Below are positions 1 through 64,000 of a stretch of DNA of 64,000 nt, in pieces (the stretch's first letter is position 1; every line of letters begins with the position of its first letter). Location of the stretch: NCBI GenBank assembly GCA_036172245.1, contig JAYWIR010000039.1, forward strand, positions 1,674,001-1,738,000, in the 5' to 3' direction. Both the position numbers and the translations under genes were made by a program. The notes below the pieces were generated by a model, which saw nothing but the letters and a program-made list of their open reading frames with translations, had not been told where the DNA came from and searched no databases. Source of the DNA: Raillietiella orientalis. Taxonomy: Eukaryota.

Positions 1-1103
1 GTTGCTTTTATGACATTCAGACTCATATCAAGCCAAAACTGCTCATCACTTCGTATTTGGCAACTCGTTTTACTTATTTTACTTAACATTTAGACACTCA
101 ATTTTTACATCAATTCTGTGGCTTTCTAGTTAAGAAAGATAAGATAGCACATGTTTGTTTCCTTGGTTTCTCAAAGCATCTTCACTAAAATTCGTTTATA
201 TGATAAACTTTAATGTGAAGCGGCATCGAAGTCATAATGAAATTCAGAAAAACTTGCATGGCTGCACATCTTAAAACATTTACAGCAGTCACCTAAATCA
301 GATGTTCTTGATAGTGAGCAATTAGGTTCACTTATTATTAATGAATTTGAGTTTTAAATGATTGTGAGCATATCACATACTTCTCTGGCAGAAATAGTGT
401 TGAGCAAATTAAAAGTGAAAACTTTGACCAAGTTAAAACCTCATAATTGACTTTTGGGTTAATTAAATATGAAATGATTTGTTGCAATATAATGTGTGTG
501 TGAGTACACTCATCTGCTTGAATATATACAGAAATCAGTTGATGTTATCTGATGGACTTGTGAAAGTGTTAAGTAATGTTAAATTCATGATGTACTTCCA
601 GGTGAAAACTATTATGCATCTAAATGAACCATGTCTTACATAATAAAGATACATTCTTTATTATCAGTTCATTGTTTATTCCGTGTGGAGGTTTTTGTTT
701 TTTGCAACAAAATTGCAGGAACTTAATGTGTTTTTTAATGCTCACAAGTGCTCACAGTTGATTCCATGTAATTCGTGAACATGTAATATGCATGCAAAGT
801 TCTACATTTTGAATATTTTCCCTCCCAAATTTTAAAAAATATAAACTCAAGTGTCCAAAAGGAAAAACTGGAACTATGTTTAATATTTAAAATGTAGTTT
901 GAAAGCTACTTTTTATGTGTGACTTCTAAGGTTTATTGTCAGAAAAAAGAAAAAGTTGAGTGTCATGTGCACCATCACTTGCAGTGCCGTAAAAGGTAAC
1001 TGTTGGAAGAACATACACCTAATTGACTGACCTATACATTAAGCAGATGTAAATGGGCTTTTTCCATTTCTTTAAACAAGTTCTTAAATAATTATATACA
1101 GAA

Positions 1104-4100
1104 ATGGAATCTTGTCCCAGCAAAAATGATGAACAGTTATCACCACAAAACTTTGGAAACTATAAGAGAAAACTGAGCACTGCTGATTCATCCCCCAAAA
1201 AAGCAAAACTTGAAACTACTGCTGAAGTTTCAAATGGCTTACAAGACAAAATACTTGAATTCAAAAGCAATGAATTAGCAGCATCTCAACAAAACTATCA
1301 TTCCTATCTGGAAGAGTTGTATTTCCTTCAGCACAATGGTGATATGATGGAATTTGCCACTTGGAGGAAAAAGCCACCATCTCCTTTCCTACAGTATTCA
1401 AAAGACAATCAGATATCTAATGATGATGTGGAAGGAATCTGTGCAGGTAGGTGCCAAATGTATCATTTGTATTATTGTAGTTAACTTTATTTCAAAATTT
1501 TTTATTGATTTTTTTACACATAGTCAATATAAATAGTTTTTTGTTATTTTTGCTAAAATCTTTTCTTATCTACAAAGTTGAGATTGATGATCCTGTCCTT
1601 TCTGTGTTTGCTTTTTTAACCAACTGTTAATTTTGCATTTTTATGTATTTCTAATTTCCTTTTTCGTTTTTGCAGTTTCATGTTTTACTGTGTTTTTAGG
1701 TAGCTACCATTGTATTGGTTTTTCAATGCAAATTTGTAGCAAATAATTTCAAAAATAATCAAAGGAATTAATATGGAGATAGTTTGACATCTGTGTCACA
1801 TGTGCCTTTATTTTACTTTTCATTTGTTGAGATTCATATTGATTATTAATTTATATTGGAATAAATAAAAATTACATAATTACATGTTTTCCATAGCACT
1901 TTTGATTCATGTTTATAAATTTAGATTGGATGAAAGGATGAATAGTTTTAGGGTTGAAAAAATATTCGTCGTTTCTGTTTTTCATGCATTTAATTTCAAA
2001 GCATGTAGATTTGGTTCATTTAAATTGTGTATTATTTTTTGGCAATGAGTGGCATTTAAATTTATCATTTCAAGCATTTGATTGCTAAAAACTACTTTTA
2101 AGTATATCATTAATAACAGCAATAACATTTGCAATGCTTTTCTCCGATAATTGTATATTTTTAATCTGCTTTTGGTAAAACTTGAGATTTATTCTATTCT
2201 AATTTGCTCCTTCAGTGCATGCTATTTTTTGTGATGCCAATCTTGGTATCTTTTGTATTTTTTTCTGTTTTGAAACTGATCAGATATCCTTGCACATTCT
2301 GAGAAAGCATAGAAAATAAGAAAAAGAGTAAAAAAAAAAAAAGAAAAAGCAATTCCTTTGTCAAGAAAATATTCTGTTTGTCCTCGTGTCCCACATGCTT
2401 TTTACTCTTATATTATTGGAAAAGCATTGTTTTCTTCAGATCATGCAATCAGTATTATTAGTTGTGTGCTCCTTAAGTGTAACAGAATATTTTGGTGAGA
2501 ATGATTATGTCACTTGCAAAGAATTTTACAAAACTGACTTAATGATCCCCAATTTATAATGTTCCTTCCAGACCTCAGTGCTGCTGAATCTCCAAAAGCA
2601 AAGAATGTAACAAAATATGACAGTTCTGTCTCATTAGTAACCAAAGCTGTTAATGATGTAGACAAGTTAAAAGGGTCTAAACAGCAAAATCAGCATCTTC
2701 TGGAATCTGGAATTTCTAACAAAGAAGATATAGTGGAAAAAGCAAAGCAGGCAAGTATAATTTGTTTGTTTTTTTGCATTTGATGTATGAATGTTCAAAA
2801 ACCAAGCAACACCAATCAAAACTTGCAGATTCTCTCATATTACATGTTTGTTGTGTTTAATATGTAACAGTTACTTTTAACTGATTTTTCTAGATTGCTT
2901 GCCTATCTGTTACTTTGGATTGTTTTATCATTCATCGTTATTTTGGATATTTTTTTAGTACTTTCTTTTTCAAAAACTGATTTATCTTATTTCACTCCAC
3001 ATTGTTGTAATATTGAGTTTTCTTAATAAAAAAGTAGCTCAATGAAGATCTTTTGAATGAAAATACTCAGACCATTTTACAAATTGCAAGAAATAGCTTC
3101 ATTCAATAACAGAATGTATTAGAGTATAGAATTTTGATGAATTGTTTAATTAGATTATGAATTTATAATTTAAGGGTTGATTGTTGTTGTCAGTGATAGA
3201 AGAGTGATTTGCAAATAATTGGTAAGTGCGAAAATCCTTCATACTTATCATCACTATGAATATATTAACTAGTTGAAGCGCCATAGCAGTTTATAATACC
3301 ATGCATTTTGAGTTATAGGATTTCGGCAGGTAGTAGATCACACAAATGGCCTGTTGTATTTTCATAAATTAGCAGAGTCTGAACCAGATGAATATAAATG
3401 GAATACACAAAAGTGATTGCACTTCCATGAATGGATGTTGATTACATATGCATAATTTTTTGTATTAAAATCGTTGATGTTGTTTGGATTTCGTATTTTA
3501 ATTCTTTTCAGTACTATACTGTCAAGTTATTATTTGCTTACATTTTGACTTCGAAGTATTTAGGTTCTGGTTGATGATCAAAGCTTATTTTTGTTTTATG
3601 AAATATAAAAATTTTTTCTGATAGTTTAACGATAGTTATTGGTGTGAACTTTAGGAAGTCCAGATTCTTCAGAGAATTTCGGAATTACGAAAAGAGGGAA
3701 TGTGGTCAGAAAAACGTTTGCCCAAAGTAAAAGAACCAAACCGTAATAAAGCCCATTGGGATTATTTATTAGAAGAAATGGCCTGGATGGCAGCTGATTT
3801 TGCACAAGAAAGAAAGTGGAAAAAAGCGGCAGCCCGAAAAGTATTTGCAGGGGATTTTTTTAAAATGAAATCTGATTGTTTGTGCTTTTAGTGTGCTAGA
3901 ATGATCCAGAAACACTTTCAGGATAAAGCCTTAGCTATGCAGAAGGCAGATAAAGAACAAGAACTTCGACTAAGGAAAATAGCATCATTTGCTGCTAAGG
4001 AAATTCGTGTGTTTTGGAATAGCATAGAAAAGGTTAGCAAGTTATGTGAAAAGTAACCTATTATGCCTGTTAAACACAAAATAGGCTGTTGATGCACACC

Positions 4101-7100
4101 AAGAAAGTATCAATTGCATTTTATATGTTTTAGTTTGTGGAATACAAGCAGCAAATGCGCTTAGAAGAAAAACGGAAAAAAGTTCTAGATCAACATTTGA
4201 ATTTCATTGTCAATCAAACTGAACGATATAGCTCTTGGCTAGCTGAAGGAATGAACAGAAGCATGGGAGTTTCCAATCAGGGTACTCCTTTGATGGAAAC
4301 AACAGCTTCCTTGGATACCAAGTTTTCGGACAGTAAGTGATTATTTAGATGGGCTGTTATACATTCGTAAATTAGCTGAGTTTGAACCAGATCAAAATTC
4401 TGATGACGACGAAACTACAATAGCAGCAGCAGAGCAAGAATTGAAAGGAAGGCATGATATCCAGGATGAAGTTGAAGCTTTAAGGAAAGAATCAGAAATG
4501 CCCCTGGAAGAATTTCTGAAGACTCTTCCATCTGAATTTCTTGATCAATCAGCATCACCTTTATCTTCCAAAGAAGGGGATACCACTGATTTGGAGGATG
4601 ATGATTACTCTGTCCATTCAGATGATGATGAAGATGACGACATTTCTATTCAAGAGCAAGAAGTTGAAGCTTCAGATTATCAGAAAGAATTAGAGGAGCT
4701 TCAGGTTTGTAATGAGAATTTTTAGCTGATAATGTTCTTATATGTATCTTTGCAGGTGGAATCCGATCTCCCTATCAAGGAACTCTTGAAAAAATATTCT
4801 GGCGAGAATTCCCCTCCAGCTACATCTAATGATGAGAATTTTGAAGAAAAGCATGATCCCCAGTCATTGCCTGACCAAGAAATTGGCTTGGAAAGTTTGT
4901 TAGAAGAACAAGAGGTAGCTTATTTTTTCTTACTCAGTTTGTTTATTTTACATTTAATACAATAGCAGAAACCACAAGAAATTAATGATGTTGCTGCTCT
5001 GGCAGAAAGTTTTCAGCCAAAAGGATATACTCTATCAACTACAGAAGTTGTCACTAAAGTTCCGTTTTTATTGAAATATTCACTCCGGGAGTATCAGCAT
5101 ATTGGATTGGACTGGCTGGTAGCATTATATGAGAAGAAACTCAATGGAATATTGGCTGATGAAATGGGTTTAGGCAAAACCATTCAGACAATTGCTTTGT
5201 TTGCTCATTTGGCCTGTGAAAAAGGTAATGGTTCCTCCAGTGAATGCTTTTATTAGATTTGCATTAGGAAACTGGGGGCCACATTTGATCATTGTACCAA
5301 CAAGTGTTTTATTAAATTGGGAAATGGAATTCAAGAAATGGTGTCCAGCTTTCAAGATCCTCACCTATTATGGGGGCCTGAGAGAAAGAAAGCAAAAGAG
5401 AATTGGCTGGACTAAGCCCAATGCATTCCATGTGTGCATCACCTCTTATAAGCTTGTAATTCAAGATCATGGTGCATTTCGCAGGAAACGATGGAAGTAT
5501 TTGGTTTTAGATGAGGCACAGAATATCAAGAACTTTAAATCACAACGTTGGGAAGTATTGCTGAATTTTAGGACTCAAAGGTATGAATATCAGAAAGCAG
5601 GCCTTCTGTTTACGCATGGTCTTAGTTACCTTTGGCAGTCTTACATGCTGCCCTTATCTTACTGAGTGCTTAGAAAAGAAATTGCGTTAATTGTTTCCCA
5701 TTTTCCAGACGATTGCTGTTAACAGGAACACCCTTACAAAACAGCTTGATGGAGTTGTGGTCCCTCATGCACTTCTTGATGCCTCATGTTTTCCATTCAC
5801 ATCATGAATTTAAAGAATGGTTTTCTAATCCAGTTGTTGGTATGATTGAAGGAAGCCAAGAATACAATGACAGCATCATCAAAAGACTCCATAAAGTAAT
5901 GCATGAAGATGCTCATGTGATTAATTTAATAAGGAACGTTAGGTTTTGAGGCCTTTTTTGTTAAGGCGATTGAAAAGTGAAGTTGAAAAACAGCTGCCCC
6001 AAAAGTATGAGCACATCATTATGTGTCGACTATCTAAAAGACAGCGTTTCTTGTATGATGATCTAATGGCTAATACCAAGTAAGTTATCTAACTGGATGA
6101 TTCATGATAAAATTTGTATTGTATAGAACAAAGGAAACCTTAGCAGCAGGAAATTACTTAAATGTACTTCATATTTTGATGAAGTTGCGCCAAGTGTGTA
6201 ATCATCCCAATCTGTTTGATCCTCGACCAATTGTATCTCCTTTGGTGCTTGAACGGTTGGTTTATTACATTCCATCTTTAGTACTTAGTGCACTGGAAAC
6301 ACATCCCTTGAAGGTAAATTAACATGCAACAAAAAGTTACTATGGTCTTGCTTGTAGCATGTTAATCTGAGTAGCATCAATGCCAATTTGCTACAGCTTG
6401 AAATGAGCATGTCTGCACTAGAAGCACATCGTCTTCGTAGATACAAACCACCAGTCAAAGTAATAGAAGAAGGTGTTGTTCATCAGACAATGCCTCCTTG
6501 TCCACCTGGAAAAGTTAAACTTCACATTCGAACATCAGAATCACTGATTGATACAAATGCTAAACTCTCAGGAACAAAACAAGAGTTGTGTCCAGGTAAT
6601 TTATTCCCTTTCCAGAGTTCTGCAAAAGTGGTATATTCTTGGTATTATATTGTTTTCCATATAGAAATAAAGATTATAGAGTATTGATTATCAGTTTCAG
6701 GATTGCATGAGTCTTCATTTTTGTGGGCATGAGACAAATTTGTGTGGATTAATTATCGTCAAATGTTTTAGTTTACGTATTTGTGCCTTATTTTTTCATG
6801 CTGTTTCAAAAACTTCGTTCTAGATACCTGATAGATTACATTCAAACGTTTTGCCCTGATTCCTCATTCTCATCCTTTTAGCACTCTATTTGTTAACTCT
6901 CATCAAGTTATGTCATTTTTTTGATTTATACCTTCCTTTTTATTTGTTGATTAAAGTGCTAAGTGATGGCGATGCCCTATTTAAAAAATGTTGCATGCAG
7001 TTTTGAGCTTATGTATTTCTGATACAAGTTGGTGAAATTCATTTTATAGATGCTGCTTCCTTCCTTCAAAGTTTGGCTAACCATAGTTTGGTCTTCAATC

Positions 7101-10100
7101 ACCAAGGAGCTACCAGAAGTATGTCAGTCGATGTAGTTTTGATAATTAGTGTTTTTCAGCTGTGTCTTTGGGCCAGCTTCTTCAATCAAATCAGAGCCTT
7201 AATCCTAATCCAACTCCTGTTGCATTGCATATTTTTCAAACTTCTCAAGGACCTCGAGTTATGCTTCCATCATCATTATATGGATCTCAAGGAAACCAAG
7301 CAGCTGTTCTGCTGCCTTCTACACGATCTTCATCAGTTGGTAAATATGGAAAATGAACTTTAAGTAAAATAATATCTGAACTGCAACTGTCAAATTCCGC
7401 CAAGTAAAGAGGGTTACTAAACTTGTACACTCTTTTCGTATACCTATAAAGTATGTGTTAATTTTCTTAAGATTCTTAATTGTCTTTTTCAAAAATTGAA
7501 TTTTGTAAGGATAAATGGATTACAGACTCACTGTCTTTGTCATTGAAACCATTACTTTTGGTTTTTCTGCTAATTGTACCCATAGAAGTTTGCAAAGAAT
7601 ATCATCGTATTTTTTTACTGTTGGGATCGGATGATCAACATGTTAATCATTGATTTTAATTAATGTTAAATGTTTCAGGCACCCCTGTGATATCTGTACG
7701 CCCTACACCAGTCCCTACTAAAACTGGTTCTTTGTACAATGCAATGGGTGCACCACATGTTTCATCTATGGGCCGCAGCTCATTGCTCAGACCAACAAAC
7801 GCATTAAATACTAGCATAGTACTGAGCAATAAGCATAATAAGCCTGTGATGCGAGTACCCCCTATGCGTATTCAGGATACCAATCAACAGGATGCAAGTA
7901 GCCAGCCACAAAATATTGTTAATGGTGATGTGTGGCCTGCCAAAATGCGGAAACTGGACTCAGTAGACAATTTTGAATTAGTAGGTTTTTAGATGGAATT
8001 TGTGATTTTAAATTTGCTGCAGGAATCTTTGGAAGCTATCAGGAATGAGGCTAGCAGGCGTCGATTAATGGGAATTGCAATGAGAAATTCAGTGCATTGT
8101 GAAGCTTGCCCCATCTTTGGAACTGATTTGGTGCAAGCTGTAATGTTAAATGATCAGAATTCTGTCTTGGATAAATTTAAGCGAACTCCTGAACAAGTAG
8201 TAGAAGAATTGAAAGAAATCTTTGAAAGGTAGAATCCATTGGTGCATATCTTCTTATAGTACCACTCATCAGATTTGTGTTCTGCATTCCTGCTGCATGT
8301 GCCTTACCCATCCAAATGCATGCAAGTCACCCACCTCCATCTTTGTGGTGGAGGGAGAAACGCTCTCAGTGCCTATTGCAAACTATGCTGAAAAGCAAAT
8401 TGGATCTTCTGCACTTGATAAGTTCAGCACAAGCCACTCAGTTTCCAGATCTTCGTCTAATTCAGTATGATTGTGGTAAGTATGTATTGTATTTTAGCTT
8501 GTAATCTTAGCTTCTCAAGTTGTTGGGTTTGCTGTAAATGTATTATGAAATAATCAGTAGATAATGACGCTTTTTTATTCCAATTTCGTGTATGTATTTT
8601 CAATATTTCCTCTTCCAAAACCACATAAAGGTTTTACGATTCATATCGAACATACTTTCATGCTTTAAAAGTTTTGATAATGGTTTTAATTTTTGGAACA
8701 TGCGCTATATTTCATCCTGAATTCATTTGAGTGGGCAGCACATATGAAAAACTTTTGATATCTCATCCTCGAGCTTTACAGACACAAAAATGGGAAATTG
8801 AATTCATACTAGATCGAACATGGATTAGTCCACATAACTGAATAATTCGAGTGATTCGAGCTTCGATTTTAGAAGTTATTGCTACAATATGAAGCTTGAA
8901 AACTAATTAAAAACAAAAATTCGGTGCTATTCAGTCTTGTGGAAGAACTTAATGTTTAAAGGAAATTAGTTTCATTTTAAAATATATTGGCATGTTCCTC
9001 TCCAGTCTCCTTAAATGTCAATCGAGTGGTGTTTAAACCGAATCCGAATCTTGGCAGTTTTATAACGAGGATGATATATACTGTGCTTCCGTGGAATAAT
9101 TTAACATGGTCAGAATTGATTTTGAGGCTATACAATAGCGAAGTTTTTTGATGTTTTATTTAAGAGAAAAATATTTTGAATAATTGCAGTAAATCCAATC
9201 TTCATTTAAAGTACGATTAGCAAATAAGCTTTTAAGATCTTTAAAGTAAATAATTAGTATTGTAATGATTTCTGCTTTTAGGGAAGCTTCAGCATCTAGA
9301 TGTTTTGTTAAGGGAACTACATCGGAATAACCACCGAGTGCTCATTTTCACTCAAATGACGACTATGTTGGATATTTTAGAAGAATTTCTGAATTATCAT
9401 GGTTATCGCTATCTTCGACTAGATGGCACAACTAGTGTGGATCAACGACAAGTAAGTTATGTTAATAAAGGAAAGCATTATGTTCTAATTTGTTTCCTTA
9501 TTCAGATGCTCATGGAGAGATTCAATGCAGACAAAAGAATATTTTGTTTCATTCTTTCAACTCGCTCTGGTGGAATAGGGGTTAATTTAACAGGAGCAGA
9601 TACTGTGATTTTTTATGATTCTGATTGGAATCCAACCATGGATGCTCAAGCTCAGGATCGCTGCCATCGAATTGGTCAAACAAGAGACGTGCATATTTAC
9701 CGTTTGATAAGTGAAAAAACTGTGGAGGAGAACATTTTGAAAAAAGCAAACCAGAAAAGACTGCTGATAGATTTGGCCATCGAAGGGGGTAATTTCACAA
9801 CTGCTCATTTGAAGAAGGTGATTGTTTTGTTTGATATTTCTATCACATTGTGTTTTGTTATTTCTGTGCAGCAAACAATTCAAGAGTTATTCCGAGTTTC
9901 CGAAGAAGATGATTCTTGCAAACGCATGTCAGAAGTATTGACTCCAGATCTTGATGGAACATTAGGCACTAATTTGCAAGTTGCACAACATGCTTTGGAA
10001 AATGCTCTAGCCACTGCCGAAGACGATCTGGATGTAACTGCTGCAAAATCGGCTAAAGCAGAAGTAGTAGCGGATTTGGCAGAATTTGATGAGAGTATTC

Positions 10101-13100
10101 CAATCTTGGAAAATGCTGATGAAGAAACAAGCAAGTCTGAGTTGGAAATGAAATCTCTCATGGAACAAGTGAGTCTTTGAAGTCACTTAATCTGTAACTT
10201 TGAAAATTTTAGTTGAGTCCTGTTGAGAGATATGCAATCAGTTTTGTTGAAACAGAACATTGGTCTGCTGAATTGTTGGCACAAGCTGAAGCTGAAATCG
10301 AGCAGCAAAAACGAGATTGGGAGCAACAGCGACTACAAGTTCTGAAGGAACAAGAGCAACAGATGGCCGAAATTGAAAGAAGTGAGGTGCTGACTTACTC
10401 CCGTGAGGATGCTACTACTCAGGTGACAACTAAAGGGAAGGGCCTTGTGAAAGAACAGGGAAGGGAGGAACGTATTTCACGTTTGAGCCGCCGACAACGT
10501 TCTATCCAACTTGGCCAAATGGTCTGTAAAAAAGTAAACCCTGCTGAGTCCCCCTTACTCAATCCATCTCTTCCATCTGAATCTTGTTCATCACCAGTTT
10601 TACTTTCCTCCTCTGAGCCACAAGCATCGGAAATCCCTTTGCTAAGCCCCCCTGTACAGCCTAATGTGGTATCAGTTGACAGTCCACGAACTCGATCTCG
10701 GGGAAGTGTTAGCATAAATTTGTGGACACTGGATGTGAGCCCGGTTTTGCCTGGTGTCAAACCAGTCACTGTTCATACTCGACGAACTTCCAAAGAGAAC
10801 AAAAAAAAACTTATTAATAATGAATCTTTTACTAGTGTGAAAATTGGTCATCGTACTGTGAACAAAGTTAATGCCCTCCATTCCTCTCCCAGATTTATGC
10901 TAAGGACAAGAAAAGTTCCCAAAGAGAAAAATCCAGGAGAACAAAATCACAAGAGTGCATTACCTCCAGGAGTCATACCATTAAGCTTATTAGAATAATA
11001 GGAATTGGGTAGCTGAATTACCACTTGCCAGATATCTTTCCCTTATCATTTATTGGATATTTGGCAATATGATGAAGTGCAGCTCAATAAATTATTATTG
11101 TGATTTGATTGGTCTTATTTCTTGGCCTTCCCCTGGGTTTGGTTGATAGAGTGCTGCTTGTAAGTTGGTATCCCTGGTTTTGGTAAGGTGCAGCACTACT
11201 TACCTATGCCAAGCCCAGGGGATTACCAAGTCATAAGCAAGCCAACCAAAATAAATATAAAGGTACTAATGTACCTGAGGGAGGAAACATTTATTTAAAC
11301 CGTACATGATGTAATTATGTACCCCAATTCTATTTGTAGCATTTTATTTAAGTTTCTCACTTGCTCTACACATTACATTGCATCACTATTGCTGATAATT
11401 TGGTCATGATTGATAGATTGTTGATTGGTTGAATTGTGTGCCAAAATGTTTTTTTCACTTGTGTTTTCCAATCATAAGCTGAACTTTGTTCTTATAGGTA
11501 TGGGAAGATTGGTTGACAGGAGAGCCAATGCCAGTAAGTAACTTGAACAGACAAACTGTAGAATTCTCTAAAATGCATACTTTAGCTCTGGGCTCCACCG
11601 ACACCTCCACATGAAGCTGGTGATATCTACATTGATCAATCACTCAACTTTTTGTATGGAACCGCCATTCTTGCAGAAGCACAGCTCCCTCCCATTTACA
11701 TAAAAAAAGAAACTGTTAAGAAACCCAAACAAGAAGCTTCTAAACAAATTCAGCATGCTTCTCTGTCATGTTCAGACCCCAAAGGTAACCTTGATTTTGT
11801 CACTGTTTGCTTAAACGCAGATGTCATTAGCTTTGCTTCATCGGCCTGGAAAAATGCGAAAAGAAGACTCACTTTATGCCCCGCGCTCATTATTTGATCG
11901 CCCTTCCCCAACTATTGCCAAGATGCGTCGAGATGCGAAGTTGCAGAAATTTAGAGGAATTGTGCGACCTTCTGTTGCTCTTCCAGGATTTCGATCCTTA
12001 TCAAGCAAGCCATATGTAGAAACAGAAGATCAACCTGAATGGCTCATTCATGAGGAATGGATCCTTCTTCAAATTATACAAAATCTGCAACAACTTCCTT
12101 TGAACCTAGTTGTTCTTTCTCCTGGCCATACTCCTAACTGGGATATGGTTGCAGATATGCTAAGCATAGTCACTCGAACTTACAGGTCCCCTAAGCAGTG
12201 TCGACATCACTATGAAACAGTTCTTATCCCAAGAGAAGAAGGAAAATTAGTGTACGATTCGTTGCCCAAAAAGTTTAAAAAACAAAAAAGCCCCCTTAAG
12301 ATTGGCTCAGCGGTAAACACACTATGTAGTTTTTTCATTTGACTTCATATTTTCTTTATAGAGTACTAGAACGATGAAAACATCGCAGCTGTATCTGCAG
12401 GACAATCATAGCAGCTTTACTAACATGTACCATGAATGTTTCGAGATTATTAGGTCACTAGCAAAAAAACGAACACCAACAACGAAATCAATGTTTATAA
12501 CACCTGTGGTTAAAAACCCAAAACATGCTGCAGTTCTCGCAGCTTCTGGCATAAACTATGATGCTCCATTGACCCCGATGCAAGTCGCTGCTAATAGAAT
12601 GGAACGTCTGGCTAGGGAAAAAGAGAAGCATTCTCAGGTGTGTGATTTCTTGGCGAACACTAATAAGTATTACATACAGCAAACTACGGAGTTGGCCATG
12701 CAGAAACGCTTGCAGCAAGTTACTAAACTGAGGTCTTCTCCTGTGCCAACGGTTATTCCCCTAAATGTGACATACAGTCAGTCATCTGCAATGTCTAGTA
12801 CCCCATCCAATCTAGCATCTGCTTTACGAACTGAGCATGATGCACGCTCCAGCAATCCAACATCCAGTGCTGTAGTTACTCTAGCTGGACTTACTTCTGT
12901 TCAGGTGCAGGGTAACCGTATGACAGTGGCAGGTCCTTCAAATCAAGTCCCTCGAGGTTTGTAAACCACCATCTCCTGTAGTTGTAACAACACAAAATAC
13001 AGCAGCTTCTCCAGGAACCAATCCCACATTGATTCAGACATCCAACTGCACCAAAACGCTGACACCTGCTCAAATTCAGTACCATAGGCAACAAGCATTG

Positions 13101-14458
13101 CTCCGTAAACAGCAGCAAACTTTGCAAGAACAGCAAAAATCCCAACAGCTGAAACGAGTACAAACCACAACGCCCATGATGCAAAAGGTTGCTATCTGCT
13201 ATCCATGTTGTTTATTGTTTTCTATAGACTAGTGGACGATCCATGTCAGAGACAGATCTGGCACTTTTGCGTCGTAAAGCCCAGCTTGAAGCCACTGCCC
13301 AAATCTTAACCCAAGGCAGCATTCAAATCCAGCAAGGCAGTCCAGGTTCCAATTCTGTGGCAGGCCTAGTGAAAACCTCAACAGTTTCTATCCCTGTATC
13401 TGCTATCAATGTGGCTAGTATGACCTTGCCACAAGTGAAAACTACCTTGACAACCACCAAACCTGCTGGTACTCATCAAATACGGCATATCGCCATCTCT
13501 CCCCAATTGCTTGGACCACGAAAATCATCCCTTCAGCAACAGAAAGTGGCTTTAGCTCAGGTTTGCTCGCAGAATGGTCGTATTAGCATTTGGCTGAATA
13601 GGTATCCAGCAAAACAGGGCTTCCTCAGCTCAGTGCTGTTCAAATCGTTGGACCCAAACAGCTGCCCACTGTCACAGTCCAACAGGTGATCAGACAAGTG
13701 CAGCCACAAGCTCTGCATCAATTTACACAGGTAGCCCTATACTGCCATGTTAAGAATAATCATTTGAATTTGAGCAGGTGTCTACACAGGCACAAGTTCT
13801 ACCTCAGGCTATTTTAAGCAAAGCAGCAGGGGCTCAAGCAGTAGCTAGCCCAAATCTTGCTATTGTAGGAGGCTTACAGCCATCCACAGCTAGAGTAGTA
13901 CCTCAGCAAGCTCAGTGCAAGCAAGTGCAAACCATCCAAGTGGTTTCAGCAACTCCTGCTTTGCAACAAGCACTAGTCAGTTCCCAGAGTAGAATTCAGA
14001 AAGGAACTTCTGGTAATGCTACCCCACAGCAAGCGACCATTCTATCTGCTTTGCAAGGACATCCTCTTTCCTTAGCTTTACGTTCTCCAAACCCTAGCAC
14101 AGTACGCTTACAGGCACCTGTATGTATTAAGTATTTTGAAAGAAATCAAGTAATTGTGCATTCTCACATTAAGACTCAGTCAAGTGCATCTTCTTCATTT
14201 GTTGCAACACCATCATCTAGTAATCAAGCAATTGTTACATCTCAAACTATGTCATTCTCTGATTTTGCTTTATCTGACAATCTTGAGGTAATATTTTGTT
14301 TTCTTAAATGCAGGTTGATTTGGTAATGCTTTTAGTCATCTGAAGAAACTGATCTAGATAGACGTGTGAAACAGATTATTAAAACCGTTCAGCAACAGCA
14401 ACAGCAGCAACGGACAACCAGTTCTTCAAGGAAAACTGGATCCAAGCATGTTTCATAG
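1104..14458 (+). CDS. dom: Helicase domino / p400-like SWR1-family chromatin remodeller, long (DOM-A-like) isoform, multi-exon
   Basis: Spliced exons give an HSA region ([52 protein letters not shown]), a split SNF2 ATPase ([78 protein letters not shown]), then p400-type [16 protein letters not shown], a SANT/Myb domain (PEWLIHEEW...TPNWDMVAD...[10 protein letters not shown]) and a Q-rich tail ending in TAG at 14456-14458. An AG lies just before ATG 1104, so an upstream exon may exist. Confidence 0.95.
10213..10998 (+). CDS. dom: Alternative terminal exon of domino, short (DOM-B/SRCAP-like) isoform made by read-through of the donor at 10423
   Basis: The ORF stays open about 190 codons past CAG|GTGACA (10422|10423) and includes [21 protein letters not shown]. 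It ends in TAA TAG, with AATAAA at 11086 and 11250. The long isoform instead splices to a 36-nt exon at 11498-11533 ([12 protein letters not shown]). Confidence 0.8.
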   Translation: MSPVERYAISFVETEHWSAELLAQAEAEIEQQKRDWEQQRLQVLKEQEQQMAEIERSEVLTYSREDATTQVTTKGKGLVKEQGREERISRLSRRQRSIQLGQMVCKKVNPAESPLLNPSLPSESCSSPVLLSSSEPQASEIPLLSPPVQPNVVSVDSPRTRSRGSVSINLWTLDVSPVLPGVKPVTVHTRRTSKENKKKLINNESFTSVKIGHRTVNKVNALHSSPRFMLRTRKVPKEKNPGEQNHKSALPPGVIPLSLLE

Positions 14459-14699
14459 TTTTATATGTATCTCAAATACAATTCATTTTCATAGTTTTAT
14501 TGATTTTATTTCATATTTTTGTTGGCTTATAGTAAGTGCGTATCTCTAGTGTTGTAGGGAACATGGAGCAATTTAGAAGTGAAGAATTGTGATGAAAGAT
14601 GTAATTCAAGATTGGCACACCATACCAGAACACCTTGTTTTCATAGATACGCGCCCCACGTTCATGCTATTTATTTTATTCCATCTGACTGACTGTGGA

Positions 14700-16600
14700 T
14701 TCTCTGTCAGAATCTTTCATAGTTTCAGGGAGGATCCTATAGACACGGTTCAGTGCCCCTTCTCGCATCAAAAGTTTTTTTCTTCCCAAGTACATGAAAG
14801 CTACTACAACCATCACGATCGCAACGTTTCCAGAATAAGCTGTCTGGTACTGAACTTAATGTATAGGTCGGGGATGTCTTTTCTCGTAGGTTACAAACTG
14901 TAGGCATTCGATTGCTCTTAGTTTCTTTTACAGCTAACTTGGATTTTTCCACTTCGTAATGCGCTCGGATATGTGGAAATCAACATCGTTTCAATTCCTA
15001 ATAAGCATAAATCCAAGGTAATTAAATTCTCATATGTTCACCTGACTAAGTGAATTCCTTTTCAAATATTTTTGCTTTTAGTTTCATGTTTACAACTATA
15101 GCAAAGAGTGGACGGAGCGTAGGAATCAAGGAGTTCGAATGAGCTCTGTTTTGAAAGATGCCTACAATTTTTTTACCATTGGTAGGAGTTCAGTGGCTGT
15201 TTACATACAGCCGCAGTTTCCCTATTTGTAACTTCATGCAAGAAATTAACACGGGTGCCAGATTATTCGATTAGAGAATGGAAATGGATTTGAAGTTGCC
15301 AAAGTAATGCCGCAGTTTTTGAAGTTCTAATATGCTCAAATGACGGTTGCTTATTACAAAATAGTTTATTTCCAACTCAAGATGCGATTCACTTTCGCGT
15401 TGAGAGATTTGCTTCCATTTTTATTTCCTGTAAAAGAGTGCATGCACCATCAACACTTCAGGAACTAGGGCATATTATTATCGCAGTTGGAAGAGTGTTA
15501 AAAGGATGGCCTCCCTGGGTGTTGCTTGTTCGTTCAATCCATAGACCTTATTCATAAAGAAACTCCAGTGGGCGCAAAGGTTACCCTGCGTAAAGTCAAG
15601 TTTTTTAGGTTCCATTTGTGCATTGAGGTTTTCATTTCATTCCAGAGATGAAGACTAGGGGTGCACTATCGGGCACCTTGGTGACCTTTGAAACAATCAT
15701 CTCCAAGCATTCCTCAATATCTGTTTATGCAGGAGCGCCTCCATATAGAAAGCAACCCCATAAAATTTACGTTTTTGAGAAGAACGAAGTCGTACAAAAG
15801 CTTTTGACATGTGTTGTTCTGGTGGATCTAGGTTGTTCGAATCGATGTGGACTCGCCACCCAGCGACCTTCTAACCACGTGCCTTGGTTCCCTTAATCAC
15901 ATTTTCCTAAGGACGGAACGTGACGTAATTGGGTAAAGGATTCCCAGGTCTTATCAGGAAAACAAAGCGAATGCGGAGTACCGCCTTTGTTGGAAAAAGT
16001 GACACTTCCCAGCGATAGGTTTTCGTATCTTCTATCTCTGTTGCAAATAGGATACCAATTCTTCCTTTCAGGAATGCGGCCTCAGCTGCTTCTCATAAGT
16101 GAGTTGTTAAAGGAGACGTTTTTGAGAATTGAGATATGACGTTTTTCAAGCTTTACAAAACGCCATTCAGAATATCCGATGCTTACGGAAAGGACAATCC
16201 ACCATACTGGGACTCTAAATACATCGAATTCATGAAACTTATGAGACGACGTACAATACCATATTGCCATGTGGTACATAGGTGATGGGACCTTTTTTCT
16301 AGATTGTTTAGTTGGACTTCCTTTCAAAGTCGTTTGCACAATAGAATATATACTTCACCAAAAACATAAAAATGTCTTCAGGAACAGCCATGTTCTCATA
16401 AATACCTACCTTCCTCGAAGCCAGCAATGTAACTATGCCGATTTGCCGCTAGGAGATTTATAGTTCGAGGTTCAACTGACTTTTCATGCATAATTACATG
16501 AAGTTCCTTTTGTAATCTTCTCAGCCAGTAACTGAGTGGCTCTTTATTCTCCTTATCGGTCATGTGATGTTGTAGTAGTAGTAAGACTATCAAACATTAC
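14700..16600 (-). mobile_element. Highly degenerate L1/Tx1-like non-LTR retrotransposon RT remnant
   Basis: Broken minus-strand peptides resemble RT motifs in the expected order: LDFTQGNLCAHWSFFMNKVYG (~15600-15540, cf. LDFEKAFDRVxWxFL), SGTRVNF (~15270, cf. SGxxVNxxKS), KIVGIF (~15170, cf. KxLGI). Many stops and frameshifts; boundaries approximate. Confidence 0.45.
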
Positions 16601-17099
16601 ACATCATGTAGCCATTTTGATATGAATAAAATTAGCCATTTTATTCTGCAGTATGTGAAATCATCTTCCAGTAAATCTCTTCTCCATTTCATTGTCTACT
16701 GTAAATGAAACTGGGAGTAATGCTTGAATGAATGGAAAACTAAATAACGGCAATCTAAATTTCCAGCTCCTTTGGTGCAGGTGCCATAGAACTTGAGGTT
16801 TTAAAGAGAACTTGAAGATTCGTTGCAAAACCGTATTCTGCAAACTCATTAATGAATCATTAATTCTTTGATGAATTGATTCCATCGATGAATTACACTA
16901 AGATATAATCAATCCTGGAGGGATTCCTATGATGGAATGATTGTTAAGGACAGATACGAACTGCTTTAACAGAGCTTAATTTCGACTTCTGAGATCCTGT
17001 TTATATGTATCCTAATCCAGAACATGTGGAGACCGAAAAGTTTACAATAAAATATACTATAAATGATGATGGCACACTACTTTTAAGTTTTTACTTATA

Positions 17100-17650
17100 G
17101 TTGTGGCTCTACTTCAAAAATTGAAGTAGTGCCGATAGTATAAGTATTCGTGGCATAAATTACATTGATCATATTTTCAGAAAGTTTGAGTCTCTTATAA
17201 TTGAAGATTAACTTCCGATCAACATTAATTTAAAGTTCAGTAATTGCCAGTTCTCAATAAATACTGGTATATTTTGTCATTTCTATGTAAAGAACATTAT
17301 CATTTCCGTGATTTTATTTTCTGCACTAAATACATATTCAAATATTAATTTGTGCATGCTTCTAGGATAATACTTTTACAAGATTCCAATCACCTCTAGG
17401 GTTATTCTTGGAGATTTAGATTAGCCACAAAATACTAATGGTGTTCACGTAAATTGATGATCAGCAAAATTCTATGCTGGATTATTTCTTAATCAGTACA
17501 GTTGAACGAATGGCCTGCTTAAATCACGAATGCTTTCTTGATTTCTAATATATCGATTTCAAATTCACTTTACCGAATATTCCTTGATCACCAAGTTTGA
17601 AAACTGTGCCTTTCTAGCTGAAATGCATATCAAACTGCAACACTTTCCGA
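17100..17650 (+). mobile_element. Possible APE endonuclease remnant of a LINE
   Basis: VILGDLD at ~17401 (cf. ILGDFN) followed by LDH at ~17584 (cf. SDH); otherwise decayed. Confidence 0.3.
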
Positions 17651-19107
17651 AAACAAATCCTCATGATAGTAATTTAATAATCCACATAGTGCTAAAGGAA
17701 TCTAGGCATGTGTGATTGAATGCACCTATAAACCAATTCTTCCAGTGCATCCTATCAAATAGGATGCAAATTCCTCTATATGGAGCATTGTGCAGGGTAT
17801 TATTCGTAGTCCATTCATTAAATATTCAAACCTAATAAACTCAAATCTGTAAAATACACTGCTGGTTAGATTCCGATAGCTGAAATACATCAGGAAGCTA
17901 ATGAGTCAAAGAAAAAAATGGAGAATTTCCCTAAATTATGGGCAAATCCTATGTTACTAACATCTGTCTTTTAAGTGTGCTCGGTATGAGTGAACTCGGT
18001 GTTTGTTGCCCACCAAATTCAAGATCAATCAACATAATTCTGCCTCCCCTTTTGCCAGGATGACCAAAACTATCTTGAGTACAGTTATGTTCTCATATCT
18101 GCAGTACCATAATAAGAGCAGGCAGAAGTAAAAGAACAGGAACAACATTGACAAGAAGAGCAAGAACATATGAGGGCGAAGAGTGAAAGTAAAAGAAACC
18201 CTTCTCCTGATTCCATTCTTTTCAATCATGAGCTTTCCGTTTTTGTTTCGAAATTGTTGTGTTCCTGGCTCTTTGAGAAACGAAGTATCGTCTACGGCCG
18301 ATATGAGCACTCAAAGCACCAGCTGACCCAAGCCACTTTCCAAGAGTTCCAGGAGAACTCCCATAAGGACGAGAGACAGTAATACGTCACCACACTGACA
18401 AGCCCACCTAGTCTGGGAAATAAAATATGATGAGTGATCAAGAGTTCCACGACTTTGTTTTGAGGCATCGTCGAACTTAAATTTGTAGCCGGTGTCCAGA
18501 TAGTTGAGCTGACCTCTACCAAGAGGCTGCAATCTGAAGTAGTAGCAGTTCGGAAGGAGCCCTATCTTTAGGCTTCTTCAAAATGACTGCAGATTTTTGG
18601 TGCAGGCCAGCAATCTTTTTTCGCATCTCGCCGCTGCCTCCATTCGAGAATCTTTGGCTGAAAAGAACAAAAAGTTCCCGTGACACCTTTCCCTCTGTGG
18701 TCACTTGGGCTTCTCCTTGGGACCTTTCTTACGTTCTCAAGTTCAAAGTGAATCCAAAAAGTGGAAGTCTCAATTATTTCGTTGACGGCAGGAAAAAGAA
18801 ACTCGATCGTATGACTTCTGGAGAATTCCGGAGAGACTTGCGATAGCTTCTGGAGAGCTCGGATCCACTCTAGGAGGGAAAGTAGCTTGGAAGAGGCGGC
18901 TCGGAACAAAACGGTGCACGAGAATGATTTTCGGTAACGAAGGCCAAGTTTAGGAACCTTTCGTTCCCTTCTTAATCCTCCACAGCCCGAATTTTTTTTA
19001 CGGCTATGAAAAAAATTTATGTAGCGTGAAAAAATATCAAACTCTAATTACATATTAATAATGAGTTCGGCATAGTTTAAATGATTTTGTTATAACGAAT
19101 GTGCCCT

Positions 19108-20265
19108 GTAACTTTGGGGTTACGACGGCGTACAACTTTTGCACTTTTGCGTATATAAAAGCTTAACTATGGAATTCCATAAAACAGTTTGTATTTGGCG
19201 TTAAACGTAGATGTACGTTGCATTTTGAACATTTTGTTTTTGGAACTCCTTTGCATCCCGGCTTTTTTCAGCGTCCCCTCTTATCCGAAAAGACTGGCCA
19301 ACGTGTAATTCCACCTTTTCGCACGTTTTCAACTGGAAGTGTTGCATTTGTTCCCCTTTTCTTCTCCTCTCCTAACTGTTCACCTACAGTAGTTGAAATA
19401 GGGCGTCCTCTTTTCCTACGAATCCCTTTTCGCTCTTGGCATAAACAAGTTGCAATGAATTGTCCTATTCCGTTAGACGAAACACGTATTGGTTTTTCTG
19501 GATCACCTTGCAGTGCATTTGTATTGGTATGGTCAACTGTATTACTCATAATTTCCTCATCAAATCATTTTCGGAAATGGGTCATAGGAGAGTAGGGCGC
19601 TTCAGGATCTTCAGCACAATTTCCTTTTCAAGGAAGACGATGAAGACTGTTTTTCGGATGGGATACGGATTGCCAAGAAATTCTTTGTGATGTTGAATTT
19701 TCATCATCTGATGATCATTCCCCACTCAATTCAGCGTCCCTATCGATAATATTTATGCGTCGTCGGATAAACTCTGTTGGCCGATCTCCGTCCGAGTCAG
19801 ATTCTAATGAAGAATCCACGGATCCATTACCGCTGATGCTACCACTTATTCTTACTACCTTTCTATTTTTATATGCTTCGGTATTCATACTTTAGGCCTC
19901 CAATATATAGAAATAAAAAGGAAAGCATGGAAAGTGCCAACGCAAATACATCGCATCCTACCCTTATGGCTCAAAGACACAAAGCTGTATCACGTGAAAA
20001 TAATAACAAAGTGTTTGTCTCAATGGAAACAAATGAGAGATCATTGATACACAAAACAAGAGCTATTAAGTAGGCCTTTTCTTGTTTACCAAAAGACCGA
20101 CAGAACAAAAAACATCAACAACTGCAGAGGATGGTTCGCACAACTTTTATCTACGGACAGCTCGCAGAAGCACATTTACCTCGATCTCTCGGGTTCGAGT
20201 TGACATCCGTCACCAAGGAGACGCTATACAACAAGATGTGTACGCCACCTTGCGGTAAAAAATAA
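19108..20265 (-). mobile_element. Non-autonomous piggyBac (PGBD3-like) derivative with internal deletion
   Basis: The minus strand encodes an acidic N-terminus and SPMTHFRK*FDEEIMSNTVDHTN...PEKPIRVSSNGIGQFIA fused to RKRGRP...RGR*KKPGCKGVPKTKCSKCNVHLRLTPNTNCFMEFHS*, a piggyBac Cys-rich C-terminus. Inverted core GGCGTACA (19127-19134) / TGTACGCC (20239-20246) lies near the ends. Confidence 0.75.
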
Positions 20266-20444
20266 AGCACATCAATAAGATATGCTTTTCAAAGTCACAC
20301 GGATCTATAGGGAGTTGAGCGACAACCGCCATCAGGAAATGCTATTTCGCTCTACATTTTCTCTTCCTTCCAGACTGAATTACTCATATTTCCTGCATAT
20401 AGGGTCAACTTACACACAGGGCATCAATTCGCAGTGCAAACTGT

Positions 20445-21387
20445 GGAACCATCCGCAGTGCGTGTGGCACCATGCGTGCCCGCGTCGGAGGCCTTGTGGT
20501 TAAGGCCTCCGCGTGTGGCACCATGGGTCGCGAGTTCGAATACTTCGGCAGAAACTGAGACGCCGCTGCGTCATTGGGTTCCGAGTTTCTCCTGCAAAGG
20601 CGCTGGTTGGCCTAATCATTCGGGCGTGGCACCGGCGGTGGATTAAGCCGGAGGCCCCCGATGAAGGCCGGAACAATGGGAAATTGACCTTCGGGTCCTC
20701 CCAGGAATCAAGGAGTGGGGAGTTCCCCCTCCTGTCGTGCAAAGGAGAGCGGACCCCCCGCACCGGGGGACCCTCCGAGTCGTCGCCTCTTCACAGAGTG
20801 CACAAGGAAGCGAGAGCGATTCCCTGCGGGAAGGTGCAGCGCCCCTTCTGAGTTTCGGAAGCGTCCCTTCGGGGTTCTCTTCAGAGGAGTGAATAGGAGC
20901 GGTTCCCTTGAGGGTTCCCTCAGGAGAAGAAATTCCTACAAGCGGATCCTTTCCGGGTTCCCTTCGGAGAAGTTGAAATGAAGTTGAAATGGAGAGGACA
21001 GCCTCTCCCCATTGGTGGGGGGGTGTCCCTCCGGAGAGAATGAGGAAGGAGGATTCCCTTCGGGGTTCCCCTTCGGAGACAACCGGGGTGGGAGGTGCGA
21101 TCCCCCCCGTCCGGGGGGATCCTTCCCCAAGCGTGAGAGGAACGGACTCCTAGCCCTTCCTGGATTCATAGGGAGGACCCCCATCCCGGGGTGCCCCCTA
21201 TCCTGAAGAATTACACGCCCTCCTGCTGGCTGCCGCGGGCGGAGGGGCGTGGAAACAAAACAGTGTATTTAATGTTTAAAAAGAGCCACTTGCGCCGCGA
21301 GGCACGCGACCGGTTCTGAGGTATTTAGCGAATCAAAATAAAAAAAGAAAACTCTTAAAAAAAAAAGCTGGAAGGAAAACAGCAAAG
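20445..21387 (+). mobile_element. tRNA-headed, GC-rich, highly structured SINE-like retroposon with 14-bp target-site duplication
   Basis: Exact direct repeat GCAGTGCAAACTGT at 20431-20444 and 21388-21401. A-box-like AGGCCTTGTGG (20489-20499), B-box GTTCGAA (20534-20540), a hairpin-rich body and an A-rich 3' end (~21336-21387). Confidence 0.75.
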
Positions 21388-21401
21388 GCAGTGCAAACTG
21401 T

Positions 21402-24000
21402 ACAGGAAAGAACCTGCACCTCATCCACCAAAGTTGGCGAGTGGACACTGCAGAATCGCGCATGGGTCAATTTTTCCTGTTAAGAACAGAAAAGGAGGAT
21501 CCAATGGCTTACATCGCAGAACGCAGATTCATTTGCAGAAGAATCCTCTGGATTGGAATGCTTTACAGAGAAGGCGTTGCTGTTGCCTAATGAATCGATA
21601 ATCTATAATGTCCCTCTTTTCAAAACGGATGATCTCGAAGAATATCTAGAGACCCTGGGGAGTTCCATCCGGGAGATCAAAACGAAGAAGAGTCAGAGAC
21701 GAGAGGAAGTGATCGTTGAGAAACATATCTAGGAACAAATCTTTTCTCGAGGCTCAGACTGCTCCGCGCTCGCTTCTGGCATCCAGAAGAGGTTTAGCAA
21801 CAGACTGCTCGTGTCGTTAAAAGCCAGAACTAGTTCAGGTGGATGGAGAAAAAGCATCCAGAAGTTTCTAAAAGTGTCTGCACCCACTAACATAAATTGC
21901 AGAGTACACTTCTTGTGACTACAGAACATGTCCCCAAAGGTAGCCTTTTGCAGAAACATACTGTAAAGAGAGAACCAATCTGATAGTCCCATCTTCACTG
22001 TTTACAATCATCCATGCCTTCGCCCGCTCGGTTTCTTCCGGACAATACCCAACTCAGGTCATTGGGGTCATTACCCCAATGACATAAGACCTAGAACGCT
22101 AAAGGAATGACAGGCGGATACGTGAAACACTTAGCCCGGAGTGACAAAAAATCAAAGACAGTTGGTACATTATGATTTGGAAAAAAAAATGGAATCGTGA
22201 AAGAAATACAACGAAGTCTACTCTTATGTTCTTGTTTGCTAAGTGATTTCGAAGAATGGTTAGCAGGAACCCTCATGAGGCTGCAATGCAATGCACTGAG
22301 ATAGGTCATCAGCCGGAAACTTTTCAGACGGGGTAGGAGAGTGTCTGTAACTTGAGAAGCTTCGATTCCGCACACAAATCTAAAAAGACACAGTGATCGA
22401 CAAAGATGGAGTGAATTAAGGAGGCTGTCGACGGTGCAGTCTTGTGCTTTGCAATTTCCATTTCCTGAATACGTAGTGGGAATATGCTGAACTATCTGCT
22501 ACATGGTTCATGAGACCTGCGTGGCGGAGCCGGTGGGGGGCACTCAGCTTTTCGTTGTTCATGGCTATTACCCTGGATATTCCCTAGCCATGCGAACGAA
22601 AGCAAAGAAGCCCACTGTATGCTGAGAAAATGTTGCGGAAATGCATTTACCTTGAAAAAAAAAAATGCATCGAAAATGCAGACAGCAATTCAGTGGAAGT
22701 GATCCTTGTAATGATTCTTAAGCTCCCATAAAAGCGACATGACTCCACACTATAGTCAGTCAGAGTACAGTTTCTTTGGACCTGCTTGAAAAACGTGCAG
22801 CACGAAGGGAGACTTTTCTACTCCAGGATAGTAATTAATTGCACATTGTAACTCTGTAAGGTACTTCACGAGAGGGCAGTTGTGCTTTGGCTTACTAGCT
22901 GCTTACCTTGTCGATACTCTGAGTGGTGTACGGACTATATGACTGATGATTTAGGGACAGTACTGTTGCATTGTGTTTGATCTCTCAAACTGTGTACTAG
23001 GCTTACACCACGTCCATCCTAGCTACAAGCACCCTGTGGTTTCCTAGATCAAGAACCAATCTTCTATCGATTTCAGCTGGACTAATCTAATGGATGGTAA
23101 GAGAAACGAAGATCAGTTTCTTCGTTGGTGGCTACGGCGACTATAAATTCCCGTTTTCCCCAGGATGAGTATTCTTGAAACCCATACATGAACGGGATTT
23201 GATGAATACGTATAAATTTTGATCGTAGGAAGAGAAGACTAATGAATTTCTGATTCATGCATCCCTAACGGGACAGCATATTTCAAAATAAGATGTGTTG
23301 GATGAAACACTCGTCCTCCATATGTTCTTAACTTCTTAGAGCTCCTCACTTTGCATTTACTCATGTCACAAATATCTGGAATCTTGGTACCTAAAATTTA
23401 TAGAAATATCTGAAAGATGAGAGGTAGTTTATTCCTTTGTCTAGGAATAGGAACCAAATGGATGTTTCTCCTTTCCTTCCTCAACAGAAGGGAGAATACA
23501 CTGCTTCTGAGTTGGGCTGTTTGGTTCCAGATGTCCCCGCATTCATTCGAACGGGATGTATTTTCATTCTGAAATATGTTCAGATCTCCACGCTTCACTT
23601 TTCATTCCAGATCTTTGATTAATTAGACGTACCTCCATCCTCTTGTGGACTCTGGTTACTGGGAGAACACTGAGTACCAAACGTACACTGTTCCTTAAAT
23701 GCTTGCACTCAACTGTACAGAATGCCGCTCAGGCTAGCTACTACGATACATGGATATGGAGTGTGTTATCAGTTGCTTTATAGTATCCTTCCTCAAGAAG
23801 CGTCCAACGCTCTGCTAATCCACAGATATGCTAAAGTATATCAGAAAGAAAGAGTAGCGTTTTTTAAACTTCGAAGATCTTGAATTAGGTTGCCATTTGT
23901 CATTGGTGGCGATTCTCCCAGACGAATTTCCATAGAATTGTCGTAGAGTTAGGATGGTCGCTCTCCATCAGAGCTAGCTCATGTCATCAGAAACGTGTAG
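21402..24000 (+). mobile_element. Degenerate L1/Tx1-like LINE remnant (ORF1-like, EN-like and RT-like pieces); probable host of the SINE-like insertion
   Basis: IYNVPLFKTDDLEEYLETLG (~21601, ORF1-like), LLSDFE (~22235, cf. LGDFN), FLDQEPIFYR (~23041, cf. LDQEKAFDRV), VLDETLV (~23296, cf. FADD). Heavily interrupted. Confidence 0.45.
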
Positions 24001-27000
24001 CAGTTGATGTAAGATTCCACGAAGTTCTTATTTAGGATTACAGATCTGTTACAGCTGTTAATTAGATTCACGGAAAATACGCAAATGGATGCAACAATAT
24101 TTTTCATGAGTGAGCGAGAGACTTGAATCTGAGACTTGTTTAGCTTCCTATGTAGTCATGAGGTGATTATTCTGTCAATGTTGTAATATCTCTTTTTCAT
24201 GTCTTCTCTGCAAAAGTATGTGGCCTTTTTTTTTTTTTTTCGCCACTTCTTCTCTTATGAGTTTTAAAGAAACTTCTTATTTGAAATTATTCAGGATTTC
24301 TCCAAGGATTCAAAAGTCCCCAATGAAAAGAATCGAGGAACTTTTCGCGCTCATTTCCGAATAGCATAAGAAAGGAGAGCTTAAGGGATTCATATGCAGA
24401 TTTTGCATTTGATTGCTCATCTGATTTTGCATCTGGTGAAACAGTAAGCTTCTGCAAAGCATGGAGTGCTAATTGTAGTCACTTTTCTGCATGATAGGAG
24501 CGGTGTCGGTTGAAAGTTCGGAATATGAAAAGGTTGAAAGTAACTGATCCCCAAATAAGAGAACTCGGATCCTGAATAGGCCAGACATTGACATCTATTT
24601 TTAATTCTTCTTTTAAAATGATGTGTACTCTGATATAAGTGTAATTTCGATAAACAAAAAATGAAAATCATTCTTCTCAAACATATGAGCTCTTCCTTAA
24701 CAAAAAGATGAGCTGAAACTGACTGTTTGAGTGATAGAAGTCCATCCATATATGAACCTGATTCTAAATCTATTTGCAAAAATATATCAAAGTTTCGTTT
24801 AAGATGATTGCATGCAAGTATGCATTCCATTAAATAACAAGGTAGTCTATTAAAAATTGATCATTTCAAACGAAGATAACCGTGAGCTTATGTTTCATGT
24901 CTCATATTAATCATAAACTCCAGTTCTTAGCTTCTTTTAAAAAAGAAATTGAAGTTAATAAGTGAGGAGACTTGCATGTGTCTGTATACACGCATTAAAA
25001 AAAAAAGGCTGGATATGATTGTAAGCCCTGATTCAACATAAGTTTTTTATTTATGAAGTTTCATAGCCTATGAAACTTAGTAAATAAACTCTAGTGAATT
25101 GAGCAGCATTAATAATTAACTGTATTCATTTTAAATAGACTCTAAAAGTATTTTTTCTTGAAATTAAATGATAATGTACATTGCTACTGCCTATTTTATG
25201 AATGTTTGCGAATTAATAAGGATCTTATATTGTGAATCAGAACTTCAGTGCAAGAAAAATGTCATATAAGGCTTTTCTGCGAAAGATTACGTTAGTTTTT
25301 GGCCTTCTAAATCTGCTAGATAGAAAATTATGCTTTCTCTTTGAGTGTCATCTGCAAGTTGCATCCAAGAGAAGCATGAGAAAAATTTTACGGGAATACA
25401 ATCTTTGCTAAGGGAATCATAGAAATACGTGTACTCTCTTTGTTTCAATTAAAACAAAAATTCATTTCTAGTGATCAGGAAAATTCTTTATGCCCATATT
25501 TGTAATCTGAGAAAATCACTTAATCGTTAGAATATCTTCATATTTGGGTTTCATCACTCACTCGCATTAATAAACTAAAGTACAAAGAATTACAACTTGT
25601 GTTGTTTGAAAAGCTGTTTTGTACAAAAATGCTGGACTTTCAGCACAAAGCAAGTCATACATGAGCACTTTACTAAGTTCAGAAAGCAAAATGTATTTAC
25701 ATGTCATTTAAAATTGTACAAAAGTCAGTGTCATTTCGTCGCCATTTGGTTTCACATGATTTTAACGTATATAGTCTTCATATCTTGTCACTCCATTTCA
25801 TAGATTCTATGATGAAACTACTTATGCTATGCTTATGACAGTCCCATTTTTTATGATAATGTTCTTTCACTTCTTTGAATACATCATTTGTTACCACTGT
25901 TTTTTTTTCTTTTTTATGTATCAGAGAAACTATTCACTTTGTTCTTTGTCGACTAAATTAGTTTCAAAGGCTTACAAAAGCAGTTTTCTGTTTTCTTTCT
26001 GTTTCTGTTTTCTTGATGAGTAATGCATGTTGTTGATTATATTTAATTGCTTGTAGTTTTGATTTTTCAGAATGCGAGCGTAAGGATTTATCTGCACTAA
26101 ATCTTCAGCTCTTTTCAAAGGGATAATGTGTTTATTTCAATACAGAGATATAGGGATCTATCGAAAAACAAGGAGAGGAAAAAAAAACTTTCAGCTTGCT
26201 ACCAATAGGAAATTCATGAATGCCGACCATATCGCAAAATATGTTTCCTCTCCTAGATAAACGCTGATTTCTAAAGTAATATGCAATATGGGAAACTTAA
26301 AGAGAAACACAAAACGAAATGAATAGAAAATTTTCGTGGAACGATATGAGTTCTGACAGTTTTACGGATACGTTACCAATCTGTTGGTACATGAATGAAC
26401 CGAATAGCGATAGAAAAGCAATGGGATTTTATGGCTTTGTGTGTTCACGTGAAACGTTTTCGAAAAATTTTTAACTTTGAAAAATATATTCATGACGTTT
26501 CTGCATAGTAAGATAAGCATAGAATAAATCAAGTTAGTTTTAGTTGGTACATTGAGTACTGCTTCACATTGATTGAAAAGGTGGTGAATAGCAATCATGA
26601 TATAATGTTGCATTACGTGGCAAATATTCAACTTTCGAACTTTTCGAGATTATGTTAACTAGAGATGAGGTTCGAAATAAAGTAGAATAATAAATGTACC
26701 TCTTAACAACAGCCGCACCAATGGTATTTAAATTAGGAATGTACTATCGTAGCCATATGCTAATGCATGAAAGGATTCAATTGGTTTTAAATTCACGAGA
26801 TTTTTAAATGTTGCCATTCACATTATGAAGTAATTTTGAAGTTATGATTCTGTTTAATTTAAAGTTATGACTCTGTAAGTCACAATAATTTGACATTTCC
26901 CTATTTAAGAAAAAAAGCCAGAATAATTATGACTTAGTGAAAAAAATTGATTTGGTAGTAGTAACCTCTGTGGTCTTTTATTTTTGTAACTTCTGTTTTT

Positions 27001-27283
27001 TAAATATCTTAAGTTACTACTATCGCCCACCATATGGGTCATTATCACCATTTTGTGTAAGATACATTTATCATGCATATTTATATGGAGCCTGTTTTGA
27101 TAATGTGTAACTTATTGAATTTATGGTTTGAATATTGGTTTCATACACAATTATTTCCTTTTTTCTTTAATAAAAAGTGATGCAAATGAAACCGCATGGT
27201 TTGCAACTTGAGCTTTTTTATCTTTGGAGTGCAAAGTTAACATTATTTTTAATATTTTTTAGAAGTAATAAACAATAATATAA

Positions 27284-28666
<1,383 letters not shown>

Positions 28667-28721
28667 TAAATTTAATCATGTTTTGCCCTCCTGTTCCTAA
28701 ACAACAAATATTGTTTTCCTT

Positions 28722-31487
28722 TCAATTTTGGTTATTTTCCTTTTGCTGCTGTTTCCACATTTGTGTGTAAATACCACCAATTTCCAGCAAATCATCATGT
28801 CTGCACCATTATTTTTAGATATGTGTATAACTGAAATGTCTTGTTTACCTGCCATGCTCCACTATCCTTCCTTCTGCCATTACAAAAATGTTGTTAATAT
28901 GCATAATGGCTGACAAGCAACGGGTAAGAATTAGAGTGGTACGATTTTCACCAAAGTGTTGGAGAACAGTCTGGATTATGCAGAAATTTAGCTCATAAAC
29001 TAGATATCATCTTACTAAAATATCGGCCTCAGTCTGCATATCTAATGTATTTGTGAATTCATCTAATACCACAATTTGAGGGCTCCTAAGAATTAATCTT
29101 GCTATGGAAACTTGTTGCTTCTCTTCAGCACTTAGCTTTAAGCCATGCTCTCCCACTTGTGTATTGTAACCTTTTGGATATGTAAGAATTTTCTCATGCA
29201 ACCCAGCAGCTTCAGCTGCACAGATCACTTCTTCTTCACTAGCTTGTGGATTGCCATAATGAATGTTATAAAGAATAGTATCATTGAACAATACTGTATC
29301 TTGAGAAACAACACCAACAGCTTGGCGTAGGGAATGCTGTGTGACATGCTGAATATTTTGATCATCAATCTGTATATTACCACTGCTAATATCATAGAGT
29401 CGTAGTAAAAGACGAAGTACTGTAGTCTTACCACATCCTTTAGGCCCCACCTAAAAATGTTTCATAACTGAACTTTCAAATACAGTAAACTAACCAATGC
29501 CACAGTTTGACCTGGAGTTACTTTCAGATTGAAGCTGGAGAGTACAGTATGTCCATTAGGAAGCACAAAGCTGACATTATTAAACCCAATGTTTCCATTG
29601 AAAACCCTCAAGTCGGGAGCATTTGGAACATCCTTCACTTCTTGTTTTTCATCTAGTAAAGCCAACATATCCTCTATGTCCACAACGGACTTTTGAATAA
29701 TCCTGTTCTTTCTTATTATATTTTTCTTGACTCCAAGCTTCAGTACCTGTAATATGTACCAAACCAATGTAGTGGCATGTACAGCTGTGCTAAATAAGTT
29801 AAGAACAAGACCAGATCTCCAACAGACTGCTCTCCATGGACAATAAAATATATGCTGAGCATGCCTCCAGCAAGCAATCCTCCATTCATGGCAACATTTT
29901 GCACTGTGTTTAGAAGAGATAGAGAGAGTTGCGATTTCCACTCAGCCTGCTGGTAAAACTGCTTAGCAGTTTGCAATCGTTGTACTTCATAAAATTCAGC
30001 AGTGTTGCATTTCACAGTTTCAATATTAAGCAAAGAATCTACAGCTTTCGATGACATTTGATTTTCGTAATTATTCTGTGAATGGCGAAACTTGGTCCTC
30101 CATGTGGTTATGATTATTGTCCCCACTAGTATTTCATTGTGTCAACTTTAATTCTGCTGACAACTGACCTAAGTATACAGCCATTGTGCAAGCCATAATC
30201 AAACCAAACCAAATGTTGAAGACTGTAGAAAAATAAATTGTTGCTATTATTATATCAGCGAAGATGGGGAGAATGTTAAATAACAAATAGCTAAGCAGCA
30301 TAATGGCACTTTGAACTCCCTGTTCCATAATGTGAAGAACTTCTCCAGTTTTTCTACCCAGGTGCCAACTTAAGCTTAAGTTGTGCAAATGGGAAAACAG
30401 TTGAACCTAAAGAACTTAACAGAAATGGCAAACAACGAAATTACTAACCTGCAATGTTAATGAGCTATATTGTTGGACACGAATCCAAAGAAAGTTGTGA
30501 ACACTGGTAATCAACCCAGAAGAAGCAAATCCTTGAAGAAGCTTCAAGAGAACAAATACACTTATGATATTCCAGCAAAAAACAGGGTTGACAGAAAGGG
30601 AATCAATAAGATGCTTGTAATACAATGGAATGAATACATTTACTACTCTTCCACAAACAAGTAGCATAAAGCATGCTAAAATCCGAAGTTGTAAGCAGCA
30701 ATCACGTTTTGGCCACAGATAAGGAAACAGAGTCTTTGCTTGTTTCCAAAATCGTTTTATAAAAGGTTTGCTTGAATGTGACTATGAATGAATTGAAAAC
30801 TTGTTAGTTTTCATGCTGATTACCTGCTGATCAATTAGAATGGGTGAGTAATATGATATTCCTGGTGCTTTGTAACCTAAACCAAAAAGTAGAATGCTTG
30901 CTGTAAATCTTAACACATACAAGGAGAACTCCATTTTGGTTGATACACTGAGCAACTCTATTAAAAAATTAAAAAGAATGAAAGACTTACTTCTGAAGAT
31001 TAAACCACCAATCTTCATGGTTTATGTTCAACAGCACAAGGCATTCAGATACAAGAACTAGAGTCCACAGTACAAATAGTACTAATCCATGTCCTTTTGT
31101 TGGTATTGTGGGGAGCATATAATGTCGCTCAATGTAAATTAATAAATAAGAAAATGGCCAAATAATATAACTGGTGAACAAGGGGACAAGCATGTACCCA
31201 TATAGCAAGTGAGGCTCTATGATGGAAATCTGGAGTAAAAACCTTGAAGTTGCCAAAACAGGCATACAAATAGTAAGAAATATCTGCAACTTGAACCAGA
31301 AGGAAGTCTTCCTTGGAAAAAAACTATAGCGTGTTGCATATCTTCGATAGAATAAATACTGAATAGTTCCAAATATCAACATAAAAGCACAAATAACCGC
31401 TGGTGTGACAGTCTCAAAAAAACAAACATTAAACCCATTCGGTGTCCAAAGGACAATGAAACTTTCGTTTTTTTGACAAAACTTCAT
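28722..31487 (-). CDS. ABCB6: ABCB6/HMT-1-like ABC half transporter (TMD0-TMD-NBD), multi-exon, with degenerate ATPase motifs
   Basis: TMD0 (MKFC...CFFETV...PTKGHGLV), TMD ([43 protein letters not shown]), NBD with Walker [11 protein letters not shown]-loop [12 protein letters not shown] and Walker B IVVLDE. The last exon ...[18 protein letters not shown] ends at 28722. Confidence 0.92.
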
Positions 31488-33599
31488 ATTTCTTATGCTA
31501 AGTGACACAGAATGTAATTCTAATGTTTCAAATAATGCTCTTCTTTTTCAGAGCTCGAAAACTTCGTTTCCCTCACATGACGGTTTGATTGAAATGACCA
31601 AATGTAATGCTGAGAGCTTCTTTTCACCACACATTGATGAACACCAGGCTCTGAATTACGCTTTTACGAGATTTTACAGTGCGAAGAAAACTGTCCTCGC
31701 TGAAAATTAATTTTCCTAAGGTAAAGTGTCCAAATGTAAGCATGAAATAGCCAGCAAAGCTTTCTGATGTGCAGATGTCTAGAACCATAACTAACGTTCA
31801 CCTTTCTAATTCTTGCCACACCATAAAAAACATAATTAAGTCGCAATTTACTATCGACTTCCACATTTTTAATGTTCAGAGTTTTTCTTATAAATATGAA
31901 ATTATTGTTCTCTGGGATTCCTTATAGTTTTAACAATTCTCAAGAAATAGAGTTAAGATATTATTTACTATTTAAGGGAAAACTGAATAAAGTTTGAGCA
32001 CAAAGAATCAATAAACAAAAAGATGCTATTACTTGAAGTGTTTTTTTTTTTTTGTAACAGTTGAAGCGATTGCCTAAAACTGAACAGTTTTCTCGTGCTA
32101 AGGAGAAAATGATTGTAATTCATATATAGAGACCATTAGCCATTCTCATATTCATTTACTTTGCAGTATGTAAACTGTGAAAATTAAATTATGAGAAGAG
32201 GTCAACATGATTTGATGAGTCTCCTCGATTTTTTGGTTAAATACAGTTGATGGTAAAAATTTGCTTTGCAAAGCTATATACTTTTTCAAAGAAAATTTTA
32301 TGGGATGGTGTTTTTTTTGCTCTCTAGTGAAAGTAATGTTACCAATGTTCTAATATTCAGAGAAACAACATGGAAATTCATTCTGAGACCAGAGCCACTT
32401 TGGTGCCCGCAGAATAAGGTAAGAAGAGATCTTTTGTTTCACATTAGTAAGCTTTTTGGGAGACGAATAGCAAGAATACAATTTGTTATTCTAGCTGTGT
32501 GTGCTGTTATTTATTCTAGCTCTCTTCTAGATAACGACGCTTCTTAGATGTTGCAGTCTAGAGTGCAGAAGAAATCGTGAAAAGTGTGCCATATGAGAAT
32601 AATACTTGAGAGAAGAAAAAAAATCATCGATAGTGTAGCAGATGCTCATTAATCCCAGATTTCATTGGAGATGAGTCCATTTCGTTTACTGTTTTAGAGA
32701 AAACGCATTTTACAGCCTAAACGTTTAAAATCAAACAAATTGCCGTTACCATTCTCTGTTTCACGAGTTACAATCGAGAATTTCATGCATTAAATTCCTT
32801 TACAGTTTATTTCCTTCGCACTCTTAACATAATAAATGGCACCACTAAAAAGGATTTGAAGCTAGATATCCCAATAAAAATCCATAAAGTTTTTTCTTGT
32901 TATTCAACTGGTCTCTATTTAAAAAGAAAAAATCATTACAAGTTAAACTCTGATATCTATTTCGAAAATTTCATTAAGAAATCAATACTGATGCCAGAAA
33001 ACTTTCAAATGTATTCAGACAAATATATGTGTTTCTCATACTTTAGAAATCACCATATGTAAGTCATAATTACATCTGAGGCATCTATGTGTTTCTTCGT
33101 TTCACAACTGAAAGGAAAATTTGATTTCTAGTAGGGAGCCAAAATAACTTTGGGAACTTTAGGAATTCCATTGTGTTTTACCAAAGTTATGTTCACTCGC
33201 AAGATATAAAACTGTGAAGGCTAACGGGATTCTTTATAATAGACAAAGCGAAATTAATATCAAATTATGACATGTATCTCTGGACCTTAAAAGTATAGGT
33301 TTTTGCTTCTCGTGTGTAGATTTGTCCGAAGATGACAACAAGAAATCATGAACCTTTTTTTAGCGTAGTAACAATTTGTATGTTAATCAAGAAGTTATTC
33401 ACGAATATATCCTCGCATAATATTAAATAAATTTCATTTTATTGTTGAAACACCACTTCGTATCATACTCATATTCTTCTCATAGAAATTCCAATTATGA
33501 TCAATAATGCAAGTATCATGGCATTTGGATTTCTCAATGTATAAATAAGAAAGAATTTCTAAAAGAGTGACAATCATGACTATATTGCAGAAAAATGGA

Positions 33600-34650
33600 T
33601 GGGGGAAGTACGCATACACGAAAATTATCAATGCATTGTACTCGGTTGCTCATCGCTATGTTCCGTTTTGTTAAATAGAGTAAAAAACTAGAAAAGAATG
33701 ATATTGATTACTGAGAATGGAAACTTCCATTGCGATTGGAATGTTACTTTTATTAACATTTCCATCGCTGAACATTGGGGACCACTGAATATTGTATTGA
33801 TGTGGTCAGAGCATACATAAAATGAACAAGTTGTAGATACTCGCATATTTAATTAAAAGAAGACAAGAACATAAACGAAAGCAATTTTTTAAGAAATTTT
33901 GCTACACTATGATGTTTCAAATAAGTTTTAGATTCTGATCATTCGCATGAATGAGCAACGAGTTGAAAATCTGGGGTTTCTAACAGGCACTGGGTAAAAA
34001 AAGAAATATTTTTGGAAAAATTGAGTAAAAGAAAAGAACCTCTTTCGTTAAACTACTAAAACCTTTGTATGCATTATTTCCAAAAACTAAATTCTAAATA
34101 CTTCGCCTCTCCAGGTGAACGTTTTTTTCAGACCTCAGGTTTTAACATGTCTTTCCCATTGCATCCCTTTCACAAATGCAAACGCATAAATTTCGTTTCT
34201 AGGCAAATATTTGAAAGAGTTTACCATACAATACTTCTATTACTAGTCTCAATCCCTTTAAGATTTAAAGCTGACTCTGGATGCGTTCTCAAGACTTCGT
34301 ACATTTTCGCGGAAACCCCAGAAAACTTCTTGTGGTTGAATTCACTTGGAAGAAGACATTGAAAATTCCTGCTGTTTGAATTTTGAATCCTTTGGATTGA
34401 GAAGATGCTTTTTAATAAGTTGACAGACTTATTTCCAAATAAATAAGAACTTTTAATGATCATTCGCATACGAACAGAAATCGGTAAGAGCTAAAGCGTT
34501 TAAAATGAAACCGGAACAAAAGAAATAATTGAATTAGTAAGTAGGCAAATTACGAGTTTCTCTTTTTGGAAAATTGAAAAAATTGTGAAGATTGTTTGGT
34601 GAACTACTGAAATAGAAATCGAGATATGCGGGAGTTAAAATGGTAATTTT
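33600..34650 (+). mobile_element. Probable hAT transposase remnant
   Basis: YVPFC (~33657, cf. YVPCxAH), LTDLFPN (~34420) and RQITSFSFWKIEKIVK (~34542) resemble the hAT C-terminal dimerisation region; multiple stops. Confidence 0.35.
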
Positions 34651-34779
34651 CTGTAAATTCACATATAATATTGATTGTTCGAAAATCGCCCTTTTACCAC
34701 TAGACATAGCGATACAAACTGATCTTTCATAGGAAAGTTCTAGCCTGCTTTCTGATGCATATTTTTCAAAGGCTTAAAC

Positions 34780-36530
34780 ACTATCAAGGCACCCCCTGGT
34801 GGCGTTGACAGTGCCCAAAGAGCTTTGTAAGCCACCATGTGGAGGCATCTTTGAGCCTCTCGGATGTCCCCAAGGAGGCGAACGGTTCTTCAGTACTTTG
34901 CGAACCAATAGCTTAAAGGAACCAGAAATTGAATCATTGGCATTCCTTCGCTGGTTGCTTGTAATCTGCAATTGCATAATGCTTAACGTTTCACTTTATT
35001 CCAAACATTGAACGTTCCACGTCTCTGTTTTCTAAAATACCTAAACTGACGAAATAATTTCCACAAAAAAAAAGGCACAAAAGATGTTCTGCACTGAGGT
35101 GGGAGAGCTGCGAACGGAAGGGGTGAACTCTTGTTGAACTTCCCTATGAATGCGTGTATTCCCGGGAACTTCATGTTCCTGGGCAGTCCTAGTGGTGGAC
35201 AATATGTGTCAGTATTTCAAAAGACGTACTAACAAATATTTAGCTTATTCAAGGAGGCACTCAGTAAATCATGAGAAACTGTGCGAAGGACGTTACTAAG
35301 GTGAAAACGCTTAATGATGGGATCCTGGAATCATCTGACGGCGCTTGCGAAACGAAGTTCTGCTCCAGAACTCCGCCAAAAACGAAAAAACTTCTATCAG
35401 GAACACATGATTTTTACATACCAAGATCAAATCCTGCAGCTTCCTAGGCAAGCACTTCACATATGACCGATAGATTGAGAATAGATCCATGTCAAGGCTA
35501 GTGGAATCCTCCTTCGGAAGCAAAGTTCTTTAGAAATGCTGCCAACAGTGACAAATCTTTCCCTACTTCTAACAGGAGTCAATTCAGTTGTTCGTAAGGA
35601 AAACAGCAGCAACGAGGAGCCCACATCTCAAGAAACGTGTGGAAGCACGAGATCATTCCGTGACTTGCACGGCTTTTGTCATTTACTCAAGTCCTGGTCG
35701 ACACACTTCTGGTCGACACACTTCCGGTCTTCACACCCCAAGTTGCCGTCTCTTGTATAGGAATCGTACTGTTCTGTCCCAGCTGGAATCCAAGTGGATT
35801 TAAGGAAATCAGGACAGCCAAGGAATGGAATGCATGCGTTTCTGCTGCGCGCCATGTCCTTCGAACGAATTCCCCAGGATCCCATCCAACTTCCATACAA
35901 ACTTTGCTGTGTACGGCGTATCTGTGCAGATTGCGAGTGTGTCGATCGCTGTATGGTCGGCCACTCCTGCTGGCTGGCAACAGCAGCGAAAGTGTTCCCC
36001 AATGGCAGGAACGGCGCCGCTGCGTGATCCGCCCAGCGAATAAGCATTCCTGAATGCTCACACTGCTTCCCTTTCCGGGTGCTTCCCATCTGTTCGAGGT
36101 CCACACTACGTTGGCGGGCGCAAGTGGGCACGTCATCTGGCAGTCACACTCCGGCTTCGTCTCCACGTGCGTTGCCAACGTACAACGGCAGCGGCAGGCA
36201 CTCTTGTGCCTGGCTATAGCTTGCCTACATGAGCCACAGCTGCCTCTGCCCGCAAGAAAGGTAGGTCTCGACCTGCCCTCCTGCAGGAAGCTCCACCAAC
36301 ACTTTCAGTTGGGATCCTTTCTAATGTGGAGCATCCAAGATGTTCGGCACAGTTGGTGTTGTGTGACCGAATGGCTGCGTTGCCTGTGGGCAGTGGTAAC
36401 GGTCTCGACGAGGACTTTTGCCCACCCTTCTTGAATCCCTGAGCCAGTAGGTCGTGCGAGCGCCCGACTCTTGTTTGAGAGTGTGGAGCAGGATTCCCGG
36501 CGTCGGATTCCCGTCAAACTCAAATATGGG
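34780..36530 (-). mobile_element. GC-richer decayed non-LTR (L1/Tx1-like) fragment
   Basis: Local GC rise, a zinc-knuckle-like CGSCRQAIARHKSACRC (~36240-36185) and ORF2-C-terminus-like fragments; no intact frame. Contains a short tandem duplication GGTCGACACACTTC(T/C) at 35696-35729. Confidence 0.3.
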
Positions 36531-37915
36531 TTTTCAACATGTGGTCTTCGCAGTCATCTACTTTTCGACTACTTGAATTTGAGATTGCATGCACTGAAAT
36601 TCACCTTTTTATATAGTTTTCTTATTGAGTATTTGGATATTTCCCTAATAATTTTTGGGTTTTACTTGTTTGTGTGTGTGTGTCTTTCTTTTTGTCCCCA
36701 AAAGATAATTTGCTTTGAGCTTCTCCCTTTGATAGGTATTATCTTCTTTTTCCTTCATTCATCTCTTTTGATTTGTTTTTGTTTTTTTCTTTCGATTCTA
36801 TCTATGGTGTGGATCTACCATGTTTACATCATAGACTGCTATATTTTCTCTTGAAAACCAATAAGTGTACATACTGATATAAATTTTTGATTCTGACACA
36901 GAATCAGGTAATACAAATTTGCCACTGGCACACTGGTTTTTGGTTTGTCAACTTGACCAGCGTTTGCCTTCCGATCGAAAAACCGTTAGGTTTCTGTCAT
37001 GGGCAGGTGAATCTCTTGAGTTTACACCTTCCTGCGTTTCAAGCTGATGAGCTTTACCGTAGACTAATTGCTTTCTTGTGCCAGAGACACAGTCAAGTGA
37101 GGATTGGAGGTGCGTGTTCGGAATCTGAGAAACCGAATCTTTGGTCAACAGCATTTCTTTCACGTAATTCACGGTCAGGGAGGCAGAACCTGGGAAGGAA
37201 CTCTCGTGATGATTTTACTTCAATATTTGTCCAGATGGACGTGTCATTACTGGACATGGTATTTTCAAGAAGAAAGTCAAAAGTAAATTGTTCTAAGGTT
37301 TTATTAAATTTGTGGAAGTGTTTTGTTGGCACTTAGAAGCTGTCCTTGGTAAAAATCGAGCATGTGTCGGTTGAATCTGTGGTAGCTGAGAAAATTGTGC
37401 GGAAGATATAATGTGCTTACTTGAATACATGATCAAAGTATGGTCCTATTCTCTGCATCTGACTCTGTTCTTTCTTATAGGTCTACTTTAGGTATATTCT
37501 CTGAATGCTGCAAAGTGTTTTTCGTCCCAAGACAGGCATATTCTTTGCAAAAACTTCCTTCCAAAATGCCTTTCCCATCGAAGAATACTGAGAGCAAACC
37601 AACTGCACTTTCTCGTGATTTCAAGAGCCGTTACGACTTTAGTTAAAGGATAGTAGAAATTACGATCTAATTCGAATGATGTTAAGAAATCAATCTTAGT
37701 ACTTACTTTCAATAAGACCTCCCTATTTGAAAGAGAAGTTTGATTTTCGATAAAGGAAACTTTTACGATCATTCTTTCTGCAGCTCAACACAATACGCTC
37801 TAATCAATGCAATGGATTTCAAATAAGGAACACATATATTCTAGTTTCCTTCTGTTATTTGTTTTGTGAGATCTGGAGGGTGAAGTTGCTGTCTTCTATT
37901 TGAGAACATGCATCT

Positions 37916-37917
<2 letters not shown>

Positions 37918-37947
<30 letters not shown>
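37918..37947. repeat. (GT)n microsatellite
   Basis: About 15 consecutive GT units. Confidence 0.95.
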
Positions 37948-37949
<2 letters not shown>

Positions 37950-39799
37950 CGTTCACATTTTCTTTCGGAATATTTTTCATGATTGGTGAACATATAGTCG
38001 AAATGTTTCAAATGTGGACGTCACGACGCAAAATTATTCTTCGAGGACAAAGCATATACTTGGCTATGAGATTAGAACGCTGTATTCATAGAAATTTGGA
38101 AACGGAATCTTGTGACAAAAAAAAACAAAAAATGCATTTCTGATTTTTTTTTTTATTCGAGTGGTCACCTAAAAGAAAATTTTAAAAGCTTTTTGGAATT
38201 TGACAACGAGAGACTGCTGCATCAGCTGAGGTTTAAATCCGTGGAAACACTGACCGTGATTCACAATGTCCACCTGATAGCAGGAGTCCGCTGGGAGTTC
38301 AGTGCCGCCGTAGGGCAAGAGAGCGTGGGAGGGAAACGTCGTAATCGTTTCAGTGCTGCCATGAGGATGAGGATGGTCTGACCGTGCTTTTTTCCGGAAA
38401 GAAAGTGCATACATCGTCAGATCTGGCAAACTGCAAAGAACTGTGGCTTGGGGTCTGCCTTACTCGAAACACTTGGAAACACAAATGCGTTTGCTTGGAA
38501 ATGATTCCTTGTCCGCAGAGTGCAATGGTATTCTAAAGGGTCCTAGACATATTAGTTTGACTTGTGATTTATGGTAGGACGACTCCAAGTGGTGCTTAAA
38601 GGATACCACTGTGGTGCGTTCGAGGTTTAAGCAGTTTTGTTATGTCCTGACGTGACGGCCAACACGTCTCACTCATTTCGTTCCGTTCAATCAAGACGCC
38701 CAAAAGTCTGGTTTGTGTGGCAAACGGGGCTTTCCATTTTTCGACCTCCTGAGTACATCAATCCGGAGAAGACAACCACACGTATGCGAAACCGATTTCA
38801 AAACCTTTCGAACGATTATGTGCCATGCATTTGTTGCTACTGATTAGAGGCACCTCCATCGATTTCGAATCATTGCCTCCACTCTTCCGCGCTCTATAAA
38901 TCCAAGTGCACAGATGCTCATTCACTCGCTTGTTGGAAAAAATAGGGCCATGGGCATGCTGGTGGGAGATGGCTTTGCATTCCTTTTAACATGATCTCAT
39001 CCTCCGCATTGTTTCGTTGCTTATGCGGTTTCAGATTCCTGTCTTACGTCTTCATTTCCTAGTTTCGTATTTTCGCAATTTTGCGTATTGTATCAGCCTT
39101 TTTTGTTTTCAACTGTTCCAATACAGAGAATGGCCTCATAATCTCAGAGATCGCTATCTTGGCCGGTTTGATCCTGTATTCATAAATCTGTGCTTGTCGC
39201 CTGTCCTCCGCACCCGTGCAAGAAAACCGACTTTCCCTTCTGTGTAGTCAAGCACGTTCGGTTTTCCTTCCTTCCTTCCTTTCTTTCGATGATTCGAAGA
39301 TTTCCCAAGAACTATCTTCTTTCCAAACATATGTTCGTATATTCTCTCATCTTTCAGAAGCATTTTTGGAGCATAAGTGTGATGACGAACGAGACTTCCG
39401 TCAATTCATGGCTTCCACGGAAATGAGTTTCTCTCGCTACATAATGACAGCCAAAATGCGATTGCATTATAGTGAAGGAATTAGTTGAACCATAAAACAA
39501 TTGCTAATGAAGGTTATCCTCTGCTGTGAAGTCACGTTAGCATTCCCTGACATAAATCTCTTGTAAGCTCTTTGCCCCTGATTTTCACACAAAGAAACCA
39601 GGAAGTAAAAGATGAATGTGTACAAAAGATAAACAAAAAGGAAAGGCTAATTTGAGGAAAAGAAGAAAAATACTCAAAATACTTCAGATTGCACACCAGT
39701 TTTCCGACATCCTACTTTAATGATGAAAAGTTTCCATCGACCCTTCTTTGATAATGAAGTTCCATGACTTTTAAAATAGTAACTCGAATAGCTGTCGAA

Positions 39800-42050
39800 A
39801 GAATCAATCAGCAGCTCGAGAAAGGACCAGACTTGAATAAATTATTCCCTCCAAAATCCGGAAAGTTATGATTCCGTATCATTGGAGGGCAAATTATGGG
39901 ACGATTCACAATGGAGCGTAGAGCACTTCTTGGGCCTCTTGGAAGGTCAGCCCCTTCCACATAATCCTCTGAGTACATTCAGTCTTTGAGGTTTCTCCGG
40001 AGAGTCGGCAATCAGGTCTGGTCACATGCTGCTCTTTCCAGGCACGAGACGTTTGTCCCTAACGGCGTTCGCTGGTTTGAATCTGGTCTCGATTTTCCAG
40101 CGCACCGGCTCGGTGGGCACGGTTGCTTCACTGCGCGACGAACCCTGATTGGACTTGTAGTCCCTGAACTGGATTTTTCTGGAGGTTGCATTCCTTTCTG
40201 TCGTTACTTTGATGGAACATTCCCCGATCTTTGCTTCTCCCAGAGAACGCGCGTGAGACCCAAAGACGTTGGCTAGGTAGATGATGTAGGGATCCTGAGG
40301 CCCTTGTCCATCTCCTTCGAGGGTAGTGTGCGGAACCAGGTTCTGCTCCAATATCTCGTTGAAAAACATCCCTTTTTGTTCCGAGTAGATAATGTCGCTA
40401 TCTACTATCCTCTCCCGGAGCCCGCGGAACAAGCATTTCGAGTAGAACCTGAAAACCCAAGTTCAGTTTGTCAGTTGATCTCCATATTAACATGGCAGTT
40501 GATTCCTACTAATGGGAAGAATTTTTTTGATTTCTTGAAGCAAATGTGAATTATGAAGGTTAACAATGCTTTCTCTCCTTCTACAGCCCCCCATCCTGAG
40601 CAGATAAGACCGCCTATTCCCGGAGAGGAGTTTTCAGCATTCCGGAGGATTCCTATTACCCTCTCCGGAGTTAACGACCGTTGATCAAGACTGTGTCACT
40701 CTTTCCGTTCTTGAAATCATGCGTCAGAGATGCACCCAATGTCAACTATGTTGGAAATTTTTCGGCGAAGGACTCTTTGATATCATCTGCCGACAAACCG
40801 GAAGTATCATCATTATGTAATCATCTTTATTTCTCTTATCCTGTTGACTTTGGATTGCTTTCGTACCTCCGATGGGTTTTCTTCCTCCAGTCTCATTCCC
40901 TGGGCCTCTTGATTTTCCGCAGCGTTTCGCGGATCCTTCCGAGGACTTTGTTGAGGCGATTCTCGAAGTCTTCCCATAGGAAGGCTTCCTACTTTCATGA
41001 CGTTTGTCGTTTTATTTTTGCAAGTCGGAATTTTATCGTCGGCTGCATCTTGCCGGAAATCCGTGGATCGCTTTTCGGTTACAAAGTCCGCAGATGTCGG
41101 ACATCATCGCCGAATTGTTCGCCCTATGTCTGAGGGGAAGGGCCCTGAGTTGACAAAGCATTCCCTCGCTAAGGAATCGCATGGAGCCTTGATGGCGAAG
41201 CAACTTGCTCAGTGTTCTCGGTCCTGTTGTTTCGTAGAGCCCCAATAGATTATCCAGCTTTCAGCGCGTGTGCCCAGTCGAGTATGAGCAGAGAAAAGGC
41301 GACGTTTGTGTTGCTCAGGAAGGAGACAGGAGGACAGAATAGTCCCACAGTTGAGACCCAACTGCAGTCAAAGAAAATCCTGAAAATTGAAAGATGGCTT
41401 GCTCTTCTTGTTGTTTTCGTTGAGTGGTTTTGTCTGTGATTTTCTCTTGAAGATCTCAGATGGATCCTTTAGTAGGTAAGCTGCAACGACGGGCAGCTTC
41501 CTCTACTTTTGTCTCTTCTTCTTCAGATGATAGTAGGATGACGTCATAGATGTTTGTTGCTGATCCAGACTGCGTCGCCCTTCTAGTACTCCAATTGTTA
41601 TAGTTGACGAAGGCTGCTGCTGAGAAATGGATCCTACATCCCGATGCTGTGACAGAAAATTCTGTTTCGGGAGAGATCAGAAGTTCAGTTATCGGTTTGA
41701 GATATTCTTATTGCAAAGATGATTCGAGTGCCTTAGGAGCCAAACCATCATTTACCAGCTTCTGCATCCGTGGAAGATGTGAATATCTTGGTGGTTGTGG
41801 ATTCCTCGGATTTTGCCCTGTATACCTGGAAGTTCAGGATTGTACGCTGAGTAATAAACCGGCAATTCTTATTTGCAGTAGCGTCTCTCCAGCTGTCTTT
41901 ACAGAGCCTAGAAATCCTGAAGGATCCTGAAAAATCAAGTCGCCGCAGCAATATTCTGCAGATCCACTCTGAAGGTCTTCGAATGGACCCCAACAAGCAT
42001 CGTAAAGAACATCTTTGGACAAACGCATGGTTTGGAGCACTGCTCGTAAA
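39800..42050 (-). mobile_element. Degenerate NeSL/Utopia-like (R2-group) retrotransposon, N-terminal part and RT
   Basis: AENSSPGIGGLICSGW (~40640-40590, cf. AENSAPGPDRLTYxHW), DSDIIYSEQKG...LEQN and YLANVFGS (ORF 40022-40432, cf. SPxQKGF...EHN, DxxNAFGS). Confidence 0.65.
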
Positions 42051-43349
42051 TGCACTATAACAGCAGCTGGATCTACCGTTCTGAGCCTATACCAGTAGTT
42101 TGTGCGAGAAACTTACTGCTTCCTCCAGAAGATGTGAAGCTAGAGAGATTACTATAATTCATCTGCAGATGAGGAAACTCATCGTGGAAACCCCCCGTGG
42201 AAACTCAGGTATAGCAACAGAATTTGTTCCATCACCAGCCTCGTTATCTTGCAATTAAGAAATGTACGTTAGCATCCGAGCAGCCACCTTTGCCACTCTT
42301 GCACTTCTTAAGATAGTATCAACATAACTGCTCCATTCCCTAAAGCACAACGGCGTGCATCCAGGGAACTTTTGAAAGTTCAATACGAATTTATGGACTA
42401 AAATAAAACCAACTAATTGTTACAAAACATGCTTGCACATACAGAATTTCATTATTCCATTTCATTAAATTATGTTAAGAACAGTCATCATTGATTACTC
42501 AGGAAACTGCATCAAAGAAAAATGCAAGAGGAAATAATAGGCACAATTGCCTTGATTACACGCATCACTGAAAGGAAACTCCAAACATTGGCAATAACAA
42601 TCAATGCTGTATCAGTTTGGATTCTGATATTCTGATATATATCTAAGCTTATCATTTATGAAAGATAGAAGTAAAATGAGGCTTCAATTTCCCACTGTAC
42701 ACTAGAATTTAACTCATATTCCCCCCATGAGACGAGGTCTATATCCATCTTATTAGGACTGAAGGAAGATTTTACTGAACCACCTTAGTCACTGCATCTG
42801 CTACATAAGTGAGAATCTGTGAGACATCACATACCCGGACGTCCAATATCTTCTACTTCTCTTACTCACCTAGATCTGCGGCTCTTCTTGCCGCTCTCCT
42901 CTCACCTCGCTACTTCCATGGAACTCATCCAACATCTCCATCCCGATTCCGCCACCTACTCTTCCCCATGATCATCTCTGGACTCCTTCTCCGCGAGGTC
43001 TCGAGGCGTGCCCAGGGAAACGCATTCTTGCCAAAGTCAAGCAAGGATGGCTGTGTCGAGGAATGCTTTTGCAGCCGTCATCACCATCTTGTCTGCTTTC
43101 AAGGTGCGCGCGCGCATCTCTAGATCGCAGCCTTCTCAACATCCGGTTATGCAGGGCGTTTTTACTAATTAATAGCAATAAACTTATAATGTATAGTAAT
43201 TTCACAGCTCCTACCCATTCTGGTAATAATAACAGAAATGGAGAATGCCGCAACCCAGCTACGTCGCCAGGAAGATCCGCATTGAATACAGTGGGGAGAA
43301 GAACGGAAAATAAGTAAATAACTGTAAAATAATGTATCTTTGGGAGGGA

Positions 43350-44400
43350 GCGACAGGGAAGGGATCTCATTCTGTTTCCGGATTGCATTTTCCGAGGAAT
43401 GCCGGTAAGTTCTTCATGATGACTAGCCAGGTGACACCAACTCGGCGCAATCTCGCAACCTGCAGGCAGCAGATGGCGAGGTAGGTGGCGTCCCTGTCGG
43501 CACGTTCATCTTCTGAGGGATTCCAGGTCGCTACTACTATCCTGCGGAGGCAGCAGAGACTGCCAGAGTTCGCCGCTATAGGTGGCATCGCACTCGTTTC
43601 TTTAAGATGTCTCGGAGGCTGCACGCCGGCAAGCGGAGGGATCAAACATTCTTAAGTTGGCCGGGAGCCACCCATTCCTCAACCACAGGAAGATTCTACT
43701 TTTCCGCGCCCGACACAGTTCGGAGACAGATCGCAGCCTTGTAAACAGTTTTACTTGATCTGAAGGAGCAGCTGCTGCGCGATAAGTCCTGGGTTGGCCC
43801 ATGGAGCTCACCTGCCGCTGACGACTGGTTCAGCTCCTTGAGCCGGTCGGCCGCCCTTCTACAGCGAACCGGACGATGCTCCTTTGCCGACGCCACGTGC
43901 TGACACGCGACGTGCGTCCGCAAACTTCGCGCACCTACTAAGGGATTGAGGCTTCGCGCGTGGAAATGTCCGGCACATGTACTCCAGCCACACGCAGACC
44001 ATCAGACCTTAGGAGCCATCCACCCTCCGCTGGCACGGCGCCTTCGTTAGGGCGGAGAGCATCCCATCCCCCGCTTCGGAACGATGCGCCGATCCGCAAC
44101 ACGAAAACGAGCTTAAGGCCCCAAGTTGAGGGTGACATGGTGAAGATTGACCTGAGGTGAGATGGCACCGTCACAAGGTACCCGAGACCCTCCGAATCAC
44201 TTCTTGTTCATTTGTTCACTGATTGACTGATTTGTACCAGAAGGGCGACCTGTGTAAAAAAGCTGACATGCGTGCCAGCAATTTCTCCTGACCTTGCGAG
44301 AGGCCCGAAGAAACAAACTAGCGCACAGGATCCTTCCCATTTGCAAGGGACGTCCCATTTTGACGAACTTGTTTCCCAATTTTCTGCATGTTTATTTTTT
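43350..44400 (-). mobile_element. Degenerate NeSL/Utopia-like retrotransposon C-terminal (REL endonuclease) fragment
   Basis: KFADARRVSAR (~43925, cf. RFADWRFVHRAR) and RIVVATWNPSEDE...ATYLAICC (~43545-43470, cf. IVVGxLGxWDPxND...YL); GC-rich. Confidence 0.55.
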
Positions 44401-45499
44401 TAATGGGACGGTGTGACAGGGTGAGGACGGAGGGTTCCGCAGCAACCAGCTGAAAATAAGGGGCAGCAACCATCGGCCATTGCCGGGGTCCTCATCCTAG
44501 CTGAAAGTGCAGGCTGCGTATGCTCAGGTTGTCGGCGAACGGAAACGCTTATCAAAATCAACCACAAACAACCGTAATGACCTGTTCGACTTCGAATTAT
44601 TAACAAGCATATTCATTTGAATGATGGAGTTTGCAAACTCTTGTAAACAACAAATACTGAAGTTGGCTGCTGAAATCTTCGCAACCGCGTTCCACTGTAA
44701 TGCATCGGACATATCAAGGCATTCCAGGGATCACCATCCCCGAATTTGTTTTCGAATTGTGGCATCCTGAAAATTGTGACCCCTAGTAAAAAGCTAATTT
44801 GCCCTCTTTTATAAAGCGTTATTTTCCAAACCAAATTGTCTCGTTGGAACAAAGATCATTTATGTTTCCCTCGTACTTGGGCCTTTCTGGAGTCAGTACA
44901 ACTGGAAAATTATCTGCATTTGTTTTGTGCTTTTATTACTTTCGACTTCAGTACGTCGAGTGACCTAAATGTGCTAAGAGTTTCCCACCTCTTCCTATCT
45001 GATGATAAATTTAACATTTGCATTCAGCCATTTCCTGTTGAACCAGAAAAACACTGAAAACTGCAACAATGGTACCAAAATAACCAAAACACTTATTTAC
45101 TCATGGGAGTTTCAAAACCGGATTACATAAAACATGGCTATTCCTCAGATTTCTATCTTTTTCTATTTTCTTCATTGCTGGCAGCAACCGTAACTTTTGA
45201 ATTAATCTTGAAATTAAATAAAATCAAAGTCTGTCGGTATTTGATGTGAAATTTTAAATTCTTATTGAAAAATTAATGCACATTGCGGATGCGCTCAAAT
45301 TAAGAAATTTCATGACTGCTAAATAGTACAAACAGACGTTAATACACACTCTATTTTGCAACGCCACATACCTATTTGCCATTGTGAATTAACAAATGGC
45401 AACCGTATTCACTTCTGTTTTTCGTTTTTTGCAAGCATGTACTAGTTTAACTAAAAAAATCAATTAAAATTCGAAAATCAATCAAAGGCAAAGTTCACT

Positions 45500-45760
45500 A
45501 TCACCGGCCACCATCCACCGTACCAACCACTACTTACCCCTAAAACCCCCCTAATCAACTCCTCATCTCGTATCAACAAGAAATAATCCTTTAGTACCCA
45601 AAATTAATATTCTCATAAACTAATTCTTGCCACCCAAATATACTAACTACCCATTCTCATCATTACTACACCCCTTCCTCACAATAACACATAAAACCTA
45701 CAATATATCAAAATACCTCAACATATATACATCAACCTACTGATAACATGGCAACACCCT
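45500..45760 (-). pseudogene. Probable nuclear mitochondrial insertion (NUMT), possibly the ND5 3' region
   Basis: Only 4 G in 180 nt of + strand (45541-45720). The minus strand in the invertebrate mitochondrial code gives hydrophobic fragments including MLILGTKGLFLVDTSW followed by a G-rich stretch. Confidence 0.55.
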
Positions 45761-46333
45761 TTGCCATCATATAATTACACACATTTTGGGATATGGAAAG
45801 CACATGTACAGGGAATTAAAATGTAGAAACTTATTAATATTACCTAATAATCCTAATTATGCTACCACTATTATGATAAACTCATAAAGATAAATACTTT
45901 GAAAACTTTTCATAAAGTTAATAACATAAAAATAACTTTTCCTTAAGTAAACAAATCAATACTGCTTTCAACATATAAGCATTCTAATCCAATTACAAAT
46001 TCATCTTTTTGTTTGCACAAAACTGCTAGTACTTTACTGGATAACACAGCTGTCATAGTACGGATTAATTACCTACAATTTTATCTTAGCACAGTGTGCT
46101 CACAGTTAAACTTTGCACTTTGCAAAAACATATCGTATTTGGTACATCCTGAAATTCATGGTATTATTTTGCTATTCCAATAGAATTCAATAACTGGCTT
46201 TCTGTAAAATTCCAAAATCACATTATGCGTGGCACCATCAATGACCACATCACTCAGCACTTAATGGTTGGCATTTAATGGGCACAAAAATAAATAACAA
46301 ACATTACAAATGATGTCCTATATGCCATAAAAA

Positions 46334-48011
46334 TTAATACGTTAAAACAGTTCTGTGAACCTGTATATCACTTCTAATAAATGTATAAACACCAAAAAAT
46401 GGGCAACAGAATCTCCTCAAGGCTTCATATATTTCTGAAGGTGTGATGGCAGTCTGACATGTAAGTTTCCTACTAATGCTTGTATCAATCTAAGAATAGA
46501 CAAACATTATTATTTCAAGATGCATATGTTGTCTTACAATTTTTTTTCTGTTCATAGTTGAACTTTTGCCAACACTCCCTGGACTAGATGGTGAAGAATC
46601 CAGCTGGGGTTTATGTGCATCATCACCAGAAATATCTTTGCCAGAAGACTAAAAGAAACCAGTCCAAAAATGAAAAGAAGAATTGGAACTCCAATTATGT
46701 ATAAAGAAAATTAAAATTAAACAAATGTTCTTGAAACTGAGTAAACAATACCTTGAATAGTTCAGGTTTCCTCAAAAATGGAAAGTCTGGATTAACACAA
46801 TTATATGGCATGAGATTGAGCAAAGGATTGTCAGTGACTGCAAATGCATCCTTTTTCACCAGTAATGCTAAGTCCACAATTTGGGCTACAGTTTCATATG
46901 CTAAATAATGAAGAATTTCAAGAGCAACTGCACTCAATTTCATCTCTGCACAGTTATCTTTGATCACCCAATCTCTAAATCGGTTAAGTTTGAATCTTTT
47001 GCAGAAGGAAGTTCTTCTAGCTTCTGCATATTCCAAATAACGTTCAGGAGAAAGAAGCTGTGATTTGATATCAGCTCTTAGCTCTCTTTCTAATTTAATT
47101 TCATCTGTACTATTGCTGCTGCTTAACATGGATAAGAATTCCCCAGTGCAATCGATAGTTTTCAGGAACTCTATGCACAAGGATCGTCTTTTTGTATTTG
47201 ACACTTCCTTAAAGAAACATTAACAAATTACAGTCTTAACACAAATGCTTATGGAACTATTATCAAGAAATCTGATCAAAACTGACTAGTTCCATATTTA
47301 GGCTATGAAAAAGAAAAGTGTTTGTACTATTAACAATTACATCTACTATTGGATAGACTACTTTCAAGTTGGGTGCAAACTTAATCTAATGGAGGAATAA
47401 CTAATCAACATGATAATGAAAACATACAGAATAAAATACCAGACTTGAAAGGAACCTGATAACACCAGTCATTTTTTGAAACAAAATATTAACTGATGCA
47501 GTTCAATTTTACGGATTTCTCTTCAGCCAAAAACAAACAAAAAACAAACTCCCAATGAATAACAAGACATGACAAACTTCAAACCTGCAAAGAATTTGGC
47601 ATTGCAAAAGCAATATCGCAACTTTCACGAACTGAAGTCTTTGAGACGGATGTCTTGAGATCTTTAAGACCTAATACACCTTGTAGTCATTATTTTAATA
47701 CAAAGTGACATACAGAGATACTTAATGAGCCTTTTCAATTTGTTTCTGTCGTGCCTCATAAGAAACAAAAGTTCATTTAATCCAATAATTTTCACATTAT
47801 TCATTGACGCAATTTCGGATGCTTGGAACAAAATCGAAGTTAGCTGCTGATGAACAATTTTTTCTATCAATTTCACAGAATCCAGAAGTGGTCTTCTGCA
47901 GTCACCAAGGCCATACATCATGTCTTGTATTTCTAAAACAATCTCACACGTCAAGCATATTTCAGTAGGAGCTACCTTACCAGAAATATACCATCCTGAT
48001 GTATCTGACAT
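46334..48011 (-). CDS. SUPT3H: Transcription initiation protein SPT3 homolog (SAGA subunit), multi-exon
   Basis: EIQDMMYGLGDCRRPLLDSVKLIEKIVHQQL...LLFLMRHDRNKLKRLIKYL, ERLERADIKSQLLSPERYLEYAEARRTSF-like segment (KLERELRAD...YAEARRTSF), EILHYLAYETVAQIVDLALLVK. The last exon AITPSEIYEALRRF ends in TAA at 46336-46334. Confidence 0.93.
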
Positions 48012-50652
48012 TCTCTAATGATTAAGGGCACTTTGTCCTTAAAGTGCACACCCGCTATGACTTACTAGTATTTGTTTTTACCCCCCTCCCTCTACGAATC
48101 CAAATCGTAACAGGAGAATAAAAAATGTGATTGAGTAGATTGGCAGCAGAGTTATGGCTGAATGTTGGCGGATTGATTACCACAGTTGAAACTGTAATGC
48201 ATTAAATAGGAGATGACGCCACCACTTGTTTGCATGCATACAATTTATACGTTGAACAACGTAGCAATCGGTTAACCTTTGGCAAATATTTCACTTAATC
48301 CTGACTAAAATAACACTGCTACGGTTCATAACTTGTAACTTTTCGAAAAAAAACTAGAAAATCACCTATGCTATTCCCTCTTGCACTCACTTGATCTCAG
48401 CTCTCCTTAACAAAACATTCCTATCTATGCACAAAAACCTTTCCTTGGATGTAGTTAATGATAACCCGATTTTATTTCAAATCGGAGCGATTCGATTTAC
48501 GATCATTTTTTTAGAGAAAACGTGCGCTGGAGGGCATGGTCAGGGTACTAAATTCGATGTTACTACAGTGGTGCTTTAATATGAAAAATGTGAATCGTAA
48601 ATTAAACTTTGCTCAGAAGAAAACAAAATAACTCATGACGCTGTAATCGCACAATTCATTTATTGAGTATAGGTGAAATTTCTCACATCTCCCACAGAGA
48701 GTTCGAATTTCATGTCAAGAAGCAGCCCACTTGGTTGAATACTCGAAATTCTTCCTTAGTACCGACGGTACTAAGGAAACGGTACTTCCCACCAACGGCG
48801 AATTTTCCATTCCGCATTCGCATATGGAAGTTCTTTTCGAGAAAGGGGAACGTTCGCTTTCGTGTAGATTTATGGTGGCGATTCCTAAAATTTCCATCGT
48901 ATTGGGACAATCCCATTTTTCGTATTCCTTGAATATCCTATTCTGAATTCCGAATATATTACCTCGAACTGCACTGTGATGAATTGCTTCACGGAGTTTT
49001 TAATAAATTGGACAACTGAGCAATCTGTAAACGATTCGAAAATTTTCATTCTTGCCTAAAACATTACTGAATCACAGATATTTGTGTAAATTTTTTGGCA
49101 CGATTTTTAAATATGCCAGCTTCCAATAAAAATAATTATCACATTGAAAGGAGAAGATGATAAGAGATGAAATAGCAACGTATTACTTAGGGATCTTTCA
49201 GCGATTAGCTATTCGTGTGATAATGCTAAGAATAGTTATTCTGAAAGTGTACAGCAATCAAATTAATAAGAGCTAATTTTTCATGCTGATTTCCCTTTAC
49301 ATTTCTTTCTATGTGTTAATTTCTCAAATCAAAAAGTACAGACAAAATGCCAAGTCGAATGTTTACACATTCGGCTTGGCATTTTAAATCCTAGCATAAA
49401 TCTGTTTTCCAACAAATCTGCGAATATTGCATGATGATTTAAATTACATACAAAGAAAGTATAAATCAGCAAGTGTTCGTTTTCCTTTCTTATGTCTTGG
49501 AGTTTTGAATATTCGCTAGCAAGTTTCAAGATGAGTACATAATCATGAGCACAGTATTTACCTGCCAATCAAAGTATGCAAGCATATTGCTAACACCTTC
49601 AAATACATGGTGCTGAAAAATCTCAAGATTGATTATTTCACAGATAAATAATTCTTAAGTATGGGAGTGCTACTTTATACATACGCTCTAACATCTTGAA
49701 AACTTACCAAATGAATTATATCGATATGCTACGCGAAAAAAAATGATGCAAATTTGAGGAAATACATCTATATAAGCCTTAATTCTGATTAGTTTTTGCA
49801 AAATTCTGAAAAACTGTCAACAAAAGCAGAAATGATTGTTTGGATTATTAAGTTACACAAAGGCAGTAATTCTTGTCCGAAGTTGTTGGAACATTACGAG
49901 TTTCTACGGATAAGTGTGTTTGCTGTCCTGTATGAAATTGGTATACGGTTGTTTGTGTTTTGATTCTTAAGCAGTTGAATGAAGTGAATGACAACCTATT
50001 CGCTATGTTACGTATGTCGTGCATGGCGTGCAATGGAAATTATTGTTTGAATTTGTATTTCAGAAATTAGTTAACTACGTGGAAATTCAAATCAGTTGCG
50101 TTCGTGAAAGTTCAAGTGTGCATTTTGACTTGCATTTCATTTTGTGTATAAGAAATGGAGTTCTTCGTTTAAACATTTTCTTAACTTTGTGGAGCGTTTG
50201 TGCGTTCAGAATTTTCATGACTTTCGTTCGCGAGAAATTTTTGTAAATATTCAAATGTTTTCATCTAATTGGAAAAAAAGTTTACAAATAGACGTTCATT
50301 AAAATAAGAGGACGAATAGTGAATAGGGATGTTGGGGTGTTTCCTAAATATAAAGTAAGCGTGTGCCACTGGATACTATGTTCTTTTGTAAGTCTTTGAT
50401 TATTTAACAAGATGATAATGTATTGATAAAGATTTTCTCGAGTTTAATTTTTATCTACTGATCTGGAAATCTTTAAATTCTAAAATCTACGTTTTTATAA
50501 TTGTATCCGATTAATGGATTTTTATCAGTGCAATTATTTAATCCATGCAGTTTTGCTTCCAATAATAACTGAAAATAAGTCCATACTGATAGCCTAATCC
50601 TTTTAACTAGATGTAGCTCTTATTTGGAAAGAGCATGTGAATTTTTTTTGAA

Positions 50653-53357
50653 ATGCCTCCACATCCAGGTGCCATGTATGATGAGCATAATACCCATACA
50701 AGGAATCAAGTTATTAGTGCTACTTCTTCACAGATGTACGGAAGCCCAGTTATATTTAATAATGAAAATTTATGTTTTCCTTCAAATTTGTATACTGCCA
50801 CACCCTCTGCTCACAAAAGCAACCAGGTGTTTTCTTTTCCTTCTACTCATTTATTGTCTTTAAATCTGGAAAAAAAAATGCTAAATTTCTTGGGAAGTTC
50901 TATGTGTACATTACACAGCCCTCTACCAGCTTCAGAATCAAATGGAAATGCGTGCATACCAAAACTTAAAAGAACATGGCTGGAAAGGCATTCACAGCAT
51001 ATTGATGAATATGGGCAGTCTTTCTCTGATAGATGTGATTCTTTTCTAGCATTTAAGGAACAATTAAACAGAGGTTACACTTTGGGAATGTCTACAGATC
51101 CATTTGTGCACAAAAGAAAATTTTGTCTTGAATCTTTTTTGGATAGTTCCACTTCTAAGCTTCAGATTAGCTCTAAGCTGGATGAAGCAAGGAGTAAAAA
51201 GAAATCTTCAAATACATTTTTGCAAGATGGCCCTTGTTGGCAAGTTGCCCCTCACCTTCAGATGTGTAGAGAATGTCAACAACAAGAAAAAGATCCTAAT
51301 GAAATGGGTATTTTTTGTCGATTTGTAGCTTTTCGCCGACTTTGCCATTCAGATGGCATATTGAGGGAAGCAGGATTTTCAAGATTAGAACAAGACTGTC
51401 GGCAAGAAGATTTACAGCTATGGTTACCAGATCTTCGCAATCCTACAAGATGCTTTGCTGCAGACACAGCTAGGTTTTTAATTGGTTGTGTAGGACATCA
51501 GTTATGCGATTTGGCTTGCAAAGAACAAGGAACCTTGCTAGGAAGATTGCCTTATTGGAGACGGGCTGTTCCTGGTGTCCGAGAAATGTGTGATGTGTGT
51601 CAAACCACCATATTCAATGCACACTGGGTTTGTGAGCACTGTGGTTTTGTTGTGTGTCCTGACTGTTTTCAATCACGCCTTGAGAATGGTGCTGCCACAT
51701 TTGATGACGATATCCAGACTCAGGAATCAGATAACAAGGATAGATATCAGTGGCTTATGTGTGACAAGTATACACAACATGACCCTTCCCAGTTATTGCT
51801 GGCACAAATCATAGCTAATGATGCATTGGCGCAATTAAATGAGATGGCACATGAACTCATCAGCAGAATGGGTCTTTCCTATCAGTGTAGCTGTGCATCT
51901 CCTCAGCAGCCTGTTCATACTCCTTATACCCAAGATTATATGTCCCATTGGTTAAGGGATGCTATTCAGGATAGTTATGAGGTAAGAAATTCAGTATATC
52001 AGTAATATGCTTCTTTTATATTTAGGAAGAAAAAAATCAGAAGCAAGTGCAACGAAATTCTTCTTTACGTCAGTTTTTACTGCATGATAAGCCTCTCAGT
52101 CCTCTCAGTCCCAATCCACCATTTGTGAAAAATGACAGTCTGTATTCCCTGTCAGCACTTGGTTGTGAATTTCTCCCTCCCCATTCTATGACTTTAACTC
52201 AGTCACACACCCTGTACCCTGATGTGCCTCATTCATGGTTGTGTGATGGGCAGCTGCTGCTGCTGCATGACCCCCTTTGTCATCATAATTCCATTTTATT
52301 TCGTGAACAGTGGAGACGTGGTCAGCCTGTAATGGTTAGTGGCATACAACATCGCCTGCGTTCTTCTTTGTGGACACCTGCTGCATTCTCACGGGATTTT
52401 GGTCATATTAGAAATGATCTCATAAATGTGCTGACAGGTTGCATTGTGGCAGATCAACCTATGCGTCGGTTCTGGGAAGGATTTGAAGACACACGGAGAG
52501 TTCTAAAAGATGAACATGGTTGTTCTATGGTCTTAAAACTTAAAGACTGGCCACCTTCTCATGACTTTGCAGAATTACTTCCTTCTCGTTTTCGTGATCT
52601 CAACCGTTGTCTTCCTCTTCCTGAATATACTAAAAGAGATGGAGCTCTCAATTTAGCAGCAAGGCTGCCTGATTCCATGGTGCGTCCAGATCTAGGCCCA
52701 AAATTGTACATAGCTTATGGTTGTGCTCATTATCCATCTATAGCCAGCACAAATTTGCATCTTGATATTTCAGATGCCACCAATATTATGGTGTATGTGT
52801 GTGCTCCAAAGGATGTTGATAGCCAAAAACAGAGAAAAAATGTACTGCTTGCACTAGATGAAGCAGGATGTGATGTGTTAACACTTCGCCGTGTTAGACA
52901 ACAGGGTGTTGTGCCTGGTGCTTTGTGGCATATATACCATCCATGTGATGCAGATAAAATCAGAGAGTTTTTGAATCGCATGGCCATTAAACTCGGACGA
53001 AAACTAGAATCTAATCATGACCCTATTCATGACCAGAGTTGGTATCTTGATGGACTTCTCAGGGAACAGCTTTATCATGACTACGGTGTAAGAGGCTATG
53101 CAATTGTACAGTGTCTTGGTGATGCAGTGTTTATACCAGCTGGTGCACCACATCAGGTGCGCAATTTGCTTAATTGCATTAAGGTGGCAGAAGATTTTGT
53201 GAGTCCAGAAAACGTATCACATTGTTTTCATTTAACTGAACAGTTTCGGCATCTTTCTGAAATGCATACCAATCATGAAGACAAACTTCAAATTAAAAAC
53301 ATTATTTATCATACAGTAAAAGATGCAGTTAGCGTGCTTCTTTCCACAAAGTCTTGA
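50653..53357 (+). CDS. KDM3: Lysine-specific demethylase KDM3/JMJD1 (H3K9me1/2), ~886 aa; exons 50653-51981 and 52026-53357
   Basis: FLQDGPC, FCRFVAFRRL, zinc finger VREMCDVCQTTIFNAHWVCEHCGFVVCPDC and JmjC (LKLKDWPP, TNLHLDISDA, GAPHQVRNL) with intact HxD...H. One 44-nt GT-AG intron joins the two ORFs in frame. Confidence 0.96.
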
Positions 53358-54069
53358 TGAGCACTGTTTTCAGCATAGTATATTCACATGTAATCATGCA
53401 AATAAGTTCTAAATATTTAAAGGTGACATAGACTAGCACTTAGCTGAATTTATATTATCAGGTTTATATTTATTATAGAATGAAAACTTGAAATAGTATC
53501 TGTTAGTTTGAGTCATAATGCAAGACTACATTTAAAAATTTGATTATAATTCAACTGTTTGTATTTATTTCCTGTCTCGAAATAAGATCACAAAACTACC
53601 TGGCAAAAATTTGACAATTGATGTTACACTACTGTAAATCTGTAAATGTATGCAAACTATTTTTCAAAAGATTTGTTTGAGATTTAATTGGATGAAAATG
53701 AAATCAACATTATTTTTGTATTGTATGAACAAATAAAAAATTTGAGGAATGAACAAAAACTAGGAAATATGATTCCGGAATTTTTTGAATTCTTTGATTC
53801 ATAAATACTGTGTGTATTAAATATTACATATTCATAAATAAATGTTTCTTTAAATTATTTAACGATCAAAATTTTAGCCATAACTTTGAATGGTATAGAT
53901 CACCATTATGAATCTTTAGTCTCAGTTTTCCGCATTCAATCAAAAGATTAAATTGTCATGGATGAGTCTACAGTTTCCAGAAATTTGGGCACAAATTTTC
54001 TGTATATAAATGGAATAATTTTTTTTTTTATTATTATTATTTAAAAAAAAAAAAACACCTCAACTTTCC

Positions 54070-55074
54070 TTAATTTGAAGAGCTAACTATTTTGGATACA
54101 TTTTTTCTGCCTGAAGTGCTATGCTTAAGCTCTGTGTTTTCATCATGTATCAAATCCACATTTACTGAAGGTGGAATAAGCAAATCTTCACAGTCTTTTA
54201 TGGCACTGATGATATGTTGTAGATTCCAGCACTTTGGTAGTAAAGCAGACTCCAATGAGAATGGACCATAACGGATACATCTGATCTTTGTGCAAGTAGC
54301 AGCAGTTCTTAATGCAACACCTATATCATGAATTAAAGTTTTGAAGTATATTTCATACTCATTTACACACTGCACTTGAATATCAAAACTTGGCGGATCA
54401 AATCTAACCAGTAAGATATCATATAAAATTGGAGGGGTACAACCAGCAACTCTTAGAAGACCTTGATTAGCTATTTCATAAGCTTCTTGACTGTTAAGTG
54501 CTACACCACAGTACTCATACATTTTTTTGTGATGTGCAGCTTGAATAATGCTCAAGACTTTTTCCATTTTATTTTTGGTGGCATGTTTGTAGGTGGTTCG
54601 ATAAACAACTTTTCCATCCTTATAATTTGTATCTGTATTAAATCCAAGTTCACCACTTAAATGATAACTTCTAACTGTCCTACTGATTTGCCACTTACGT
54701 GCCACATAGCATTTGTCATTAATAGCCATTATACTAAGACCAGAAGTACAATATCCCAACAAATGAAGCCATGTTAATTTAAAATCTTCTATCTGATATC
54801 TATCTCCAACAACTAACGGATGATCAGCTAAATTAGGTTGTGCAACCACTCTTAAATCAGAATTTGCATTTCCTTCAATCTTAATAAAATTTGCAGGAGG
54901 TCTAACCGAGAGCTTATTTAGATCCTTACATAAGTTGTGTAAAATTGCTGCGCGAACGGCACACACGTCTTTTTCGGCCGGTTTGTAGATACAAAATATG
55001 CCATTTAGTTGCTTCCATGCATGTGGTGCGTAAGTGCATGACCTACACAAATGTTTATAAACTCTGGCAAACAT
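54070..55074 (-). CDS. TRUB2: Mitochondrial pseudouridine synthase TRUB2-like, single exon, 334 aa
   Basis: LNGIFCIYKP, LADHPLVVG, LNSQEAYEIANQGLLR, FDPPSFDIQVQCVNE, LIHDIGVALRTAATCTKIRCIRYGPF are TRUB2-type segments; the N-terminus is basic and targeting-peptide-like. Confidence 0.9.
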   Translation of the reverse strand: MFARVYKHLCRSCTYAPHAWKQLNGIFCIYKPAEKDVCAVRAAILHNLCKDLNKLSVRPPANFIKIEGNANSDLRVVAQPNLADHPLVVGDRYQIEDFKLTWLHLLGYCTSGLSIMAINDKCYVARKWQISRTVRSYHLSGELGFNTDTNYKDGKVVYRTTYKHATKNKMEKVLSIIQAAHHKKMYEYCGVALNSQEAYEIANQGLLRVAGCTPPILYDILLVRFDPPSFDIQVQCVNEYEIYFKTLIHDIGVALRTAATCTKIRCIRYGPFSLESALLPKCWNLQHIISAIKDCEDLLIPPSVNVDLIHDENTELKHSTSGRKNVSKIVSSSN

Positions 55075-55279
55075 AAGAGCCTACTGCAACAAAAACAATT
55101 GATGATGTAATCAACGCACGCCCTCTTGAAATTACATCTTCATTCCAGAATAAATGAAGAATATTATTGTCGGAAATTCATGACATTAGACCATACGTAA
55201 TGCGCTCATATTGTTCCAACTATATGAACAGCTAAAGAAACATCACCACTTCCTTCACGCAAATTACAGTTGCAGCATA

Positions 55280-55500
55280 CAACTCTGTGAGTGTCATAAC
55301 TTCAGTGGAATCGTCGAGCACTTCCACCACAACACAACTGATTGCGCTAAACTCGCTTATTGCTTACCTAACGATTACCAAGGTGCTTTTAACATTCTTC
55401 TCAATAACCACTTGGTTAAATGGAAAAACCTCATGCTTTCACATCTACGCACATTCGAATAAGGAACATTTTGTGACCGCCTCGGTTAAACTTGCACATT
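55280..55500 (+). mobile_element. Short LINE RT fragment
   Basis: STTTQLIAL...YLTITK with a frameshifted GAFN resembles RSTxxQL...FLDIxxAF. Confidence 0.3.
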
Positions 55501-56099
55501 GAGTTTTGCGTGTTGACCAATTTATCTCCTATCACCCATCGCATGTATTTTCTAAAGTTGCAGAGATGAAACGCGTACCCAGAGGTCTCCTGAGATCGTC
55601 GCCATTCTGTCCACCAGAAACAGAATCTCTGCACTTAATCGTTGCTGATATCTTCAGAATATAAATCCTTAAGAGTCACATCAATCATATGCAAATCTTG
55701 AATTGAACTTCGATTCTCTGCTTTCAAAACCTGTGCAAATAACAAAAACATGTCAGGTTAAGATACTTCAATAATAAAATTTAATTTAAGGTTTCATCAT
55801 TCCCTTCAAACCATGGGGAAAAGTTGCCATTCCCATTTTATTCAATAGATTTTCTGATGACTAATTCCTAAGACTATTCTTATAATCCCAGGGAGGAAAC
55901 AGTAACCGTGCTTTAATTTCTTGAATGTGTATTTCAGAGATTTTGTTGTATAATCTTAAAACAAACTTTGGTGAAACTATTTAGTAAATTAAAAATCATA
56001 AGAGTTAATATATATATTGCCTGCCTGATGTTTAAGCAGACTATCATTCTGATTTTATAAGTCTTAGGTTTGCAAATATTGAAAACGTGACTAAGGTCG

Positions 56100-58600
56100 C
56101 ATTATCCAACACTACCAGCAAGTGAATGAAGAATCCAGCGAGAAAAAAATTAACTCATCCAGTTTGGGGAGCATTTTAATTAGAAACGCATCAATGAATG
56201 TCGTAAAATGAATGAGCAAATGAAGAAATCGAAATAAAAGAAACAAGACTCTACTGCAGAATATGGAAAAAAATTATTGGAATTCTCAACAAGTTTTTCA
56301 GAGCTCTAAAACTAATCTATAGCATAAAAAATGGATACCTATGAAGACAATAACTGCAGCAGAGCAACAATTATCAGTATTGTAAAAAAAAAATCCTGTG
56401 ATCTAAGGATTTATCATCTTAATGATTCATGAAGAGTGAAATTCAAAAGTTTCGAGTTCGTAGATTTACTAAAACAAACAGATCCAAAGATTTCAAAAGA
56501 GTAGTTCACTTAGTAAGTATCTGAAATCCCTAAACAACCAAATTAATTGCTGCAAATGTTTAATATGCTGCAAACTGCTAAATTAGAGCTGCAACTCACG
56601 CCATATTAATTATTCACCTTCTGGATAAAGATTCTGCCTAGAACTTTTGTGATCCTTCTAAAAAATCGTTTCTGTAGAAGCTTTAAGAAGTGCTGTATCC
56701 TTAATCCTGTGAAGTTACACTAATAAAAAGTTTTCGGTGCCCACAACTTTGCAAATACACCCATAAGAGAAAATACGAATCATTTAAAATGGAATCTTCT
56801 TTTAATGTAGTTTGTCACTGGAACTTGGAGCCTTTTAATCTTTTAACTATGGAAGGCAGTGATTAAAGTTACCAGTTTTAATCAAAGAATGTGCTACATA
56901 TAAGTAGAATTGCTTTGATTTCTTTTTATCCAAATGAAATTCAGTTCTTGATGAAAAGTAGAAACGATACACGGAGAACGATAATCCTACTGTAAAGTTT
57001 TGGCTTAAAAATATCCCTACACATGCAACACAAATACTTTCTTGTAATCATGCGACCTGAAGGCAGAATCTGAAAGAAAGTAAGTGTATGAAAGTTGGTT
57101 TCTTTCTGATAGTCTTTCTCTTCTAATGAACTCCCACAATTCTTTTTGATATCAATGGCGTTTATATCATCTTCAACTTCGGTTTCAATAAGAAAGAGGA
57201 TGGTTTCAAATTAGGAATATTCAGTTGACTTTCTAAAGCTTAATTTTATCTAAAATGATTAGTATCTGCACATTAAAAGTCAGGAATTCCAGCTTTGATA
57301 CTCTAACACAAGCTCTTTCTGCTTCTCACAGGCCGCTTATCTGCAAATATCCTTTCAATTTTTCGAAGACAACTGATAAATGCAAATGCTGTACACATAG
57401 TTAAAAATGACAAACGCCAGGATTTTGACCATAGGATCTAATGTGCGGCACACAGACCACATCATACAAAATTGTTTATTTGCAACGAATAATCAATATT
57501 CACCTTAGACTCTTCCTAAGTGTGGGTGGCATTTTGATTCCTGAACAATAATATTCAGGAAACTAGAGTAAAAGATGAAAATGTCCTTAGAAATGCCCAC
57601 CATGTGATTACCTATCTAGTCTCTTGTTTGTTTGTTTTTCTAGTCTCTCGTTAGTTCCAGAGAACTACAATACATTTACTCTGTGATGACTATACAGTGA
57701 GGGTGCATGTGAGGTTTCAAGTAATCACTCGTCTTGAAGGTTTTGGAAATGGAGAGACGCACCTCTTTCAGCAAAATCTGTCAACGTGCAAGGTGGCTGA
57801 TAAAATCAATCTTTCACCCCCACTAACTTTTTGTGTGGTTATAAGCAGCAAATTGCTCTGCAAAGCGCAGTAAATATGTTGTGGGTGTGGAGTGCAATGT
57901 CGAATGCTGCTAAATTCAAAAACAGTCAGCTCGAATACAGAGTTCTGCCTTTTTCGAAGCACTTCCCTGCAAACATAAAACTGTTGCAGAGCAGTTGGAG
58001 CTTAAAAAGGAATTCATCACAGGGTTCGAAGATCATGGTTACATAGGATAAAACATTGGGAATTAATTATGATCCGAATCTATATAACTGAAAGTTGGGA
58101 GGAACAGTAGCAGCACTTGTTCTTCGAATCATGCGAATACGAAATGGTCTCACATCCCATATTCGGGTTTCTCGGTTTCGGGCAACATCTTTCCAACAAA
58201 AGTTGAATACTCAGAAAGTGAAAACGAAAGGAAACGGGAATAGAAACAAATATCTAACATCTGTTTACAAGTCCATGAATGATATACACGTTCTCCTCCC
58301 TTAATCTGAGAATACTTTCTGGATGCTATTAATATCTTATCCGCTTCGATGAAAGTTTGGAGCGCAAGATTTTTGTAGCATGTACCAAAACTTGAGCACG
58401 AAGTGGTTGTACAAGATCATGACACAATGAAGCGTATAAGGCAAAAAAGTACTAGGCACCAGCATGGACAGAGAATTAATGCTATGTGTATGAGAAAGAT
58501 TTTGTAGCTGATCGAAATTTGTAGTCGCAGAACTGTTGCTATATCGATGAAGAATGGGTTGGTGGTAAATTTTATAATGTAACTCAATAATGAGATGCGA
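56100..58600 (+). mobile_element. Very old LINE (APE-RT) remnant
   Basis: Scattered motif-like pieces in order: FGEHFN (~56163), GDAPLS (~57752), VADKI (~57793), KTLGINYDPNL (~58051). Confidence 0.3.
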
Positions 58601-61600
58601 CTCAGGTTGTTTATTTAGTGCACAAATTGCACAATCATGTCCGAAGTCAAATTAGTAGATGGATCTCACACTTTCTAGGATAATACGAGAGAGTTCTCCA
58701 TGACCCAGAGCTTATGGAAAGGTAAACCGAGATATAAACCGAGATACGATTTTCCTGAAATCAGCTCAAAATTAATAATCAAATGATGCGGACAAGAACT
58801 GGTGTTTTGCAGATTAAGGAAGTAAATCTTCCTATTCTCTAGTATCTCAGTCATGTATTACGATAATGCTTTGGAAGTTAAATATGTATGATTTTCCATG
58901 GAATTTCATAAAACACAGTTGTGTGCTTTCGAAGTGCATACGTGTCGAACAACGATTTGCATACGTGCAGCTGCTCCCAGTCATAAAAGAAAAGTCCAGT
59001 CGGTTTTTAAGATGAAAAACCCAGCTGAAATCCCTGCGAGGAATGTTGATATTCCGATTTTCGTGATTTCGACTCGGACTTTTGGCAAAAGCATATTATA
59101 TTGCGTTGTGATCATTTTTCTTTTACATCCGGTATGCTGCTGTTTTCTTGGATGGCTTTAGTGTCACGATTCTATCTTGTACACCTCATGCTTTTAATGT
59201 TCAACCAACCATATTGGAATCTTGTATTTGTGTTATAAATGATCGGAAAAGATGATTTCGAATAGACTGAAGATTTGAAATTGAAAAATATGTACTATGT
59301 ACAGTGCGCATGCGATATATTCACATTTTCTGGATTCAAAATTTTAAAAGTGTTGCCTTTATAGGATGTTGTTGATTGTATTGAGATGGGTAGTCGAAAG
59401 AAAAAAAATTAATTTTGGATGATGAAATAAAAGAAACCAAATTGTTCAACAGTAGCATGCATTTTTATAATCAAATGAACAAATTTAGTAACATTACAAA
59501 AGTAGAAATAATGATAATTTCTGGTAAATGATGATGATGCGTTATAAAATTTGATTCAAACTTCTTCACGAGTGCTTTTTCCCGTATTGTTCTCAGGAGA
59601 AGAATATCATGAACAGGAAAGCAGGCACTTTCTGACCACTCAGTGGCTAAATTGAATGAGTGGTCAATAACTTTGTGAAATATCGAATTTTTGAACACTA
59701 TCGCTCTCATCTAAATTTCCTTCTGCATGCTCCAAAGAAGCGTTTGTAATAGCACCTGGATCATGAACATGATTTCATTGGTTTTCTCCTTCCGCCCATT
59801 CCATAATCTCAGAGTCAGCTGCTTCATTTTCTCTCTTGCTATGGAATTAATCGTGTAGCATAGTATCTATCATCTTCATCCGTAAAATAGCCAATCGATA
59901 AATTCAACTCGATTTCTTCAGCTGATGAATACAAATGCTTAAAAACATTTACAATAATGTCTTTGGAATGCATTTTCATCAATTAATTAATGATCTTCTT
60001 TTGTTTTTGTTTTTTTCATCTTTAAGGCGGTTGAAATTTTTTGTTTTCATCGAATGACAGAAAACTCAAAATGTTGACTATATCAAGGCCTGCTTATGGC
60101 TGAAGTTTCTTTTATCAAATGTGACCATATCGAGCGTGCGCTGTACTTGATGTAAAATTCGTTTTCTTCTCTTATGGACCGCTATTTTGAAATTTAAATA
60201 TGGCATGTTTTACGTGCTATTCAGTCCGACCTCCCTACAACATAATTTTCCTTGTAAATGGTATTAGCTGAAGAGTTTTATGCGACATCCAGATTCTGTC
60301 TTAACGGAATCGCGTCCCATGACAATTCTGTAGATCAAAATTTGCGCATCATTTGCTCTGCTGTCATGTTCTCGTCCCCTATTCCGAGATTTGAAGAGGA
60401 AATACAAAGAAGTAAAATGTCGCATGGCAGCAGTGGAAACTTAGGATTGGCTCGTTGTGTTCCGGCGACCTGTTCTGTTGTACTTGGTATTTGATGCACA
60501 GAGATTATTTCCGCACAACTTGAGGTCCTTTTTTACATTTTAATATGCAGGTACGAATTTTCGGAATTCTCCGAGAGCGGCAACGCTTCTCATGGAACTC
60601 AAGGATGAAACCCAACAACAGATCGCCAATTTTAAATGCCCTCAACTGGAGATCACCTTCACCATGTGGGGAAACAGAAATTCGCGGATGAATGAATAAG
60701 CTGTATTGGCCTGTGTTTTCTACTTGATTTTCTGATTAAGAACTGTAGCATTCAGTGAAGACTTTGGTTTCATGAATGTCAATGCTTAAATCAGTTCCCG
60801 TGACCTAAGACTACATTGATTTTCATGGCTCCCAGCTGTATTCTATGAATCCCTTCTCTGAGACGCACCGAAACATTTGAAATGCACAGTTGTGATTTTA
60901 TATGAACTAAGTCATCGTTTCGGAGAGCCGCCCTTGAATGAACAGTGGTCAGTTGTTTTGCTGACTGTTCGCTGGTCACGGAGTACAGCATGAGATCGCG
61001 AAGCGGATTATTTCTTCGTAGCGCTCCCATCCCAAGCAATAGGAGTGCGTATCCTGCTAATTATTCATTATGCAAAGAATGCTTCGAAACCCTGTAACCA
61101 TCTCACCTGTGTTTTTTTAGAAGTTTGTTTTTCGGTAACATTTTCGAAAAAGAGAGTTCAACTCACATGGAGTGCGAAACTAAAACTCAACGAAACAAAC
61201 AAACCAAAGGTTTTCCAAATTCAAGCTGATACCAAGAATATATTATTTAAAAAATCATCTGCCTTTTGAAGCATTAAGGCATTATTACGCATCTGTGATC
61301 AAAAACTGGCAGGAAAAAAACGTGTCTTTTTAAGAAAGCTATGAATCTGAAAGCTAAACTCTGTCGTTTATTCTTCGATATTCGGTGAGAGTCTCTTAGC
61401 TCTAGGTCCTGCTCTCAAAAGTTTCCTTCCTACGGACGCATAGGAAAGGATGGTCGCGGTAGAGCTGATTTTGATTTGTGGAAATACAACGTAGGAACTA
61501 CTTTTGAAGAAAACACAGTCGTTTTGGCTTTACAAAAGTTTGGATTCTGATTTACAAATCTATGACTGGTGAACTTCAGGAAACACAGGACCATTACTTG

Positions 61601-64000
61601 TAATAATATCATAAATGCTAGTTGAAACAAAACAGGAACCTGAGGACTATAAAAGACTGTTAAGCTAACTTAATTATCTTAGATGCAGTAAAAATTCACT
61701 GAGAATCGTGAAGTACCCTTACGTCACATCGGAAAGCTGTCGAAATACAAGTGGAACGCATCCGGTTGGGTGTTCCTCGTAGTCAAATGACGTCATTCAG
61801 TTTACATGCTAGGCATAAATAAGTCGTACTTCACGTTGTCTTCAGCGACTGTTTTTGATGGGTTTATCCCTAACTGTATGAAAAATGATAATAATCTCAG
61901 CAAACTTAGTTAAAGATCTTGCATACTGATTGTCAGGATTTTCTTTGAAACGATTGTGTTCAAAAGCTTTTACTGCATAATATAGAGGTGGATATATCGT
62001 TAATAGTACAAAAAGCTTACAGTATTAATAAGAATGTCATTTGAGTGATAACGATATATCAATATGCTATATGATACATTAGATAATGTAATAATAAAAG
62101 GGTACATACACATGTATAATTAAAATACACACTGACATCTCATTCGCATAAAGCAGCGGATGCTTTATGTGTTGACAAAAATTTCAAGCACACTTTCTGA
62201 TTTGATTTGCAGTTATGAGACAAATTTCTCTTTACTCATGCTGCTTTTATGTGCTTTGCTACGTATACTATACATTACAATTCATTGGACTTTTTTTTCT
62301 AATGATTATAATTGACATTTTTTCATCTACAGAAGTAAACCACCGTTTTATAAAAACTGATGCGTTATGTCCATCATCTCTTAGATTTTCTCAAAAAATG
62401 AGCTCACATTCATGGATTAGTAACTGTATGATGTCACTCGTTTTACTTATGTTTCAATTTGATTTTAAACTGTGTCGTTTTCTTCCTTAGAAGGTATGCA
62501 CCACATTGCATAGTTTTCAAAACTGTCAAATAATGTAAATGAATTCTTTCGCTCAAGGTAATCGAACTCTCAAAATCACCAAGCACACTCAAACCAAACC
62601 ATACGCAAATTTACTCAGATTAAAAGTTAATCCCCTAAGCATGCACACTATTTTAATCACTTCTAGAAGTATAATTATATGCCCAAATGGTTTTGCATAT
62701 TTGAGTAAAGGTGAACTTTGGCTTACTCAAAATCCACAATTACGTTTTCTATATTCACTATGATATAATCGGATATTCGACGGCGTAAAATGCTGCAATC
62801 TGAAATAACGAATCTAATGAAGGTGACTCTATTGAAATGAGGAGAGACTATGAGAAGCACCATCCTTGAAAGGTCACTATGTAGGTGAAATAACTAAAGC
62901 ACAAGTAATGTTTTGGAATTTAATGGAGAATAAAATTTGGGTCAACGAAAGATGACCCAAATTTGCTCAAGAAAGATGAACACTCTTCACTGCAAATGCC
63001 TCATTTTGTTTCAAAGGCATAAAATTAGTAATTATGAGTATTTGGGTTCCATTTCTGTTTTCCAAGTGTTAAGCTTGTTTTTCTGCATGTTCTAATAGTC
63101 TGGACCCTGGAACCCGTTATCTATTATTTACGATAAATGCTGTAACAAAACTAAAGTTCCAGCATAATGCAGAAAACTCATTTCAATAACAGTGTGCACT
63201 TCCCAACCCATAGGAGTATGCAATTCTGCCAACCTCTCCAAAGCTTTCAAGGATATAAAAAACGCCACTAGTTGATCTTTACCTTTAAACATAGTAATAT
63301 TTCTTCATTTTGTACATTCAATAATGTTATAAAACAGTTCAAACCAATCAATCGGTGCTTTAAAAATTTCCAGTCAATTCTTCAGTTTGAATACTCCACA
63401 TGTTTACACAAAACAAAATCAATGCTTATTTAGTGACAATAAAAATGCACTGAGGCATCACAACAGAAGTGCACACTTCCTCTTATATATTAGGGTTTTA
63501 GCAAAAACCCTGACTAAAAAATCCCATTACCACTTTTCAATTGTGGAAACATTTGTGGTAATGCCAGATAAAACAAACAATATGATGACTTCACTGATCA
63601 TGTGGCAACAAATCAAACACATTAGCTTCAACAATCATGCAAGGATGTATGCAATATGAATGTACCTGTTTAAACAGGAAACTCAAATTAAAGGTGAAAA
63701 AAAATAAAATACGAAAAAATTCTTATAAACTGAAAGCTACAAGAAATCTTTTAATGAACCAAAAGTCAATACTTTTCAGATTTGATATAAAATAATTATG
63801 AATTTACGCAAAACTTTTTACAAATAAATGTGTATTGATAAAATAACATTTTACTGAGAAAAGTATTGTGACATGGAATGCCATTCAATTAAAAGAAGTA
63901 TAGTTTCCACCAAGACCTTGACCATTAAATGTGCGCATGGCACTGTATGCATCCACTACAGAGCTAGCTGATGTATATCCAGTAGAAGCAGCAGCTAAAT

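Follow-up and report, generated by a model that had tools for sequence, protein, structure and literature searches.

A stretch of about 330 nt in the domino gene of the window (i.e. the whole 64-kb stretch of DNA analyzed here) folds strongly around two AATAAA signals located behind the stop codon of the predicted short isoform. We propose that, as RNA, this stretch folds around intronic poly(A) signals at which the short domino mRNA would end, that it acts in cis, and that the hairpin at its core tunes polyadenylation against splicing. This reading is tentative, with a probability of roughly 0.45. It draws on the rarity of such a fold in the window, on the homology-based gene context, and on a hairpin conserved at the same spot in two insect lineages, whose basal helix is matched by the hairpin of the window in position and structure.

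Predicted isoforms of domino and the fold between them

As a comparison set, 17 metagenome contigs (loci) carrying domino were taken, comprising 91.5 kb. Two insect lineages in this set, deeply diverged from each other, are referred to as lineage T (L008 and L010-L016) and lineage A (L005-L007).

Upstream of the structure, the window encodes a SNF2 ATPase with split helicase domains (Pfam SNF2-rel_dom, E = 3e-22; Helicase_C, E = 1.8e-23). The exon part common to both predicted isoforms (10213-10421, plus strand; LSPVERYA...ATTQ) is an open reading frame that ends at a donor. Its residues 1-71 align with relatives, and its flanks, as read from the sequence, are the acceptor ag/TTGAGT and the donor CAG/GTGACA. 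The frame remains open from 10213 to 10998, and reading through the donor yields a coding extension (10422-10998, plus strand) that would form the short, DOM-B-type C-terminus, with the stop codon TAA at 10996-10998. In the long isoform, the same extension is predicted to be the first part of an intron. A conserved DOM-B-type motif was detected within the extension (at ~10681-10767), which is invariant across eight aligned sequences (the window and seven DOM-B-like relatives); a contiguous read-through ORF is also present in the genomic loci of relatives. The 5' splice site at 10422 is weak, and donors are non-consensus in all lineages, i.e. GTGACA in the window, GTTAAT in T and A, and GTCACT in L004.

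The start of the following exon, which only the long isoform would contain (11586-11711, plus strand; LWAPPTPP...), was located by tblastn to relatives, with residues 1-42 matching L006/L007 and residues 1-28 matching L012. Between both exons, an in-frame 36-nt microexon (11499-11534, plus strand; ag/GTATGG...GCCA/gtaagt) is predicted from reading the sequence, and its acceptor would close the structure-bearing intron. This microexon has no homology support, as splicing in T and A leads directly to the MW.PPTPP exon. Downstream exons gave a weak Myb/SANT-like match (Myb_DNA-binding, 17.6 bits), below the cut-off of 24.4.

Sequence inference thus supports a SNF2 gene of the domino/SRCAP type with predicted DOM-A and DOM-B isoforms. 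The earlier note had placed the structure at the decision point between the short and long forms of domino, and this placement is supported by the helicase domains, the DOM-B-type motif, and the LWAPPTPP exon, together with the weak Myb/SANT-like match. A truncation of the short tail by an insertion was considered and rejected: no plus-strand ORF of at least 40 aa was found in 11333-11572, and therefore nothing points to a continued short tail. In the window, a TRUB2-like ORF was noted, whose best named matches show 43-45% identity (scorpion, sawfly, and spittlebug); the window thus derives from an arthropod.

In Drosophila, both domino isoforms are non-redundant and essential, and two-isoform domino genes have been described in bee, wasp, ant, beetle, and spider (PMC7239659). 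DOM-B is SWR1-like and DOM-A is NuA4/TIP60-like, one arthropod gene providing the scaffolds for two chromatin machines (PMC7239659).

The strongly folding structure of ~330 nt was confirmed directly. A string check recovered all stems and both AATAAA signals that the earlier note had quoted, at the same positions. For 10999-11332, the minimum free energy of the RNA was -115.6 kcal/mol, compared with -83.0 +/- 4.9 for shuffled sequences (z = -6.67; 0 of 100 as good), and the flanks on their own were unremarkable (z = -1.7 and -1.9). When 334-nt segments were scanned along the 64 kb (1592 segments), 11001-11334 ranked second by GC-corrected excess (-42 kcal, -4.4 sd), surpassed only by 20441-20774 (63% GC).

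The whole is closed by an outer stem (10999-11021 pairing with 11311-11332, plus strand), which contributes ~-22 kcal/mol. Between the stop codon and the first AATAAA lies hairpin A (11022-11070, plus strand), with a 13-bp stem (11025-11036/11056-11067 and one further pair) and a 17-nt loop (z = -4.56; 0 of 200 shuffles as good). The first AATAAA (11086-11091) is predicted to take part in a small stem (CAATAA/TTATTG) and precedes the long hairpin by 12 nt. This long hairpin (11104-11250, plus strand; z = -4.69, 0 of 200 shuffles as good) is made up, according to the predicted fold, of the helices P0 (~11105-11113/11241-11249), P1 (11114-11125/11226-11237), and P2 (~11129-11143/11208-11222) as well as an apical helix (11148-11155/11190-11197). 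The second AATAAA (11250-11255) is situated at its 3' base; from the stop codon to the next acceptor, the window contains no other AATAAA or ATTAAA. The same arms were recovered by a search for inverted repeats (I1, 29 nt, 79% complementary; I3, 20 nt, 75%; I14, 12 nt, 92%).

A hairpin shared by lineages T and A and its relation to the window

Lineages T and A share an element in the same domino intron (L012:6339-6652 and L007:9664-10038; blastn E = 3e-15 and 1.6e-16), which is the sole non-exon block among five alignable blocks over ~11 kb. The element begins at an aligned AATAAA, 31-32 nt upstream (counted from the start of the hexamer to the start of the helix) of the first shared helix, TGTGT/GCACA. 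It forms a single long hairpin with 86 consensus pairs (10 G-U pairs in 6/6 aligned sequences) and fold z-scores of -5.47 (T) and -3.27 (A); the antisense strand of the T element folds worse (z = -2.54). The element is non-coding, given that the lengths of its indels are not divisible by three. Within lineage T, only 6 of 270 columns are variable in the hairpin, compared with 324 of 1607 in other aligned non-coding sequence downstream of the stop codon. Conservation in T continues through the hairpin and ~60 nt beyond, and then collapses at ~L012:6710, where a GU-rich stretch is found. Invariant blocks shared by T and A are long in the apical part, and conserved blocks are spread over 300 nt and both arms.

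The distance of the element from the stop codon varies (88, 523, and 2034 nt), as does that from the next exon, but its place beside AAUAAA is fixed. Between the stop codon and the element, two further AATAAA/ATTAAA hexamers occur in T and six in A. At the distance from the stop codon where the window carries its structure, relatives showed none (about -1 sd); the T hairpin follows ~520 nt after the stop. Rfam gave no match at E up to 1 for L012 or L007, and neither an exact 21-nt T/A block nor protein alignment revealed further orthologous loci among genome contigs and viral contigs. Irrespective of how the hairpin in the window is to be classed, the T/A element clearly qualifies as a candidate new family of cis-regulatory RNAs. 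Its conservation equals that of the neighboring exons, and it is absent from Rfam.

The long hairpin of the window occupies the same position as the T/A element: between the DOM-B-type stop codon and the next exon, right after an AATAAA, and on the sense strand. The hexamer and the hairpin start at 11086 and 11104 in the window, at 6345 and 6376 in T, and at 9670 and 9700 in A, and the order AAUAAA, U/GU-rich stretch, hairpin is common to all three lineages. In T and A, the basal helix P1 consists of CTTATYTCTTGR paired with SCAAGATATRAG, with a mismatch at position 6. Used as a pattern, CTTATYTCTTGR has one exact match in the 64-kb window, which lies at 11114, in the orthologous interval; 0.06 matches are expected per window, and 6 of 100 shuffles had any match. 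A P1-like match with one mismatch at 49489 was set aside, as it is not at the base of a hairpin and chance would yield 2.7 matches of this kind. The 3' arm of P1 in the window agrees with T/A at 10 of 12 positions and retains the mismatch at position 6; a search with the T/A 3'-arm pattern at up to three mismatches gave no match to the window hairpin.

Pairing provides further evidence. In a structure-blind MAFFT alignment, 20 of the 22 pairs of the T/A consensus P1 and P2 form in the window. P2 follows in register after an internal loop of 2-3 nt, with 10 of 11 pairs formed, and all six pairs of P1/P2 that changed on both sides in the window, i.e. compensatory changes, are located in P2. Over four sequences, 94.3% of the P1 and P2 cells were paired, compared with 30.6-49.4% when partners were slid, and the covariation score was reached by 1 of 500 shuffles.

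Unbiased tests for homology between the window hairpin and the T/A element were not significant. An nhmmer profile of T and A returned five matches at E up to 100, none of them in 10999-11498. The best local alignments of the window intron to the T and A introns fall outside the hairpin and were equalled or beaten by 30 (vs T) and 26 (vs A) of 200 shuffles. Direct nucleotide similarity between the 334 nt and the 17 loci gave no match (E up to 1). When these loci were searched with a covariance model of the window hairpin, 35 matches were obtained (E up to 10), with an unrelated palindromic insertion in L011 on top and none on the T/A element. Infernal heavily penalizes an insertion of 225-289 nt, so that this last test was low-powered. 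The interior between the P1 arms measures 100 nt in the window vs 225 and 289 nt in T/A, and the apical T/A blocks (P3, P4, TGTGCTTGTTTATATTT, AGTTTGGTGTGGCA, and CTGCCTTTGCCATTCCAAACTTGGAG) are absent from the window hairpin. They are absent although exon identity between the window and T (65% and 74%) is similar to that between T and A (65% and 70%).

With the profile, local-alignment, and covariance-model tests not significant, we regard the long hairpin (11104-11250) as probably a diverged orthologue of the T/A hairpin, an orthology that is not proven. The earlier note had proposed to look for conservation in relatives. For P1 and P2 of the long hairpin, a probable counterpart was found there; the outer stem and the 12-bp hairpin, in contrast, have none. 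By its own criteria for refutation, the interpretation in the earlier note fared mostly well and is partly supported, with the cis-switch role that it suggested being putative.

Palindromic DNA, bridging, and processed RNA as alternatives

The fold in the window could also stem from lineage-specific palindromic DNA that has no function as RNA, namely an insertion (MITE-like or foldback) or a local inverted duplication, which by coincidence is situated in the 3' UTR of the short isoform and maybe just supplies AATAAA. In that case, the agreement with the T/A hairpin over 12 nt would be due to chance. We consider this explanation unlikely, although several properties of the fold agree with it. 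The minus strand of 10999-11332 folds as well as the plus strand (z = -6.66 and -6.67), and the signal is therefore that of a strand-symmetric palindrome, as a DNA-level palindrome would give; this symmetry counts against a role at the RNA level. The outer arms resemble terminal inverted repeats of 20-23 nt with TA on each side, and the unbiased homology tests to the T/A element failed, as described above. True MITE-like insertions are also known in these introns, e.g. L011:1-230, which is missing from other T loci. The arms of that insertion, however, are 56 nt long and 96% complementary, whereas those in the window (11002-11021/11311-11330) are 20 nt long and 75% complementary. As TA is its own complement, the apparent target-site duplication may merely lengthen the stem. 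Moreover, the interior is not a single foldback but comprises several hairpins that are independent of each other.

The earlier note had also named a match to a dispersed MITE family as evidence against its proposal. No second copy of the element was seen in the 64-kb window, where the best other match was 14 nt, or in the 91.5 kb of the 17 related loci. Overall, the structure is like MITEs in its length of a few hundred bases, its non-coding nature, its terminal inverted arms with a possible TA flank, and its strand-symmetric fold. It is unlike them in the lack of a further copy in the window and the 17 loci, in the low complementarity of its arms, and in that one interior hairpin matches a conserved element at the orthologous site, with an exact match of P1 and with P2 in register.

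A different use of the same hairpin, which appears distinctly unlikely, would be a structural bridge as in HTLV-1. By folding away 150-310 nt, the hairpin would bring AAUAAA beside a downstream cleavage site and GU-rich element; under this reading, it would form the 3' end of the UTR of the short mRNA and would be needed for the short isoform instead of acting against it. AAUAAA precedes the first helix by only 12 nt in the window and 14 nt in T (to P0), so that the far side of the hairpin would lie at a canonical distance through space. The end of T conservation ~60 nt past the hairpin, at the GU-rich stretch, and the second AATAAA of the window, exactly at the 3' base of the hairpin, would fit this arrangement as well. 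As a precedent, the HTLV-1 Rex-responsive element is a long folded RNA directly after AAUAAA, near the T/A hairpins in size, where the folded spacer of 276 nt juxtaposes AAUAAA and the cleavage site (PMC2645353, PMC3694450). Folding is needed there to join distant signals, whereas at domino a canonical-looking downstream element already follows AAUAAA in the linear sequence (UGUGU or a U-rich stretch 8-28 nt on), and therefore no bridging is needed.

Finally, an RNA hosted by the intron and independent of poly(A) choice (a long microRNA-type precursor, a source of small RNAs, or a dsRNA target of the ADAR or Staufen type) is improbable: the window hairpin does form an imperfect duplex with 49 pairs, miRNA hairpins of great length are known from invertebrates (PMC12553114), and the long invariant apical blocks of T/A could be mature products or protein sites, but Rfam yielded nothing at gathering score (best match in the window MIR8562, 21.4 bits vs 211), the conserved T/A blocks extend beyond a single arm, what the window has in common with T/A is the basal helix and not a candidate mature arm, and the element keeps to AAUAAA while its other distances vary.

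A putative role in the choice between short and long mRNA

Since the base of the long hairpin matches a conserved T/A hairpin at the same spot, the fold may help to set the ratio of short to long domino mRNA by tuning polyadenylation against splicing. According to this proposal, the short, DOM-B-type mRNA would end at the intronic AAUAAA beside the hairpin. The putative U/GU-rich downstream element would be the 5' strand of the hairpin base, i.e. UUGUGAUUUGAUUGGUCUUAUUUCUUGG in the window and UGUGU followed by CUUAUYUCUUG in T/A. As the 3' strand would be transcribed 100-290 nt later, the site would until then be open, and cleavage would result in the short isoform. Once the hairpin had closed, the downstream element and, in part, the AAUAAA of the window would be masked; polymerase would continue, and splicing from the weak donor at 10422 would produce the long, DOM-A-type isoform. 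That this AAUAAA is used, that the hairpin folds in vivo, and in which direction it acts are presumed here. On addition of the 3' arm, predicted accessibility after AAUAAA shifts to a modest degree only; this counts against masking but is not decisive.

Control by a protein or by U1 snRNP is the rule among the known regulators of composite terminal exons, whereas an RNA hairpin is proposed at domino. Intronic alternative polyadenylation that creates a composite terminal exon and competes with splicing has been described as a class (PMC5546720), and the domino arrangement resembles it in that read-through of a weak donor to an intronic poly(A) site leads to a different protein C-terminus. In HIV-1, a hairpin includes poly(A)-signal elements, and its stability determines how efficiently the 3' end is processed (PMC2645353). 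Similarly, the first AAUAAA of the window and the U/GU-rich stretch downstream of it are predicted to be largely paired. The HIV-1 element is, however, a viral one of ~50 nt, in which the hexamer itself is masked, while the putative element of the window is cellular, 147-330 nt long, would mainly cover the downstream element, and lies in an intron where polyadenylation would compete with splicing.

In the literature, we found no account of how cells set the DOM-A/DOM-B ratio and no report of a conserved RNA hairpin at this domino site; in PMC6288889 and PMC12553114, 'domino' occurs 0 times. A conserved structure on the poly(A) signal of the short form would provide a concrete, mutable handle on the isoform ratio. 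It would also be a rare case of a cellular poly(A) site under the control of RNA folding, a mode of regulation familiar chiefly from retroviruses. Possibly, although we find this doubtful, the hairpin is an ancient co-transcriptional timer kept in the lineage of the window and in two insect lineages, in which the delay between synthesis of the 5' and the 3' strand sets how frequently DOM-B is made rather than DOM-A. If so, an RNA fold would encode how H2A.Z-type exchange is balanced against H4 acetylation, and this balance would be coupled to the speed of the polymerase.

The domino locus at its predicted isoform decision point

Upstream plus-strand open reading frames (ORFs) of the predicted domino gene match the Pfam domains SNF2-rel_dom (E = 3e-22) and Helicase_C (E = 1.8e-23). 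An exon starting at 10213 ends at a non-consensus donor (CAG/GTGACA, 10422). When this donor is left unused, the frame stays open through to the TAA at 10996-10998, which would give the DOM-B-type short form. The read-through part encodes a conserved motif; in 22 database proteins it again follows this N-terminal exon sequence, and it is invariant in 7/7 aligned ones; in genomic contigs of relatives, a single ORF likewise continues through the donor. Donors are weak in every lineage, i.e. GTGACA in the window, GTTAAT in two groups of domino-bearing metagenome contigs (T and A), and GTCACT in a further contig (L004). Downstream of the structure, an exon encoding LWAPPTPP matches relatives, and a weak Myb/SANT-like match (17.6 bits) falls under the cut-off. 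A 36-nt microexon, in frame and bearing a strong polypyrimidine tract and a GTAAGT donor, may lie at 11499-11534; it is absent from the T and A relatives.

Excerpts of one report describe the DOM-B/DOM-A arrangement for Drosophila and note it for bee, wasp, ant, beetle, and spider (PMC7239659); composite-intronic alternative polyadenylation is the term used for such an arrangement in excerpts of another (PMC5546720). From this gene arrangement, 10999-11332 would thus be 3′ UTR in the short form and intron in the DOM-A-type long form. The earlier note had assigned it so, and ORF, motif, and exon homology support the assignment.

Elsewhere in the window, we observed ABC-transporter-like exons (29007-31547, minus strand), two large exons that appear JmjC/KDM3-like by eye (50641-53357, plus strand), and a single-exon TRUB2-like pseudouridine synthase ORF (54073-55080, minus strand). 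Relatives of the latter carry PF01509, and its best named matches (43-45% identity) are in scorpion, sawfly, and spittlebug, which places the source among the arthropods.

A conserved hairpin in the domino intron of T and A

Among 223 pattern matches from a scan of metagenome contigs with the protein alignment, 17 loci carried a DOM-B-type exon. Useful flank was available in two groups, T (L008 and L010-L016; 96-98% mutual identity) and A (L005-L007). The groups are deeply diverged, with exons 65-72% identical and a short-isoform tail after the motif of 131 residues in T and 764 residues in A. Over about 11 kb, L012 (T) and L007 (A) share five alignable blocks, four exonic and one non-coding. 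The non-coding block, here the T/A element, covers L012:6339-6471/L007:9664-9804, with gapped reach to L012:6652/L007:10038 (E = 3e-15 and 1.6e-16). It starts at an AATAAA aligned between T and A, includes a 26-nt perfectly conserved run, and has indels that are not multiples of three; Rfam returned zero matches for it.

The element folds into one long hairpin with a variable apex and five shared helices: (i) P0′, TGTGT/GCACA; (ii) P1, CTTATYTCTTGR/SCAAGATATRAG; (iii) P2, CGTTTCCAAGT/ACTTGGAG..; (iv) P3, CAAAGG/CCTTTG; and (v) P4, GTTTTGGTGTCA/TGGCACCAAAAC. Its consensus structure comprises 86 pairs, with two-sided changes in 4 and G-U in all 6 aligned sequences at 10. Fold z-scores were -5.47 (T) and -3.27 (A) for the sense strand, and -2.54 (T) and -2.90 (A) for the antisense strand. 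Within T, 6/270 hairpin columns are variable, compared with 324/1607 in the remaining aligned non-coding sequence after the stop. Variation rises about 60 nt beyond the 3′ base of the hairpin (L012 ~6710), beside a GU-rich stretch: variable columns per 30 nt number 0-2 before this point and, after it, 17-27 in some bins and 2-5 in others. The short mRNA may end at this jump.

The AATAAA is the constant neighbor of the element, while the distance from stop to element varies (523 nt in T, 2034 nt in A; 88 nt for the corresponding hairpin of the window). AAUAAA and hairpin together form the conserved unit. Conservation of this kind points clearly to a functional element in T and A, and L012:6339-6652/L007:9664-10038 is itself a candidate for a new family of cis-regulatory RNA. 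We regard this conserved element as the firmest new result.

Fold of 10999-11332 and its relation to the T/A element

The pairings described in the earlier note were recovered where it had placed them: the outer arms (10999-11021/11311-11332), the 12-bp stem (11025-11036/11056-11067) within hairpin A (11022-11070), and the long hairpin (~11104-11250). An independent repeat finder returned the same arms. The two AATAAA signals of the earlier note also lie as claimed, at 11086 and 11250, and are the sole AATAAA/ATTAAA hexamers in the 500 nt from stop to next acceptor. The RNA minimum free energy of the 334 nt was -115.6 kcal/mol, whereas dinucleotide shuffles gave -83.0 ± 4.9 (z = -6.67; 0/100 as good). 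Taken alone, the long hairpin (z = -4.69) and hairpin A (z = -4.56) were each matched by 0/200 shuffles, the 5′ flank (z = -1.7) by 10/200, and the 3′ flank (z = -1.9) by 7/200; the outer stem accounts for about 22 kcal/mol. Among 1592 windows of 334 nt slid across the 64 kb, the locus ranked second in GC-corrected folding excess. Shuffles and scan thus show a real structure that is rare in its neighborhood. The minus strand folds equally well (z = -6.66) with similar G-U counts, so that the fold signal is a DNA-level palindrome and, alone, uninformative on which strand matters.

The largest excess in the scan was at 20400-21400 (54-63% GC; top window 63% GC), possibly a promoter of the CpG-island-like type or else a GC-rich repeat. 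At 49344-49385, AT-rich and otherwise unremarkable sequence holds a near-perfect hairpin of 19 bp (95% complementary) closed by a 4-nt loop. Apically in the long hairpin, a consensus donor hexamer GTAAGT (11159-11164) is complementary to TACTTACCT (11197-11205), which we take to resemble the donor-pairing 5′ end of U1 snRNA.

A single site in the 64 kb matches the T/A-derived pattern of the P1 5′ arm exactly; lying at 11114 (sense strand), it falls within the orthologous interval of 500 nt and at the long hairpin's base. By chance, 0.06 matches are expected per window, and 6/100 shuffles had any; scaled to the interval, our own arithmetic gives roughly 2e-4, or ~2e-3 allowing ten possible helix arms. 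The 3′ arm matches at 10/12 positions and retains the mismatch at position 6 of P1. In a structure-blind MAFFT alignment, 20/22 P1 and P2 pairs of the T/A structure form in the window, including six P2 pairs altered on both sides. Over four aligned sequences, 94.3% of cells were paired, compared with 30.6-49.4% with slid partners, and the covariation score was reached by 1/500 shuffles. The order AAUAAA, U/GU-rich stretch, hairpin is the same in all three lineages.

Of the five matches to a T/A profile HMM at E up to 100, none lay in the intron of the window. Unbiased local alignment was non-significant (30/200 and 26/200 shuffles scored as high), and a longer T/A 3′ pattern had no match at the hairpin. 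Infernal covariance models penalize long insertions heavily; a model of the window's hairpin, which gave 35 matches at E up to 10 and none to the T/A element, was a weak test because a 225-289-nt insertion is so penalized. Exon distance between window and T is no greater than between T and A, yet the window lacks the apical blocks that T and A both conserve. Neither the outer stem nor hairpin A has a counterpart in T or A; both are window-specific elaborations. Overall, we put the probability that the long hairpin is orthologous to the T/A element at roughly 60-65%, the window's copy being a probable diverged member of that family.

Models of poly(A) site use and the insertion alternative

In linear sequence the poly(A) site looks canonical: UGUGU follows the hexamer by 26-28 nt in T and A, and in the window a GU/U-rich run begins 8 nt past it and forms the 5′ strand of the hairpin base. 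We prefer a masking, or timer, model. The site would be usable until the 3′ strand, 100-290 nt downstream, is transcribed and the hairpin closes; closure would hide the downstream element, the polymerase would continue, and the weak donor could then be spliced to give the long form. Predicted accessibilities shift modestly in the masking direction. The main functional rival has the opposite polarity, by analogy with HTLV-1, where, in excerpts of two studies, a folded spacer lets AAUAAA act with a cleavage site beyond the fold (PMC2645353, PMC3694450). Such bridging would suit the conservation boundary in T ~60 nt beyond the hairpin, the hexamer-to-first-helix spacing of 12-14 nt, and the second AATAAA of the window at the hairpin's 3′ base.

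That the 334 nt are a MITE-like insertion is made less likely, though not improbable outright: the TA on both sides of the outer arms might stem from a Tc1/mariner-type duplication, but this dinucleotide is self-complementary, the arms are just 75% complementary, and the dispersed copies envisaged by the earlier note were found neither in the 64 kb (best other match 14 nt) nor in 91.5 kb of related loci (zero matches). L011:1-230, in the intron preceding the DOM-B-type exon, holds a palindromic element (inner palindrome at 116-178) that resembles a MITE-like insertion of the presence/absence type; it is missing from L008, L012, L013, and L014, the four other T loci covering the region, and alignment starts at L011:263. 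Its 56-nt arms are 96% complementary, unlike the outer arms of the window, and we consider it a real insertion.

We place the finding among the cis-acting RNA structures at processing sites. Its closest known parallels are the poly(A) hairpins of retroviruses, which mask in HIV-1 and bridge in HTLV-1, together with the general class of composite-terminal-exon polyadenylation competing with splicing. Our literature search returned no RNA structure described at the domino isoform switch; 'domino' is absent from the main texts of a Drosophila conserved-structure screen (PMC6288889) and a giant miRNA hairpin survey (PMC12553114), whose supplements could list it. Under masking or bridging alike, the structure would control how often the intronic poly(A) site is used, and through it the ratio of the domino isoforms.

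Follow-up and report, generated by a model that had tools for sequence, protein, structure and literature searches.

What is the GC-rich segment of about 0.9 kb that lies between two copies of a 14-bp direct repeat in the AT-rich DNA analysed here, and how did it come to be there? We addressed the question in a stretch of 64 kb (hereafter the window), for which an original prediction, made by reading the letters, had proposed a young, tRNA-headed and highly structured retroposon sitting inside an older decayed LINE. Our analysis suggests, with a probability of roughly 0.6, that positions 20445 to 21387 are one copy of a multi-copy, non-coding, non-autonomous, SINE-like non-LTR retroposon, with a discrete 5′ end and a preference for transcription by Pol III. 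The core of this reading, a non-autonomous retroposon copy mobilised by a LINE, is very probable when it is considered alone.

Under this reading, an RNA of ~0.9 kb that had a discrete 5′ end of its own was copied into DNA where the chromosome had been nicked in a staggered fashion, by enzymes borrowed from an autonomous LINE (target-primed reverse transcription, TPRT). The process duplicated 14 bp of the target and placed the A-rich 3′ end of the element beside the downstream repeat, a step that is as well demonstrated as sequence evidence allows. We infer, as a slight preference, that the RNA was made by Pol III from box A/B-like motifs in the head; it may then have been polyadenylated via AATAAA, by analogy with the T+ SINEs of mammals. 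The LINE enzyme was probably recruited through the A tail or through a stem-loop near the 3′ end, and the GC-rich middle would be a degenerate array of small hairpin modules, the number of which varies between copies.

Insertion anatomy

The whole window contains the 14-mer GCAGTGCAAACTGT just two times, at 20431-20444 and at 21388-21401, where the original prediction had placed an exact duplication. We take these two identical copies, neither of which is assigned a strand, as the 5′ and the 3′ target-site duplication (TSD) of a non-coding retroposon copy of 943 bp on the + strand (20445-21387), whose limits are those of a GC island and of homology to a DNA sequencing run described below, and which has no long ORF. 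Taken alone, the pair of 14-mers is at chance level: the window has two exact 14-mer direct pairs spaced 300-3000 nt apart, against a mean of 1.47 in 30 Markov-1 simulations. The duplication is convincing because the pair coincides with a step in GC content, with an A-rich 3′ end and with the edges of homology in the sequencing run. The inner edges of the pair lie within a few bases of the GC step. In 200-nt windows the GC content is 0.58-0.66 within the insert, against 0.36-0.46 in its flanks and 0.376 in the window at large, in line with the predicted GC-rich island in AT-rich DNA. The insert is itself uneven, with 61% GC in its first ~790 bp and 43% in its last 153 bp.

The insert 20445-21387 has neither terminal inverted repeats nor LTRs that we could find. 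It does have the two features that characterise a LINE-mobilised (TPRT) retroposon, namely a TSD on either side and an A-rich 3′ end adjoining the TSD. Together with the lack of a credible ORF, they bear out the proposal that this is a retroposed, non-coding and non-autonomous element. A longer TSD was considered and rejected: the duplication could not be extended past 14 bp, the score of the extended alignment being equalled in 78 of 500 shuffles. At a smaller scale, the 8-mer CGCAGTGC is found at 20430-20437, at the start of the TSD, and again at 20453-20460, 9 nt inside the element. This recurrence could be microhomology or coincidence.

A dispersed family

The evidence on other copies comes from one DNA sequencing run (X1; word share 0.06), whose species may differ from the host, and whose contigs were aligned to 20000-21900 at a likeness of at least 80%. 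They provided 113 contig pieces on this stretch (2 at 99% or more, 18 at 95-99%, 38 at 90-95% and 55 below 90%), with the proviso that contig pieces are not genomic copies and depth is not copy number. Homology is confined to the element: depth is present in every 64-nt bin of 20448-21407, and zero in 20320-20447 and in 21408-21791. The bin depths, from 5′ to 3′, are 16.5, 35.5, 35.5, 32.9, 45, 4.3, 65.9, 46.8, 17.1, 44, 33.5, 33.5, 12.4, 20.4 and 26.3. Most pieces (70%) continue into unlike sequence and, among the pieces listed, copies skip 52-204 nt of the element and vary in an 11-nt unit at 20969. From this one DNA run, and among the rows listed, the assignment of the element to a multi-copy dispersed family appears well supported.

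The original prediction had itself named a single-copy sequence, or a 14-mer belonging to the element, as findings that would speak against it. In X1 the element appears to be multi-copy, and the 5′ copy of the 14-mer is uncovered by the contigs (the bin 20384-20447 has depth 0) and therefore belongs to the target DNA, outside the element.

Searches elsewhere gave less. Within the 64-kb window we found no further copy, either by a repeat search or by blastn with a word size of 7 (best E 0.17). Exact and gapped DNA patterns of the element retrieved 0 loci in collections of metagenome, genome and viral contigs. No RNA sequencing run was listed with words of the element, the DNA run X1 being the only one. 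Literature searches, made by words and not by sequence, revealed no described arthropod family that fits, and the family may still be published.

The 5′ head

The first ~90 nt of the element form a long, near-perfect hairpin (20458-20537, + strand), built around a core inverted repeat at 20486-20495 and 20502-20511. When compared with shuffled sequences, its fold is exceptional: 0 of 200 shuffles match the -61.1 kcal/mol of the piece 20445-20560 (z -5.0), and the minus strand has a z of -4.4.

Motifs resembling the internal promoter of Pol III genes overlap this hairpin. The consensus is TRGCNNAGTGG for box A and GGTTCGANNCC for box B. The box A-like AGGCCTTGTGG (20489-20499) and the box B-like AGTTCGAATAC (20533-20543), both on the + strand, have 2 mismatches each to these, and their starts are 44 nt apart; the motifs are thus present at a tRNA-like spacing, as had been predicted. 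The box B of the family may be better than that of this copy, position 20533 being a G in most X1 copies (depth 39.3/42.3), which leaves 1 mismatch. Weaker box A-like 11-mers occur at 20465 (3 mismatches) and 20516 (2 mismatches). A box A/B pair of equal quality was found anywhere in 464 of 3000 simulated elements. Its position is more unusual: in a test devised post hoc, 291 of 20000 simulations had such a pair with the start of box A among the first 60 nt, and 91 of 20000 had it with a spacing of 40-48 nt as well. Such pairs do arise by chance, as seen in the window itself, where a second box A/B-like pair with at most 2 mismatches in each box (9571-9633, starts at 9571 and 9623, 52 nt apart) lies in a coding exon of a helicase gene.

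The box A-like motif lies at +45 of the element, and the weaker motif at 20465 lies at +21. Pol III start sites are typically ~10-20 nt upstream of box A, and the first ~25 nt of the element would therefore be left uncopied, unless the motif at 20465 is the one used.

The head was originally described as derived from a tRNA, and this part of the prediction found no backing in the programs that we used. ARAGORN called 0 tRNAs in the window at its default settings; when relaxed to 80, 70 and 60%, it made 30, 223 and 361 spurious calls across the window, none of which was 20482-20556. Rfam gave no tRNA, ribozyme, rRNA, snRNA, 7SL or 5S match in the 3 kb of 19500-22500 at E<=1, and no tRNA in the 181 nt of 20440-20620 at E<=10, where just two unrelated hairpins were matched. 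Region 20482-20556 folds into one long hairpin and a small one (z -1.97), not into the cloverleaf expected of a tRNA gene or pseudogene. Neither the covariance models nor the tRNA finder recognised the head as a small Pol III RNA, a surrogate criterion that we used for a SINE. A tRNA origin of the head is undemonstrated by ARAGORN or Rfam, and the box A/B-like motifs are best regarded as an indication. This is also the weight that SINEBase gives to boxes A and B (an indication, not a proof), its criterion for tRNA similarity being an identity of 60% or more with a tRNA across 60 nt or more (PMC3531059).

The 3′ end

The AT-richer 3′ region includes a stem-loop (21282-21317, + strand) on which the MFE and centroid structures of 21270-21387 agree, in a piece with a z of -1.12. 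This predicted stem-loop is a candidate for the site recognised by the reverse transcriptase. It is followed on the + strand by a polyadenylation-signal hexamer AATAAA (21337-21342), 15 nt ahead of an A run, and by TCTT (21353-21356) directly joined to A10 (21357-21366). The latter two together (21353-21366) resemble the terminator rudiment and oligo(A) of a T+ SINE. A purine-rich stretch of 21 nt (21367-21387, + strand) then separates A10 from the 3′ repeat. The predicted A-rich 3′ end with AATAAA is therefore there, but it is not a pure A tail, given these 21 non-poly(A) bases. Among the X1 contigs listed, one diverges at 21365 and goes on with unlike sequence; judging from this single contig, the 21 nt may be specific to the present copy, as a 3′ transduction or as filler.

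The + strand of the element has no TTTT, as originally observed, and the same absence occurred in 156 of 3000 simulations. A proper Pol III terminator (T4 or TCTTT) is lacking from the element. We also observed that A10+GCTGGA in the tail (21357-21372) resembles A10+GGCTGGA at 24997-25013, 3.6 kb downstream; the match (19 nt, 94.7%, E 0.61) is at chance level.

Body and coding potential

When folded whole, the element beats its shuffled versions on both strands (z -4.64 on the + strand and -3.51 on the - strand, 0 of 20 shuffles being as good on each). The signal is unevenly distributed. Four of the six pieces of body and tail fold no better than shuffles (20680-20800, z -0.83; 20840-20975, +0.97; 21020-21130, -1.06; 21270-21387, -1.12), and much of the apparent structure is therefore a matter of composition. 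Two stable hairpins at 21150-21260 (+ strand) stand out, with a z of -3.32 and 1 of 200 shuffles as good. The description of the element as highly structured thus fits the 5′ hairpin and 21150-21260, but not most of the body.

The middle of the element, from ~20810 to ~21090 on the + strand, looks like a degenerate array of modules, as judged from motif matches and from the skips in X1. Its recurring item is a doublet of a GGTTCCCTTCGG-like 12-mer, which has 11 matches with at most 3 mismatches and forms doublets at 20861/73, 20901/13, 20944/56 and 21052/64. The 12-mers lie inside units that are 32 nt long, at spacings of 40 and 43 nt. Tandem Repeats Finder left the array uncalled, and its sole call in the element was an 11-nt duplication at 20969-20991. 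The + strand has CTTCGG six times and CCGAAG zero times, the six not being independent because they belong to repeated modules. This strand-specific excess gives a hint that UUCG-type loops may matter in the sense RNA.

The element shows no credible ORF, in agreement with the original prediction: the longest sense-strand ORF that starts with ATG has 54 aa, and the ORFs of the element have no Pfam family (best match E 0.12). The longest frame, of 168 aa, is antisense. Homologs of this ORF numbered 0 among 223 word candidates at E<=0.001, and a set of 1.84 billion protein representatives returned only 3 weak matches (E 5e-5 to 5e-4). We rejected a coding role for it on these grounds, namely the lack of a Pfam family and of homologs, and the weakness of the database matches. 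The long stop-to-stop frames of the element are a chance product of its GC-rich stretch.

Among the 3 weak matches is a database peptide of 99 aa with an internal repeat of ~47 aa (P0133). Across 39 aa it shares 51% identity with the antisense translation of ~20772-20888, and it may represent a related repeat of another assembly. A protein-guided scan of genome contigs with P0133 found 119 stretches with the pattern. Of these a single one was confirmed: a bacterial MAG has a weak match (31%), which we judged irrelevant. A protein-guided scan of viral contigs found 8 stretches that matched the pattern, and 0 were confirmed.

Transcription and alternative explanations

The closest known systems are the tRNA-derived SINEs. 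The element is like them in being non-coding and multi-copy, with a TSD, an A-rich tail, box A/B-like motifs near the 5′ end and a layout of head, body and tail; like theirs, its copies differ by internal deletions and duplications. In contrast to them, it is 943 bp long, it has no detectable similarity to tRNAs, its box A lies at +45, and its head is a hairpin with a stem of ~30 bp rather than a cloverleaf. SINEBase formally defines SINEs as shorter than 700 bp and gives consensus lengths without tail of 75-662 nt (PMC3531059). With 943 bp between its repeats, the element is outside this formal definition and is unusually long, as had been predicted. We file it as SINE-like, known families having been compared by description and definition.

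In T+ SINEs, transcription by Pol III ends at TCTTT or TTTT and AAUAAA-dependent polyadenylation follows; TCTT ranks as only a 'rudimentary' terminator in these terms, and T+ SINEs are reported from mammals only, all of them tRNA-derived (PMC8466645). The element shares with the mammalian T+ SINEs (B2, Dip and Ves), as portrayed there, the order AATAAA, TCTT-type rudiment and oligo(A) in the tail, and the absence of an internal T4. It differs from them by its arthropod-like host, by the 21 nt that follow the oligo(A), and by having no T4 or TCTTT.

We lean towards Pol III because the box pair lies near the 5′ end, the box B is better in X1, T4 is absent and the tail has the order AATAAA-TCTT-oligo(A). 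On this evidence a Pol III-driven element is slightly preferred to a Pol II-driven one; against this, AATAAA suits a Pol II transcript equally well. The most specific version of the Pol III reading would be a T+-type retroposon of ~0.9 kb that is transcribed by Pol III and polyadenylated through AAUAAA, with a hairpin head and a body of UUCG-type modules, in a non-mammalian, arthropod-like genome. It is a long shot. If the Pol III/T+ reading were true, the element would be longer than any catalogued SINE, T+ SINEs would occur in a wider range of taxa than reported so far, and retroposons driven by Pol III would reach greater lengths. It would also provide a test of whether Pol III sustains retroposons of ~1 kb, and of AAUAAA-dependent polyadenylation of Pol III transcripts outside mammals. 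As it stands, the finding belongs to routine repeat annotation: an animal genome has a further family of non-autonomous retroposons.

The alternative that survives best is a non-autonomous retroposon transcribed by Pol II, polyadenylated via AATAAA and moved in trans by LINE enzymes. Such an element would be either an internally deleted LINE derivative, with a 5′ UTR joined to a 3′ UTR as in SIDEs, or a composite akin to SVA. We regard it as unlikely, while noting that it accounts well for an AATAAA 15 nt before the A run, for a length of 943 bp outside the range of SINEs, for the lack of tRNA similarity with a box A-like motif at +45, and for a module array that varies between copies (the skips of 52-204 nt and the omission of the 11-nt unit). 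Yet the box A/B-like pair so near the 5′ end is improbable by position, the sense strand is devoid of T4, and a TCTT immediately before the A run suits the rudiment of a Pol III terminator. Moreover, no LINE was found in the window. The surrounding LINE remnants that the original prediction had invoked found no support: 0 of the 88 fragments between stop codons (40 aa or longer) at 17.3-24.6 kb match a reverse transcriptase, endonuclease or transposon family (all E>=0.015, below the curated cut-offs), and the 36 long ORFs elsewhere in the window yielded host genes only, with 0 matches to a reverse transcriptase.

The two kinds of Pol II element can be compared with the insert separately. The SVA elements of hominids are long, non-coding and LINE-dependent, with a GC-rich internal array, an AATAAA, an A tail and a TSD. 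By this general description, the insert resembles SVA-type composites in being long, non-coding and presumably LINE-dependent, in having a GC-rich array of ~40-nt units that varies between copies, and in its AATAAA, A tail and TSD. It differs from them in that its parts show no sign of derivation from known elements, its array is short, degenerate and uncalled by Tandem Repeats Finder, and its host is unrelated. The SIDEs of Drosophila are short internally deleted R2 and R2/R1 elements, of which the R1-type have 14-bp TSDs (PMC3414825). That work establishes that insect elements of ~0.5 kb with 14-bp TSDs exist, and it invites a comparison: these are arthropod, non-autonomous, non-LTR elements in which the 5′ end is structured and the 3′ end is that of a LINE. 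However, as presented there, SIDEs are site-specific in 28S rDNA and carry the R2 ribozyme, whereas our element has no ribozyme or rRNA match and its target is not rDNA.

The insert could also be a 5′-truncated copy of an autonomous LINE that kept only a long 3′ UTR, for which a TSD and an A-rich end are equally typical and no ORF is needed. This is very unlikely in view of the X1 data, in which depth does not climb towards the 3′ end of the element. Among the X1 ends listed, no loose end at the 5′ boundary is shared by several contigs; there are singletons and one internal end of 9 contigs at 20857. In addition, the strongest structure of the element, the hairpin head, is placed exactly at the 5′ end.

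Scarcely credible, in turn, is a processed pseudogene that arose by one retrocopying event from a cellular transcript (an mRNA or a long non-coding RNA): the TSD, the AATAAA, the A run and the absence of introns and ORF would fit the retrocopy of a non-coding transcript, but 113 diverged X1 pieces with internal length variants indicate a dispersed family, and the element has no Rfam family match and no protein homology. TSDs of DNA transposons and LTR elements are generally shorter than 14 bp. The idea that nothing was inserted, and that a chance 14-mer pair (two in the window for 1.47 expected) flanks a GC island of another nature, perhaps a DNA transposon or a GC-rich local repeat, is highly improbable: the GC step and the limits of X1 homology both fall within a few bases of the pair, the A-rich end abuts the 3′ 14-mer, there are no terminal inverted repeats, and 14 bp exceeds the TSD lengths just given.

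Genomic surroundings

The SINE-like retroposon copy that we favour appears to be a fairly recent insertion between a SRCAP/p400-like gene and an ARF gene, but its recency, or youth in the terms of the original prediction, is loosely supported: an intact TSD (14/14) allows up to ~10% divergence, the A run is short and interrupted, and only 2 of the 113 X1 pieces reach 99%. Its presence or absence could be used as a marker.

The left flank (20064-20319) is also repetitive in X1, with bin depths of 0.69-11.4 and loose ends at 20249 and 20290, so that the element inserted beside or within another repeat. This flank has no transposon protein domain. Further downstream, the block 35000-44500 has a raised GC content (0.40-0.53 per kb, against ~0.32 around it), and both of its strands carry numerous overlapping ORFs (90-205 aa), of which 0 of the 26 tested have a Pfam match. 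It may consist of other non-coding repeats or of an unannotated element.

The neighbouring genes point to an animal host, most likely an arthropod. Upstream of the element, Pfam domains identify a SRCAP/p400/domino-like helicase (EP400_N and Helicase_C; 1092-14323, + strand). Downstream lie what we take, from its ORF, to be an ARF-like first exon (27284-27487, + strand) and a mitochondrial-type ABC transporter (MTABC_N and ABC_tran domains of Pfam; 29010-31547, - strand). They are followed by a TAF13-like protein with the Pfam domain TFIID-18kDa (47667-48014, - strand), a JmjC protein recognised by Pfam (50641-53354, + strand) and a single-exon TRUB2-like pseudouridine synthase (54073-55080, - strand), whose best named relatives are from arthropods, at 31-45% identity. 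These host genes have long exons and a compact structure.
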